A stretch of 64,000 bases of DNA from Amphiscolops sp. MND2022. Its lineage: Eukaryota. A program made the position numbers and the translations under genes. The stretch is from positions 37,014,001-37,078,000 of the forward strand of contig OZ076413.1 in assembly GCA_964187785.1 (NCBI GenBank), given 5' to 3'. Below, piece after piece: positions 1-64,000 of this stretch (the stretch's first letter is position 1; every line of letters begins with the position of its first letter). The notes under the pieces were generated by a model. That model saw nothing but the letters and a program-made list of their open reading frames with translations. It was not told the DNA's origin and did no database searches.

Positions 1-796
1 TTGCTTGAGGATATTACATACTTACAAACACTCTACTACATCCCCCCGTTTAAGGGACAGGATTACTCAACCCTAAATAACTTCAACCCTCCTTCACTTG
101 TAAAAACGGTATCATAGTTAACTATACAAAGAATAAACAAAATTGAAACAATGGGGTGTTGGAAATTGAAGACAGGACCTAGTTTATTTTTAAAAATGTC
201 ATGGTCAGAAACAGTTAGTTCAAATCATTAAACCTTACATTGACATATTTAGTTTCACTGATTTGTGTGTATGTACGTGTTGTTTACATGTATGTATGAG
301 TTAATGTACGTATGCGTTAATTATTTAATCGCGTAATTCAGTCAAAAGTAAGATGTTATTTGGTCAAAGTAATTAGACGTCAAATGACTATTCAATATAA
401 ATTTATGTGTTTGAATTCCTTATTAAATTTGCGTTAACCAGTCCAACTTTGATAAACATACACTTTTTGGTAGTTTTAAACAAGAATACTCATAAAAAGT
501 GAAATTTAATCAATTGACTAATTTACACCTTACATAAGTTGTTTATTAATTTTGACTATTTTATAATATCCTTGGGACTCAGCATTCGGTTCCATCCCAC
601 TTTCAAATAGAAGTTGGAATCCCTTCCTAAAGCTTTGGAATTCCGCGTTCTTTTCTTCTCCATTTACCGCCTTTTCAAGACGCCGAGTTGGGGTTGGCAT
701 TGAAATTCATGAAGGTTGCTACTGAAGCGGGAAAAGGAACTGAATTTACATCGAAGAAGTAACTACTGAAAAACAAAATATGAAAATGAAAATTAA
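1..796 (+). repeat. Direct duplication of 2630-3428 (flank plus ~225 bp of Gypsy-1 LTR sequence); runs off window start
   Basis: Position 1 TTGCTTGAGGATATTACATAC recurs at 2630 (offset 2629). Near-identity continues to ...AAAATGAAAATTAACT at ~796/3428. Confidence 0.95.
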
Positions 797-1329
797 CTGG
801 TTATGGTTACTGTTACCAGACTACTGGAATGGTCAGGTTGAACTTATGCGATTTGTCAACACAAATTGCAGTATTTTATAACTCTAATTGCAAGTGAATC
901 TCATCGCTGATGCTGATGGGGAGTTAAAAATTTACCGGAATTTCAATGAAAAGAAACTTCATTAGCCGAAACGATTTGAGGGAAATCTTAGGGACGTTTG
1001 GATGGAAGGTACCACACATTTTGCGCAGGGATGTAAAATTTTGCATTTGAAGTTTATTATCAAAAAAGAGTATTCAATAATTGCCTAAAAGTCGCGTAAA
1101 AGATCTGATATACTCGTTTATTGATCATCAATATAAATTGGACCAAAACGCAAATACGTTGAATCGAGAAACAAATATTTTATAATGTACGAAACAAAAA
1201 CTAACTACTATATATATAAATTTAAAAAAAACTACAGTATGTTATTTTTTTATTCACCTAATTTATCAACTAATGTATCTATTGTCAATATCTTTAAACA
1301 CAATATATTTTTTACATCCGTGGTATAGA

Positions 1330-2360
1330 GTCGCCTGGCAGTGTATATGAGGGGATCAATCAACTATTGTTTTATCTTTATTCTCTTCAAAAGGGATGCA
1401 GAGGATCTTCAATTGTGCCTTCCTATTGCTGTGAAACGGGATAACAACGCTGCCGTCGTTTGCCAACTCGCTCTGGGGAAATACAGAGAAGTCTGTATAG
1501 CGACTATTGATCTTTATTCTCATCAAAAAAGGATGCAGAGGATCTTAAATTGTGCCCTCCTAGTGCTGTGAAAGGGGATAACAACGCTGTCGTAGTTTAG
1601 CTAATCGCTATGGGGTAAATACAGAGTATTCTGTATAGCGACGATTTAGCTTCATTCTCATCAAAAAGATGCAGAGGATCTTCAATTGTGCCCTCCTATT
1701 GCTGTGAAAGGGATTAACAACGCTGTCGTTGTTTGCCAAATCGCTATGAGGATAATACAGAGTAGTCTGCATAGCGACGATTCATCTTTTTTCACATCAA
1801 AAAGGGATGCAGTAGCTCAGTGGATCTCCATTTATGCCTTCCGGTCACTGTGAAGGGGAAAGACGTCGTTTACCAAATCGATATGGGGGAATACAGATTG
1901 GTCTGTATAGAGTCCCCTAACAGCGTCTATGTGAGAATCGATCCGGTGGTAGACAACGCGTCTAGCTTCACTTCATATCCATGTGAAATATCAACCTCGG
2001 TACTACATCATATATGCCGTTGCATTGCAATCATATTTAAACTCAGACAAACTTTATATTTCGTTTGTCTGACTGTTTCACTTGAATTGTATAATATTTT
2101 CCAATTGAATTGTATAATACTTTTAACAGTTCTAAGTAACAATTTCATTTTAAACTGGATTACAATCAAGCGTGTATTAATACAATGTTTCACTCCAATG
2201 CGGTATTGTTTCAGTTAAGAAAACGTCAGTATTGGATGATGATTAGTATTAAAATCTGAGTGATCCGTAGTGAATCACAAAAATCCAAACCACAAAGTTT
2301 GTGCTTGAAATTTTGACTCACTGTCATGATCAGCTTGATTAAGTGTTGTGAAAGTCAGTT
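1330..2360 (+). repeat. Interspersed repeat family; inverted homolog at ~39400-40330, partial direct copy at ~40860-41060
   Basis: Reverse complements match, e.g. GATCCGGTGGTAGACAACG vs CGTTGTCTACCGCCGGATC and ACAGTTCTAAGTAAC vs GTTACTTAGAACTGT. ORFs 1820..2218 and 39872..40081 share IDP.VDN..SFTSY..EIST. Confidence 0.85.
1385..1930 (+). repeat. Tandem repeat, ~137-bp unit, ~4 copies
   Basis: CA(T)CAAAA(G)GGATGCAGAGGATCTTCAATTGTGCC recurs at ~1388, 1521, 1659 and 1795. Confidence 0.9.
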
Positions 2361-3199
2361 TCGTAGCTGAAAGGTGTCTTCTGCTATAATTAGGTGAAGA
2401 CGGACTGCTTGCTGTTGCACTTCTCCTACTTCTCCAGTAACATTTCTTTCATGCCCAACCAAACAACAGAAGGTGCTAATTCGTGTTGGGGGATGGTAAA
2501 TTCGGAACAAGGGGTAACTGGGGGGGATTGAGCACATGTTCCAGTTCAATATATGGTCCAGTAAAGTTTATGTTTGAAAATTTTGATTTCTGTCATGCTC
2601 AGTAAGCAATTAGTTCAAATTATGATAAATTGCTTGAGGATATTACATACTTACAAACACTCTACTACATCCCCCCGTTTAAGGGACAGGATTACTCAAC
2701 CCTAAATAACTTCAACCCTCCTTCACTTGTAAAAACGGTATCATAGTTAACTATACAAAGAATAAACAAAATTGAAACAATGGGGTGTTGGAAATTGAAC
2801 ACAGGACCTAGTTTATTTTTAAAAATGTCATGGTCAGAAACAGTTAGTTCAAATCATTAAACCTTACATTGACATATTTAGTTACACTGATTTGTTTGTA
2901 TGTACGTGTTGTTTACATGTATGTATGAAATAATGTACGTATGCGTGAATTATTTAATCGCGTAATTCAGTCAAAGGGAAGATGTTATTTGGTCAAAGTA
3001 ATTAGACGTCAAATGACTATTCAATATAAATTTATGTGTTTGAATTCCTTATTAAATTTGCGTTAACCAGTCCAACTTTGATAAATATACACTTTTTGGT
3101 AGTTTTAAACAAGAATACTCATAAAAAGTGAAATTTAATCAATTGACTAATTTACACCTTACATAAGTTGTTTATTAACTTTGACTATTTTATAATATC

Positions 3200-4522
3200 C
3201 TTGGGGAGTCAGCATTCGGTTCCATCCCACTTTCAAATAAAAGTGGGAATCCCTTCCTAAAGCTTTCGAATTCCGCGTTCCTTTCTTCTCCATTTACCGC
3301 CTTTTCAAGACGCCGAGTTGGAGTTGGCATTGAAAATCATGAAGGTAGCTACTGAAGCGGGAAAAGGAACTGAATTTACATCGAAGAATTAACTGCTGAA
3401 AAACAAAATATGAAAATGAAAACTAACTCGCTCTGACAATCATTTAATCAGGCAATTAACACTGTTAATTAACGTTTAAAAAACACTACGGCACAAAGAC
3501 TCCCCGGTCATATGCCAGGTTGTCTTAACGTTCTGAGTGGCCTGGCGTAGTGACCAGGTGGTTGATCCAACGATCTGGACAATACATTACAACGAACTGA
3601 AATTGAATGCAACTACAAAATTGCACACTATAATACAACAAACAAAACAACTATGGTTAACAAGTGTATCACTTCATGTAATACGGCTAGATTATAGGTG
3701 GAATGGGCAAAATAGGGCAAAGGAGGGATTAGTACGTTTAACGCTTAACATTCGGTAATTACGGGTTAGATAGTTTTTGGACAACCTTATATTAGCACTC
3801 TTGTTCGAACGATTGAGTTGTTATCCCAACTTGTTATCTCAACTATTTCATATTGTAGGTTAGGCTGGTGGCCCAGGGGGGTGAACCAATCATAAAATTA
3901 ATGAATTCACCATATCATTATTGTACCATCACTAATGTCTTTTCCGTTAGGTATATTTCCGTTATCTTTTACAATGAGTTTCTTTTAAACTCTGGTTTGC
4001 TATTAAAATAGTACTTGGTTTCAATCGGTTACAGCTGCGTTTCAACCATTTCGAACGAGCGACTGAGCGTGCGTCCCAGTTCCGCTCAGCTGGTAGGCTA
4101 CCTGAGCGGTTGACTCAGATTTATTGGGTAGCACTATTCAAGCTCAACGCTGATTGGTTGTGGCAAAAGAGTGGTTGGAATTTAGTAGCTGCTTGCGGGG
4201 CGACACTCCAGTCGACGCGCTAGCTGAATTAAATTCGGTCAACGCGCTGGCTGTTTGACTGTAAACAAATCACTGCACTTATTACTATATAATTATTTAC
4301 ATATTTATGTATTTTAAACACTGCTCAAAAAAGGTTATTAGTATTATTTGTAGATTGTCGTAATGATTTATTGATATTATTTGTTGTTTGTTGTTGTTTT
4401 CTTTTCAGGTTTGGTTTGTTTCTCTGTTTCTTTCCGGTCATCTTACCGGTCGTTTTCTCCACTTACTTCTCTCGGCGTTTCTATTGTGTTTGTAATCCCG
4501 CAGCTCTGCTGGGACTGCGACA
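3200..4522 (-). repeat. Gypsy-1 3' LTR (truncated at low-coordinate end)
   Basis: Homologous to 14641-16192. Minus-strand start TGTCGCAG is preceded by purine-rich AAGAAAGCCAGGGAC. Confidence 0.85.
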
Positions 4523-4772
4523 GTCCCTGGCTTTCTTGAGGAACGTCCACAATAAGAGGAAGTAGAGAAATTGGCGGGAAACGAGATGAGATGGGTGGGT
4601 TAAAAACATATTGTACTAATGAATCGTTTGACATCCATGATGAATCTGTCGTCCAATCACTGCCCGAAAAATGACCGATTGAGCTATGTTCGCGCGATAC
4701 TGGTCTAATTGTGCCATCGTTAGGGCTGTAGAGCCAGTTCGCTGTATCGTCATAATTTCGGGGTGGGCTCAT
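4443..4772 (-). CDS. Small sense-strand ORF of unknown function reading across the PPT into the 3' LTR
   Basis: 109-aa ORF; GLSQ codons span the LTR boundary. No domain recognised. Confidence 0.3.
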   Translation of the reverse strand: MSPPRNYDDTANWLYSPNDGTIRPVSREHSSIGHFSGSDWTTDSSWMSNDSLVQYVFNPPISSRFPPISLLPLIVDVPQESQGLSQSQQSCGITNTIETPREVSGENDR

Positions 4773-5279
4773 GTATATGTCATCCGGTATCAGTGGGTTA
4801 TGTAGGGTAAAGCGGCGAATAGTTGATGTGTCTTCTTGGGCAGTATGTAATAAGGATACATTTGCAATATCATGATGTAATACTACGTGCCCTTGGTCTG
4901 TTTTGATGAACTTTGATAAACTTTTTCTATTAGAAATGATTGTTCCGCATGATTGATTTTCGGTGTCGTGTGCACTTGGGGTAATTGCAGGTATTCGTCT
5001 TGGTCGCGATCTACTATAAAGCAGTCTTGAGATAAATCAAGTTTTGTTGGTTGCATTCTTTGAATCTTCTTGAAGTATATGATAATAAGGATCGCGTGTA
5101 ATTAAATGACTGCTTGAGGAATAGTTAAGCGTTGAAGTGAGAAATACTATTCCTTTATTCTTGTTCACGCGGTTTGCGTGTTTGGGAAAGTGTTCAGCTG
5201 GCAGACTGAGTGACTTCCATTACGTCATATTAATATTCAATATTGACATATTTCTGTTGGTTTTACGCCACGTCTTCTG

Positions 5280-8200
5280 TTGGTTTATCTTGGTAGTTAT
5301 TATTTAGGTTTCTTTGAACAGAAGAAAATAGCAGATTCTACTGATGAGGATGCTGTCCGTTTTGCTCAGTCGCAGCAGATTGGAATTTTGGAAAGTGACG
5401 GTGAGTCTCTGGGAGGGAAGCAAGTCAAACCAGGAGATGAGAGTGATGAGAGTGTGGAAGCTGAGGAGAGTCGAGTTGATGATGCCACCGTGGAAAAGAG
5501 TGGAAATGCAACGATGGAAAAGAGTGCAGTCATTGTGGAAGAAGGGAGAGAAGTTCGGTTGGGGGTGAATTGGGCGATGTGACAGGTGCTGATTCGAGTG
5601 TTACTTTGCAAGCTGAGACTCGTGTATGCCGTAAAATTGCTGGTTTCGGCGAAGTTGATACAGACGACAGTTTCGGTGACGAAAATGACAGGGGTTCTGA
5701 TGCTGCATCTCCCGGAGACAGTTCTGCTTGTGGTGACGACGATGCTGGGTCCATCCATTCTTCTGGCAGTGATGCTCGCCATGAACTGGATTTTCTACTC
5801 GACCAATCAGGTGGGTTGCTTAGCTATTTGTTATTGGCAAGTTAACAGTTTGATGCTAGTATACAGACGAGTCATTTCATCTACCTTCGTTTCGTTAGGG
5901 CTCTCAGATGATCCAAGCGATAAGGATTTCACTATTTCCTCAGCTGCAGGCAATGTCGGCTCACGTCGCAGTAAACGTCTGCTATCAGCGGTGCCGAGTG
6001 GTTCAACGAAGCGGGTGCGCACTGATGTGTTGAGCTCTGATGACAGTCCTGGTCTTGGTTTCTCTGGTGTCCTTGGTGGAGACGGAGACAATGAAGGTAG
6101 GTAGTTCATATATTGGTTTCGCTGTTGTGGTCCAGAATTTTGTAGTTACTGCGTGTTGTTTTCAGCGCAGACTTCCATGCCTCAAGAAGGGGCGTATTTA
6201 CTGTTATGGGTGATTTTCCCGGCGGGTCGTATGATGTTTCCCCGCTCCAATTAGCTGGTATGACAGCCAGTAGTTCAAAGTCGAAGCGTGGTCGCACGCA
6301 ACATAGTCGCCCTGCTGAAGGATTGGAGAGGTCTGTTCTGCATAACGAATGGGCTAAAGGTAAAGTTTCACGTTAACTTATTTGCATTATTGTCGTCGTG
6401 TGTCTGATAGCTTCATGTACATTAGGGTCTTCCGTGGCTAGTTATTGTCACTGTCCTGTTTTGTTTAGCTGGCCTGAAAGAAATGCCTACTGGGGCAGTG
6501 TGCCCGTCTTCGACTGTGGGTCTGGAACGATCTCATTCGCGGGTGGAAGAAAAGTCTGTGTCGCGTCAAAAGTGTACTTTGCGTTTCTTTTAGTAATCCA
6601 TCTGATTCTGTGTGTTGTTAGTATCGTCTAGTGATTTTGACTGAGCTGTCTTGTGTTTGGTTGGCGTTCGTTGGTCATCCGAGTGAAATTGGGTTATCAC
6701 GCGTTTGTGTGATTTAGGTATCGAAGAAGTTGTGCGATTGCTGAAATCGAAGGGCATTCAGTTACCGGGACGAGGAGATCAGCTGGATGATGAAGAAAAA
6801 AAAACAAAAGGCAATTTGTTCGCGAAGTATGAGCGAATAAGGAGGAGACAGACGGAGCGCCACGTGTTACGCAAAGAGATGGCCGTTCATGCTATTCCGC
6901 AACTTTTCGTCAGTCAGAGGTCGGACAATAACCCGAACGGCTTCAATTGTGCCCATTGTCAGAAGGACATCAGTTTCCAGAGTCGTGGTGCCCCTGAAAT
7001 CTGGCGTTAATTCAGCCGCAAGAGCCATTACTTGAAAGATCGGCGATATCGACTGGATCATGAGGATATGTTCTACACCCCTCAGTTTGATGCTGTGGAA
7101 GTGGCTACCATTTTGGGGAAATTGAGGGCCGAGATAGAGGAAATTCCCCCTGTCGTTCTGGGGAAAAAGAATCCGTTCCAAGAAGACAAAGTGGATGCTC
7201 TGGTCGGTGTTGTTTCGCATGTGCCATCTGCAACATTGGTGGAGGGGGCTATTTGAGCTCCTCCGTAGTGGTAGTTCACATAGCTTCCTCCGAAGTCTTT
7301 GGAACCAGTTTCGTGCTACCAACCCAGTCGAGTCGATCTATTCGCAGGCCACTTGGAGCAAGACGGAATCACTAGTGATTGTCAGTCAGACTTTGTATGC
7401 TCGTATTCTTCGCCGAGCTCAGTCCTGGTGTAAAATCTCAGTGTTCAGTATTCTGTTTTGCGAGGAGGGCAATGGAGTCACTTGTATCGTTCGATGTCAA
7501 GTTGATGATCGCGTCCGAGAAGTGTGCCTCTTGTGGGAGCTTTACAGTGCTGGCATTTGTGATGCAGAAATCCGTTGTCTGTCTTGGGATTTATCTATCT
7601 TGGCTGATGGGCAGTCTCCTGTTGCTTTGCTCGGCTGCTCTTCAACTTTGTTCAACGTGTTCAGTGAGTGGTGTCGGTCGCATGGTCGGTTGGTGCCTCT
7701 TTCTCTGTTGGAGTATTCGTCATCTGTCTTCAAGGGTCATGTTCGGGAAGCGGGCATGGTCGGTGCTCACTGTTTGGATCCTTTCACTGTTCTGGAGTTC
7801 CTGTTATTGCGCTTTGAAAAAGCTCTTCATCAACCCTGGTTGATAGGGCTCGTGTAGTTTCGCCAGTGTGTTCAACACCGGAAGATTCCTTTTGCTGCTT
7901 TGGGCGCCGTACTGGAGGAGCTCGTAGATCATTGGGAAGACGTTAAACTCTTCTTCAAGGAAAGTGGTAGTACACCTACCCCACGCGGGAAGACTCCTGT
8001 TGACTTGGTTTAAGTGATTGTGTCGGACACCTACGTTCTGCCCCCTTTGAGCCTGTTGCATGTGTTGGTGTCGTGATTCCAGTCGAACTTCGAAAAACAG
8101 TCTGACCAAACCGTCACTGATAATAGTTGTTGGAATTATGCCGAGTTCTCTTTCTTCTTCTGGAGCCTTCTGGGAAAGGTGAAGAAGTTGTCCGATTTGC

Positions 8201-9294
8201 TTGGTATTGAAGAGTGGAGTAAATACATTTGTCGGCCTCTGTCAACATGGGCGAACCTGTCTTACATCAATTGCTTAGGAAGTGAGCCGATAGTTATCAT
8301 GGCATTGGATGGCTGCAGTGATGCTGTCAAACGGAGTTTCCTGCGAGAGTGCCAGGGTTCTCTGATGGAACTCCTGAAAGTGCTGAATACGTCTGCCTAC
8401 GCGACTTCTCGGTTGTCTTCCAGCCTCAGTTGTTTCTCCCCGGATAAGCTTCTACAGGGAGATGAGGCGTATCCTGTTTCACTGTTCCGTGACCTGGTAT
8501 CCTGTTTGCAGACATGTGGACGGTTGTCTTCTGTGGAGGCTGAGGGTGCTGCCAATGAGTCCAAGTCGTTATTTGTTGACTTGTGACGACGCAATCGGCA
8601 AGTGATTTCGACTATCAAGGACGGTTTCTGCTTTCTTTGGAAGAGTGGCTTTAGAGTGCATCTATCGAAAGTTGTGGTTGCAGTATCTGTTGGAGTTGTG
8701 CCGCGTGTGATTCAGTATCCGGTGGTGGAAATTTCACTCAGTGGGGCAGCTGTCCCTGAGAAAGTTCTGTTGTCTTCGATTCAGGCAGTTCAGTCGTATA
8801 TTTCTGACAGTGGTTTAGTCTCAGGAGGATTGCTGACAAAGGACTGTCTTGACGAGTTGAAGGCCAATCTTCCAGTCGGGCATGTTTTCATGTCTGATGC
8901 CACATTTGCTCCTTGGCGTTCTCTGTATGTTCATACTCGACAAGACATCTTTCGGGACCTCCGTGATAGCTTCAATGATTACTACATGGAGCAAGTCGCA
9001 GATTGGCGTCGACGAGCTGGGCTGGGTGTGTTCTCTGTAACTTCTCCTACTAGTAAGTTGCCTGTTGTCGGAGACGTCAAAACTGGGTCTGGGGCCGTGT
9101 CTTTTGTCCGTCAGGGGACCTCGATTGATGCTCTAGTTCCGAGTGCTGCTGCTCAGTCGTCGAAAGTTGCCGTGTCCGTCGGTGATTCCAGTGATGTGGC
9201 CGAAAGGCTGAGAGAGAAGAAAGGCGCATCTCGTTCGCGCAGTTCGAGTAAAGGAAGTTCTGGGAAGCCTCGCGGTTGTGGGTCTCAGGAATGA
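5280..9294 (+). pseudogene. Gypsy-1 antisense cargo: acidic/low-complexity N-terminus, BED-like C2H2 finger, degenerate hAT-like core; spliced
   Basis: FNCAHCQKDISFQSRGAPEIWR*FSRKSH finger. Frame-preserving GT-AG introns at 6101-6165 and 6360-6425. LEELVDHWEDVKLFF resembles the hAT insertion-domain helix. Several stops and frameshifts. Confidence 0.65.
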
Positions 9295-9759
9295 TGGCCC
9301 GGAAATTGATGATAAACTTCGTTGGCGATAGTTATTTGCAAACTTTTAGTATAGTTTCTGTTTTTGTTGTACTCGAATTGTTGACTTTGGATTAATTTCC
9401 ATTGTGTAGCTTGATGAATTTCGATTTGTATTATTAATCCCTCTGGGTTTGTTGATATTGATGTTAAATGTACGCGAAAAAGGAAAAACAAAGAGGAAAA
9501 GAAAAAACAAAGGGGGCGTCATCAATATAATCTTTGCTCCACTATTTGAGTCCTTTGAGTCCTTAGTTGAGTAGTAGAGATATGAGTTAGTCGTAGGTAA
9601 CCGATTAAGTAAGTAGTAAGTGTACCATTTCACGAGTTCGTGTGAAGAGTTTATTCATTTACGTTGACGACCACGGGGTCGTAGTAAGCATAATCTCTTT
9701 TCCAATTTGAAGGGGGGTTGCTACGAAAATTGTATTTTCCTTTCCGGGGGAACTAGGTT

Positions 9760-11130
9760 CTGGGTTAGGGTCGGGCTCTGGTTGGATTTTCTGTTGATCG
9801 GGTTAATTTTCCGGTAGGATGTCTGGGTCGACGTCCTGGGCGACATTTTCTGGGTTGTCTTCCCTTTCGGTCAATATGATTGCAGGTTCACCATTCGATT
9901 TGTGTTCGGGTGCCAAAACGAAGTGTTCAAACCTGGACTGCCATGCTAGAGCTTATAAATCATCGTGTAGGATTTCAAATTCATTGTCTGGTTGGAAATC
10001 CTAGGTTTGGACTTGTATGTCTGGTAGGCGGTCCTTGGTAGGGCATGGTTTCATGCGTATTCTGTGTAAACTTTGCGTTTTGTTTGTTTGTAATTTACGG
10101 ATTAGGTATTTATTGTTGGGGAGAGTTTTAACTACTACGAATGGTCCTGTCCATAAATACTCGCGGAAAGGTAGTTTTAATCCCTGGGTGTTTGTCTGGG
10201 GGTGTAAGGCGTAGCAGTAGTCGTTTGTTGCTAGGGGGTGGGCAGAGTCTTCCTTGTCATAGTACTGTTTGTACCGTATGTAAGCGTGGAGGAGGTGTTT
10301 GCTCACTGATCCGTGTATCATTCGAGTCTTTTGGACAACTTCTTTGCCTACGCCTGTCGTTGGGTTTTTGATTTGGCTCCGTTTGAGGCCGAATTTCAGG
10401 TTGAGGACATCATATGGTACTCTGCCATGGAACACTCTACTAGATTCACATCCTAGGGCTGAGTAGTACGTTGTGTTATAGTTGAGTGTGGCTGTTGGTA
10501 CAAATTGGAGCCACATTGTTCTCCTTTCTCCCGTAGATATTTTCAAAGCTTCCTTCAGCGATGCATGAGAGCGTTCCAGGATGCCTATTGTCTGGGCATG
10601 TTTTGTTTTGGTGTGTCGTAATTGGATGCCCAGTACTCTTGTGGTGTCGTCTACTACTTCTGACATAAACTGGGTTCCTTTGTCGGTTATGATCGTCATA
10701 TGCAGGTAGGCGTGGCGTGTCATGATGTCTACCAGCACACTTGCCATTGTTCTTGCGTCTATTTTGGTGACGCAGAAGGTAAATAGGTAGCGTGAAAATA
10801 TGTCCATGGCGGTGACTATCGCCGCGAATCCGTCTGATGGTTCGTCAAACGGGAAGATGTCGATTTGTAGGGCGTCCTCTAGTCCCATTGCCAGTTTAGA
10901 TGTATTGATCATTTTCGGGGTGAGGAGGCGATTGTCTGTTCGTTTCGTTTCCATGCATTTCATGCATTGATTGATGTTTTTGGCTGTTTTAGCTGCAAGA
11001 CTTGGGTAAAAGTACTTTTCCCTGCACTGTTGTATCACCTTAGTTATCCCAGGGTGTTTGTCGTGCATCCCGTGGTGGGCTTCGATAAATGAGTCGACTG
11101 AGTGTTCGGGGAGTAGTACCTGTAGGTATT
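9760..11130 (-). pseudogene. pol: Gypsy-1 integrase (HHCC + DDE + C-terminal domain)
   Basis: ORF 10001..11068: H..KHPG...CMKC, LQIDIFP, IITDKGTQF, ILERSH, W.GPF.V. Confidence 0.95.
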
Positions 11131-12067
11131 TGACAGCGCTGGTCTCTCCGAAATACTGCCGGTATAGCTGTCCGTTCTTGAGTATGATTCGGGATTCTTG
11201 GGCTGTGTATTGTAGTGCCTGTGATTTGTAGCCATTAGGTGTTCATCGGACGGTTCTTTGAGGAGGCGTAGTTTATATTTTCGGAGGACGTTGTTTTGGT
11301 TCTGCTGGTGTCGCATGTCGCGGGGGAGAGTTTCTTTCTTCTCTGTGTTTTCAGTGCGTCTTGTTCTTTCCGTTTGAAATATGACACAGGTTGCTTCGGG
11401 TTGGGTTGTGTCGTTGTTTTATTCCTCTACTGCTACTGGAGTTTGCGGGGTGTCGTTTCCCAAGATCTTTTTGCGGGCTCTTTGTTTCCTCTCCCAAATA
11501 TGTTCCTTGGATTCAATGTCAACTTCCGGGAAGAAATAGAATTGTTCCTCTTCGGCGACGTTGGAGGATTGTATGTGCACTTCTATTGGTGCAGCTTGAA
11601 TGTCGTGGAGTTTGGCCTCCTGGGGTGACAATATGGTGAATTCCGCAACGATCGTATTCTTTTTGAGGGTGAATGGGCTCGATGATGTGCTGGTGACCCT
11701 TATTTCGATTTTTGAGTTCGTGACAATTGATGGTGCGCTCGCTACGACTAGTGCGTGTTCTCCTGAGTATGGTTCAGTAAGGTGGATGATTCCTGCGGTG
11801 TTTTTTAGGGTACGGAGATTGATGCCAGCTCATGATGGTGAGTTGGTTTTTGATGGTTACCTTATGGTGTCTTGAGACCGTTTCGTTGTCGTCTGCGGAA
11901 ATTGCATAGGTCAGGTGTGGGAAATATAGGAGGGCCTGACTGACGTCAAGTATTGCACTGTTGTGTTTGTTGAACGTTAGCACAAGAATAGGTCCCATCA
12001 TCTTTGTGGCTACGATAAACGTTTCTTTGAACGTCCATTCTCCTAGTTCGAAGTGGAGCTGTAAAGT

Positions 12068-12370
12068 TTACGTGGGTGTCTCTATGTCGCAGTTTGCGAC
12101 TTGCAATTTGAAGGTGGGTGGGTCCATTTCCTTGCGAATGTTGTCTGGGCTAACTGATTTGATTTTTTGGAATTCACTTTCTGGTAGGCAGTTAACGAGT
12201 GCCCCCGAATCAACAAGTACATCTACTGATAAAATGTTGAAGTCCATTGGGGGCGAAAAGCATCTTCCCCTTGTTTTTAGGTTGATGCTGAAAAGATAGG
12301 TATGCATTTTCCGCTTGTGTCTGGGTCTGTGATAGCGATTTCGGTCAGTTGTTTGTTGATGTGGATCCAA
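12068..12370 (-). pseudogene. pol: Gypsy-1 retropepsin-like aspartic protease
   Basis: VDVLVDSGALVNCLPE motif; frameshifted flanks. Confidence 0.9.
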
Positions 12371-13349
12371 TCTTCGTCCTGTTCTGGGTGGTGTAGCTCT
12401 TTGATTGGAGTTTGGATGTCAATGGTTGAGCTATTTATTGTGGGGTTGGTTTTTGCCGTTTGGTTGAACTCACAAGTAAGTGTTCGTTTGATACGTCGGG
12501 TTCGGTTGTTTATTGTGAGTTTGTCTGCCTGTGTGTAGTCCGCGCTTTTTTTGTTATTTCCCCGGGTTTCGTGGTTGGAATTTTTATGTTCAGAACTCTC
12601 TGGGCTTGAGAGAGACGACGTCATAGCTGCCCGGATTTCGTTGGAGTTGGCTGGAAGTTTCTTGGGTGACTGATGTTCAGTCAGTGGTAATTCCGTGTTG
12701 TGTTTGAGGATCGACTTGAGGGATGTCGTTGGTGGTGCCACGATGACTGTGATTTCTGTGTCGTGTTCTTTTTCAGCCTGTGTCTCGGGAGTATGGTTGA
12801 TGTCGTCTTTCCTTTTTGGAGCTGTTGAGATGTCCATGTTGGTTCTGGCAATGAATTCGAGAAATGGTACGTTGATCGATTGTCTGAAGGCAAGGTTTTG
12901 GGTGTCGTATATAGTTTCATTGAAGTAGGGGTCACATTCGAAGTCGTGGTCGTAAATATAGGTTTCTGTGGTGGTACTGGGAAGTAGGGGTCTACGGGTA
13001 GAGTTGTAATGGTTAGGGTTTCGGTCATACCAGTCGGGGAAGGCGAGTTTGTCAAGGGTGTTTTTGTTGAACTTCATGAGTCTTCGGACAAGCCATTGTC
13101 GCTGCCAGTCGATCGATGGTTCTCCTGAGCACTCCATGAACATTTCTTTGTCGCAGTCCTTCGGGGGTTCAGATATGGTGCAATGTCTGAAATCGGTGTA
13201 TTACCCGAAGCGAGGACGTGGCTTTAGTAGTTTTTTGGCTGGGCGAGTTGTTCTGCAACGGTTTGTGGCTGCTGGTTTATTTGCGGATGTTGTAGGACTT
13301 CGGGTGCAGTCTGTTGTGGTAGGTGTATGTTGTTTGAGCCTGATGGTTT

Positions 13350-14177
13350 AGGCGTCTTCCACCATGTAGAGCGGTTTGCCCAGTTCGCTCCTGAGTAGCA
13401 GCATGTTTCACAGGGATTGGTAATGTTGTGTTGAGGGGTTTCTGGTTTCGCTTATCCCTGTTTGTCTTCCGACAGTTGCGGATGAGGTGCCCCGGGTGTC
13501 CACAACCAAAGTATGTGTTCGCAGTTTTCGGATTTTGTTTCCTGGTTAAAGTTGTTAGTGGGTTCCACGTTGTGTATGCCAGATTATGGGTTTGCTAATC
13601 CATTGAGTTCCATCTCCCGCTCCAGGTGTTTCGTAGGATGCTGTTTCAAGGCGCGCTTGGTTTAATACTCTTTTAAGGTGGGCGAGCATTTTTGCGTAGA
13701 AGGAGGTCTCTATGAATCTGGGTGCATCATCTGCGTACGCCTCTTGGGTTAGCTTCTGGTAGATCTCCAAGAAATCTTGAAATGTTTGATTCGCTGGATC
13801 AAAAGTAAGGTTCTCCCACTTGCACCTAGCTGTCGCTACTGACTGTATCCTGACGTATCTTCTCCAGAATCCGGCTATGTTATCGCTCAGATTGGTTTAG
13901 TTGCTTCTATCATGTTACGAAATGTTTGCAAGGCATCTCCTCGCAGCAGTGAGTGGAAATAGTGTAATTTGTTTTGTTCGAATATGTGGGCGTGAACTTT
14001 CAAGCTAGTTTCAAGCAGGTCTTCGAAACGTTCAAACGTTTCTGCTTTACCGTCAAAGGTTGGCATTGTTGTCGTTAGGGCTTTTGGTAAGCGAGGTAGG
14101 TTTGGTGCTTGTTTATGTGTTGCGTAGAGATTCCAATAGTTTGGTATCTTTGAGACGCTTGGAAATTTTGTTCTCAA
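13350..14177 (-). pseudogene. gag: Gypsy-1 gag (fragmented) with CCHC-like knuckle near 13480-13520
   Basis: MPTFDGKAETFERFEDL...HYFHSLLRGDALQTF is homologous to Gypsy-2 gag. GCGHPG/HLIRNC knuckle is split by a frameshift. Confidence 0.85.
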
Positions 14178-14640
14178 TCGTGTTAGAAATATCCTCGAAA
14201 TCGTAGTTAATCGAACTGGCTTTCTACATCTAGCTATCTGGTCGACTGGTCATTCCTCAGTTTACGCTTTTGTGATTTCTTAGGCATGACTTGGAACACG
14301 GTTAGTTAATAAAAACTTAATTGAATTAATGGAAGCCAATAGTAGGAAACAATACGTTCGAACAACTAGACAATTAAACAAGTCGATCAACTGTTCATTA
14401 TTATCGAAAAATGCGACTTAGAATAAGTAAGAATTCAAAGGGAAGGTTGGAATACTACTTCGAAACAATTGGTATTTCAAACGTTTACAAAAGTTGGAAA
14501 AATAATTCAGTTCGTTCCTAAGCCCACTTCAGGTTTTTATACTTTACGCTAGACACGCGGGGAAAACCTCGCGCGTGAATTCACACCTCGTTCAACCCGG
14601 TGTGCAATCCGAGTCTAGAAAATCCAAATAAGGTAGGCTT

Positions 14641-16192
14641 CTTGGGACTCGGCATTCGGTTCCATCCAACTTTCACATAAATGTGGGAATCACTTCCTGC
14701 CGCTTCCCATTTCCGCGACCCTTTCTTCTTCATTTTCCGCCTTTTAAAGACCCCGAGTTGAAGTTGGCCTTGAAACTCATGAACCTAGCTACTGAAGCGG
14801 GAAAAGGAACTGAATTTACATTGAAGAATTATCTACTGAACAACAAAATATGAAAATGAAAATTAACAACTCTGACAATCATTTAATCAGGCAATTAACA
14901 CTGTTAATTAGCGTTTAAAGAACACTACGGCACAAATACTCCCTGGCATATGACCAGGGAGTATTTGTGCCGTAGTGTTATTTAAACGCTAATTAACAGT
15001 GTTAATTGCCTGATTAAAAGATTGTCAGAGTTGTTAATTTTCGTTTTCATATTTTGTTGTTCAGTAGATAATTCTTCAATGTAAATTCAGTTCCTTTTCC
15101 CGCTTCAGTAGCTAGGTTTATGAGTTTCAATGCCAACTTCAACTCGGGGTCTTTAAAAGGCGGGAAATGAAGAAGAAAGGGTCGCGGAATTGGGAAGAAT
15201 TAACGTTCTGAGTCGCCTGGCGTAGTGACCAGGTGTTTGACCCAACGATCTGAACAATACAATGCATGGACTGAACAGGAATGCAACTGTAATATTGCAC
15301 ATTATAGTACAACAAACATAACAATGATTATAACTATTGTTAACAAGTGTATCACTTCATGTAATACGGCTAGATTATAAGTGGAAAGGGCAATATTAAA
15401 GGAGGAACTAGTACGTTTAACGCTTAACATTCGGTAGTTACGGGTTAGATAGTATTTGGACAACCTTATATTACACTCTTGTTCGAACGATTTAGTTGTT
15501 ATACCAACTAGTTACTATTTCATATTGTAGGTTTAGGCTGGTCGCCCAGGGGGGTGACCCAATCATAAAATTAATGAATTCACCATATCATTATTGTACC
15601 AACACTAATGTTATTTCCGTTAGGTTTTTTTCCGTTATCATTTACAATGAGCTTCTTTTAAACTCTTGTTTGCTATTAAAATGGTACTTGGTTTCAATCG
15701 GTTACAGCTGCATTTCAACCATTTCGAACGAGCGACTGAGCGTGCGTCCCAGTTCCGCTCAACTGGTAGGCTGCCTGAGCGGTTGACTCAGATTTATTGG
15801 TTAGCACAATTTGAGCTCAGCGCTGATTGGTTGTTGCAAAAGAGTGGTTGGATTTTAGTAGCTGCTTGAGGGGCGACACTCCAGTTGACGCGCTAGCTGA
15901 ATTAAATTCAGTCAACGCGCTGGCTGTTTGACTGTAAACAAATCACTGCACTTATTACTATATAATTATTTACATATTTATGTATTTTGAACACTGCACA
16001 AAAATGGTTATTAGTATTTATTGTACATTCTCGTAATGATTTAATGATATTAATTGTTGTTTGTTGTTTTCTTTTCAGGTTTGGTTTGTTTCTGTGTTTC
16101 TTTCCGGTCATCTAACCAGTCGTTGTCTCCACTTACTTCTCTCGGCGTTTCTATTGTGTTTGTATTTCCACAGCTCTGCTGGGGCTGCGACA
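14641..16192 (-). repeat. Gypsy-1 5' LTR (true inner boundary uncertain), contains inverted duplication
   Basis: Homologous to 3200-4522; ends ...GCTGCGACA on the plus strand. Confidence 0.85.
14703..15197. repeat. Long hairpin: ~244-bp arms, 7-nt loop (14947-14953)
   Basis: 14954-15197 is the reverse complement of 14703-14946; I counted about 7 mismatches. Confidence 0.97.
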
Positions 16193-16795
16193 ACAACAAT
16201 AGTAAATGGGCCACAAACACTGTGCGCAGAAATCAGGCCATGCAACTCATTAATAGGAGCTTAGTTCCAAAGTATCAACAAGCTAAAAGACGCGCATTGC
16301 AATCTTGATTGAGATTCAGCGTTATTAGCACTTCGTATTGAATTTTTTGCAGGTGGTCTTTTTTTCGAACGTTCTTGTTTTTACGGTCTCTGGACGCGCT
16401 CATGTTGCTCAACTTTCTTCTCTTCGGGGACACGTACTTCGAGCAAAGATGATCGCTGCTGTCCACGTCGAATTCGCGGCCAATGTCTCTTCAAGCGATT
16501 CGAATGTTTGAGACATCGAACTTCGATTAGTGATCATGCGGTCAGTGAATGCTGGAAGGTGACGTTACAAATCATCGCAGAGTTTAACTGATGTAGCAGT
16601 TGAAGGTGATGTGACTTGGCCGACACGTCATACTGTTTGGAAATTTGATGCTGATATGGGTCCCAATAGTCTTGTGGCTCGGGAGTTGGAGGTTAAACCA
16701 ACAATGTTCCAATTGGTTTGAAACGTCAGGCAGTCGATGTTACAAATTTTTCATGAAAAATTCGAAATGTGGGGTATCAAATAAGCACATCTAAG

Positions 16796-17022
16796 ATGGC
16801 CGACCCAGAAGGTACGGAAATCGTAGAGGAACCAAAAAAACGTACAAACAGACCACCCATGTAGTCCCCGACACCCGAAGGCACCCGGAAGAAGCTGAAA
16901 AAAGTGCGAAACCCAGTGTGGTGCCATGTGATGCAGGAAAATGTCGGAAGAAACCCCCCAGAATCAAGATGCAACCTGCCAGTGGATCTTTGCAAGAACT
17001 CCGGTACCTTCTTGAAGATGCC
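16796..17022 (+). pseudogene. Possible BED-finger N-terminal fragment of a DNA transposase
   Basis: MADPEG...RNPVWCHV...ATCQW resembles the start of a BED finger; contains an internal stop. Confidence 0.25.
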
Positions 17023-17482
17023 CGAGGAACTCTTAATAGTTAATTTCATTGTTATTAATGTTTTTGGCAGGTTTGTGATGAAATTGGATCTAGCAGATCC
17101 CAAGTTTGCTGATTTTAGATCTAATTCTGCAAATATAATGTACTTTTGCTGAACACTTTTTTTGGACCTCGGAAGTATGTAGGAAGGCGTGGGAGTACGT
17201 TAGGAGCCTAGGAGTCGTTTTTACAGGCTTGTGGGGCGTGTCCGGACTTTGGCTCTGCGTTTTTTAGATAAGCTCTACAAGCACGAAAATTCGGAATTTC
17301 CAAACAAATTTTTCCGAGAATTTTTGAAGGCGTGTGTTTCAAGGATTGTTTTAAGAAATTTGGAACATATGTGGAAGTTTGTTTCTAAATCAAAAAGATC
17401 GAAAAATCTAACCTCAACGTTTTCCGTAGATTCAATTTCAAAGTGACGAAATGGCGGCAAATTCAAAACTATGGGGCGGTCT

Positions 17483-18007
17483 ACAACCCATGGTAACCCA
17501 CCACTGGCCATCGGTGGACCACCGGTGACCACCGGTGAAGGCAATTTCGGATAATCAATCACTAGTTCCACCGGTGGTCACTAGTTTTTCAAACAAAATG
17601 AATCGTGAATTATGGAAAACTATTGAAAATTATCATTTCGTTATGGAATTCGAAAGTTATTTATGTTTTCAAAAAATCCACGTCTGCACTCAAGAAGTTC
17701 TGCAGCAATTAAGACAATTTTGGCACCGCGTGTACGCGAGTCGCGATGTAGGAATTGCAGCAGAACAAATATCGCTGAGGCAAAACAAACAAATTACAAA
17801 AGCTGATAGCGCAGAGGTAAATGCTGGGGTGTCAACAAAATTAACACAGGATCGCGTCACAATTTTTGCAATATTTTGTATACATGAAATTTTTCCCTAC
17901 CGGTGGTCCACCCCCGATCGCCACAAAATATGTCATGGCCACCGCCATGACCACCGGTGGGCTGCGATGGCAAGTGCGGTGGCCACCGGTGGGTTACCCT
18001 GGGTTGT
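17483..18007. mobile_element. MITE-like element with ~30-bp imperfect TIRs and ACCACCGGT(G) subrepeats
   Basis: Left ACAACCCATGGTAACCCACC vs reverse complement of right end ACAACCCAGGGTAACCCACC. No clear TSD. Confidence 0.7.
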
Positions 18008-18894
18008 CAGCGCGGGCAACCTTGTTCCGTCGAGCAATCTGGTGTTGCTGCGGGCCATTAGTTTTGAGGCCTTAGCTAAGTCTTGAATCTTTTAAAAGAT
18101 GGTTAACAGGAGCTAACGCAATCGTTGTAATAAAAGTTAATCAGATTTCCTATTAAATTTCGATACTACGAGAGTTCCAGCGAAAAAAAACTTCTATGCG
18201 AAGGTATTGGTATTGTCAGTCAGTTGAAAACAGTTGTGTTGGAGAAACTTGAAAGTGAGAAAGTTGAGTTAATAAACATTCAGTTCACACTTAATGAACG
18301 CCCTGGCCGATGTTTTACAGGCACCTTCAAAAAATGCCGGCTATTTTTTTATAAAACATGGAAAATTCAGGGACCATGCCTGGAATTTTTTTGTGAACTG
18401 AACATGCAACTTGAAAAATTTTGCAAAATTACCAGGCAACTTAGAAAATGCTGGCAGTATTTCAAGTACTTTTAAAATTATCCTGCAACCTATAAAACAT
18501 TTTTTCAATGCATGTAGTGTCACCCCAAAAGACTCTCAAAGCGATCATTCAATTTGAACTCAATTCTCATTCTGACGAAGTCTACTTTCTTCAATTCTGA
18601 TGTTCTTGTAAAAAACAATAAGAATAAGAAAAGAGCCGCGGGCTTGATATTTCTGACATTCATTGGAAATTGAATTAAGTGATATCAATGGAAAGCAACA
18701 AATATCATTATGCAATTGACTCTTATTACTGCACAAAACCATTAATTTCCAAACTCAGTTACAGCTTTATTGGGAATCAATTTCCATTATAGTATACATG
18801 AAATACGTAATTTGTTCTTTTTTTGTTATTGCGTAAGCCTGATTACTGCGCAATACGCCACGTAGTACCCAGTAATGAGAGTCAACTGAACAAT

Positions 18895-19440
18895 AGTTGC
18901 CCTAGTTGAAACTACAGGAACTTTTTACATGCTACAGGTCTGTATGCAGGGAAAGTTTTTATAAAACCTAGCAAATTCAGAGAACTTCTGATTGTAAATC
19001 ATGTACAATTACACTGCATTTTCCACTCCTGTCATTAAATTTGAAAATAAATTCCACTACATTACCGACACAATCACTGTGTAATCACACTTTGTTTTCT
19101 CAACTACTCATCCGATTTAATTACCGCTTCTCAAATAGGACGCTGAAGATGACGCTAGTTCAATGTTTACATTGTGAAGTTAAATTGCATTAGAATAGGC
19201 GGCAAAATTGTTGATGTTTAAAACTAGAACTGATTCATAATGAAACCTGCAAAACTTCAAGGCTTAAACTTGCCGCCAAAACTTTTATGAATCTTTCAAG
19301 CAGCTTGATAAAAGTTAAATACAACAGGGAAATATTGTCGCATGAAAGTTTCCGTAAGAGTTTTAGAAAATCATAATAGAAGTTGCTGGTAAGATTAAAA
19401 TACATGCAAAAGGTTCAAGTAGTTTCAACACGGGTGAACA
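18895..19440 (+). repeat. Repeat whose second copy is split by Gypsy-2 (21345-21719 plus 35782-35950)
   Basis: GGAACTTTTTACATGCTACAGG and TTCTCAACTACTCAT match the left flank; TTCAAGCAGCTTGATAAAA and TTTCCGTAAGAGTTTTAGAA match the right flank. Confidence 0.85.
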
Positions 19441-19579
19441 ATAACTGTTGTAATGCCTCAACCAGCTTCAAACTGAACAGCTAACACTTCATTCTTGTTG
19501 ACACGACATTCAATGCTTCTAGGGTATAATTGTCTAGTGTAAGTGTCTAATATAATTCATCCAGGGCTAAGTCGAATCA

Positions 19580-19728
19580 TCAGTTGGAGGGGAAGTAATC
19601 TAGTTTGTGCCACATGCGAATTTGTTGATTCGGCTTGCTGTACATCGACATCCACTGTTCAGTGCAGGCCCCGCTGGAGAAGTTTTCTGTACCAATAGCG
19701 AGCTCTCCCACTAGCTCCTCTAAAACCA
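19580..19728 (-). CDS. Last exon of synaptotagmin-like gene (C2B C-terminus)
   Basis: VLEELVGELAIG...EQWMSMYSKPNQQIRMWHKL matches the C2B IG.V..G...HW..M...P...I..WH.L pattern. Phase-1 acceptor at 19729-19730 fits the donor at 36014. Confidence 0.65.
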
Positions 19729-21719
19729 CTGACTGTTCCATAGAACTCGTAAAAAACTCAAACATTTACGTAACTTGCTCACCACCACAACTTAGGAAAG
19801 TTTCAACATCCCAAATTGAACTCTCCTTGCGAATCTGAACAGATCTGTAGAGATCCCGACTGATATTCCATGGTTTGTCGGAAATTAACTAGTCGTAAAT
19901 ACAGTTTTTAAATTGAAATTAGATGATTGGATGTGCTCTTATGGATGAACACGCCTCTTAATTGAAGTTTTGAAAAAGTTGCCGTGCAAACTGTTCGGAT
20001 CTGTACAGATTCTGACGGATATTTCAAGTTTTGTCGAACCTTATCGATAAGACAATGACCAATACACGACTAGAACGTGGTGACCAATACTCCGGGTTAC
20101 CAGGAAACACTGAAACACCTCCAGCAAACCGTGTTCCCAAAATAAAACAACGACAGCACTTTAGCACAATTCAATGAAGCAATGAGCCTCTCAAAGTTCA
20201 ACAACCACTTCTAGAAATTTGAAGTGAAATGAATAATACTTTGTATTACAAGTAACTAACCTTCCCCAGTCACCAAAAGTGCCGTAATGGTGGCATGTTT
20301 GCGTGCTCGAGAAAATTGATTGATGGAGAGTTTCAACTGACTGAGCCTCGGTCAGCTAAATTACTCGGAAAAGTAGTTGGAGAAGCACAAAATGCAGAAC
20401 ATTAGTTCCCGAGAAGCTCCCGCATTCAATTTGTTTTCTTCAGAATCTGATTGGTGTACAGATCTGATATGAGGGATTGGTTTTCAAATTTTCTTTGCAG
20501 TAGTGGAAAATGCACTGGAAATTTAAATTTATAACCTTACCGAATTATCTAGGTTTTTGCCAAAAAAGTCCCTTGTATGAATGTCGGCAGCATGTAAAAG
20601 TTTCCTGCGGTCTTCACGTTAAGTTAAATAGGGCAGTCAGTTGAAACCTTCCATCAGTGGAAATTCTCGAGCGGGAAAGCTGGTCACCATCACGGTGAAT
20701 GGGGTTGGTGACTGTGGAATGTTAGGAACTTGCTTTACAAGGTAATGTTTGTTTTACTTGAACTTTGGAAGTGGTTGTCGAATTTTGAGAGACCAGTTTG
20801 CCATAATGACTTCACTTTAGCATATGAAGACAGACATGTGGCGACCATCTGGGCTGGTAGAGATGTTGATAAAGTGATGTTGCTGTTATATTTCGGAAAC
20901 ATGTTTTGCTGGATTAGTTTTAGTAAAATGCTGATAACTCGGAGTAAGTTATGGTCGCTAATTGATCACGTTCGTGTCGTTAACTTTCGACAAACCCTGA
21001 AATATCTGCCAGAATCTGAACAGACCTGAACAGAATCACACAGAAATTCCCCTTGAAACTTCAATTCGGAGGCGTGTTCACCTTCTAGAGCACTTTTTTG
21101 ACTTTTTATTTTAAGACTGTAATTACGACTAGTTATATTTCAACAAATCCTGGAACAGCAGTCAAGATCTGTTCAGATCTGTGCATATGCACAGAGAGTG
21201 CTCGACGTAATCAATAAAATACGATAATTCAACACTCAAAAAATCTTCTTTCAGCTACATGATCCTTGTAATTTTCCTTCGATTCAACTTCCAATTGTGA
21301 TTCTTTATTTCACAATTGTATGTCATCATAGGAAAAAAATCTACTGCCCTAATTGAGACTGCTGGAACTTTTTACATGCTACAGGCTTTTATGCAGGTTA
21401 TTTTTTTATATAAAACCCAGACATTTCAGGAAGCTTCCTGTAGTAAATCTTGTATACTTAGACTGCATTTTCCGCTTCTGCAAGTGAATTTGAATGGATT
21501 TCCTCCTTCTTCACGAACACGATCACGTTGATCACGGTCACGTATCCATACATTGATTTCTCAACTACTCATCTGATTCAATCACCGCTTCTTAAACACG
21601 CTGATGAAAACACTAGTCTGTTGTTTACATTGTGAATGAAGTTAATTTGCCTCAAAATGGCGGCAAACTTGACGTCTCAGTTACATTTAAAATTAGAACT
21701 GATGCATTTAAGAACTTGT

Positions 21720-23264
21720 TGTGATAATCCTCCTCCTGTTCATGCATTTCTGAGGCCCTTAGGGGATGGACATCTTCGTCTTCTGTATCTGAGTTTTCTA
21801 TGTTAGATGCGTGAACTCCATTAGACCTAATACTTTTGGATCCCGAAGGTTGAGAGTTTAGTATTCCGTCAATATCAGATCTAGGATTTGTTATTGTTGA
21901 TATTGTTTTGTTTGTTCTTATTCCTTTCAAAATTGCATCAAACTTGTTTTCCATCTCCTCTCTCATTTTCATTATCCTGCCATTGTTCTTTTGTTCAAAG
22001 TTTTCTGTCCAAACTTGGATCTCGTTACTGATCTGGTTAGGTTCTATCAGATTAGATCTGTTTTCGTTTTCACCTAAAGGTTCCTGAATAACAGTACTAA
22101 CATTAGTAAAAGTTTCATTACCTTGCATTGGTGTTTCTACTTGTGCCTCGCTCAATTCTCGGTCAGATGATGGTGTTTCATGTCTTCTCCTGTTCCTCTT
22201 ATTTCCCATTGTTCTCAAGTGAAAATGTGTTGGGTTTGCTGGGGAAGAATTTGAATTTATTCAAAGGGATTTGAGGAAACAAGTTGAAAAGATTGAACAA
22301 GGGTTGATTGCACAACTGTTTTACAAAATTTGGGTGTATGTTATCAAGCAACTGCTTCTGACGATGGTTATTCCGATGAATGATTGAGTTCTAAACTTTT
22401 AGGTCTCGGGGAAAATGACAGAGGTTACACTCATAATTATGGGTGTCATGGTCCCCAAAATATATAAAAAGAATTACGTCATATGCCGTAATCCTATTTA
22501 TAGCTCCAAATATACATTACATTACAAGCAGAAAAAAGTATTCTACAACTACATCCAAAAACCCTGGAAATCCGCAAAGTAATGTTTATGCGCTTTTATT
22601 TTTCCGCATATTGAGGCATACTTACTTTGCAACAATGGTATAGCGCCGTATGATGAATATCGTGGAAAACCGCATGTTGGCCTATGCGCGCCGGCGATTT
22701 TCGCATAGTGACGTATAAATAGCACTATATCACTGTATGAAGGAAATTACTGATTTCCGCATAATGCCATATAAGCGGTAACAAATTTCTGCATAATGCA
22801 GTATATACGTCTGGAAATTTCCGCATATTACCGCATGAAGAATATTTGAAAACAGCACAATGAAGTATATTCAATTTCACAATTTCGTTCAGTGACGCAT
22901 GTCTAATGTTCAGAAAAGTCACGTATTAATCTGATACCAATTTCCATTCATAAAAAAGATTCGAATTCACTAAAATGAGTCATCAGATTGGGTTACGATT
23001 AAAGGCAAAGAATCAAGGAAACACTTATGATAGTGGTATCTTAATTTGCTGTCACCTTTTGCGCATCAAAAGGAGGAAAATACAAAATCAAATTTTTACA
23101 AGACATAAAACCACAGCTAGAACAAATAATGAGACATAAAAAAGGGGGGTTTAGACAGTTTGTAAAGCTTAATTAAGGCAAGTTTTGTCTCTTTGGGCTG
23201 CATCAGTTGTTCTCTTTTTTTCATTCTTGCACAACAGGTCCAGAGCACCCATGAGGCTGCGACA
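21720..23264 (-). repeat. Gypsy-2 3' LTR (1545 bp; ~80-bp deletion vs 5' LTR; encodes gag N-terminal fragment)
   Basis: Direct repeat of 34155-35781. Confidence 0.95.
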
Positions 23265-24279
23265 GTCCCGCACCTTTAAAAGAGAACAGTGCAGCCTCGA
23301 ACCCATCAATGAAGGCGCGTGACCTCACACCCCTGTCCCTGACTGTCTCCCCATCGTAGGCGGTAGCGACGAGGTACTCCCCCAGAGTCTCCAATGCAAT
23401 CAAGTCGTAGCATTTTCCACACCAATCACAGCAACCAGCGACGTTAGGCATGACAGTGGGTAGGAGTCTGTACATCTGTCTCTCTTGAAGAGGCAAAAGC
23501 ATCAGGTTTGTGATGTGCCCTACTTGGAATGGGAAGTGATGGGTCGGCACAGGGTTGGGTCCTCCACTCAATCGAGGGATATGAAGGCTACCTTCATGGG
23601 GCGTTATTTGTATCATTAATGGAGCAATATTGTACATTGGCAAGTTGTTAGGAATGGGGGCGAAGGCACTATTCAGATTTACCCCGTTCGTATGGATGCC
23701 ATTTAAAACTCTGTGTGTTTGTTGATGTCCGTGATCGACTAGTTGTTGGGCTTGGAAATTGAGAATGTTAGCTGTAAAATTAGTTGGGTACGTAGGTATA
23801 GGTCTATTAATCGCTGCAGGTGCCTGAGTTGTATTCCTGGGTGTAGGAAGAATTGCAACAGTTGGCCTTCCGTAGCTATTTACCGGGACTCCCATTGGCT
23901 CGGCCGTATCCCAAGGGGACATTGATGAATCTTCCAGCTCTGTATCGATGAAGGAAGTCGACGATGATTCCCTACTAAAGTGGTGTTCTTCAATAATAGC
24001 CATCATTTGACGCTCGATCTGAGTGCCGGCAGTGTCGATTATTTCAGTTACTACAGGACCTTCAGGTTCCGATGCGAACAGAGTTGCAGAAGTTGCGCCC
24101 ACAAACGCTGTCATCATGTCCGATCTCGGTCCGCCGACTCTAAATCTTGCTTCTATATCTGGCAGACTACTTGGTTGTACTACAAACTCTTCTCGAGAAT
24201 CGCTCGATACATCGATGATACTGGGCGACTGGATTGACAACAGAGGGCTGTCCTCAAGATTGAATTGCAGATTGTCCAT
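23221..24279 (-). CDS. Intact 352-aa accessory ORF (Pro/Ser/Thr-rich, CCDWCGKC Cys cluster) ending inside the 3' LTR
   Basis: Uninterrupted ATG-to-TGA ORF; last ~15 codons lie in the LTR. No signal peptide or TM segment seen. Confidence 0.7.
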   Translation of the reverse strand: MDNLQFNLEDSPLLSIQSPSIIDVSSDSREEFVVQPSSLPDIEARFRVGGPRSDMMTAFVGATSATLFASEPEGPVVTEIIDTAGTQIERQMMAIIEEHHFSRESSSTSFIDTELEDSSMSPWDTAEPMGVPVNSYGRPTVAILPTPRNTTQAPAAINRPIPTYPTNFTANILNFQAQQLVDHGHQQTHRVLNGIHTNGVNLNSAFAPIPNNLPMYNIAPLMIQITPHEGSLHIPRLSGGPNPVPTHHFPFQVGHITNLMLLPLQERQMYRLLPTVMPNVAGCCDWCGKCYDLIALETLGEYLVATAYDGETVRDRGVRSRAFIDGFEAALFSFKGAGLSQPHGCSGPVVQE

Positions 24280-25744
24280 TTTTTTGTTTTAATGATATGA
24301 CTGACTACTGGCAGAGTTTAAAAGTAGGTTTGGTTCTGATGAAGCTACTGTTTCAGATGAGTTAAAAGACCATTTGGTGACTATTTCTCGCTTCTCTTTC
24401 GTTTATAACAAAACCCCGAGGAAAAATGGAGTGTCATGCTTTCGGGGTTCCCAGTTTCCCTATAAGGTTCCTTTCTGTGACAATCATCACTCAACCCGCA
24501 AAAAATATTGAGTTTTCCTTCAATTTGACGTAAACAATCTTCCATTTTTGGTGTTCCGTCATCTATTAGGAGGGATTTCTTCTTCACCCTTATGGCTTGC
24601 CGGCGTTGAATCATTTTAATGAAACTAAACCAAAATTGTAACTAACTTCAAAGGATTTCATGACTAACAACTTCCATTGACAAAGAAATGAAGTGAAAAT
24701 TGATATACATATCCAAATCTACATGACTGGGGTTCATGTTTATGAATGGAGTCCTTCAAAACCAAAAGTGTAGTTTTTATGAAATGTCACATTCATCCAT
24801 TGTTCATCAAAATTTAGTTTCAAGTCCCGCACTTGAAAAGTGCGTTATATCTCGAAAAAATAAAAGAGCATCAGGTCTCGTTTATCATTTGTCTTCATCA
24901 TTCGGTTTGTCTGTATTGGCTCACTGTCATGTAAGAGTGCGTTTTGATGGTAGACCATCATTCTTTGCATGTCCGATAGCTAGTGTTAATTGCTGAACGC
25001 CTCAGCATCATTAGAAGTTGAAGTTAATCCGTATATGTCCTTTGAAACGTCCTATGTAAACGTAGCCTTCAGCGTGTATTGGCTTTCTGTATTACACCAC
25101 ATGTGCATTTGTAATTTTCCGCATACTGTTGTATGTGTAGTATTGACTTTCCGTATGCTGCTGCATATGCGTTCGTGAATTCCCGCATACTGCCGCATAG
25201 CTGGCGGCGACTTTCCGTATTATGCTGCATATGCGGTCATACATTTCCGCATAGTGCCGCATGTGTGGTGATGGCTTTCAATGTTCTGCCGTATATGCAG
25301 TTTTAAATTTCCGTACGCTGACGCATACTCAGATTGGCAAATCAGTACCATTCCGCATACAGCTTTCACTAACATCTTTGTGTTGTTGATTGATTTTTAA
25401 TCTCATCAATTACGTCATCGTTCATTCTGGCAGAAACGAATAGCAATAGATTGACCAGTCACATTCGAGTATTTTGCGCATATGTACGCAAATTTTGTGC
25501 TCTTTTGCTTTTTGCCTTCTATTTATTTGCCACGCCTTTCGCACCTACGGAAAATTGCCTTAAAGTTTCTACTTTGCTTTGAGTCTATATATTAGTTCGT
25601 ATAAATTTCTAGATAACCGTCAGATTAGTCAAATTCTCAATTCCAATTCCGTTGCCTCCATTATTCCCCTTATCAATTGTCAGTCATATCGTAAGACTGT
25701 TCTATACCTCTATCCAACACTGGATAGCTGCTTTCCATTTTGAG

Positions 25745-28251
25745 ATGGGACCACCGAATTGCAGGAAAACCAGAGACCAGCAGACACCACGAAAAGAATA
25801 TGCCAATTGGGGATATAAATCTCCCACAGCAACTTCTCCTGGTGAGTTCATTTAATTTTTCCAGTTTGCAGTATTTGAGATTTGTAAAAGTTTTTGATCA
25901 AAGGGAATTTGATTTGCTTAGCTGCTCAATTTCTTTTGAAGCAATCCTGCTTCCGGTTTGATCGTGAGATATTTCCGTTTGGTTTGTCAACTTCCGTTAA
26001 CCGCGTCCGGCTTTCGTTGTTGTTTGAAACAGAAAAAGCTCACTTGGTTCTTCCTTCATTCGTATTTGAGTTCAGGCAAATTTGTTTCAGTTGAACTCGG
26101 ATCCACGCAGAAGTCACCGGCTAGAACCCCTACCAAGACGTATATTCCTCTTGAAACCCCTGCTGTTACTGCTGAAGAATCCCCTACGTCTGCTGCTACT
26201 GCTTCCAATAATCATCCGGAGACAAACCAAGTTACCGCCAAGACCCCACGTGAAATCATCCAATCAAACGAGGTGGGTGGATCCACGAATGCTGACGGAA
26301 TAACTCAGGAGGTTTAGAACGTTCACGAGACATCTCTGTCTCCAGGGGTACTCGCTATTCAAGAAACGACTTTTGAAGAGAGAAGGGACACTGCTGGAAA
26401 TTCGAAGGGTGACGTCAACCCTTTACTCCCGGACTTGTCGTCGATGGCGGTGAATGATACGTTCATTCAAGACATTTCTGCAGCCGCTAATGCACTTAAC
26501 TCTTGTGCGACTACTTCTTCACCCTTCTCCTCCTTCCTACGTCGTGATTGCAATGTCGAAGAGAACATAGGGAATCCGCAAGATGCTGAGACTAAGTCTT
26601 CAACTGAAACTCCAATGTTAGAGACCCCTATTGGTAGTCCAATAACTTCCAGGGGGCCCCGATTACGATGAAAGAGGAAGCGTCCCAAATGGTCATTAAC
26701 AGGAGGGAGGTTTCTAGCGATAACAAACGTTCTGGGGAGAATGAAACCCTCAATCTTTGCTAAATGATTTTGACACGGCAACAATCAGTAGCTTCACTTT
26801 CAATTTGATTAAAGACCCACCTGAGTCTCCTACTAAAAGAATTATCAGAAGAGAAACAGAAGGAGCAGATAACCAAAACTTGGGCGAACTACTGACATAT
26901 TCTAGTTGCGAAGATGTTCCTGCACCAGGAGGAAACGACGTAGACCCGAGTATTCACTAAGGACCCATGTGATGAGGAAACACACTGTACTCAAATTTAT
27001 TGTAACAGGACCCATTGATCGACAACAAAAAACGCCGTATAAATGGCGGTGTCGCGTATGTAGGGTGGAACTGTCACTCACGAACAGAGGCGTTTTAGAA
27101 TTGCTCTCTCACTTTAGAAATGATTCCCATTTGATTAAGGAACACCGGATCAGATCAGAGATACCAGGAATGCCATTGTACGACCGTCATGAAAAGTTCT
27201 CACGAGTATTGCACTGCAAGAGGCCAAAAAGGTAGGAAAAGAGACATTCCCAATTGCGCAGCAGCTTGACGGCTGCCGATTGTTGGTCCGATTGTTCCCC
27301 GGGAATAGTCAAGAATCGACTTTCAGCTGGAGTCGCGAACGTTTATTTGTAGGTACACTTATGCTTCTTTGTAAACATTACAGTTACTGATTAGGCTAAT
27401 AACAGTTTTAATTCCAGGCTATAATCGTCTTCATGTTTCGTGAACTTATGCAACACAGCGTAACTTCCGTGTCTGCAGTTGGAACATATTCTCTATCTTT
27501 CCAAAGCAATCAGTTTGAGACTCATGTCTTTGCAAATTTCTGGGCCGGTCACGTGTTTTATCAAGTGTGCCTCGGATCAGGTCCCGCGGGACACTTATTC
27601 CAAAGAAAATGATGGGAGTTGTATCTTCATTTCTGAGCTTGTTTGAAAGTCATTCATCATGTGTATGCCTCGTGGATTGCCCCGACAGACTCACCACTTG
27701 TTTCAACACATCTTTACCTGGTAACCTGCGCCCTACTTCCGTCAATAGTTTTGGGACCAATGAGCTAGAACGTTGTTTGGCACTGCCTACATCTCGCATC
27801 CTTGAGAGGCAGGACTATCGAACAATTCTAGACTTTCTCCTCATGAAGTTGCGCACAGCCCTGGGCAGGGATTGGCTTCAAAGCTTATTAACGCTTCATA
27901 AGGTATGAAATTAACTGCTTGGTATTAGTTTTAATTCCTTTCTGGATTTATGAACACATATGTTTTGTAGTGCGTGATGGATCTCTTGTATACCCCGAAG
28001 AAAGCCTCAGTTTTGATTGAGACCTTGTCGACTCATTGGGACAAAGTTCTTGACCACCTTAACCGAGTATCCAGACTTCCATCTTACAGATTTCACATGC
28101 GAGAAGTTCGTATCATTCCCCTAATTTTCTGATTCTGGAGTTTATGACATTCCCAATTGTAATAATCAAATTTCTGTTATAGCCCAACACCCTCGACGAG
28201 TGTTTTCGGCTCGATACTGCCTATTTGGCAAGGCTTTTTATCATTCAATAA
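25745..28251 (+). pseudogene. Gypsy-2 antisense cargo: S/T/P-rich N-terminus, BED-like C2H2 finger, hAT-like remnant; spliced
   Basis: WRCRVCRVELSLTNRGVLELLSHFRNDSHLIKEHR aligns with the Gypsy-1 cargo finger. GT-AG introns 25842-26090, 27903-27970 and 28106-28182 keep frame; 27353-27417 is uncertain. Confidence 0.65.
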
Positions 28252-31200
28252 TGAGTTCTGCTTGCAATGGGGTATTTTCGGAATTTTCTGGGATTTTGAG
28301 TTTGTAAATCTGGTGTCTTTTCTTTTGTGGTTTTTTGGGAGATTTTTGTTTCATTATCATGAATTTCTTGTGGTATTTCCTCATGATTTTCTTCTTCGCT
28401 TTCAGTGGGCTGTTCCACTGAGCTCCCCCCACTATTTTGTGGAAATTTGGGGGAGAGAGGGTGGTTATTTTCAGGTCCTTCAACAGGTACATATTCGATA
28501 TCATCAGTAGTTTGTGTATAATCTGGAGGGCTAACCTCAAAGGGGATAGGCCCAAAATTTGTGTTCCATGATTGGGCATATAAGTCATCATGTGTCACTG
28601 GCATTTGATCATCTTTTTGCCAATCAGATTCTCGTACAAAAATGTCGGCTAAAGGTGCTTGCGGTGTGAAGTTTCTCAACCTGATTCTTTGTAAAAGTTG
28701 TGTTTTATTTGTTCCAAGTCTCCTAACTATTTAATTATTATAAGGAAGAACTTTCTCGACTTTGTAAGGACCGTGCCATCTAAATTCCCGAAATGGGATT
28801 TTCGTTGCTTGTGTGTCAGCCTTCGAATTTAAGATGTAACAGTAATCTGTTGTTTCTAGCGGTGATGCTTTTGCTTTCCTATCGTAATATGCTTTGTATT
28901 TTAGATAGGATTGCATTATGTTCTTTTTGGTCTGGTCTAATAGTATTTTCATTCTTCTTTGTATTTCTTCTGCAAGATCAGTTTGGGGTTGATTCTTCGG
29001 GTTGAGATTATATCCCAACTTCTAGTCTAGTATGTTGTGTGGTATGCGGCCGTGAAAAACTCGAGAGGGCTCGCAACCAAGTGATGCATGATATGTTGTA
29101 TTGATTTAATACTGCTAACGGGAGGAATTAAAGCCAAATATGACGGAATTCTCCAGTTGCTGCTTTGAGTTGCGTTTTTACTGAAGCATGGGTTCTTTCC
29201 AGGAGTCCTATTGTTCGAGCATGCTTCATTGTTGCATGTTTAAGCTCAAAACCTAGGACAGCTGTAACTTCATGGGTTATTTGGGCATTAAATTGTGTGC
29301 CAAGATCTGCGATGATTGTTGTTGGAAGATAGGTATGTTTGCATTGGATGTCCATTATGACTCGAGCCACTGATGTTGCAGTGATGCGAGATACTGGGTA
29401 TGCAAACAGATATCGAGAGAAAACATCGATTGCGGTTATTATATGGTCGTATCCACCACTTTGTGGGAGGTTTGGTAGGATATCCATTTGAAGGATATCT
29501 TCAGGGCCGAGGTCCCATTCGGGGCAATTAAATAATTCGGCCCTGAGGAGGTCATTGTTGATTCTTTTGGTTTGTATGCAGGTTTGGCACTTACTAACCT
29601 ATTTTTTAATGTATTTTGCATTTTTGCAATACATGGGTAGTAGTATTTCTGCCTTACTTCTTGTATCATCTTCGTGATGCCTGGATGGTTCGAGTTATGA
29701 CCATGTAAGGCTCGGAGTAGTTCCTCAAGAAGTTCCATCGGCAGTAAAATCTGATAATGCGAAGTGGTTCCTGTGTCTGTATACTATTTGCGTGTCAGAA
29801 CCTCTTGTTTGATTTCGATTCTAATGATGTTTTGGAGATAGTGTTGGTATCTGTAGTTGGATGCCAAGTCGTTTTCGTCCAAGGGGTTACCTTCTATTTT
29901 GGCTCTCAGGTTCCTGAGGACGATGTCATTATTTTGTTCAAGTCTGATCCGTGCATTATCTAGGAAATGTCCTTCAGAGCAAGTGTTCAGAACTGATGTT
30001 GGTTTGTGGAAGTGTTGGAGTTCCGTGACGTTGTTTTCTGGTTCATTGTGTGTTTCAGTTTGAGCCTGATTTCTAAAATTTTGCTTTTCTTCTCAAAGCT
30101 TGTTTTCGTCAAATTCATCATCGGGAAGGATGTAGATCTGTTCTTCTTCTACTATACCTGATGATTGTATGTTAACTTCGATGGCTCTTGTTTGAATGTC
30201 GTTACGTATGCTCATTTCGAGTTTCTCGACTGGGTTAACTTCTGTTCTGGACAAGAAGTCCGCTGCGGTATTCATTGAACCAGGTAAATGGGCAATGATA
30301 AAATTGTACTGCAAGACATAATCACATGCGTTCCAAAGTGCTGGAGGAATCAGTTTTGCTTGAAAGAAGCGGGTCCCCGACCTGTTGTCTGTGAACACTA
30401 TGGCTGGGAAAGTGCTACCCCACATAAGGTGGCCAAATTCAACCAAAGCAAAGTAAATAGAAAGAAATTCTTTTGCATATATTGACAATTTTGTTTGCGT
30501 TGGATTCAACGTTTTAGAACCAAATGCTATGGGTGCAAATGTTTTACGTTTGGACCGGAGTTTTTGGTTAGGATCAACTTCTATCATGATAGCATATCCT
30601 GCTGCTGTAAAGCTTGCATCAGACATGACTATGAGTTGTTTGTCTTTGAGGGGTTGTCTCATGGCTAGTTGGCATGATTTTCGAGAAGTTTGTTGAGGTT
30701 GGTGAAATCATCTACCGAATTCGTGGGTATATAGAATTTGGAGGTTTCTTTGAGAGGTTTGAAGAATGGAGAGAGACGTTCAGAGAGTCTCGGGATGTAA
30801 TTGCGGTAATAGTTTAGGAATGCTATATACCTTTGGAGTCCTTTTTTGGATTTGGGGTATCTCATTTTCGACAAGAAATCTTTGATTTTGTCAGCTTGAG
30901 GGACCACGCCTGCGGGTGTAATTGTCGACCTAGGAAGTCGACTTGTTTGACTCCGAAGTGGCATTTGGACATTGTGAGTTTAAGACCTGCATTTCTGATG
31001 CATTCGAAAACTGTCCTAATGTTGGCACATAAGTGTTTTACATCGTTTGCTGCTATGCCGATGTCATCGACATATTGTGCACATTGGTCAGCTTTGATTG
31101 TCCTGTCAAGGTACTCTCTCATGAAGCTTGAGAAAGCAGAAAGAGATCTGCTAAGTCCTTGGGCAAGTCGTCGATAGGCGAAAGTTCGGCTTGCGAAGTT

Positions 31201-32672
31201 GAAGGCAAGCATCTGAATGGATTGGTAATCGGCCATTTGAAGGCAGTGGTAAGCCTGGGAGCAGTCTAATTTGCAATAAAGTTTCTTGCCTGCCATGTGT
31301 TGGGCTGCATCCGATAGTGTGCTTACCGGATGGATATTGTTAATGTAGTCTTCGGTGATTAAGTTGTTGATTTTCCGGAGGTCAACTAAGAGTCTGAGTT
31401 GTCCGTACGGTTTGCGGATTCGAAAAATTGGACTAGCGTATTTAGAAAAAGGTAGTGTTGTTGTGATTCCATAATTATGTAGAATTCGACTGTGATGTCA
31501 GCCTTAAGATTGATTGGTGTTGGCAAACTTTGGCTATATGCTGGTCTGTCATCGTTTGGTGTGAGCTTGAGCTTAATTCACGAATGGTGCCAAAGTCGAA
31601 TCGGTGTCTTGCAAAAATGTCGTGAAATTCAATGAGAACTTCTTCGATTTGTTTCCGCTCATCGGCGGTGAGGGTGGTGTCGGTCCAGTCGAAATTTTAG
31701 AGGAATGATTTTCTTGATTCTTCATTATCTTGAGGGTTGAGATGTTCGCGCTCTCTTAGTTCAAGGAGTTCATTGTAGATTCGTTGTTGGATTGGAGTAA
31801 TGTTGAAGGATCCCCTGGTTCTTCTGGTGTTGGGAACCAATAGGATTCTTGTTCAGGGTTTTGTGATGGAACTTTGAGGACTTCTAGTTCGTTTATGTAG
31901 ATTTCAGTTGTATCTTCATATTGTAACATGAATGATAACATTGCTGGGTCTACAGGTTGTATATGCTTGATTTGTTCTGGTGTGAGGATTTTGAAACCTG
32001 CTAAATGGGTATCACAGCTTATTGTATAAGGAAGTTCTGAAAAGTTGATTATTTGATACCCGATAGCATTATTATTGACCGTGCTTAGTGACGATGTGAT
32101 GAAAATGCTGTCGTGGTTCTCAAACTGCGGTGAAGGTGTGACTATTCCTGTTGCATCATGGTCCAACAGATGGGGCATTCTGCTTGCAATGGCAAGAGTT
32201 TCGCCTGGTTGTAGGGTGTACGTGTTTTCAGCAAACAATGGCGTTGCTTGACGCAATGTTACTTGCCTGTCTGGTTTTAATTGCATAGAAAGGTATGGAA
32301 AGGTTAAGATGCCTTGTGTGACATCAAGAACTGCATTGTTTCTGCGAAGGAAGCAGAGACCAATGAGTGGGTTTGGGAGGTTTTTCATGATAATGAAGTT
32401 TTCTCGTAACATGGAATCAGCCACTTCGAATTCGAGTAGTACTGTGCCAATTGCTACTTCAAATTGACCATTGGCCACCATAATTTGGAAATTAGCCGGT
32501 GGGCCAGTTTTTTTGCGCCATTGGCAATCAATTTGATTTTGTTAAGATCTTGTTCAGAAATGGCACTAGTCAGGGCTCCTGTGTTGATGAGTCCATCAAG
32601 TGTGAGTTTTTCGAAGTCTATTGGCAAATAGTACATGAAGCGTTTTCGTTTCAATGTTAGCGAGGTTGACAT
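28245..32672 (-). pseudogene. pol: Gypsy-2 pol (PR-RT-RNaseH-INT), frameshifted; protease active site reads INTGA
   Basis: LINTGA; KLDCSQAY and QYVDD (RT); SDAS..., KEFL, FTDN, ADFLSR (RNaseH); HNSNHPG, AIDVFSRY, ADLGTQF, LLERTH (INT). Confidence 0.97.
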
Positions 32673-33033
32673 GCGTAGGTATGACAGGTTGCGTTCCTGA
32701 TCAAACTTGATGTGGTTTGAGATGTCTTCATCTAGAAGGGGTTGTTTTTGTTCATTGCAAGAAAAGGTGCTCGGTGGTGAATTTCTGGTGATTTGTCTGT
32801 AGGTACGGGGGAGATTTGAATATTGTCTGGAAAATATTTATCGGGAGCAACTCTCATGAGTTCTTAATATTATTCCTGTGGGGGTTCATCGTTGTCAGAG
32901 TGATTATGTATTTGAGGTGTGTAGTCTGGTTCTGTAGTCAGTTGTTTAAGTTGTATGTTTATTGTATGCTGCCAGTCGTCTTGTGGTATTGTAGTTGTTA
33001 TTTGGGCGTTTTGGTTGTTAAGGCGTGGCGGTT

Positions 33034-34725
33034 CTAGTTTGAATCCTTGGAAGATGATTGTTGAGGTCGTTCTATTTTTAGTTTTATGGGTTTTCGAGCT
33101 TGTTTAAAGGCTTCGATAACTTTCTTTTGGGCATCAGCGAAATTCCACTTAGGTAGGCGGTTTTCCATATTAGCGCCGAAATAGCAATTTTCTTCTTCAT
33201 GACCTGGTGTATTGCAGTTTTTACATTTTTCGGCATCCGGGTCTTCTTCGAGTTTACGCCGTTTTGCTAGTTTAGGACAACCAGTCATCATATGTCCAGT
33301 ATCTTTGCAATAACGGCACTGGTCACTTTTGAGTGTCTTGTTAGGTACTGTTTTTGGAGTCTGAGCTTTAGACTTCTCATTTTGTTTTTTAGTTGCTTTT
33401 TCAGCATTTTGTTCTTTTTTGGTGACGGCCTATTGGGTCTTGACCGGGGGTACGTCTGCATCAAAACCGTTTAGTTCCATCTCCCTCTCAAGATGTTTTA
33501 CAATCCGGTCGTATGATCCGTTCTCGAGATAAGCTTGGTTGATGGACCTTTCAAGGTGTGGTGGCATCATTGCATAGAGTAAATTCTCTAGCATTTGGTG
33601 TGCGTTATCTCCAAATGCTTTTTCTGCACTTTCTTGGAGTTCCGCTAGAAAGTCCGGTAGCTTTTGATTTTCGGAATCAAAGAATAGTCTATTGAATCTG
33701 TGCTTTGCTGAGGCACTAGATTCCGGTTTTACATATTTTCTGCGAAAGAATTTTAGTTTATCTTTCACAGTTGTGGTTGGCGTTCTTTGTATGTTTTTGA
33801 ATGTTTTTAGAGCCAAACCCCTGAGGTGAGCATGAAAGTGGTTAATTTCCATTTCCTCAGTTAGATTCGGCTGCATTCTAAGCGTTGTATGGAACAAGTC
33901 TTCGAAGTATTCGAATTTCTCATTTTTCTCATTTTTTCCAATGAATGTTAGTGTGTTTTTGGGGTGGAAAAGTGATTGTTGGGGGTTTTTATTTGCCAGT
34001 TTTTCTATTGCAAGTGCAATTTGGTTGACTGGGTCGAGGGGTTTGTTTGTCACTGTTGACGCTGTTTGGTCTGCGTGGGATCCAAGTGTATCATTTAATG
34101 ACTGAGGATTTTGCGAGCTCTGTGTTTGGAGTTGTCGGTTAGCTCCTGTCACCATGTGATAATCCTCCTCATCGGAGTCCTCATTTGAAACGATTGTTTC
34201 GTTTATATTTGGTATGTTTTGATGAACTGGTCTAGCAGGATTCCTAAGTTCATGCATTTCTGAGGCCGTTAAGGGATGGACATCTTCGTCTTCTGTATCT
34301 GAGTTTTCTATGTTAGATGCGTGAACTGCATTAGACCTAGTACTTTTGGATCCCGAAGGTTGAGAGTTTAGTATTCCGTCAATATCAGATCTCGGATTTG
34401 TTATTGTTGATGTTGTTTTGTTTGTTCTTATTTCTTTCAAAATTGCATCAAACTTGTTTTTCATCTCCTCTCTCATTTTCATTATCCTGTCATTGTTCTT
34501 TTGTTCAAAGTTTTCTGTCCAAACTTGGATCTCGTTACTGATCTGGCTAGGTTCTACCAGATTAGATCTGTTTTCGTTTTCACCTAATGGTTCCTGAATA
34601 ACAGTACTAACATTAGATAAAGTTTCATTACCTTGCATTGATGTATCTACTTGTTACTCGCTCAATTCTCGGTCAGGTGATGGTGTTTCATGTCTTCTAG
34701 ATCTCCTGTTTCTCTTATTTCCCAT
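33034..34725 (-). pseudogene. gag: Gypsy-2 gag with two CCHC knuckles; starts 571 nt inside the 5' LTR
   Basis: ATG at 34725; in-frame TAA at codon 24 (GCA in the other LTR); CRYCKDTGHMMTGC and CKNCNTPGHEEENC. Confidence 0.9.
34141..34154 (-). promoter_or_regulatory. Primer-binding site TGGTGACAGGAGCT (tRNA-Leu-like is an inference)
   Basis: Directly follows the LTR end ...TATCACA on the minus strand and starts with TGG. Confidence 0.8.
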
Positions 34726-35781
34726 TGTTCTCAAGTGAAAATGTGTTGGGTTTGCTGGGGAAGAATTTGAATTTATTCAAAAGGATTTGAGGAAAGAACT
34801 TGAAAAGATTGAACAAGGGTTGATTGCACAACTGTTTTACAATATTTAGGTGTATGTTATCAACAACTGCTTCTGACGATGGTTATTCCGATGAATGATT
34901 GAGTTCGTTCTAAACTTTTATGTCTCGAGGAAAAAGACAGAGGTTACACTCATAATTATGGGTGTCATGGTCCCCAAAATATATAAAAAGAATTACGTCA
35001 TATGCCGTAATCCTATTTATAGCTCCAAATATACATTACATTTCAAGCAGAAACAAGTATTCTACAACTACATCAAAAACCTTGGAAATCCGCACAGTAA
35101 TGTATATGCGCTTTTATTTTCCGCATATTGACGCATATTTACTTTGCAACAATGGTATAGCGCCGTATGATTAATATCGTGGAAAACCGCATGTTGGCGT
35201 ATGTGCGCCGGCGATTTTCCGCATAGTGACGTATAAATATCACTATATCACTGTATGAAGGAAAATACTGATTTCCGCATACTGCCGTATAAGCGGTAAC
35301 AAATTTCTGCATAGGGCAGTATATACGTCTGGAAATTTCCGCATATTACCACATAATGACTATTTGAAAACAGCACAATGAAGTATATTCAATTTCACAA
35401 TTTCGTACAGTGACGCATGTCTAATGTTCAGAAAAGTCACGTATTAATCTGATACCAATTTCCATTCAAAAAACGATTCGAATTCACTAAAATGAGTCAT
35501 CAGATTGGGTTACGATTAAAGGCAAAGCATCAAGGAAGCACTTATGATAGTGGTATCTCAATTCGCTGTCACCATTTGCGCATCAAAAGGAGGAAAATAC
35601 AAAATCAAATATTTACATGACATAAAACCACAGCCAGAACAAATAATGAGACATAAAAAAAGGGCGGTTTAGATAGTTTGTAAAGTTTATTTAGGGCAAG
35701 TTTTGTCTCTTTGGGCTGCATCAGTTCTTCTCTTTTTTCATTCTTGCACAACAGGTCCAGAGCACCCATGAGGCTGCGACA
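34155..35781 (-). repeat. Gypsy-2 5' LTR (1627 bp)
   Basis: TG..CA termini, PBS adjacent, TSD adjacent. Confidence 0.95.
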
Positions 35782-36014
35782 CTTGTAGACATTTACGGCT
35801 TCAAATTGCCGCCAAACGTTGATGATACGTTCAAGCAGCTTGATAAAAATTGATGACAACATAGAAATATTAACGCGTTAAAATTTCCGTAAGAGTTTTA
35901 GAAGATCAATAAAAGTTGCTGGCAATTTTGAAGAATATGTGAAAAGTTCAAGCATGTTCAAGCAACTAGCGTGACCCAAGTATACTTAAAAAAATGTCAT
36001 TCAGAAAAACTTAC

Positions 36015-37910
36015 CCTTAAGGTTGACTGGTTTGACGAATAGTTCGACTTGAAGCCATGTGTTGCTGACGAGGTCTGTGTCCTTACGCACTGTGAATTGT
36101 AGCTGCTGGTTGAACTTGATAAGCACCGAGGAATCAGCGACTGGCAGGCTTCGAGTGCTTTTCACCTTCACATCTTTCTCGCCTTTCTTGAGAGCAACCC
36201 GCACGTAACAGCAGAAAACGGCAGCTGAATTCACAACAGCACTGTTCTTGTTACAACAGAGAGGTCAAATCCTGAGCTAATACCTTCCATGCAAATCATT
36301 TTTGATAGACTATTCCCTGCTCGAGAAAAAACATATTGTAACGTCACCCTGTGATCAACGAAGTTATTGGAATTTTTTTGAAAAATTCGTTCAAACGTGA
36401 CGTGGCACTCAAACATGGATTCACAAAGTACCTGACCGCAAAATTCATAGAGAGACGGCAGAAGCAGTGTCCCGCAAAGCGGAAAAAAATCGAAAACGTA
36501 CAAGAACTCGGTATGCGCTAAAGCCCACGGCCAGAGTTTATCCACAGAACAGCATGACGGCGTGATTGCAATATTCATGCCCGGTGTTGTGCCCAGCTCG
36601 AGCGCTGGTACCATGCCATCCAGAAACCCACACGATTCGCCGAACTGGACTTTAATACTTTATTGCAGTGTTTACCCAATTTGTTTGATGAATTATTAGC
36701 TCGAGGGCTACCTCTGTAGATGCTATTTACATCAGATTCCCATATGGAGAATTTCAGTTCTATGCAACCTTGTCCTTTTTATAGGCTATTTACGCAGTGT
36801 ACGAGAGGAAAAGCGTAATTCCTGTGACTTTTAGCAATAACAGACTGGAATCAGGTCCTAGAAGACGGTTCCCCTCCTCGGGACCGGCTATTTTCAGGAG
36901 GACAAAATGGTCTGGCGTTATGGTGGTTTGTCCGGGACCACAGCCATGGCGCTAGTTCCTCCAATCCATTGTTTCGTCCTAAACGCTTAGCACTTTCCGT
37001 AACAAGGAACCTCATTTTTTGGCGATCACAGAGGGATTGTCTTTGGGAAGCTTTCCTGAACGGTTATTAAAAATCTGACCCTCCGGTGTTTGGCGCCAAG
37101 ACAGGTTTGACTCTGTGGGAGAAGCCAGAGTTTTGCTTATATTTTAGCGTTCACACGTATTCTTCGCTGCTGGAACGAAAGAAACCCAAAAAAACCGGAA
37201 AAAAGTGCGTTTTCAGGTGAGATGATGGCATTTTTGGGCACACAAAACAGTAAATGCTTGCTTTGTGATGTTGAGATGTGTTAACTCATCAGCGGGTATG
37301 TGTTTGGTAGGTAGTAGTTACCGTAGCACGTGGCTACGGGTGTTTAACCGGTGCTCTTCTAGCTATTTTAAGCATTTTGAGCTATGTCTGACAGGTACTG
37401 CTGGAGGAAAATCCATACTCCACCAGAGCGAAGGGGGTACGAAATGGAGCGTCATGGTTCGTTGTTTCCCATTTCTCGAGGAGACGTCCGGGAGGGATGA
37501 TTTTTGGTGAACGGCGAGTACAAGTCTTGTCGGTGCTAACGGTCGACACCGCAAGTCTCTAGCTAATCTAGATGTGGAGAAATTGCGTGGCAAAGGCACA
37601 CCTCTAAGTCCAATGTATCATTGCCAAAACTGTAGCGAAAGTAGCCTCGAGCACTGAGGGATCTGGGAAAAACAGTTGAACGTTCCCGTAGCTCTTTTAG
37701 AAAAGTTGAACTTTTCATTGAAAAAGTGCGAAAATTGGGAAAAAAGGTGTGACTAGGTGTAAGAGCCTGGGGCACCGCTGCAAAGTAGTCTCCCAAGCGA
37801 AACACGACCCAGGGTACTGGAATTAGCTTCTCTAAGCCGTTTTGCTGTTGTTGAAGCCGAAAGTAGGCAAAAATCTTGTAATTTCGGCCGCTTTGGGTCT
37901 TGGAGAGCAC
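36015..37910 (-). pseudogene. Upstream part of synaptotagmin-like tandem-C2 gene, disrupted by stops and frameshifts
   Basis: CYVRVALKKGEKDVKVKSTR...FNQQLQFTV...LQVELF (C2B core). GCIELKFSIW and LLLPSLYEFCGQV (C2A-like). Donor G|GTAAGT at 36014. Confidence 0.5.
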
Positions 37911-38149
37911 ATTGTTAAAAGCTCACCAAAAACAACCTTTAACTGCACGAGAGAGCTCGTGTGCTCTCATTTTCTCTTTTTATAGTAAAAATACCGCATG
38001 ATGGTGAAAACCGCGTGCAAATATTCCCATTCAGTGCCAAGGAAAATGGAAAAACGCACTGAAATTGACCAAATTTCCACAAAACCGGACTGTCCAAGTG
38101 TTAGGGTCTGGTCATAGATTCCCGAACCCCATTACGATACATGTCCCGC

Positions 38150-38640
38150 AAAAGTGAAAAGTGATCACTTGGTGTAAATAGTATTTCGGGTAAAATAGTC
38201 AATACTGTAAATTGGTCAAAGACTGTAGTAATCCACTCGTGTAGTGGTGCAGCACAGTGTAATATGAACGCGGTGATTTCCAGTCAAAATGCGTAGTTAG
38301 TAAATAGTGTAAAACAGTGAAAATTTACAAGATAATTTAGTAAGGTGTAATTCAGTCAAAGTTTGATTAAATTCCACTTTTAATAAGGTATTCATTTACT
38401 AAACTACCGAAAAGTGTAAAGTAGTCAAAGTTTGACTAGTTTACGGCAATCTAATAATTGCTTCAAACACATATTTACATTGGATAGTTGCTTGGAGTTT
38501 AATTACTTTGACTAAATAACGCATTAACTTTGACTGAATTACGCGAATAAACTTTTAACGCATACGTACATTAACACATACAAACATACACCAAAGTTTA
38601 CATTGGATGACACATACATGCCTGATCATGCCAGTAAGCA
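38150..38640. repeat. AT-rich interspersed repeat; 38480-38600 is an inverted homolog of ~280-370 and ~2900-3000
   Basis: TTTGACTGAATTACGCGA...ACGCATACGTACATTAAC is the reverse complement of the window-start sequence. Confidence 0.7.
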
Positions 38641-41600
38641 AAACTTTTGAATAGAAACTTTATGAATTGAATTCGTGATTGAACTCAAATCACTCAGAAT
38701 TCAATACTAGTTATCATTGAATCAATACGGAATAACGGAAACATCTAGCAAGTGAAATTGATCCATTGCAATCTTCACAACAAAGTTCTTGAAACCAATT
38801 TTAATATAGGTAAACCAATGACTCACCAAACGCGTAAAATGGTCAAGTTCATTACTGTGCTAGATGTTTAAACATAAACTAAACATGTGTTCATTTTCCA
38901 ACACACCACAGTGTTGAAGTATTGTTAGTTAGATGTATTTGAGACCCTTCAGAGGCGACTTCCTCGGCGTGGGTCTTGTTATGGGCGACACAATGTGTTC
39001 ACCAAACTGAGAGCCTCTTCAAAACTAAATTATACTAGGCAAAAGTATATTTTTTGTTGAGATTTGTAATCTCAGCAGTTATTTGGCCCGACAAAGTTGA
39101 TGGAAAAGTTTCACAAAACAAAACTTGTTGAAGAGAAAGTGGTCACGAATTTACAAATACAATTTCGTGAGTTCATTTTTTCACCGGGTTAACAGTTTTC
39201 TCTTTATGTTAAATGAAAGTAATTTCATTTTTATGTTATTTGAAGCTAAAAGGCTTGAAAACCAAATTTTTGAATAGCTACAGTGATACTAATTATATGC
39301 ATATATACACCACATATACCCACAAGTGAACGACAAGCAGCGCCACTTTCCTTTCACCTACGAAACTGACTTTGACAAAACTCAAGTGCGTAAAAATTTT
39401 GCTTAATGTCATGATCAGTTTGATTAAATCAAAATTAATCAAACTGATCATGACAGTAAGCAAAATTTTGAAACATAAACCTTATGGTTTGGATTTTTGA
39501 GATTACTGAAACATTAACGCATTGGAGTGAAGCATTGTAATAATACAAGCGTGATTGTAAAGCTGTTTAAAATGCAATCGTTACTTAGAACTGTTCAAAA
39601 TATTATACAAATCAATTACAAAACATTATACAATTCAAGTTTTTGATTTCAAAAATTTAAATTATTTTGTATCATGAATAGGCGTTATTCAGAATAATAA
39701 TTTATTCTTAACAACAAAATTCTTAATTGTATAACAAATCATTAGAAACATCATGTAAGTCATCATCAATAAAATCAATTCAACGTTAGGACAAATTACA
39801 AATTAACGATTTAAAAATCGTGAAAAATATCAGTATGTTAGTTACACAATACAGTTAGTTATGCAATACAGTCAGAGAAACGAAAGATAAGTTTGTGTGA
39901 GTTTAAGTTTGTTTGCAATGCAACGGCATGTAGGGGGAGGTGGCGTAGTTGAAATTTCCCTTGTGTATGAAGTGAAACTAGCACCGTTGTCTACCGCCGG
40001 ATCGATCCATTCACATACACACTCCTCGGCGACTCTATACAGACCACTCTGTATTACCACTTCACAGCGATCGGAAGGCATAATTAGAAGTCATAATTGA
40101 AGGTCCAATTAACTGCGCTACTGCATCCCTTTTTGATATGAAAAAAAATCCGTTGCTGATTGTTGGTATTCACAACGATAGGAAGGCACAATTGAAACTC
40201 CGTCCCTTTCTGATTTGAAAAAAGAATGAATCAGTTGTTGATTGTTGTTATCACAGCAATACGAAGGCACAATTGAAGATCCACTGCATCCCGTTTTGAT
40301 GTGAAAAAAAAAGATGAATCAGTTGTTGATTGTTGAGCGAAGAAATGATTTTTGATCACTGTATAATCAGATTGAATTTGTGCAACTCGTTAAACCTGGC
40401 AACGTAATATTTTACATGTATTAACACGCGTGTGTTGATACAATATTGGAAACAAAAGTTCACTTCAATGCTTGATGTTTTAGTTAATGCCAGTATTGAA
40501 CATCAACATAATATCAGTATTGAAAGCTAGTTTGTATCGAATTCTAAGTGATTTGAATTCAAAATGAAGTTGGCAAGATTAGATTTGATTACTGGTAAGA
40601 TCTGCGAATAAACTCACATTTAATCATCTGAATTCAAATTGAATCTGATCATACCAGTACTCAAAGTTCATTCAATCATCATTTGAATGTGAATTTTCAC
40701 AATGACAAAACCTGACCATGCCAGTAAACAAAATTCATAAAACTTGAATTTATTTCAATTATTGAATTTAGGTTTAAAATGTTCATTCCATATGAATTCA
40801 TTTCATGTGAAATTCACCCATTCATTTTTATCTGAATTTATCCGAGACTTAGTAAGATCGAAAATTGGACATCAAAAGGGATGCAGTGGCGCAGTGATCC
40901 TTCGATATGGGCTCTTCCTATCGTCGTTAAGAGGAACAACAACGATGTCTTTTGATATGAAGCGAGTCTTCATGAGGGTTGTCTGCATAGAATCGCCTAG
41001 CCAGTGGGTTGTTGGCAGGGATCGATCCGGAGGTACTATTAAACACGTTTAGCTTCAAATACCCAAGGGAATTATCAACTGCGCCACCATCCCCATTATG
41101 CTGAGGCATAGGACACATATAAATACTTTTGGAAATCTATACCAATCTATTGAAAAATATATACTGAATTAGCAATCAGTGAATATTGATTGAATTAGAG
41201 TCAAAAGAAAACATTTTGAGCCCATTACAATCAGTGATGTAAAAAAAATATTGTATTGAAATATATTGACAATAAATAAATAAAATATAGTTATTTGTGG
41301 TTTTGTACGATGCAATAAATTTATTTTTTGATCCAATGTATTTGTGTTTTCGGTCAATATATTCTATAATGTTATTAAATATTCGGATTTAGTTACTAGT
41401 CGTGTAGAAAAACCATTTCAGGAAGTTTCGTTAAAATTATTCAGGGTTTCTTTTAATTTCAAATGTATTACATATTGTTTTATATGAAAAAAAAATACCA
41501 ATAAATGCTATTAAAATTGTTGACAATGTTAAAAAATGTAAAGAAAAATGTAGACTCAAAAAATGATTGCATTTTAATTGTGAACAGCCCTGTTTGTGAT

Positions 41601-42271
41601 GCTTAATTTGAATCTGATTTTATTCGCAGATCATACCAGTAATCAAATCATGGCAGTTAACAAAAGTAAAACATTTCTTTCATCTGGCTTGATAATTGTT
41701 TTTTCTCGTGATGGTAGTTGACTTAGTTTGGGAATTAATCAAAAGCCACAATTCACCAAATTGACAATCGGTTTAAATACGCAACTTTAACGTCGAACTT
41801 CAAATTGTTATAAGAAACTAATCTGAGATGACGAAATACGATTTTTTGATGGATTCCCAAATTACTTAAGGGATCTTTTCTAATAATTACAACCCCCCTC
41901 CCCCCCCGCAGAAATTTTAATTCCCCACCATCATCGTAATGATTATAAGGGATAAGTTTCAGTTGCAGTAAGAGTTAGAAATACTGCAATTTGAATGGTT
42001 GTTAGTATCAAATCAAAAATAACTCCTCTTAACCGCTTAACTTTATCAAAATACTGGGGGAATTAACAGAAGATCCAACATAAGAGCAAACTTCATAACA
42101 TAAGAGAAACCAATTTCATATTTATATTATTCGAAACTAATTTTGTTTTTATGTTATTTGCTCTCATGTTATTCGGGAATTCACCTTCTGAAATTAGAGT
42201 CTAATTTTGATTTCTGCATGTAGTGGTTTCTGTTTACTGAATGGACACCGTATTGGCTACATCGCGAAAGC

Positions 42272-42480
42272 TACACGTTATTCAAGCTCGCTTAACTTGT
42301 TTACTTTGTGCTATGGTAACCGTTTTGCGAGGACGATTCAAATCGTAGAATATTAAAGCGTCGAAAACAGTTTACACGTTATTCAAGCTCGCTTAATTTG
42401 TTTACCTTGATGCTATGGTAACCGTTTTGCGAGGACGATTCAAATCGTAGAATATTTAAAGCGTCGAAAACAGTTTACAC
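42272..42480 (+). repeat. Tandem duplication, ~101-bp unit x2
   Basis: TACACGTTATTCAAGCTCGCTTAA at 42272 and 42373. Confidence 0.95.
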
Positions 42481-43707
42481 GCAGTCACGTGGCTAAAAAT
42501 GCATAAAATAAGCCAATCAAATGCCAGTTCAATACAGCAAGTACGTGTTCGACGTTTTCAGTTTGCACCTTGTTTTGATTCACTGTAATTACACTGTAAT
42601 TGTTAGCTTCAATAAAATCCGTAACTTTTTGAATCCAATTTGGTTCAGAGCCCAATTGAGTTTTTCGTTGCTGAACTTCAATTTATCCAGACCGACGATC
42701 AGTTTTATCCAAGGCACAACCAAAAAGGAAGACAGGTTTGAGTTTTGAGGTTTTTTTGGTGAATTCCCATATAACATAAGAGCATTTGGCAAATAACAAG
42801 TTGAAATTAGTTTCAAATGACATAAAAACGAAGTCATTTCATTTTTATGTCATTTGAAACTAATTCCAATTTTCTAAACTTCTATATAAACAAAAACTTC
42901 TCATAAACAATTTTATTTTTTATGATGAGTTTCACTTAACAAAAATAAAATTGTTTACGAGAAAATTTAAGTGGTCAAAAGAGTTCAAAATACAAAAGAT
43001 TCTGTGAGGCAATTACAGATGAAATTTTCTGATGTCGATTGTTTAACCGTGTTTTTGGTTTTTTGTTATTTGAAACTAATTTCAATTTTATGTTATTTGA
43101 AACTAATTTTGTTTCTGTTATTTGCTCTTATGCTATTTGGTACGTAATCATTTTGTTGTTTTTCATTTTTGGTTTTTGTATATTATGATCATGCCAGTAC
43201 ACAAAATTAGGACCATGTCATTTTTCCCCCAAAAAGCGGCGGGGGTAATAAGACAATACCATTACGTCGACATCGTTTGCGTTGAAAGTTTGATCCAATA
43301 TAATAATTGACAGAATCCTGCAAGGTGTACCTGGTGGAAAATAGATGACATGGTCCCAAAATTACTATAATTGTTGTCATGCCAGTAAACAAATTTATAC
43401 TTGTCTGATCATTCCAGTAAACAAAACTTGAGTGTAATTATTCCATCGATCCTATCATATTTATCCAATTAGGTCATGGATTTTTGCATACATCTTTCGT
43501 GGGCCATTTTTCTCGGGACCATTTATCTTCTCGGAATGTAGGGGGAACATCGTTGGAATTAGAATGTTCAAGAACACAAGTTTCACATAATTTGCTTTCC
43601 AGTCAGATATTGTGGGTTTTTGCTTGAACATGTCAAACTGAAATATAAAATGTTTGGATGGAACGTCATGTCAAAAGGTGACCATGTAAAAAAATTGTAG
43701 GTCTGAG

Positions 43708-44148
43708 CAGGGCTGTTCAAAAATGAATTGTCATAACAATAATTGTCATTTTTTCTACTGGTACCAGAAAATGTGACAATTGGAAAAAATTGCAATAAAA
43801 ATTGTCGCATGTATATAAATGTAACATTTTGTTCCTGCGTCTCTGTGTAATTCATTCGCCGGTTTTTGAAACAGCGCTGAGAAAGTATCAGAACGGAGAG
43901 GAAATTTCAAGTCTGGAAAAGGATATTCTTCAGAAAATCCAGGCTACCACACCATCTTGAAAGTCAAATTTTCTAGGCAGTCAACCGGGACTTTCTGTTT
44001 TTCTTTTAATTTCAAATGTTTTACTTATATTGTTTTATATAAGAAAAAATGAAACAATAATTGCAATTATAATTGTTGGCAATGTTAAAAAATATAAATA
44101 AAATTGTAGACTCAAAAAATGATTGCATTTTAATTGTGAACAACCCTG
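43708..44148. mobile_element. hAT-type MITE (441 bp) inserted in the 34-bp array; partial copy at ~41443-41590
   Basis: TIRs CAGGGCTGTTCA / TGAACAACCCTG (11/12 match). 8-bp TSD GGTCTGAG at 43700-43707 and 44149-44156. Confidence 0.9.
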
Positions 44149-44680
44149 GGTCTGAGTGACCATGTCAAAAAAGAAATTTGTATGTCTGAGTGACCATGTC
44201 AAAAAAATTGTAGGTCTGAGTGACCATGTCAAAAAAAATGTATCTCTGAGTGACCATGTCAAAGATATTTCTAGGTCTGAGTGGCCTTGTCAAAAAAGAA
44301 ATTTGTAGGTCTGAATGACCTTGTCAAAAACGAAATTTGTAGGTCTGAGTGACCATGTCAAAAAAGAAATTTGTAGGTCTGAGTGACCATGTCAAAAAAG
44401 AAACTTGTAGGTCTGAGTGACCGTGTCAAAAAAGAAATTCGTAGGTCTGAGTGACCTTGTCAAAAAGATATTTGTAGGTCTTTGTGACCATGTCAAAAAA
44501 AATTGTAGGTCTGAGTGACCATGTCAAAAAAGAAGTTTGTAGGTCTTAGTGACCATGTCAAAAAAGATATATGTAGGTCTGAGTGACCATGTCAAAAAAG
44601 AAATATGTAGGTCGGAGTGACCATGTCCAAAAAATTGTAGGTCTGAGTGACCATGTCACAATCAAAAGGGGATCTGAGTG
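44149..44680 (+). repeat. Tandem array, ~30-34-bp unit GACCATGTCAAAAAAGAAATTTGTAGGTCTGAGT, ~16 copies
   Basis: Directly visible head-to-tail units without spacers. Confidence 0.95.
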
Positions 44681-44703
44681 ACAAGGTGGAAGTGGGGGTC
44701 TCA

Positions 44704-47700
44704 TTATTCGACGCTATTGAATTTCCTTTTCAATGCTTTCTGGGCGGTTTTATACTTCCTGATTGCGGTATGGTATGTTATCGATCCAGCCCTGAGAGGT
44801 TGTGATTGTCTTTGTAATTGCGGCGCGATGTTCTGAAAACGTATTTTTCTCAATTTAGCCCTTGCTGTGGCATCCAGTTCAGAAGTGTATTCTTTGGGAT
44901 CCATCAACATGTTTCTCTTCACACATTCAGTAATGAATTCTGCTTTCAAGTAAATCCAATTGCCCAGGGTGGTATGATACACCGCTTTGGTAACAAGTGT
45001 CTCCTTCGTGCCGGGCGTGTTTTTTACCAAAGTATCTATGCACTTGCTATTCGGGAGAACACAGTAATGGTGGCTCAGGAAACTTAACTTGCTTCAATTA
45101 ATGGTGTCTGTATTGCTCAGAACGTTGCCAGCAGTTTCCAAAATCTTCCTCTCCAAGCTTCCTTGAGTTTCTTTCAAATGCCCATATGTTCCGAGAACAA
45201 CAAAGTTCATGCATCTGAAAATATCGCTCGTCCTTCCGATGTCAAGAGAGGGCACATCAATCGACTCTTGGCAAATCTGTAGATACATCTTGGCTAATTG
45301 GTCGGGGCACTGTTGAAGCAACTTCGACTTTGACGACGACAAATCAATGGCTCGAAAGAGAAAATTGTATGTCAAGATAATTTGACGACATATTCCAAGC
45401 ATCGTTCTCGTCGTCACGCATCGTTCTCGAATTGTAATCTTTGCTGGCTGTATGGTGACTCTTTTCTGTGCCTTCGGTCATGTAATTAAATGGGGCTAAA
45501 ATCTCTCCCTCTTCGAATATCCTCAGCAGCATGTCGATCTTCAGCTTGTACGGAGTCAAGGCACGATCCCCAAATAAACATATGGTACTTTGATAATATG
45601 TCTCGTAAAGGTCTTTACAACTTTGGAGATCAGCCAACTCCCGTTGTCGCGATAGCTCCAGCAATTGGTACAGCGATTGAAATTGCAGATCGGCCAATTT
45701 CCGTTGTCAAATACCAATGCCTCTCGGAAACGATGTTTCTAAACCGTCCACCAAAGAGATCAGTACATTATATGGTGTATTTTCATTCGCCTGATCAGCC
45801 CGGTAAACATGTGCCTCTTCGAATGAATATACACCTTCGAATATAGGAATATCCATTCGTCGATATTCGCTCGTCCGTGTACAGTCCGAGATGATGACTT
45901 CAGCGTCTCGAAAGCTCAGAGAAACAGCCTTACAAAGCTTATCAACTATTTCAAACCTGAAACGAGGCGGCTTTACATTTCTTTGTGTAATATTACATTC
46001 TAATTTCGATATCGCAAGCATGTTAGATAGGATCAGTGAATCGACGTGTAGCTTCAGATCACTTTCGACAGATCGAGCAATCATGTGAAGAACATCAGTG
46101 CACGTGTTGAATGTGGACTTCAAAAACATAAGCGATTCTTTTGGAATTTGTTCGTTGATATCAATAGTCAGCACAGTTCGTCTCCCAGTGAAATGATCAA
46201 CCGTGGAAGGAAGAACCGCACCCTTCCCTTCCTTCTCCTTCTTGTGTGCTTCACTGTTTTTTTCACTTGCTGCTTTGGGACAATTTGCGACAAAATGGGA
46301 GGATCAGGAACATACAGGCACATTTTCGAAAGGCATGAAACGTCACTACTGACTCCTTTCTGTAATCTCAGCTGGAAAGGCGAATCACCCGAACAACTCA
46401 AAATGGCTCCTTCTTCATGCAATGCTTTGGTTTCATTGTATAACTACCCAATGTGTCCTAATACGTTCGCCATTATCAGGTTATACTCTAAATTGACTCG
46501 TACATCTTTCCCCTGTGAAAACATACACCACATGGAAGATCATGCCAGTAGGCAAAATTAAAGAAACATAAAACTTTTGGAAGATCAAGCCAGTAAGTAA
46601 AATGAAAACAAAACGTAAACCACATGGAAGATGACGTCAGTTAGCAAAATTGTAAGAAATATATTCACATTGAAGATCAAATCAGAAAGCAAAATTGGAA
46701 AACATATAAGCCAAAAACTTACGTCGAAAACTGCGAAAGTGAAAACATGCGTCGAAGATTGTTCAGTTTCGATTCCAGTATCTAAGAAACGGAAGGCCAT
46801 TCTCACGACATCTCGTTTGCCTCGTGACATTGCATCACCATAAGTGTCGATTCGCAATCCTGAGATTTCTTTCCATAGACATGAAGGGCAAAAAATTCAC
46901 AAAGTTCACAAGGTTTACACGGAAGCCGGTATGCGTTCTCGATGGTTCAAGCATAGTTCCGAATAAATCATTCATCTGTCTATTGATGATTGAAAGTTCG
47001 AGTCGTGATGGCAATATCGTCGCTTTCACGAATGGGGACTTGAGTAACTGGCGTATCTTCACGAGAAGGTCCTGAGGATTGTTCAACATAAGGAGGCATT
47101 GGATATCGATTTGTGTTTCGTCTCTATCTTTACTGAAAAGATTTGGAAGTAGCATTCCGAGGAGTCGACAGACAATGGTATTCTTTCGTTTTGAAACATC
47201 TTTTTGTTTGTAGAGATAGTCTCTCAAACTCAGAGCGAACTGATTCAGGGATTCGGCTGACTCTGTCAAAAGTTTAAATAAATTAGACAAGAACTGTGAC
47301 TTCGCCGACTTCTCATAAGCAAGCCTGAACTGGCGATACTCGATTGATATGGCATCGTTTGTCAGAGCATTTGATGTGTTTGGAACCGTGTCACCTCAAG
47401 TTGATTGAATTGATAAGTTTGTCGATAAGTCGGCTGGGGCATCGGGTGCGTTCAGGATCGATACATCAACAGTCTTCAATTCTTGTGCGTCGATGCAAGC
47501 AAGGGGCAAAGTTGGATAGAAATGTCTCAAAAATTGTAGTCTTTCGGGAGACCAAGGAAGTGCACGGTGGGGCATATATCATCATGAGATCAAATATATC
47601 TTCTCGCAGTGCAGCAGATCGTTCGGACTTGATCCCTTTAGGCTTATAGACATCGTTGATCTGGACTTTTGACCCGTTGAAATGGTTCTCGATGTATGTT

Positions 47701-47843
47701 TTGATCTTTCGTGGGCCATTTTTCTCGAGACCATTTTTCTTCTCGGGATGTCGGGGGAACATCGTTGGAAAGAGAACGTTCAGGAAGACAAGCTTCACAT
47801 AATTTGCTTTCCCGTCAGAGATGGTGGGTTTTTGCTTGAACAT
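44704..47843 (-). pseudogene. Tpase-1: RAG1-core/Transib-related DDE transposase with C-terminal BRCT; one 210-nt intron
   Basis: IDTYGDA..VVRMAFRFL; FD|GKD; CSGDSPFQLRL; DVLHMIARSVESDLK; LTPYKLK; TEGTEKSHH. BRCT: IFRCMNFVVLG...LERKILETAGNVL...YLKAEFITECVKRNMLMDPKEY. Stops and frameshifts present. Confidence 0.75.
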
Positions 47844-47869
47844 GTCAAACTAAAATTTAAAACATTGGG

Positions 47870-48330
47870 ATGAAACGTCATGTCAAAAAAGTGACAATGT
47901 CAAAAAAGAGATTTGCAGTGCTGAGTATAGGATATTTCAAAAAATATATATTTGTAGGTTGCAGCGACCATGTCAAAAACAAATTTGTAGGTCTGAGTGA
48001 CTATGTCAAAGCAGGACTTTGTACTACCTAGTACTACATAGGTCTGAGTGACCCTGTCAAAAAAGAGTAGGTCTGAGTGACAATGTCAAAAAAGAAATTT
48101 GTAGTGCTGAGTGACCATTTCAAAAAAAATATATTTGTAGGTTGGAGTGACCACGGCAAAAACAAAATTTGTAGGTCTGCGTGACCATGTCAAAAAAGAC
48201 TTTGTACTACCTAGTAGGTCTGAGCGACCCTGTCAAAAAAGTGTAGGTCTGAGTGATTTACATGATGAGTGACCAAATGATTTCAAAAAAAAGTTTGTCA
48301 CAAGACCTAGTAGGTCTGAGATTTAATAAA
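47870..48330 (+). repeat. Second, more degenerate 34-bp-unit array, immediately 5' of Tpase-1
   Basis: Same GTAGGTCTGAGTGACCATGTCAAAAA motif, about 11 copies. Confidence 0.9.
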
Positions 48331-48524
48331 TTGGCGAATCGTCAAAAATGGTAGAGTCGTTGCACAATGGTGGGAAGGTTTCTTGGGACTCAGGTAATAG
48401 GACGTGCTCAACGGTCGGTGGTCGGATACAGCCTCAGAGGATGGTGGGTCAGAGAATGGCGTATTAGATTCAGGGTCAGAGGTTGGAAGTCAGAGGTTGG
48501 CGGATTAGAGGTTGGTGGGTCGGA

Positions 48525-51500
48525 TTACACAGTAACAGCAGTAGGTCTCGAACAAAATTCGCCTTTGCATTTTGGGTCTTTGTAATTGAAGCATATTTCT
48601 TCCAACGCGTCTATGTCTCTCTTTGCGATGGAAAAAAAGAGCGTTCTTTCCGTTTATCACCATGCGCTTCTTTCGTACATTGCATTGTGGGCGATTATCT
48701 GGTCTATAATTTAAAAGTCTTCCGAATGTTCTTCGTCCAGGGTGGCATTCACAAGTGTCTGAAGTTGCATCAAATACTATGTCGCCACAGTGTAGAATAT
48801 ATTGCGTGTGTTCACGTTGGTACATTACGGACTGTGTGATGATCACATCTGTGTGATAGTCACAGACAACTTTGCGTTTGTTGATTGGGGTCGTTGCTAC
48901 TACGCCTCGTCCAGAAGCACCATTGTCGAAAACGATCTTCTCGCATATCTGAAGGAACGGCTAATGCTGACTTGCCACGAATTCAGTCACTTTCTGCATG
49001 TTGGCGATAGCAGATGTGAAACTGCAGAAGAACATGTTGTGTCCTCTACTGTGTGAATGAGGAGTCGTGTCCTCAGTCGGAGTGTGGCGCGTCGATCTTC
49101 TGTTTTCGGAAACAGGGGCTGGTTTCCATAGAGCGAGTGTGCTATCTACAATCCTCGCATGATCGGCCCAACCACGGCTTCGCACATTGTTCACAACAGT
49201 GGTTTTGGAAGGAGCTGTAGATCCAGCCAAAACTTGCAACATCTTTTGGACACGTAATTGTACAATTTCGTAACGCAAATGATCGTTGATTTTTTCCCCC
49301 AGCTCTTGCGCTACAGCCTTGTCCATAGACGTGTTTTCCATGATCGTTTTGCGACAGTGAGCAGGCGTCGGGACCTTTTCATCGACGTTCGTTGGGTGTC
49401 GGAAGTACTTTTTCACCTAGAAAATCTTAGATGTGAAAATCATTGGTCAATCATAATTTGATGATCTGATCATGCCAGTAAACAAAATTAAATCAAAAAT
49501 TTTTCACTAACAAATCAAAAACGTTTGATAAGTTTGTATTGTCTCATGTTTCGAAAACAAGATAATATTGAGTTGCATATAGAAACAGTGAGTTGTGAAA
49601 ATCATTGGTTAATCATACATTGATGATCTGATCATGCCAGTAAACAAAATTATTTCAAAAACATTTTTACTAACAAGTCAACGTTTGATAACGCTTGATA
49701 ATTTTCTATTGTCTCTTGTTGTGAAAACACAAAAATTTACCCCATTAAAACTTCCAACAAAATCGGAATCCGAATAGAAAACTCGTTTCTTGGAAGTCGG
49801 CGACATGGTCATCATCTCGTTCTGTGAAATGCGCGCCTTCTTCAAGTTGACGGTCGGGTCATCAATTGTGCTTGGGCGAGGGTTCTCGTCATCGTCGTTT
49901 ATCCTTTCCTCATCAGGGCCAGCAACAATTGCTTTCCGTTTCTTTTTGTGAGTTGCATTCATCTTGCTTTGAAGTTTTCGCAGACTCTTGAAACATTCAA
50001 TTGTTTACTGCCCTGTGAGTTGTAGAAGAAGGACTGGGTTCTTTCTTTGAAATCTGCGGCAATTGTTGCAACGTCAAAACTTTCATTCAGGACTCTCAGT
50101 GCAACAATCTAAACTGGTCTGATACGTTTGAAAAAAAAATGTCAAAACACTTTTCTCGAATTTGGTAAACCTGAGGGCAGTTCTATATTTGTACTTGCTC
50201 CCGTCTTCAACGGCAACCACGAAGCTGCCACTGCCATTTTCGTTGAAATTCACAAAAGCATAGACAGTGAATTGCTTCAGAAGGCGCGAGGGGTAGCTAT
50301 TGATGTAGCACCACATTATCATTAGGCATTGGAAGACCGGCAGAGAATCCTCTTTTGGGGGCGTCTTGTCGCAGTCAACCAGATGCTGAATGTGGGCGCG
50401 ACCTTCAGCCCACTTTTTCATCGCCTGGGATCACTCATCACTTGGCGGCATTGCTGGTGGTAATTTGGAAGGGGTACCTCGGTTGACCCTCTTACTAGCA
50501 TCTTGGCTGTCTTGGCAAGATCTTGCCAAATTCTTACTACATCTTGGCAACCATGGATACCATGGCAAGATTCTTATTAAGATCTTACCAAGATAATATT
50601 AAAATTACTAAGACAAAACATATTCCAAAATCGTATCTTATCACGATGAACAAAATTTTAAGATTATAAAAAAAACACTATACGTTCGGTACAAGCAGCC
50701 GAGACTCAATCTAAGGGCTCATTTCACCCAACAACGACTATTTCTACTCGTTTTCATAATCAAAATGCTTAAACCTGCTGAAAAAATTTTGCATGCAAAA
50801 ATGCGTGAAAAATTACGATAACTGCTCACCTGTTTAGGACTGAGAAATGCGAATGTACCAAATAGATGGTCATTTCAAGGGCTTTCCAAAACTTGTAATT
50901 TATCACTCCTGTCGGTTCCAGATACGGAGAAATATTCTCTCAAACGTCCAGACCCACTATCGGAAAGTTACCCGGAAGTTTCGGAAAGGAAAGACCATAA
51001 ATCCGGAAATTTTTGTGATAATCATATTTCCAGCTTTCTTTGAGCCTGATTCAGCAGCCTTATCACTGCTAGAAACGACGTTCATTGCACTAATTTGGGT
51101 AATGATTCAGCTCAAGGCTTTTTGACGCCGTTGTTGGCGACAGTTTTGCAATTGAAAGAACAATTTAACCAGCGTCTTCCTAAATATATATCTCTCAACC
51201 AAATTTTATACATTGCTAACAGAAATTTTAATGTCTAACAACTGCAGAAATGTTGGTTTTTGCTGACTTCCTTTCAGATTTTTTTCTTTCCAAATAGGAT
51301 TTTACAATAAAAGTTTTCTTGGGAAAATGGCTCTCTTGATAAGATTTTACCATGACATCTTGCAATTCTTGCCAATATCTTGTCAAGATCTTAGCTAAGA
51401 TTTTTCCAAGATCTTGGCAAGATCTTGCCAAGATCTTACTAAGATATCCATGGAGGGTCGACCCGGGTAGGCATCTGACAGCAAGCTGCACCCGGAAATA

Positions 51501-52575
51501 GAACAGTGCTTATCGGAGGCACTCGCAAAGTCAATGCCTCAAAGCGGGGTCTATGCATCGGGTGCGGGTGTCGCATCGGAGTTGATGTCGATCCAGGATC
51601 AAACCGAGGGTTGTTTTCTGCTAGTACAACGTGGGGAGGGTAATACGTCGTGGTTTGTGCTGGAAATGAAACATCGTTATCACAAGAATAATTCGCAGTT
51701 GTTTGAAAAACCATTTCAACTAGTAACCATTTTTTCACTAGTATTCAACTCGTAATATCAGGGTTGGCCTGTTTGAAAACAATGTTTTAGGACACGCGAA
51801 TAAAAACCGTTTTAATACATTTTGAGATTTGAATAAGCTAATCTATTGTTATTTTTTGTTTTCGATTGTTTTCACCCCGTTTTTTGAATGTGATATATCG
51901 TGTATGTTCAAAAATTCGTTCGGGTTCAATTTCGTTGACAGGCCGCCAAACTCTGTTTTAGGTATAGCCAATTAAACAAGAAGTACTTTTCTTTAATTTT
52001 CATTCAATATAATTGAAGATTAAGAAACAAGAGCATCCGTTTTTTTCAGTTGGAAGTAAAAAATTCTTCAAAAAACAATATGAAACAAAAGACATGTTAA
52101 ATTGCATGAAAAACTGTTTGTCGAACTCTTTGTTTGAAAAAAAAACAAAAACAAGTCTTACGAAATATGAAATCCTAGATTTTCAGTTGTTTAAGATTAA
52201 CAAGTTATTAACCTCTTTTTATGCAGAAAAGTTTTTTCTATCTATTAGTTTGAAAATATTGTTTATCTGCATACTTTACCTAAATCTTGCCGATTTCTGG
52301 ACACAACACTGTCAAGAGGCGAGTTGGAAGCCTGAGGGACCGAATTGGACGACACAAATTCGTAGGGATCATAGACAGCTGGTTGGGTTGAGGGTTGATG
52401 GTGGGGTTGCCGTGGTTGCATCTCATGGTACCTAGGGGCTCCTCTATGGGTTGCGAATAACTGAAATTGGATGTTGTGGGTGGGGCGTCTTGTAAAACCT
52501 GATTAGCGACTTCTCGGAGATTGTGATAATCAGAAATCGAGTTGTTTGAAAAAAAAACATTGAGCCGCCGTTCAT
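48525..52575 (-). pseudogene. SET-1: multi-exon SET-domain (SET8/KMT5A-like) gene, disrupted; 5' exons approximate
   Basis: GRGVVATTPINKRKVVCDYH; FDATSDTCECHPGRRTFGRLLNY; RDIDALEEICFNYKD (after a 1-nt frameshift). Upstream exon 48961..49416 is homologous to SET-2 exon 60696..61055. Confidence 0.8.
50487..51457. mobile_element. 971-bp MITE with CCCT..AGGG ends and palindromic TTGGCAAGATCTTGCCAA subrepeats, inserted in a SET-1 exon
   Basis: ~40-bp imperfect TIRs; 4-bp flanks TTGA/TCGA. Removing it restores the frame TRV-NRG. Confidence 0.75.
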
Positions 52576-54375
52576 GATTGAAGATACAAATGAAAACTAT
52601 GAACGTAAAGGAAAGAAACGTTAAAGAAAATTTGTAATAGTAAAAGACAACAAAACTGGTTGAAGTGAAAAGTTACAGTAGAGTGACAACTGTAAAACTT
52701 ACTAAAACTAAATGGTATTTTGTTAACTTCAAATTATTTGAAAATTTTTGAAAGCTTAAAACTTTGAAAGCAAAATTAAGATGAACAGAAGTGATGTTTG
52801 AAATTTGTTAACTAATCTATTTAAATTTGAAGTGAAATTGAGATGTGGTATTATTTGACAATTGAGAATTCGAGGAAGTTGTAGAGTCAAGTTTAGAAGC
52901 GAGCAATACGAAACAAGAAAGGTGAAGAACTTAGGAACTGATCTCAGAAAATTTTGTTACACACCCAGAAAAAGAGGCAATTAAGCGATTACCTCATGTC
53001 AAGAGGTGATAAACTTTTTTCACTACCAATAATATTGACACCTATAATAATTAACTAACGGATAACCTCTAATAAACTCATGCCTTAAAGGATTACCCTC
53101 AAAGATAGGTGTTAGTAAATTAAATCAACTCAAACCAGTCATATACCAAAATCACACCTATGCATTGGATTTTTGCCTATTTACTCACATATTTGCCGGC
53201 CAGACTTACTTCATTACGGGGCCAAAGTGGGAAATGTTCAATTTTTCAAGAATCACGAAAAGTGGTAGTTTAAAGCAGCGAAGTGAATTTTTTCTCAATT
53301 CTTGAAATTTGAACTTCAAAGGAATTGTTTATGCCGCCTATAAAAGTCAAAAATTGAGAAAACAATAGTGCGCATGTATTTCCACTAATTTCAAGAATCG
53401 AGAAAAAGACATTCGACAATCTAGACACTAATTTTAATACATGGAGATAATGTGTTTACATTAGTTTGTCGATTCTCGAAATTTTGTCGATTCTTGAAAA
53501 TTTTGTCGATTCTTGGAAAAGTTATTGATTCTTGGAAATTGTCTGGATTCTTATACAATTTTCCCGAATTCTCATTCAAATGTTACAATAGTGAATTTAA
53601 TTGATCAGTTGGTAATTATTTTTTCATCAAATCAACGGAAGAATCATTGTTAAAATTATAATAAAGGTGTACAATTATTCCTCAGGTTAAATTGTTCTGA
53701 ACCAGCTAGATTCTAAGGTGCTAAACTAGTTTTTAATTGAGACTTTTACTAGATTTTTTGAATGAATAATTCAATTTATTGCAGCAAAGATTTTTTCTGA
53801 ACCAATAGCACCTCCATTTTAGCTTTTTACTTCGTTACTTGCCAAAAGTTACTTGTCAAAAGTTTCTAAACCGTGAGTAACAATTGAATTGACATCGAGT
53901 CTTTCAGAGAATTACTAAATAATTCTAATCCATGAGCAACAAAGGAAAAATTCCAATTGAAATCGAGTCTTTCAATAAATGATTAGAAACCAGTTGTCTG
54001 AAACCAGCAGGAGCATCAAAAGCAAAAGGAAATTGAATTCGAACCACACTTTGAACTTTCAATTTTGGCCACATCAATTTTGGCCACATGGAACAGGTTC
54101 CGGAAAACGAATTAGACCATCCTAATTGTTATCATCTCTTCGAGTCACTCTTGAGTTTTCAAAAACTTTTAAACCAGGAGTACAAAAGAAATAGTTGAAC
54201 TAATTCAAATTTGAACACGAAAATAAATTTCATTGAAGTTTACCAGAGTACAGAATCATGTTCACAATTACATCAAATATTCAGATTGTGCCTCTTTCAA
54301 ATTGTGTCGAATTTTTTCTCGGTAGCTTGAAGCTGGATACACCCCTTCAATTGTCACCAAACCACATTTAATGAA

Positions 54376-55720
54376 TTACATGCTGAATATTTTCCGGATA
54401 TAAAATCTCATTGACTTGATGTATTTATCACTTTCTTCGTATGAACCTGGTCTTCTGTCCCAAGATTTGCCGAGAACTGAGTCCCAAGATTCATTGCATT
54501 CAACTTCAGTGCAGGGATTTTGAATTGAAAACATGACATCTTTCTCATTTTCGAATCCAAGGCTTCTTTTTGCAAAATCGTCAGCGATGCAAATAATCCC
54601 GGAGTAGCCAAACTTGGACCCTTCACAGCTGATTAAATTCCACACACTTTATCGATGGGGTGAGTTAGTTCCTGTATCGAATTCTCGTGGGTAAATTTCA
54701 ATAAATAGTTGCGTTCTTTGAGTTATACCATAGTCGAAGGCATGGTCACAGTAACATCGTCACACTCTTCGGACACCATTGTCACGAAAACAATATGCTT
54801 GTCTTTTTTGTAAATTGACTTCATTTCGATCACTGTTGCCGCCTCACCAGAGTGATCAAGGACCTTGGCACCAATTTGAAGTGTCCCATTTATGCAGGGA
54901 AGTATTTCACCGGTACTCGTTGGACCGATTTCTGAAAAGTAAAAAAATGACTCATGAGACTCATCACATTTGACACATCCCGTGACTCATAACTCATCAC
55001 TCAAAAAATGATTTCTGAGAAAAACTGACTTTTTCTGAATCAAATTCAAAAAATGAAAAAAAAATGTTTTTAAATGAAGTGCTTCTATGGTTGAATACTT
55101 ACAGGGACCAATGTCGACATCTCGACAGGCTCAGCTGGCTTCTTTGCTCCAAAGGTTACTTTTTGGGCTTTGGAGCAGTTAATTTTTCTTCTTTTTCGTC
55201 ATTTGAACAATAATTTTCGTCTGCGATATCATCATGATTTGTCGACGAGGACGGTTTGTGACCGACTCGGGTGGCACATAGATCATTGTATGGAATTTTT
55301 AAAGTGGGATAGTTTGTGTTAAGGGCTTTGATTTCTTCGTGGTCTTCATGCCAATTTTCATAATCTTCCTCCAACAGAATTTCCATTACACATTTCACTG
55401 GGCCATCCTTCAAAAAACATACTTGATCGCAACGCGAAAGGAATTTTGGATTGTAATCAAGTTGTTCTTTTTTTTGTTCGACGGCGTTTTTCGGGAAAAA
55501 CATCTCTTATCGCCGCATATTTTCGAATGTTCCACTTTTCAGGTTGCCCCCTTATGTTTTCTTCTACGTGAATTTCTGATGCGGTCTTTTTGCCGAAATC
55601 TTTCCACTGCACAATCACCGTCCAGTCATCTTTGATAGATATTATCTTTGCCTTCCACCAAATAAAAAGTTCATCAACTGCATCGACAATGTCGTTAACT
55701 TGAAATTTTGTTGATAGCAT
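54376..55720 (-). pseudogene. Tudor/Royal-family (PHF20- or Agenet-like) domain gene, spliced and frameshifted
   Basis: KFQVNDIVDAVDELFIWWKAKIISIKDDWTVIVQWKDFG at the N-terminus. Donor GTAAGT ~55100 and acceptor TTTTCAG ~54933. Second barrel-like segment LQIGAKVLDHSGEAATVIE. Confidence 0.65.
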
Positions 55721-56719
55721 ATTTTTTTGGGATTTTTGGTATGAACGTAAGATGGAGTTAATTCGGGAATGAAATTTGAGATACGACAAAAAAAATGCTA
55801 ATCTAATATTTCGAAAATAAGCCTGTGAACTTCCGAGTGTGAAACTCATTTCTTTGCGTTTCGAAGACTCATTTTAGTGACAGTGTGACGCGTCACATTT
55901 GCCTTAAAAAGAGTCACTCTTTTTGGACACATTTGAACAAATCGTTGGCGGTCAAAGATTTGTTCAAATTGATGGGAGTTTTTTCAAACCAAAACGACTC
56001 TTTTCCAACGGGTGTAAATATCATGATAACATAATATGATAATATACTTGTTAAAGATCACAATTTTTTTATAAACCGTTATATCCTTATCTTATCATTG
56101 CTTTCAAACAATCAACTCATTGCTTATTATTCTCAAATGGATCTTTGGAAACAACATTCAATGATCATCGATGGCCGACATTTTATTGATTACGAATTTA
56201 TCGAGTATTTACGTGATCACACAGATGGAAAGAAATGCCGACAAGCAGAAGTCCTTGTAAAGCATGTCATCAGCGGAACCTCGTTGAACTGCGAGGATCT
56301 CATTGTGACATGGACCAAAAAAGGAATGAAACGTCACTCGGTCTTCATGGCAATAAGTTACTTCTGGTTGTGACACTTTTTCATCGTAAAAGTAGCCTCA
56401 TTTTGAGAAAAAACGCGTTTTTATATCAAAAACCTGCTTTTAAAGTAGTAATGATGAGGAATAAATCATCACTCGTGTTTTGGCAATTTTGTCGTCTTCT
56501 TCTAATGAAAAAAATTATTTTTATATCGATATAAGACTAAAACCTATATCATACAAATTTGTATCGATTTTTTCTAAACCGGGAGCAAAAAATTGCTCCA
56601 GAATCAGAAAAAAACCGAACATATACATTTCTGCATTTAAATTCAAACAAATGCTCACAGTTTAGAATTGATTATTGTTTTTTCATTTCAGGCTCAAATA
56701 ATGCAGCTGATTGTTCTGA

Positions 56720-59637
56720 GTGGCGACAAAAGTCTACCCGGTCACAAAAAAGAAATGCATTCATCAATGCCTTTTTGGGTTGGATTTGTACCCTGCAAAC
56801 CTTTTCCAGGATGTTGTTGCTTCAGCGACGAGTTGTTGTATCGCTTCTATGACAACTCAGGAGACACAAACAGACGAGAACGCAACGATTGAAACAACTT
56901 CCATTCAAAGAGACGCAGTCCCTGTGACTGAATCCCCTAAGTCCATATTTATCGACGAAGTCCCAGCGACTGAACACCCTGCCATTCGAATGGACGAAGT
57001 CTTCGTGACTGAACTCCCTAACATTATATGTATTGACGACGTCCCCATGACTGAATCTCAAATTCAGAACAATGGTGAAGCAACGATGGATTAGGAAAAC
57101 GTGTCGTCTCGAAATCGCAATACTAAGGCTCGAAAACTGGAACTGAAAAGAGTAGCAAGGTTGCGGAAATGTCCGTATAATTATTGGAAATACGTTTTGA
57201 ATCACGCCAAAACGAACAATGTTGACTTCGAGATACTAATAGAAGTGATCCTGAAAGTTTCAAAAACGAAACAATCATCGTATCTTAAAACAATTGTTAA
57301 AAAACGTTTCTCAAATAAGAAGTCCAAAGAGGCGATGATTTCAAGTCTTGCTATTTCGATTCGATCAGGAAATATTTATGATGTAATTTCAACGATCCGG
57401 GCAAATTTAGCCATCAACGGACAGCTGCACAACATTATTCCATCCTCAAGAGCGATCCGAAGATTTTCAAAGATCTTAACGAATGCGTTCATTTCGATGT
57501 GCAAACCAGAAGCCACGTTCTCAGGGTTTCGATTTGATCTCGTCAAGTGTGTCAAAATCGCAGCGTGGCTCCTTTTCGAAACTGAAGACCTTTCTGAATT
57601 GACTATCGATTTATGGGGAGATGGATGTGAGATTGGTGGTGTCGATCATACAAGAATGTGCTTCCGGATACTGAAGAATTATTCCTCGAAAGTTACCGTT
57701 CAATCAGCTACTGTGGCATTATGTTTCAGCGCATTTCATGGTAAAGATAGTAGATTTACCCTTGAACAAAATCTCGGACCTTCAGTTCTTGGCAACCAAG
57801 AAACAGGATGGCTGTACAAACAAACCAAAGAACTCTCATCTCAAGGTGCCATCGTGACTTGTTCTGGAGACAATCCTTATTTATATCGTTTGATTGAGGG
57901 TATTGATAGCGATGCCTCATCAAAATATCCACCTGATCTTGCACTTTATGTCGGTGAGGCGAAATTTTTACTAACTGATGTCGACCCTGCAACAGGATTC
58001 CGCTACAACGTTGATGTGCCCTTCAGGAGAGAAATACCCCCTCAATCACTCGTACATCTCGATGACATACGATGTGTTGTACCGGATGTCACCCACATGA
58101 TCACCCGTTGTGTCGAAAGTGATCTCAAGAAAGTTGCCCAAAAAATTGTTCGAGAAAAATATCCTTATCACAAGAAAACTATTGAAACTCTCGAAGAAAT
58201 CTGCACTCGAAGAGAAATAAAGAAACCCAGATTCAAATTCGACGTGTAGATCAGAGGAACAAGTGATTTGAAAAAACCAACAGTTGGACCCGTCTCTTTG
58301 TCTGGAACGTCTGCTATTGTTGCCATTGCCGAAAAAGATGAATTTGAAGGTGTAGAAGGCTTACCAAATATTTTCGACAATTTATGGAACAATGAGACTA
58401 TCTTTGACCCCAAGAACGACAACATGGAAAACGATGATGCCCGTGCAGCCCGCAATGCGTTTTACGCCCTCGAGAAACTGCACTCCGACAAAATTCCAAA
58501 TTCAGACAGTTATAAAACCAAAGATTGTGCCCAATTGCTACAAACAAGCTTGAATAAATGCGCAATACTTTTGAGATGTTCAAAAAATGGTCTTGACATT
58601 GAACAATTTGAATTTTGGTCTGAGACATAATATCAATGCTCAATTCTTTTCTTTTCCGGATAAGACGGTTTGACACCATATAAGTTGAAGATGATAATGA
58701 TACCCCAGATTTTGAAGCATATGTATCATATGTTTGAAGCAATGGAGAAATCAAATCACCACGCACATAAAGACTTCCAAACGAGAGATGGAGGTAAAAT
58801 TCATAACCCAGATCCGTTATTTTACGAGGGTTTTTTCTCATACTGCCGTTCTTTGAATGTGGTGTCAAAAACCCGAAATAAACCAGTGAATTTGCTAATC
58901 GATAAATTGACCACCACTTTCGCAACCGAAAAAAGCGAGACCTATACGGAAATTTGTCATAAAATTGTGCCCCTTCCATGATTGATATTGGTGCTCAGCG
59001 AAAGAAACAGGAATTGCTCTTTGGTTTCCAATTCCACGTGGTTGGCTTTTTCCCTGGAGTCAAAGACAATCAAAAGGGAGTTGAAAACTTGATAATTGAA
59101 TTGGGTGGAGAAGTATTGACAAAAGAAAAAGCCCTGGGCTTGACCAAACGTCATAGTAAAACTCCGAATTGCTTCTTTGTACTCTATAACGATGTCGAGT
59201 TGAAGAGGGCCACCACTGGAAACGGAGACCACAACTCTGCATCTGGTTCGGAAAGTGACAACCCCGTGAAATCTACCAAATCATCATCCAGGCGAACAAT
59301 CAAGCCACGTATCACGGCGAAGGGCCCAGCTCAAACCTGTCTACTATTTGCGGCAACGGATTTTCAATTCCCGAACGTTGCCTACATCTTCGATACAAAC
59401 AACTCTGATCGTTTTCTTGACCCTTCAAAGTATCTTATGTCAAGTGCCACTGAAATTGAACGAATCTGTGTGAATGATCAACGACCACTTTTTGCGAAAC
59501 AGAGAAATCCTAACAATACCGAAAACGTTACCACATCATTGGTTTATGCATTGAAGGTCTCGAGAAAGCGGGCCCGCGAAGAAGAACAAGAAATTGACCA
59601 CGTAAATGATAGTATGAAGAAAGAAAAACACACATGA
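56720..59637 (+). pseudogene. Tpase-2: RAG1-core/Transib-related DDE transposase with C-terminal BRCT (extra 5' exon(s) likely near 56100-56370)
   Basis: One frame from 56720 to 58981 with in-frame stops ending at 57094, 58249, 58630 and 58663, then a frameshift in a C4 run. Candidate catalytic D at 57620 (WGDG), D at 57869 (SGDNP), E at 58745 (AMEKSN). BRCT: LLFGFQFHVVG...VENLIIELGGEVL...VAYIFDTNNSDRFLDPSKY. Confidence 0.8.
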
Positions 59638-59908
59638 ACATTTTTTAAATGACAGTGCTTTTGACATGGATCATCTAATCCTATCATTTGTATGACTTTT
59701 CGAAAATTTATTCTTGGTCATTGAATGATCATCTATGATGTTTTCAAAATCTTTCTCCTGATCACTGAATGATCGTCTATGATGTTTTCGTAGAAAAAAC
59801 CATATCTCTTGTAGAAATATCAAAAAATCAAATGCTTGAAAAATGAATAAACCAAATCAATAATTCAAATATCAAATCATTAGTTATTCAAAAAAGTTTT
59901 TACTAAAC

Positions 59909-62170
59909 TTATTTATTCTGAAACATCTTTCTTGCTTCTTGATCCCCATACTCATATCTTAGCTCTTCGAAGGGAGGAATGTCATGTTTTGCCACCATTA
60001 ACAACACAACTTTGCTGGAGGATAGATTCAAAATAACAGGTTTGACGTTGGTGTGCTTAGAAGATTTGTGGTTTATCAACCGGGCCATGCATATATTTTT
60101 CATATGATCGACTACTGGACAAATTTCGTTTGAAGCATCGATTAGATGTTTCAGTGAAATCTGAAAAAGAAATTCACTGCCTTCTGGGTGATCAGCCATG
60201 TAATCGTTGGCAGTGATGCCCTTTACGACTTTTCCATGGTAATCAGCAAGGATTTGATCCTTGTCTATGAAATCGGTGGCAATGACTCCTCGGCCGAATC
60301 CTTTGAAGTTGACGTCACATATGAATGGCCACGTCTGATCTTTGCAAGTTTTCGTCAGGATCTTTTTGAATTGTTCATGCTGATCTTTTGAGGGGAGCAT
60401 CAAAGCCTGTGATCGTAACGAGACAGTCGGCGTCTGGAGTGCCTCGGGTTTCAACTGAAATTGAACGATTTTCCAGGTCTGAAAAGAGTTGGTGTTTATA
60501 ATCAAATTTATACTTGCGATTTTGTGAAATTTCTTTTCAAAAAATATTTTTTTATATCTTCAACAAATTCTTCTTCAATAAAAGTCAATGCTCTTGAATC
60601 TCTCAATTCAATGCTCTTAAGAGAAAGTCTCTACTGAAGTTTTTTTAAAGTGACATATTTTGATTGGAAAATAGACAGCAGAAAAACTGAAATACCTTTT
60701 TCAGGTCTTCATTCTCGTCCCACCCTCTTGTTTTGTACAGACTTTTGAGTTTCTCATGGGTCGGGTCCTGGGCGTGACGTTTTCCAAAATCACAATACTC
60801 GAGGAAAGCCTTTGCCCTTGCGACTTGTCTCACATATCTTTGGGCATTTTGCCGGGAAACGACAGCTGACGCAAGTTCTCGCTCAGTGATTTCATTTTGG
60901 GCCGCCCACTCTTTGTCAACGTTCAAGGCCCGTATTTCAGACATTTCTCGTTTCTTTTTCAAAAATGTTGCATCGGGCGTTGCTGTTTTTGGCATATAGG
61001 ATTTGACGTATTTTCCCACTCTGTTCTCGATGGTGTCGCGGCTTCTTTTTTCCATCTGCAGAAAAATCATTTGAAAATATTTCTAAACCATGAGCACATC
61101 TTTTCAATATGCAAAAAAATAATTTTAAAATACCTCTAAACCACAAGCACATCTTTTCAATGTTCAAAAACGAATCATTTGAAAATATTTCTAAACCACG
61201 AGCACATTTTTTCAGCAATTGTTCAAAATATTTTTTAAAAATACCTTATCCAACACTTCCTCCGCAATGACTCGAGGATTGAAAGAGGTCTTTCCCATTG
61301 ACGAAAAGAAAATTTTGGTTTTCATAACTTCTTCAATTTCTTCGTCTTCGCTTCTGAATCAATAATTTGAGTGGTTAACAAAACAAGTTTACTTGATCTA
61401 GTTTTTTCTCCAAAATATTGAAAAAGACAACAAACAAATGGAAAAAAAAACAAAAAATGAAAGTCTTGGATGAGAAAATACTTTACCGAAAAAAGGTTCC
61501 ACCTCGATTTCACCAGCACCATTTCCGCTCTGCTTGGCGTTGATGATGAGTTGCATCATCGAATGCACAATAACAGATTGTACCGTCTTTGTCATCATGG
61601 GAACCGGCTCAGTGTACATGAAAAGGTATGTTATAATACCGTGAAATAAATTGATCCTTTGATGGTAACTAAGGCCATCGTTTACTGTATATTCGTCCAA
61701 AATTTCGCGGACATAACTCTCTAATTCGGGTCGTACCTTTGCCGACCAGAGTCCTTTTGCAGCATTTCGTTTTGATTCAGTTTAGTCTCGGGGTTTCGGA
61801 AGTAGAGGTCGTTTTAACGGATTTACTTTTTCGGTGGTTGGGATGTCGTCAAAAATACCGGAATTGGTTGATGGTAAAATTTCAAAAACAATGTTTTCTT
61901 GAGTGTAATTGCACGTGCGGTTTCCATAATTTGTTGCCTGAATGGGACTCTCACTTGGAGTGAAACTGAAATTACTCACAAAAGGAGTCTTGTTAGAACC
62001 CATTTGGTAGTTGGGAGTAGACTGATATAATGCATTCGAATTGTGCGAATGATTAGTATATTGTGGAAGCGGAGGAGGTAACAAAGGTGTGAGGGAAGTT
62101 AGCTGAGTCTGTGGTAACGAGCCAAGAAAGTTAGTGCTCGAGTTAAGATCAATTTGTCTGACTCGACATT
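59909..62170 (-). pseudogene. SET-2: multi-exon SET-domain (SET8/KMT5A-like) gene, convergent with Tpase-2
   Basis: GFGRGVIAT, ADYHG, ARLINH, HDIPPFEELRYEYGD; no Cys-rich post-SET. Phase-0 intron 60479-60695 joins KK|TWK; acceptor at 61056. Last two exons are open; disablements lie in the 5' part. Confidence 0.9.
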
Positions 62171-62269
62171 GTGAAACTTTGACAGCAGTTATAGAGAGCA
62201 GAAATTGAAAAGTGATTCAAAATTGAATGCAGCCGCCTAAATATATATCTTTAATTACCCACATCATGT

Positions 62270-62366
62270 GATAATCCAATGACACCATGCCAAATCGCGG
62301 ATTATCAATTGACACCCTTGGTGTCATTCCATAATCCGCGATGTCGCATGGTATCAATGGATTATC
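62270..62366. repeat. Imperfect ~47-bp-arm hairpin upstream of SET-2
   Basis: GATAATCCAATGACACCATGCCAAATCGCGGATTAT... pairs with ...ATAATCCGCGATGTCGCATGGTATCAATGGATTATC; 3-nt loop. Confidence 0.8.
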
Positions 62367-63059
62367 AATAAATTGATGCTGATAAAATGCCCATTAATCT
62401 TCCGCAGTAATTGACATAATTACTTCATCGCACATTTTAAAATGAAATTTAAAAAAGACTACTTTACCTTAATTTGTTGAAACTCTAAAAATAATCGGCG
62501 CAAAATTATTAAACATGCTTGAAGAATTCAGAAATGGATAATTAACCATCAACCTCATGTTTAAAGATAGAAGTTTGGATATTTAATCGATTTCTTCTTG
62601 GTCCCAGAACGCCACAAGAATTCACGTAAGCATAATTAAACATGGTTTCAAGAAACCTCACACGCATGATTAACCATGGCAAATTTTCCTTTCAGGCAGT
62701 AGCACGTGGAGTTTAATCAATTTGCTGCGCAATTTTTGTGGTTTCTCCGAACTAATGAATAAACATTCGTATTCGAAAACTTTTCCATGTTTAATGCTCC
62801 TGATTTAGAAACTTTATATTCTGAATAATTTTTACATGATTCAAAATCAGGTTATAACTTCCTGAACATTTTAGCTACTCTTGCACTCATGGTTTAGAAA
62901 CTTTCTCTGCTGAAGATTTCTCATAGAACTTTGTATTCTATTAGCAAAATAAAAAACTTTGTTGAATTCTAACTTCAGCGACCCACATCGCTCATGGTTT
63001 GGAAACTTTTACTTGATTATTTTGAGAACTCGATTTTTGAGCGACTCATATGTTCATGG

Positions 63060-64000
63060 TTGATGCCAGCGCTGTGGCCATCTCTGGCATACTCCATCAG
63101 TGGCAAGGCCCACACGGAGAAAGACGTCTCCGACCGATCGTAGCTATTGTAGCAAAAAGCTAACTGCTACTCATGCGAAGAACGTGGCACCCAAACTGGA
63201 AATGTACGCAGCTTACCACTTAAATGTGAAAAATGACAGTTATTTGTGCCCACGAAAGTTCACATTGAGAGCGGATGATCAGGCACTGTCGTGACTGAAA
63301 ACGTCCTCAACCGATCAAGCCCTCATCGGTAGAGGGATCATGGCACTTGAGAAGTACCATTTTCGTGACGAGCATCGACCACGAACTCAACAGCGCAACG
63401 CCGATGGCCTGTCAAAGCGGACCAATGATTATCAATGGCGCGAACAACCGCTCGACAAGCTTCCTCCTGTTGCTGAGCGTTGGAACTTTCTCTCACAGGC
63501 CGAATATAAACGCCTACCCACTGCGCCGTGGTTCGATGTACAGGGACAGATCATTCCCAACCACCCTGATTTACCACCACACTTGCAGAACTTGCAACCA
63601 ACCCCTCCCAACTTGGTTCAAGGCATCATTCGTCGAACGCAACGAATCAAAAGACAAGAAAAGCAAAAGGAGGCCTTTCAGGAGCCGCTGCCACCACTTC
63701 CTCTAACAGTCCTACATGCTCATGAAGAGTTTTACCCCGACTATCCGGAAGACTGGATAGATGTAACGGAAAAGGCAAGCGATGATTACTTGCTGCCTAC
63801 GCAGGTAGCCAATATTCGCATCACGTACTACCTACCCGCTGGTCGAAACCAACGGAGCAACGTTGCAAAGTGATCCCAACAACGTCAAACAGGAAACAGA
63901 CAGTAATGGCCATTCGAAGCATCAGCACTGAGCTGCTTGAACATGCCCACATGGTACATGGCATTAAAGACATGGTGCTGGCACAGAACCGGGATATTCA
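63060..64000 (+). mobile_element. pol: Gypsy-3 pol fragment (RNaseH C-terminus and linker), 5' truncated, continues past window
   Basis: FTLRADDQALS*LK...IMALEKYHFRDEHRPRTQQRNADGLSKR matches the Gypsy RNaseH end F.LRTDH..L.WL...HRP....NAD.LS. Confidence 0.85.

Follow-up and report, generated by a model that had tools for sequence, protein, structure and literature searches.

A large DNA transposon family with a RAG1-fold transposase and putative lysine-methylation cargo in Amphiscolops

In the usual view, transposons are what histone methylation acts upon and do not themselves carry its writers and erasers; the capture of host genes is known from DNA transposons. Among the elements related to RAG1, Transib makes a 5-bp target duplication, the RAG-type terminus is a CAC heptamer, and in ProtoRAG the transposase gene and a second gene are convergent. 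KMT5A/SET8, which enters the comparison below, is the H4K20 monomethyltransferase. The CMCT clade is defined by CA..TG termini, target duplications of 2-5 bp and similarity to RAG1, and includes EnSpm/CACTA, Mirage, Chapaev, Transib, Plavaka, ESTA as well as Lanisha; some of its members carry epigenetic-enzyme cargo, that is, TET/JBP in fungi (Kojima 2025, PMC12730594).

The locus described here lies in a 64,000-nucleotide stretch of contig OZ076413.1 of Amphiscolops sp. MND2022 (hereafter, the window), which contains one interrupted copy (unit 2) and one badly decayed relic (unit 1) of an ~18-kb transposon. The element resembles the CMCT clade in its CA..TG ends (CATTACG...CGTAATG), an apparent 2-bp duplication within the 2-5 bp range and a DDE transposase resembling RAG1, and differs from it in the BRCT tail of the transposase, in cargo made up of SET, JmjC and Tudor-like genes instead of a DNA demethylase, and in its animal host. 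The fungal TET/JBP transposons (KDZ, Plavaka, ESTA) likewise carry and keep an epigenetic-mark gene, but theirs is one gene concerned with DNA methylation, whereas the three found here would, by family resemblance, concern histone lysine methylation. We found no published description of this transposon family in the literature.

Termini and gene order of the element

Unit 2 (53212 to at least 63060) is very probably a large cut-and-paste DNA transposon of which the left half is present, a retroelement having interrupted it. Its features are as follows:

53212-53233 (+): left terminal inverted repeat, CATTACGGGGCCAAAGTGGGAA in the window and CATTACGACGCCAATCGGGGAA in the family consensus
53234-53600 (unstranded): subterminal repeat region where motifs of the TTCAAGAAT type occur in both orientations; it includes a 19-bp array at 53465-53552
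54299-55849 (-): Tudor/Agenet-like gene, split among several ORFs; L002, L016 and other copies are collinear with it
56098-59637 (+): Tpase-2, a pseudogene of a predicted RAG1-fold DDE transposase that ends in a C-terminal BRCT (58978-59637)
59909-62177 (-): SET-2, with the SET-domain exon at 59909-60505 and upstream exons at about 60648-61055, 61194-61355 and 61404-62177
62178-63060 (unstranded): internal non-coding stretch shared with L001, containing motifs of the GTTTAGAAA type and a palindrome at 62269-62367
63061-64000 (+): high-copy retroelement fragment, which breaks unit 2 at 63060/63061, before the JmjC part

The left end, where unit 2 begins CATTACG... at 53212, has an identical first base at seven loci with unrelated left flanks; at least 11 contigs per run begin matching exactly at this position, and over 53192-53478 the word depth exceeds that of the flank by a factor of 5-10. 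Three complete copies, on related contigs, measure 18,388, 18,417 and 22,358 bp and carry a perfect 22-nt inverted repeat (CATTACGACGCCAATCGGGGAA), the right end being the exact reverse complement of the left 22 nt. Their flanks are mutually unrelated on both sides, and in the complete L002 element the TTCAAGAAT-type motif occurs within 320 bp of both ends. The original prediction had not found termini and had proposed aligning the flanks of several copies; the left end is now placed at 53212, the right end is seen in the three complete copies, and the copies yielded both the 22-nt repeat and, in their flanks, an apparent 2-bp duplication. Specifically, the left and right flanks read CCAAA and AAGAC, TGGGC and GCTGA, and TGTTT and TAATT, so that the flanking dinucleotides (AA/AA, GC/GC, TT/TA) agree at five of six positions, in three copies only, and a 5-bp target duplication is absent from all three. 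From these flanks, the target duplication is probably 2 bp. Termini, duplication and structural comparison (below) suggest that the family belongs in the broad CMCT clade and not in Transib/RAG proper, because the duplication is apparently 2 bp and not 5.

Complete copies have one fixed order of genes: Tudor/Agenet-like (-), transposase-BRCT (+), KMT5A-like SET (-) and PHF8/KDM2-like JmjC (-). L002 is collinear with the window over 54299-61778, L001, L016, L018, L019 and L020 all have the Tudor-like/transposase/SET trio in that order, and gene order and exact terminus are common to seven loci. The fourth gene lies beyond the 63060 break: the L001 element, 90% identical to unit 2 up to about 63018-63060, continues into JmjC, which is also found in L002 and L018. 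From 63061 onward many contigs match and depth is ~10 times higher; before 63061 these contigs carry different, mutually similar sequence, and an ORF at 63340-63873 has a pol-like motif. The earlier proposal of a real transposon family with inherited SET and reader-like cargo therefore agrees with the shared order and terminus of seven loci and with the three complete copies; the unit it described is real, although larger than thought, at ~18 kb with a JmjC demethylase gene included.

Both copies in the window are dead. We saw no intact copy, and with an interruption in each transposase that we examined from this animal's contigs, element activity is historical; stops, frameshifts and insertions are present in the genes of every copy. 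Copy number is low (roughly 10-14 loci among the matches listed), and, as the assembly behind the contigs is filed as a metagenome, some near-identical pairs could be haplotypes, though the flanks differ at both ends.

The transposase and its cargo genes

The main part of Tpase-2 spans 57101-59637 (+), and an N-terminal extension reaches back to about 56098; the gene is interrupted by in-frame stops, at 58247-58249 and inside 58631-58669, and by a frameshift near 58975. The fold evidence comes not from the window's own broken transposase genes but from P0021, a full-length homologue that shares 37% identity with Tpase-2 and was modelled at pLDDT 92. The best 49 Foldseek matches of P0021 are all RAG1, Transib or BbRAGL, and its core aligns in VIA-align at Z 20.0 to RAG1 residues 479-1006, 18.3 to HzTransib and 17.5 to BbRAGL, while residues 664-791 reach Z 10.6 to the BRCTs of BRCA1 and MDC1. 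Pfam BRCT or BRCT_2 matches four long homologues (one above cut-off), and window positions 58978-59589 align to the BRCT part of P0021. The RAG1-like core with a BRCT tail, as originally predicted, is thus borne out by fold on this homologue. At the sequence level, the Pfam RAG1 family matched neither the window pieces nor nine long homologues, and neither phmmer nor a 28-sequence profile matched RAG1 or Transib in searches of all PDB sequences. That is, the modelled core is of RAG1/Transib type, visible by fold only.

Transib, RAG1 and ProtoRAG (PDB 6pqx, 6xnx, 6b40) are the best solved structural match, over ~400 core residues (Z 17.5-20), and the element shares with this group a transposase that converges on a second gene. 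It differs from Transib/RAG1 in its lack of detectable sequence similarity, its apparent 2-bp duplication, its CATTACG terminus and its added BRCT, and RAG1 is surpassed in fold similarity by many uncharacterised transposase-like proteins. Hence, the specific Transib/RAG affinity claimed at the outset gives way to the wider CMCT clade, which the CA..TG ends fit. The alignment consensus reads RCVCPDxTH..RC, with a single conserved H before TEAxEKSNHH; on inspection of the alignment, we saw no conserved C-x2-C or H-x3-4-H (CMCT C(2)C, H(3-4)H).

The cargo was assigned by domain and by nearest solved relative. SET-2, whose exons were mapped using the L001 and L002 products, matches Pfam SET at 5.4e-10 (40.1 bits vs. 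a cut-off of 22.4), and its nearest solved relatives are KMT5A/SET8 (~3e-7), making it a putative KMT5A-like SET-domain lysine methyltransferase; it is convergent with Tpase-2, their stops 271 bp apart, as first described. The JmjC gene was characterised in L021, outside the window, where a split ORF matches Pfam at 8.4e-5, just under cut-off, and its nearest solved relatives are PHF8 (7.8e-10) and KDM2A (2.5e-9), with KDM7 also near, that is, a putative demethylase of the PHF8/KDM7/KDM2 group. While KMT5A/SET8 (~3e-7) and PHF8/KDM7/KDM2 (~8e-10) are the closest solved relatives of the two enzymes, the element proteins have unrelated N-terminal regions, and no PHD finger was seen in the protein pieces examined. 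The third gene has a barrel-like part (55460-55849) and a conserved C-terminal part (54299-54900). Sub-threshold Agenet matches (E 0.019-0.028, in three of seven copies) and Atlas language-model leads to PHF20L1, Agenet and SAWADEE, all scoring under 0.9, weakly suggest a Tudor/Agenet identity; its profile had no match among PDB sequences and its AlphaFold model was unusable (pLDDT 41). Accordingly, of the Tudor gene originally placed head-to-head with Tpase-2, the ORF set and its orientation stand, but the Tudor name leans on those sub-threshold matches and leads. Pfam scans of the neighbours turned up no RAG2-like gene, only the SET, Tudor/Agenet-like and JmjC families.

An older relic, selection and cargo-free relatives

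Unit 1 (44704-50421) is the much older remnant of a related lineage in which a SET gene was also carried, in a different order. Its features are:

44704-47843 (-): Tpase-1, deeply diverged, frame-broken transposase relic, with a BRCT remnant at 44704-45030
47890-48256 (unstranded): 34-bp tandem array between SET-1 and Tpase-1
48505-48960 (-): SET-1, decayed SET domain with its C-terminal part lost; candidate upstream ORFs to 50421

Tpase-1 is scattered over several frames, is ~30% identical to P0021, P0008 and P0012 (tblastn), matches Tpase-2 and L002 (tblastx), and retains a weak BRCT_2 match (E 0.042) in its BRCT remnant. The two transposases reported beside SET genes are thus present and homologous at the protein level only, but both are pseudogenes. 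The co-orientation of Tpase-1 and SET-1 with the 34-bp array between them holds; a second array of the same 34-bp repeat lies at 44149-44658. SET-1 matches Pfam SET above cut-off (6.8e-6, 26.9 bits) and the element SET of L020 at 32% identity (E 1e-12), and no solved SET structure matched it at E 0.1 or better, so that the element's SET is nearer to it than any solved one. The homology between SET-1 and SET-2 that had been claimed outside the SET domain was not detected by hhalign (E 0.46-0.82) or hmmsearch (E above 1), and, the transposases apart, units 1 and 2 showed no detectable homology beyond that domain. With a non-canonical order (SET, then transposase) and no Tudor or JmjC remnant in unit 1, the case built on the pairing recurring in two old paralogs loses some of its stated strength, although SET-1 is of the element's type.

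Duplicated host genes would likewise show a dN/dS ratio below 1. In the comparison of the L002 with the L016 lineage, dN/dS is 0.12-0.14 for the transposase, 0.12 for the SET domain, 0.20 for the SET N-terminal part and 0.10-0.17 for the Tudor-like gene; transposase and cargo were under equally strong purifying selection while the element lineages diverged. Distant transposase relatives carry no cargo: L008 is a single-gene element whose inverted repeats closely flank the transposase, and the flanks of L003-L015 and L017 contained neither a SET nor a Tudor gene.

Possible roles of the cargo and what they would mean

In the mechanism that we propose, the transposase would bind the repeats, excise the element and insert it with a 2-bp target duplication, and at the break its BRCT tail could dock on phosphorylated proteins of repair or of chromatin. 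The element's lysine-methylation writer, eraser and reader might then reset chromatin on or around the element, which could provide escape from silencing or steer the repair of element-made breaks. The closest solved relatives of the three act on H4K20me1; chromatin function, substrate and the link of the BRCT to repair are all inferred from the protein families alone. It is possible, if unlikely, that these genes make up a self-contained module for one mark (KMT5A-like writer, PHF8/KDM2-like eraser, Tudor-like reader, BRCT tail) that writes and reads donor or target chromatin. If so, the module would direct host repair of element-made breaks or avoid heterochromatin, and a mobile element would be programming host chromatin and repair, beyond mere evasion.

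Alternatively, the transposon may be real, with SET, JmjC and Tudor-like genes that were captured passively from the host and play no part for the element, in keeping with the known habit of DNA transposons and with the single-gene state of distant relatives (e.g., L008) and the flanks free of SET and Tudor genes noted above. We consider this improbable: cargo order and orientation are kept across lineages with saturated synonymous divergence, cargo dN/dS (0.10-0.20) equals that of the transposase, all three genes concern one process, lysine methylation, and even the diverged relic unit 1 retains a SET of the element's type. The original prediction, a Transib/RAG-type element with the SET protein as an obligatory transposase partner replacing RAG2, draws on the RAG1-fold core, a transposase/SET convergence resembling that of ProtoRAG and a pairing kept in all cargo-bearing copies; it is quite improbable given the missing sequence match to RAG1/Transib (single protein or profile), the apparent 2-bp duplication, the uncharacterised transposase-like proteins nearer in fold than RAG1 and the different order in unit 1, and nothing shows SET to be a RAG2 substitute, the distant relatives being single-gene elements without SET. 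Finally, a host gene cluster with a domesticated transposase and chromatin genes, spread by segmental duplication, would suit the purifying selection on all genes between lineages, the lack of an intact transposase or clean 5-bp duplication and the few copies (~10-14 loci among the matches listed), but is highly improbable against three copies whose 22-nt inverted repeats are perfect and whose flanks are unrelated on either side, a first base identical at seven loci, many contigs breaking exactly at 53212, and stops, frameshifts and insertions in every copy's genes.

As a cargo-bearing transposon family, these elements add a deep branch, invisible by sequence, to the transposase group from which RAG1 arose, and the different ends and partners of this branch bear on how RAG1 gained a chromatin-reading partner. 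The 22-nt ends and defined gene set enable a genome-wide census and a transposition assay. An animal DNA transposon that kept a putative methyltransferase, a putative demethylase and a reader-like gene under selection would represent a testable case of the manipulation of chromatin or break repair by a mobile element.

Genes of the window and the fold of the transposase

The window is eukaryotic DNA with fragmented open reading frames (ORFs), and it carries two transposase/SET pairs laid out as in the original prediction: Tpase-2 and SET-2 are convergent and 271 bp apart, and Tpase-1 and SET-1 have the same orientation, with a 34-bp array in between.

Transposase and SET genes (window coordinates)
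57101-59637, + strand: Tpase-2, with a conserved N-terminal extension from ~56098; breaks seen against uninterrupted homologues
59909-60505, - strand: SET-2, clear SET domain (Pfam, 5.4e-10)
44704-47843, - strand: Tpase-1, ~30% identity to family members, spread over several frames
48508-48960, - strand: SET-1, above the Pfam cut-off, C-terminal part missing

Tpase-2 follows a single frame up to 58981, interrupted by in-frame stops at 58247-58249 and within 58631-58669, and a frameshift near 58975 precedes its BRCT part. The nearest solved relatives of SET-2, whose upstream exons extend to 62177, are KMT5A/SET8. Arrays of one 34-bp unit flank Tpase-1 on either side (44149-44658 and 47890-48256).

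At the sequence level, neither Pfam, nor phmmer, nor a profile built from 28 sequences and run over all PDB sequences matched the transposase to RAG1 or Transib, and an exhaustive protein search for the family returned 215 cluster representatives, all unnamed; the link to RAG1 was seen by fold comparison only. The fold model, built with 98 aligned relatives (pLDDT 92), is that of P0021, an uninterrupted homologue of 845 residues, and not of Tpase-2 itself, to which P0021 is 37% identical. The first 49 matches of this model in the PDB (Foldseek) were RAG1, Transib or amphioxus RAGL, and VIA-align aligned its residues 122-621 with RAG1 479-1006 at Z 20.0, with scores of 18.3 for HzTransib, 17.5 for BbRAGL and just 12.4 for the P element. 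Residues 664-791 resemble the BRCTs of BRCA1, MDC1 and 53BP1 (Z ~10.5, VIA-align), and four long homologues were matched by Pfam BRCT families. That is, of the RAG1-like transposase-BRCT protein originally predicted, the fold and the BRCT part are borne out in the P0021 model, and membership of RAG/Transib by sequence is not. Because many uncharacterised eukaryotic proteins in the AlphaFold DB outrank RAG1 as fold matches, the modelled structure places the family among a broad group of RAG1-like proteins rather than in RAG/Transib itself.

Ends, size and interruption of the element

Relatives of Tpase-2 (52-94% protein identity) came from contigs of one ENA assembly, ERZ25074608. Window 54299-61778, which spans the transposase together with its Tudor-like and SET neighbours, is collinear with one such locus, L002, and the same three genes are found in unchanged order and orientation in L001, L016, L018, L019 and L020. 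Aligning the flanks of multiple copies, as the original prediction had proposed, located the ends of the element. On the left, homology begins at one base in 7/7 loci (5'-CATTACG(A/G)(C/G)GCCAA; position 53212 for unit 2, the window copy with Tpase-2), and the sequence preceding this base is unrelated from locus to locus. In public sequencing runs, at least 11 contigs per run start their match exactly at 53212, preceded by dissimilar sequence, and word depth over the first ~270 bp of the element (53192-53478) is 5-10 fold higher than in the interior, which points to numerous short derivatives or solo ends. On the right, extension of L002 revealed an end matching the left one exactly in reverse complement, i.e., a perfect 22-nt inverted repeat, giving a complete element of 18,388 bp; L018 and L019 share this right end (elements of 18,417 and 22,358 bp), and the flanks of these three elements are mutually unrelated on both sides. 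A TTCAAGAATTGA-type subterminal motif lies close to both ends of the L002 element and also at window 53240-53574.

A 5-bp target duplication was looked for in the three complete copies and is absent. The two bases on either side of these copies are AA/AA, GC/GC and TT/TA, agreeing at 5/6 positions (chance ~0.005 by our own arithmetic, with three copies), and we tentatively take the target duplication to be 2 bp.

Misleading pairs were returned when the surroundings of unit 2 and L002 were scanned for inverted repeats. For instance, a 20-nt pair at 53859/62885 was rejected as a terminus, since it faces outward and belongs to a GTTTAGAAA-type motif with dispersed copies. Within SET-2, motifs containing GTTTAGAAA make up a 53-bp tandem array (61048-61214); they occur again at 62885-63010, near 63060, and lie inverted ~650 bp inside the left end (53859-53940). 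In L020, a 1,864-bp tandem duplication of the left end and its flank (L020:3437-5301) leaves the terminus present twice. One contig of run X2 agrees with the left flank as far as 53211 before passing into unrelated sequence; it could represent an empty site or a further copy of a flank that is itself repeated.

A fourth gene, encoding a JmjC protein (Pfam JmjC), adjoins the right end on the - strand of the complete copy L002; it is decayed, is also found in L018 and L001, and has PHF8, KDM2A and KDM7 as its nearest solved relatives. A search of the window for a remnant of this gene found none. Unit 2 and L001 share 92% identity from 53212 to ~63060, and a fragment of a high-copy retroelement, with a pol-like ORF at 63340-63873, occupies 63061-64000, the window end. 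Because the L001 homology stops where this fragment begins, unit 2 is interrupted before its JmjC part. Position 63060 was rejected as a right terminus, since the retroelement begins at 63061 in reads and L001 runs on into the JmjC gene. Other retroelement copies in reads extend leftwards with common sequence that is missing here, so the window copy is itself truncated on its 5' side.

The copies also carry rearrangements of their own. A partial duplication in tandem is seen at L001:6460-18212; it involves the counterpart of window 55264-58644 (most of the transposase plus the Tudor-like gene's 5' part), and its second transposase copy has longer ORFs (724 and 243 aa). A MITE-like insertion of ~200 bp (L002:9721-9926) splits the transposase in L002, L018 and L019, with inverted copies at L002 15392-15611 and 16840-16999. 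A dispersed satellite-like repeat with a ~81 bp period is common to the window flanks (39872-40335 and 1779-2100) and element interiors (L002:15370-19238; L016:14349-17007), and in L016 and L020 it puts ~6 kb between transposase and SET.

Constraint, distribution and age of the cargo

Between the L002 and L016 lineages, whose synonymous divergence is ~0.9-1.7, dN/dS was as follows.

dN/dS, L002 vs. L016
Transposase: 0.12-0.14
SET domain: 0.12
SET N-terminal part: 0.20
Tudor-like gene: 0.10-0.17

The JmjC gene gave 0.17-0.30 (L002 vs. L018). Because these between-lineage values are similarly low, the cargo was under constraint equal to that on the transposase during the divergence of the element lineages. 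The dN/dS of young copy pairs moves towards 1, and all present copies have decayed since.

The presence and position of the predicted Tudor reader gene are borne out by the collinearity with L002, and its Tudor identity is weakly supported: Pfam Agenet matches are all sub-threshold, and the predicted secondary structure includes two three-stranded sheet units, but the fold model has a pLDDT of 41. Language-model neighbours of the gene are Royal-family readers, and a homologue search returned just three near-identical proteins. We therefore describe the gene, tentatively, as Tudor/Agenet-like.

No SET or Tudor gene was found in the short flanks of twelve metagenome loci and L017. The metagenome loci, which hold distant relatives, are too short for a firm statement about cargo, with the exceptions of L008 and L005. 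L008 (L008:2352-5463) is a simple element of ~3.1 kb with one transposase gene, hugged by 48-nt inverted repeats that each contain two CAATCGGGATTT motifs and share a CAATCGGG motif with the 22-nt end. Because L008 is a simple element and the flanks of other relatives lack SET and Tudor genes, cargo appears to be a feature of one sublineage.

In unit 1, the relic with Tpase-1, SET-1 lies upstream of and co-oriented with the transposase, a departure from the canonical gene order. SET-1 is closer to the SET of the element (E 1e-12) than to any solved SET, which supports an old association between SET and transposase. The homology originally proposed between the two SET genes outside the SET domain was not detected when SET-1 upstream ORFs were compared with the non-SET exons of SET-2. 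Neither a Tudor nor a JmjC remnant was found in unit 1, nor were paired ends: a CATTACG-like site at 43260 is a possible end of this unit, but a search for its partner found none.

Class, precedents and putative mechanism

The CMCT clade, a broad group of DNA transposons, is described as having CA..TG termini, 2-5 bp duplications and structure-level similarity to RAG1 (PMC12730594). The present element shows both CA..TG termini and a RAG1-like structure. The C(2)C and H(3-4)H motifs of the clade are not evident in the transposase alignment of this family. The nearest precedent for the element is that of fungal transposons with TET/JBP genes (PMC12730594). In full-text searches of the literature, no paper connected BRCT or SET with transposases of the Transib or RAG1-like kind, and none described a DNA transposon whose cargo includes both JmjC and SET.

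Beyond the structure of the element and the selection on it, which these comparisons establish, we infer a mechanism in which the transposase would bind the subterminal repeats as well as the 22-nt ends, and the element would have moved by cut-and-paste. KMT5A writes H4K20me1 and PHF8 removes it, and Tudor and BRCT proteins act at DNA breaks. The BRCT tail, together with a methyl-lysine writer, eraser and reader, may act on chromatin, either where the element lies or at its breaks.

Follow-up and report, generated by a model that had tools for sequence, protein, structure and literature searches.

RAG1, which assembles antibody and T-cell-receptor genes, is descended from transposases of the Transib type. 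To our knowledge, few deep relatives of RAG1 have been found, and a zinc-binding module is common to all of them. The kinship of Transib and RAG1 was defined by significant sequence similarity, ten common motifs including SxxCxxC, 5-bp duplications and termini resembling recombination signal sequences (RSS-like), and the spacer between the second catalytic aspartate (D2) and the catalytic glutamate (E) was measured at 253 aa in RAG1 and 206–214 aa in Transib (Kapitonov & Jurka 2005, PMC1131882). More recently, the CMC transposases, Transib and RAG1 were grouped as one CMCT clade, with EnSpm/CACTA, Mirage, Chapaev, Transib, Plavaka and ESTA as well as Lanisha among its members (Kojima 2025, PMC12730594). 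Characteristic of this clade are C(2)C and H(3-4)H motifs between D2 and E, termini that are mostly CA..TG and duplications of 2–5 bp (PMC12730594).

The stretch analysed here (64,000 nucleotides of an Amphiscolops sp. contig; hereafter the window) contains two related coding regions, Tpase-2 (56098–59637, plus strand) and Tpase-1 on the opposite strand. Very probably, both are transposase pseudogenes from an as yet unannotated family of multi-gene DNA transposons whose enzyme has the architecture of the RAG1/Transib core and, more broadly, of the CMCT group. The predicted kinship to RAG1 and Transib is visible by modelling and not by ordinary sequence searches. Coordinates of all features are collected in the table.

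Features of the two transposase copies and of the surrounding unit (positions are those of the window)
Feature	Position	Strand	Basis
Tpase-1, older paralogous copy, more broken	~47290–44704	−	tblastn, ORF pieces, motif coordinates
DTYGDA, Tpase-1	46831–46848	−	motif search
SGDSPF, Tpase-1	46363–46392	−	motif search
TDVLH, Tpase-1	46085–46099	−	motif search
LTPYKLK, Tpase-1	45539–45559	−	motif search
TEGTEKSHH, Tpase-1	45452–45478	−	motif search
Left terminus of the ~9.8 kb unit carrying Tpase-2, CATTACGGGGCCAA	53212–53225	+	five-copy comparison
N-terminal ORF piece of Tpase-2	56098–56373	+	matches N-terminus of homologue P0007 and of L002 ORF
Low-complexity linker of Tpase-2	56720–57091	+	ended by TAG 57092
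In-frame stop TAG	57092	+	translation; homologue P0001 reads E there
Longest intact Tpase-2 piece, 382 aa	57101–58246	+	
IPSSRAIRRFSK motif, Tpase-2	57437–57472	+	frame scan
GFRFD motif, Tpase-2	57524–57538	+	frame scan
DLWGDG motif (GDG, D1), Tpase-2	57608–57625	+	frame scan
TRMCFRIL motif, Tpase-2	57650–57673	+	frame scan
SGDNPYLYRLIEG motif (SGD, D2), Tpase-2	57863–57901	+	frame scan
PDVTH motif (DxxH), Tpase-2	58082–58096	+	frame scan
In-frame stop TAG	58247–58249	+	translation; homologue P0001 reads E there
Piece of the helical insertion domain that lies between D2 and E	58250–58627	+	aligns to P0001, P0008, P0012
In-frame TAA stops	58628, 58661 (58628–58663)	+	interrupt conserved WSETYYQ...FSGKDG block; homologues have Y and K/E
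LTPYKLK motif, Tpase-2	58670–58690	+	frame scan
C-terminal catalytic piece (TPYKLK, ExxE-KSNH)	58670–58978	+	alignment A1
FEAMEKSN motif (ExxE-KSNH), Tpase-2	58733–58756	+	frame scan
BRCT-type tail	58978–59637	+	reached solely via frameshift near 58979
SET-domain gene, recurrent transposase partner	59909–60505	−	Pfam SET, E 5.4e-10
Approximate right limit of unit	63018–63049	+	likeness to L004 fades

The frame of Tpase-2 from 56720 to 58981 encodes one protein that is split by in-frame stops and, near 58979, shifted into the following ORF. None of these breaks is present in the homologues found in public assemblies, and Tpase-2 is therefore a pseudogene. Homologue P0001 is 94% identical to Tpase-2, and three others (P0005, P0008 and P0012) read WSE(T/S/A)YYQ...F(S)G(K/E)(D/E)GLTPYKLK over both TAA sites. 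The same three possess 6 and 3 residues flanking the E motif that are missing from Tpase-2 (alignment A1), and in relatives, unlike in Tpase-2, the BRCT-like tail is in frame. The N-terminal piece is separated from the next one by ~300 bp in which two copies of the TTTCTAAACC motif lie in opposite orientations. The longest intact piece comprises a helical DNA-binding region, a pre-RNase H region and the RNase H fold with D1, D2 and DxxH.

Pieces of Tpase-1 are 27–44% identical to Tpase-2 (tblastn within the window). Its motifs are distributed over two frames and a BRCT-like tail is present; Tpase-1 is likewise a pseudogene, more decayed than Tpase-2, and both copies are unable to make an active enzyme. 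A first-pass annotation of the window had listed eight motif strings as collinear in Tpase-2 and had stated that their D, D, H and E are retained in Tpase-1. Both statements hold: the eight strings lie in listed order in a single reading frame (57437–58756), and the Tpase-1 counterparts were located between 46848 and 45452 on the minus strand.

The window pieces were used as separate queries, unrepaired and without reading through stops. A family profile, searched against 1.84 billion representatives with E up to 1e-3, gathered a family that forms 481 clusters at 50% identity; for 150 of the clusters E was below 1e-30. Its members, labelled 'hypothetical protein' at most, come from ENA, Logan and JGI assemblies; intact ones are ~978–1301 aa long, and full-length ORFs are represented by P0018, P0021, P0046, P0054 and P0056. 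A word-indexed search with a profile covered 5.8 billion proteins; it returned family members alone, with no Pfam-labelled distant match. Pfam recognised no transposase family in the window pieces, and neither a transposase nor a RAG1 model matched any of 60 diverse members at E up to 1, although Pfam includes RAG1 models. BRCT and SET were the sole domains found among the pieces and these members, BRCT_2 in 19 and BRCT in 7 of the 60. Among PDB sequences, a set that includes RAG1, HzTransib and BbRAGL, phmmer with the window pieces found no match, and three profiles of the family (one of its whole length, one from the deep alignment and one of the E-motif region alone) retrieved nothing at E up to 10.

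Within the family, on the other hand, conservation of the motif residues is nearly complete. In the 60-sequence alignment, positions D171, D175, D214, D255, D326, H329, R333, E336, Y520, K523 and H552 (numbering of the model described below) are invariant. GDG and SGD each contribute their D to this set, DxxH its D and H, TPYKxK its Y and K, and EKSNH its H. Both glutamates of ExxE, E545 and E548, are conserved in 97% of the sequences (43/44). Judged from the alignment, the motifs of Tpase-2 exceed chance. The zinc ligands are another matter: between D2 and E, only H329 (in DxxH) and H542 are C/H residues conserved at 90% or more, no conserved cysteine pair was found between D255 and DxxH, where the conserved block is PSxLxxYVG, and an H(3-4)H motif is not conserved in the interval.

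An AlphaFold2 model of an intact member (P0018, residues 200–1000), built with the 60-sequence alignment, reached pLDDT 88.8 and pTM 0.87. When this model was compared with the PDB using Foldseek, ranks 1–46 were all occupied by RAG1, HzTransib or BbRAGL (E from 3.7e-6), with matches spanning 550–730 alignment columns, and the P element followed at rank 47. In pairwise structural alignment RAG1 scored 19.1 over 382–401 positions (rmsd 3.6–3.9 Å; model 91–598 to RAG1 479–1006), HzTransib 17.4 over 381 (model 92–593 to 41–478), BbRAGL 17.0 over 398 (model 91–598 to 563–1108) and the P element 12.3 over 287, global TM-scores of the matches being only 0.3–0.5. The C-terminal part (model 636–796) scored 10–11 against BRCT domains over 92–101 positions, and the BRCT fold of the family C-terminus is matched by a BRCT profile. 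Among Swiss-Prot AlphaFold models the best eight were all RAG1; ZBED/hAT-derived and P/THAP9 models ranked later with half of RAG1's TM-score or less, the hAT-derived ones at least 10-fold worse than RAG1. The 382-aa ORF of the window itself, modelled with 42 sequences (pLDDT 82.5), gave the same picture: its top 36 Foldseek matches were RAG1/Transib, and VIA-align scored RAG1 at 11.3 (model 90–377 to RAG1 479–853), BbRAGL at 8.7 and HzTransib at 7.9, as against 4.2 for the P element, 3.4 for Hermes and ~3.4 for integrases. By language-model features, the core of P0018 (290–800) was closest to RAG1 clusters (0.94–0.95, 172–179 features in common), a range that, according to the tool, usually means the same family.

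The predicted structure also accommodates the catalytic residues. Strand beta-1 (169–179) holds D171 and D175 in VDIGGDG, with D175 in mid-strand; D255 of SGD directly follows beta-4 (249–254); a short strand (323–325) precedes D326-x-x-H329; and E545 and E548 open a helix (545–561) after the insertion. This order and placement, the first D on beta-1, the second behind beta-4 and the E on a helix further on, would fit an RNase H-type DDE site with its beta1-beta2-beta3-alpha-beta4-alpha core. In the intact enzyme, the model suggests, a C-terminal helical domain bears the E and is followed by the BRCT domain. Motif order and spacing are collinear with the aligned ranges of RAG1 that contain the catalytic D600, D708 and E962, H795 and the Y935 region, numbers that are taken in part from PDB titles. 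On these structural alignment ranges, rather than on a residue-level alignment, D600 would have its equivalent in the D of GDG, D708 in that of SGD, H795 in DxxH, the Y935 region in TPYxxK and E962 in the second E of ExxE-KSNH. Given the RAG1/Transib core architecture of the family, the motifs would therefore mark truly equivalent positions. The motif pairs proposed in the first-pass annotation are supported by collinear aligned ranges, and to its question of whether a different fold would match best, the answer is that RAG1, HzTransib and BbRAGL lead the P element, Hermes and the integrases by a clear margin.

The unit that carries Tpase-2 has one sharp end. Five copies become alike at CATTACG(A/G)(C/G)GCCAA (window 53212, L004 6460, L001 1304, L005 5529 and L006 5301), and the DNA upstream of this site is unrelated among them. 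Because the left boundary is exact and common to the five while their flanks differ, it is good evidence of a defined element end and of separate insertions at different places. The right limit is approximate; for the 17.4 kb copies it was placed at L007 7872 (L005/L007) and L008 6539 (L006/L008). Inverted repeats were sought in the window between 43 and 63 kb, in L003 and between the ends of the unit, with none convincing, and when both strands of every locus were searched with the left-end sequence, no inverted copy appeared at the right limits. Copy comparison showed no target duplication and no flank bases that match, with the right end placed only approximately.

The gene order of the unit in the window is Tudor-like (minus), transposase-BRCT (plus), SET (minus) and a fourth gene (minus). 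It recurs in L004 at ~92% DNA identity and in L001 at 42–66% protein identity over local matches. The SET gene adjoins the transposase in L001, L003, L004, L006/L008 and the P0046 contig; in the very distant members (L003 and the P0046 contig) it is upstream and divergent. Many diverged copies of the family are present on separate contigs of one sample, and some copies are local tandem duplications.

One may ask whether these loci are mobile at all or are instead duplicated host genes, a domesticated transposase with its chromatin partners. The tandem duplications, the gene order kept between the window and L001, and the failure to find inverted repeats or target duplications are in keeping with such an origin. 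We nevertheless regard it as quite improbable: most copies are full of stops and frameshifts that differ from copy to copy, the left boundary is exact in five copies beside unrelated DNA, a genome holds dozens of copies, the family as a whole falls into 481 diverged clusters, and the position and orientation of the SET gene vary among lineages. A further reading would have the motif likeness be generic, the property of any DDE transposase of the RNase H fold that has a helical insertion (P, hAT, MULE), and the pairing with RAG1 a coincidence. DxxH or CxxH together with a long insertion is reportedly found also in hAT, P, MULE and Kolobok, RAG1 is not seen by the sequence profiles, and the label of the best AlphaFold DB cluster names a MULE domain. 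An initial feature search with the 382-aa ORF in the Atlas pointed weakly (≤0.78) to P-element families and DUF6589, leads that were dropped after the structure searches. With RAG1, HzTransib and BbRAGL ahead of the P element and Hermes for both models, a coincidental pairing appears very improbable.

A closer competitor is that the family is a divergent CMC member (CACTA/EnSpm, Mirage, Chapaev-like) with no special nearness to Transib or RAG1, RAG1 coming first solely for want of a solved structure of any CMC transposase. The apparent nearness of RAG1 may be due in part to the small number of relatives whose structures have been solved, and at least 30 unnamed AlphaFold DB clusters (E 1e-13 to 4e-6), neighbours that have only predicted structures, outscore RAG1. 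In the ESM Atlas shape search, Transposase_21 (+DUF4218) clusters aligned over 413–437 residues at TM 0.43–0.46. For a cnidarian cluster that is the family's nearest neighbour by features alone, Transposase_21 clusters (TM 0.65–0.68) match as well as RAG1 clusters (0.56–0.65), and CMC, Transib and RAG1 are in any case placed in one CMCT clade (Kojima 2025, PMC12730594). Against this, the nearest named clusters by language-model features are RAG1/RAG1_RNase_H and not Transposase_21, no Pfam Transposase_21 match was obtained among the 60 members at E up to 1, and the family is without the C(2)C and H(3-4)H that CMC transposases also have. On balance, a divergent CMC member seems to us rather doubtful. 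The first-pass annotation had left the placement among RAG1L, Transib and Chapaev-like families open, and so do we, the matches to Transposase_21 in predicted-structure libraries being about as extensive as those to RAG1. As far as the models allow, the safest placement is a separate lineage in the RAG1/Transib/CMC fold class.

Beyond the fold class, it is quite possible, if a little short of an even call, that the family represents an undescribed lineage of the RAG1/Transib fold at the superfamily level, one in which the zinc module and classical inverted repeats have disappeared or were never present, and that is set apart by its BRCT fusion and its SET and Tudor-like genes. If so, it would provide a deep outgroup for the origin of the RAG1 architecture. 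By analogy with RAG1, Transib and hAT, the three carboxylates (D, D, E) would hold two metal ions, the enzyme would nick the element ends, and the element would be released, perhaps via a hairpin formed in the flanks. Break repair and chromatin may be the business of the BRCT tail and of the SET and Tudor-like genes, through recruitment of repair or chromatin factors. The transposon family would also supply a naturally occurring transposase that is physically linked to a break-repair module and accompanied by a histone-methyltransferase gene. With its RAG1 architecture, built-in BRCT domain and no zinc module, it would extend the known range of the RAG1 fold and serve as an outgroup for rooting RAG/Transib/CMC evolution. 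Both window copies are dead, and their worth lies in the evidence they give for the family and not in active genes.

Compared with the described systems, the family cannot be called a canonical Transib. With RAG1, BbRAGL and HzTransib it has in common the DDE order and an unusually long D2–E spacer, which at 283–352 aa is longer than in either RAG1 or Transib. In contrast, sequence similarity to RAG1/Transib is not detectable (Pfam, E up to 1; PDB profiles, E up to 10), and the ZnC2/ZnH2 ligands of these proteins, that is C(2)C and H(3-4)H, as well as the SxxCxxC that follows their second D, are absent. The BRCT domain at the transposase C-terminus distinguishes the family from RAG1, ProtoRAG RAG1L and Transib alike. 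A RAG2-like partner was not seen in the family, its position being taken by a SET-domain gene. Transib elements have a heptamer of the CACAATG type, whereas the left end here is CATTACG, with no 5-bp duplication found next to the approximately placed right end. The Drosophila P element transposase and THAP9 match the family structurally, more weakly than RAG1 does.

The CMCT clade is the wider frame of comparison. Its C(2)C and H(3-4)H signature is not conserved in the family, and in the literature searched neither a BRCT fusion nor a SET partner was reported for the clade, nor was any transposase with BRCT and SET, or a Transib with BRCT, described. The likenesses are nevertheless several: the fold class is common to the family, RAG1 and Transposase_21/EnSpm-type proteins, the left terminus of the family begins with CA as do most CMCT termini, and some CMCT lineages carry a gene for an epigenetic enzyme (TET/JBP), comparable to the SET gene of the family (PMC12730594). 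A parallel outside the clade is HarbingerS (Kojima & Jurka 2014, cited in PMC12730594): as far as that citing account goes, its transposase is of an unrelated class (PIF/Harbinger), yet it too is a cut-and-paste DNA transposon that, like the present family, has a SET-domain gene of its own.

The 15-mer TTTCTAAACCRTGAG occurs nine times in the 64 kb window when up to two mismatches are allowed, against a chance expectation of 0.45, and all nine sites lie within the unit of Tpase-2, the broken RAG1/Transib-fold transposase gene, where they are grouped at gene borders. These copies may represent common promoter or trailer modules, or else candidate binding sites for the transposase.

Further observations concern copies of the same transposase family at other loci. 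The L004 copy, 92% identical to the window element, carries a tandem duplication of a segment comprising the Tudor-like gene and most of the transposase. On the L006/L008 contig, the first copy is adjoined at its right limit by a second, partial copy of the SET-side half of the element, which suggests nesting or a tandem array. In L002, approximately 200 bp of low-complexity sequence resembling an intron interrupts the transposase ORF immediately ahead of the first catalytic D; no such interruption is present at this position in the window copy. The L005/L007 copy is bordered, immediately beyond its right limit, by a 69-bp palindromic stretch, the arms of which (TCACTGTGTCC and GGACACAGTGA) contain the heptamer CACAGTG. 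Since it is absent from the equivalent place in L008, this palindrome is probably unrelated.

Positions of the repeats, copies and remnants described in the text
Feature	Position	Strand
TTTCTAAACCRTGAG sites (≤2 mismatches)	window 53863, 53922, 56571, 61080, 61188	
TTTCTAAACCRTGAG sites (≤2 mismatches)	window 56654, 62797, 62886, 62991	-
Span of TTTCTAAACCRTGAG sites	window 53863-63005	
L004 copy	L004 6460-18212 (vs window 53212-61357)	
Segment duplicated in L004	matches window 55264-58644	
L006/L008 copies compared	L008 1-6541 vs L008 9705-16156	
L002 ORF interruption	L002 5700-5916	
L007 palindrome	L007 7802-7870	
Direct repeats flanking Tpase-1	window 43472-44680, 47684-48256	
TGATCATGCCAGTAAACAAAATT arrays	window 46518-46696, 43186-43445, 49448-49668	
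SET-like remnant	window 48703-48912	-

Tpase-1, the older paralogous pseudogene, is flanked on both sides by direct repeats in the same orientation, in which a 205-nt segment (86% identity) precedes arrays of the 34-bp unit TAGGTCTGAGTGACCATGTCAAAAAAGAAATTTG. Another motif, TGATCATGCCAGTAAACAAAATT, forms short arrays within and around Tpase-1; one of these is positioned in the coding remnant, between the pieces bearing the first and second catalytic Asp, and is therefore likely to be a small repeat insertion. Upstream of Tpase-1, and sharing its strand, lies a faint SET-like remnant (29% identity over 78 aa, E = 3e-4); this placement is unlike that at Tpase-2, whose SET gene is convergent.
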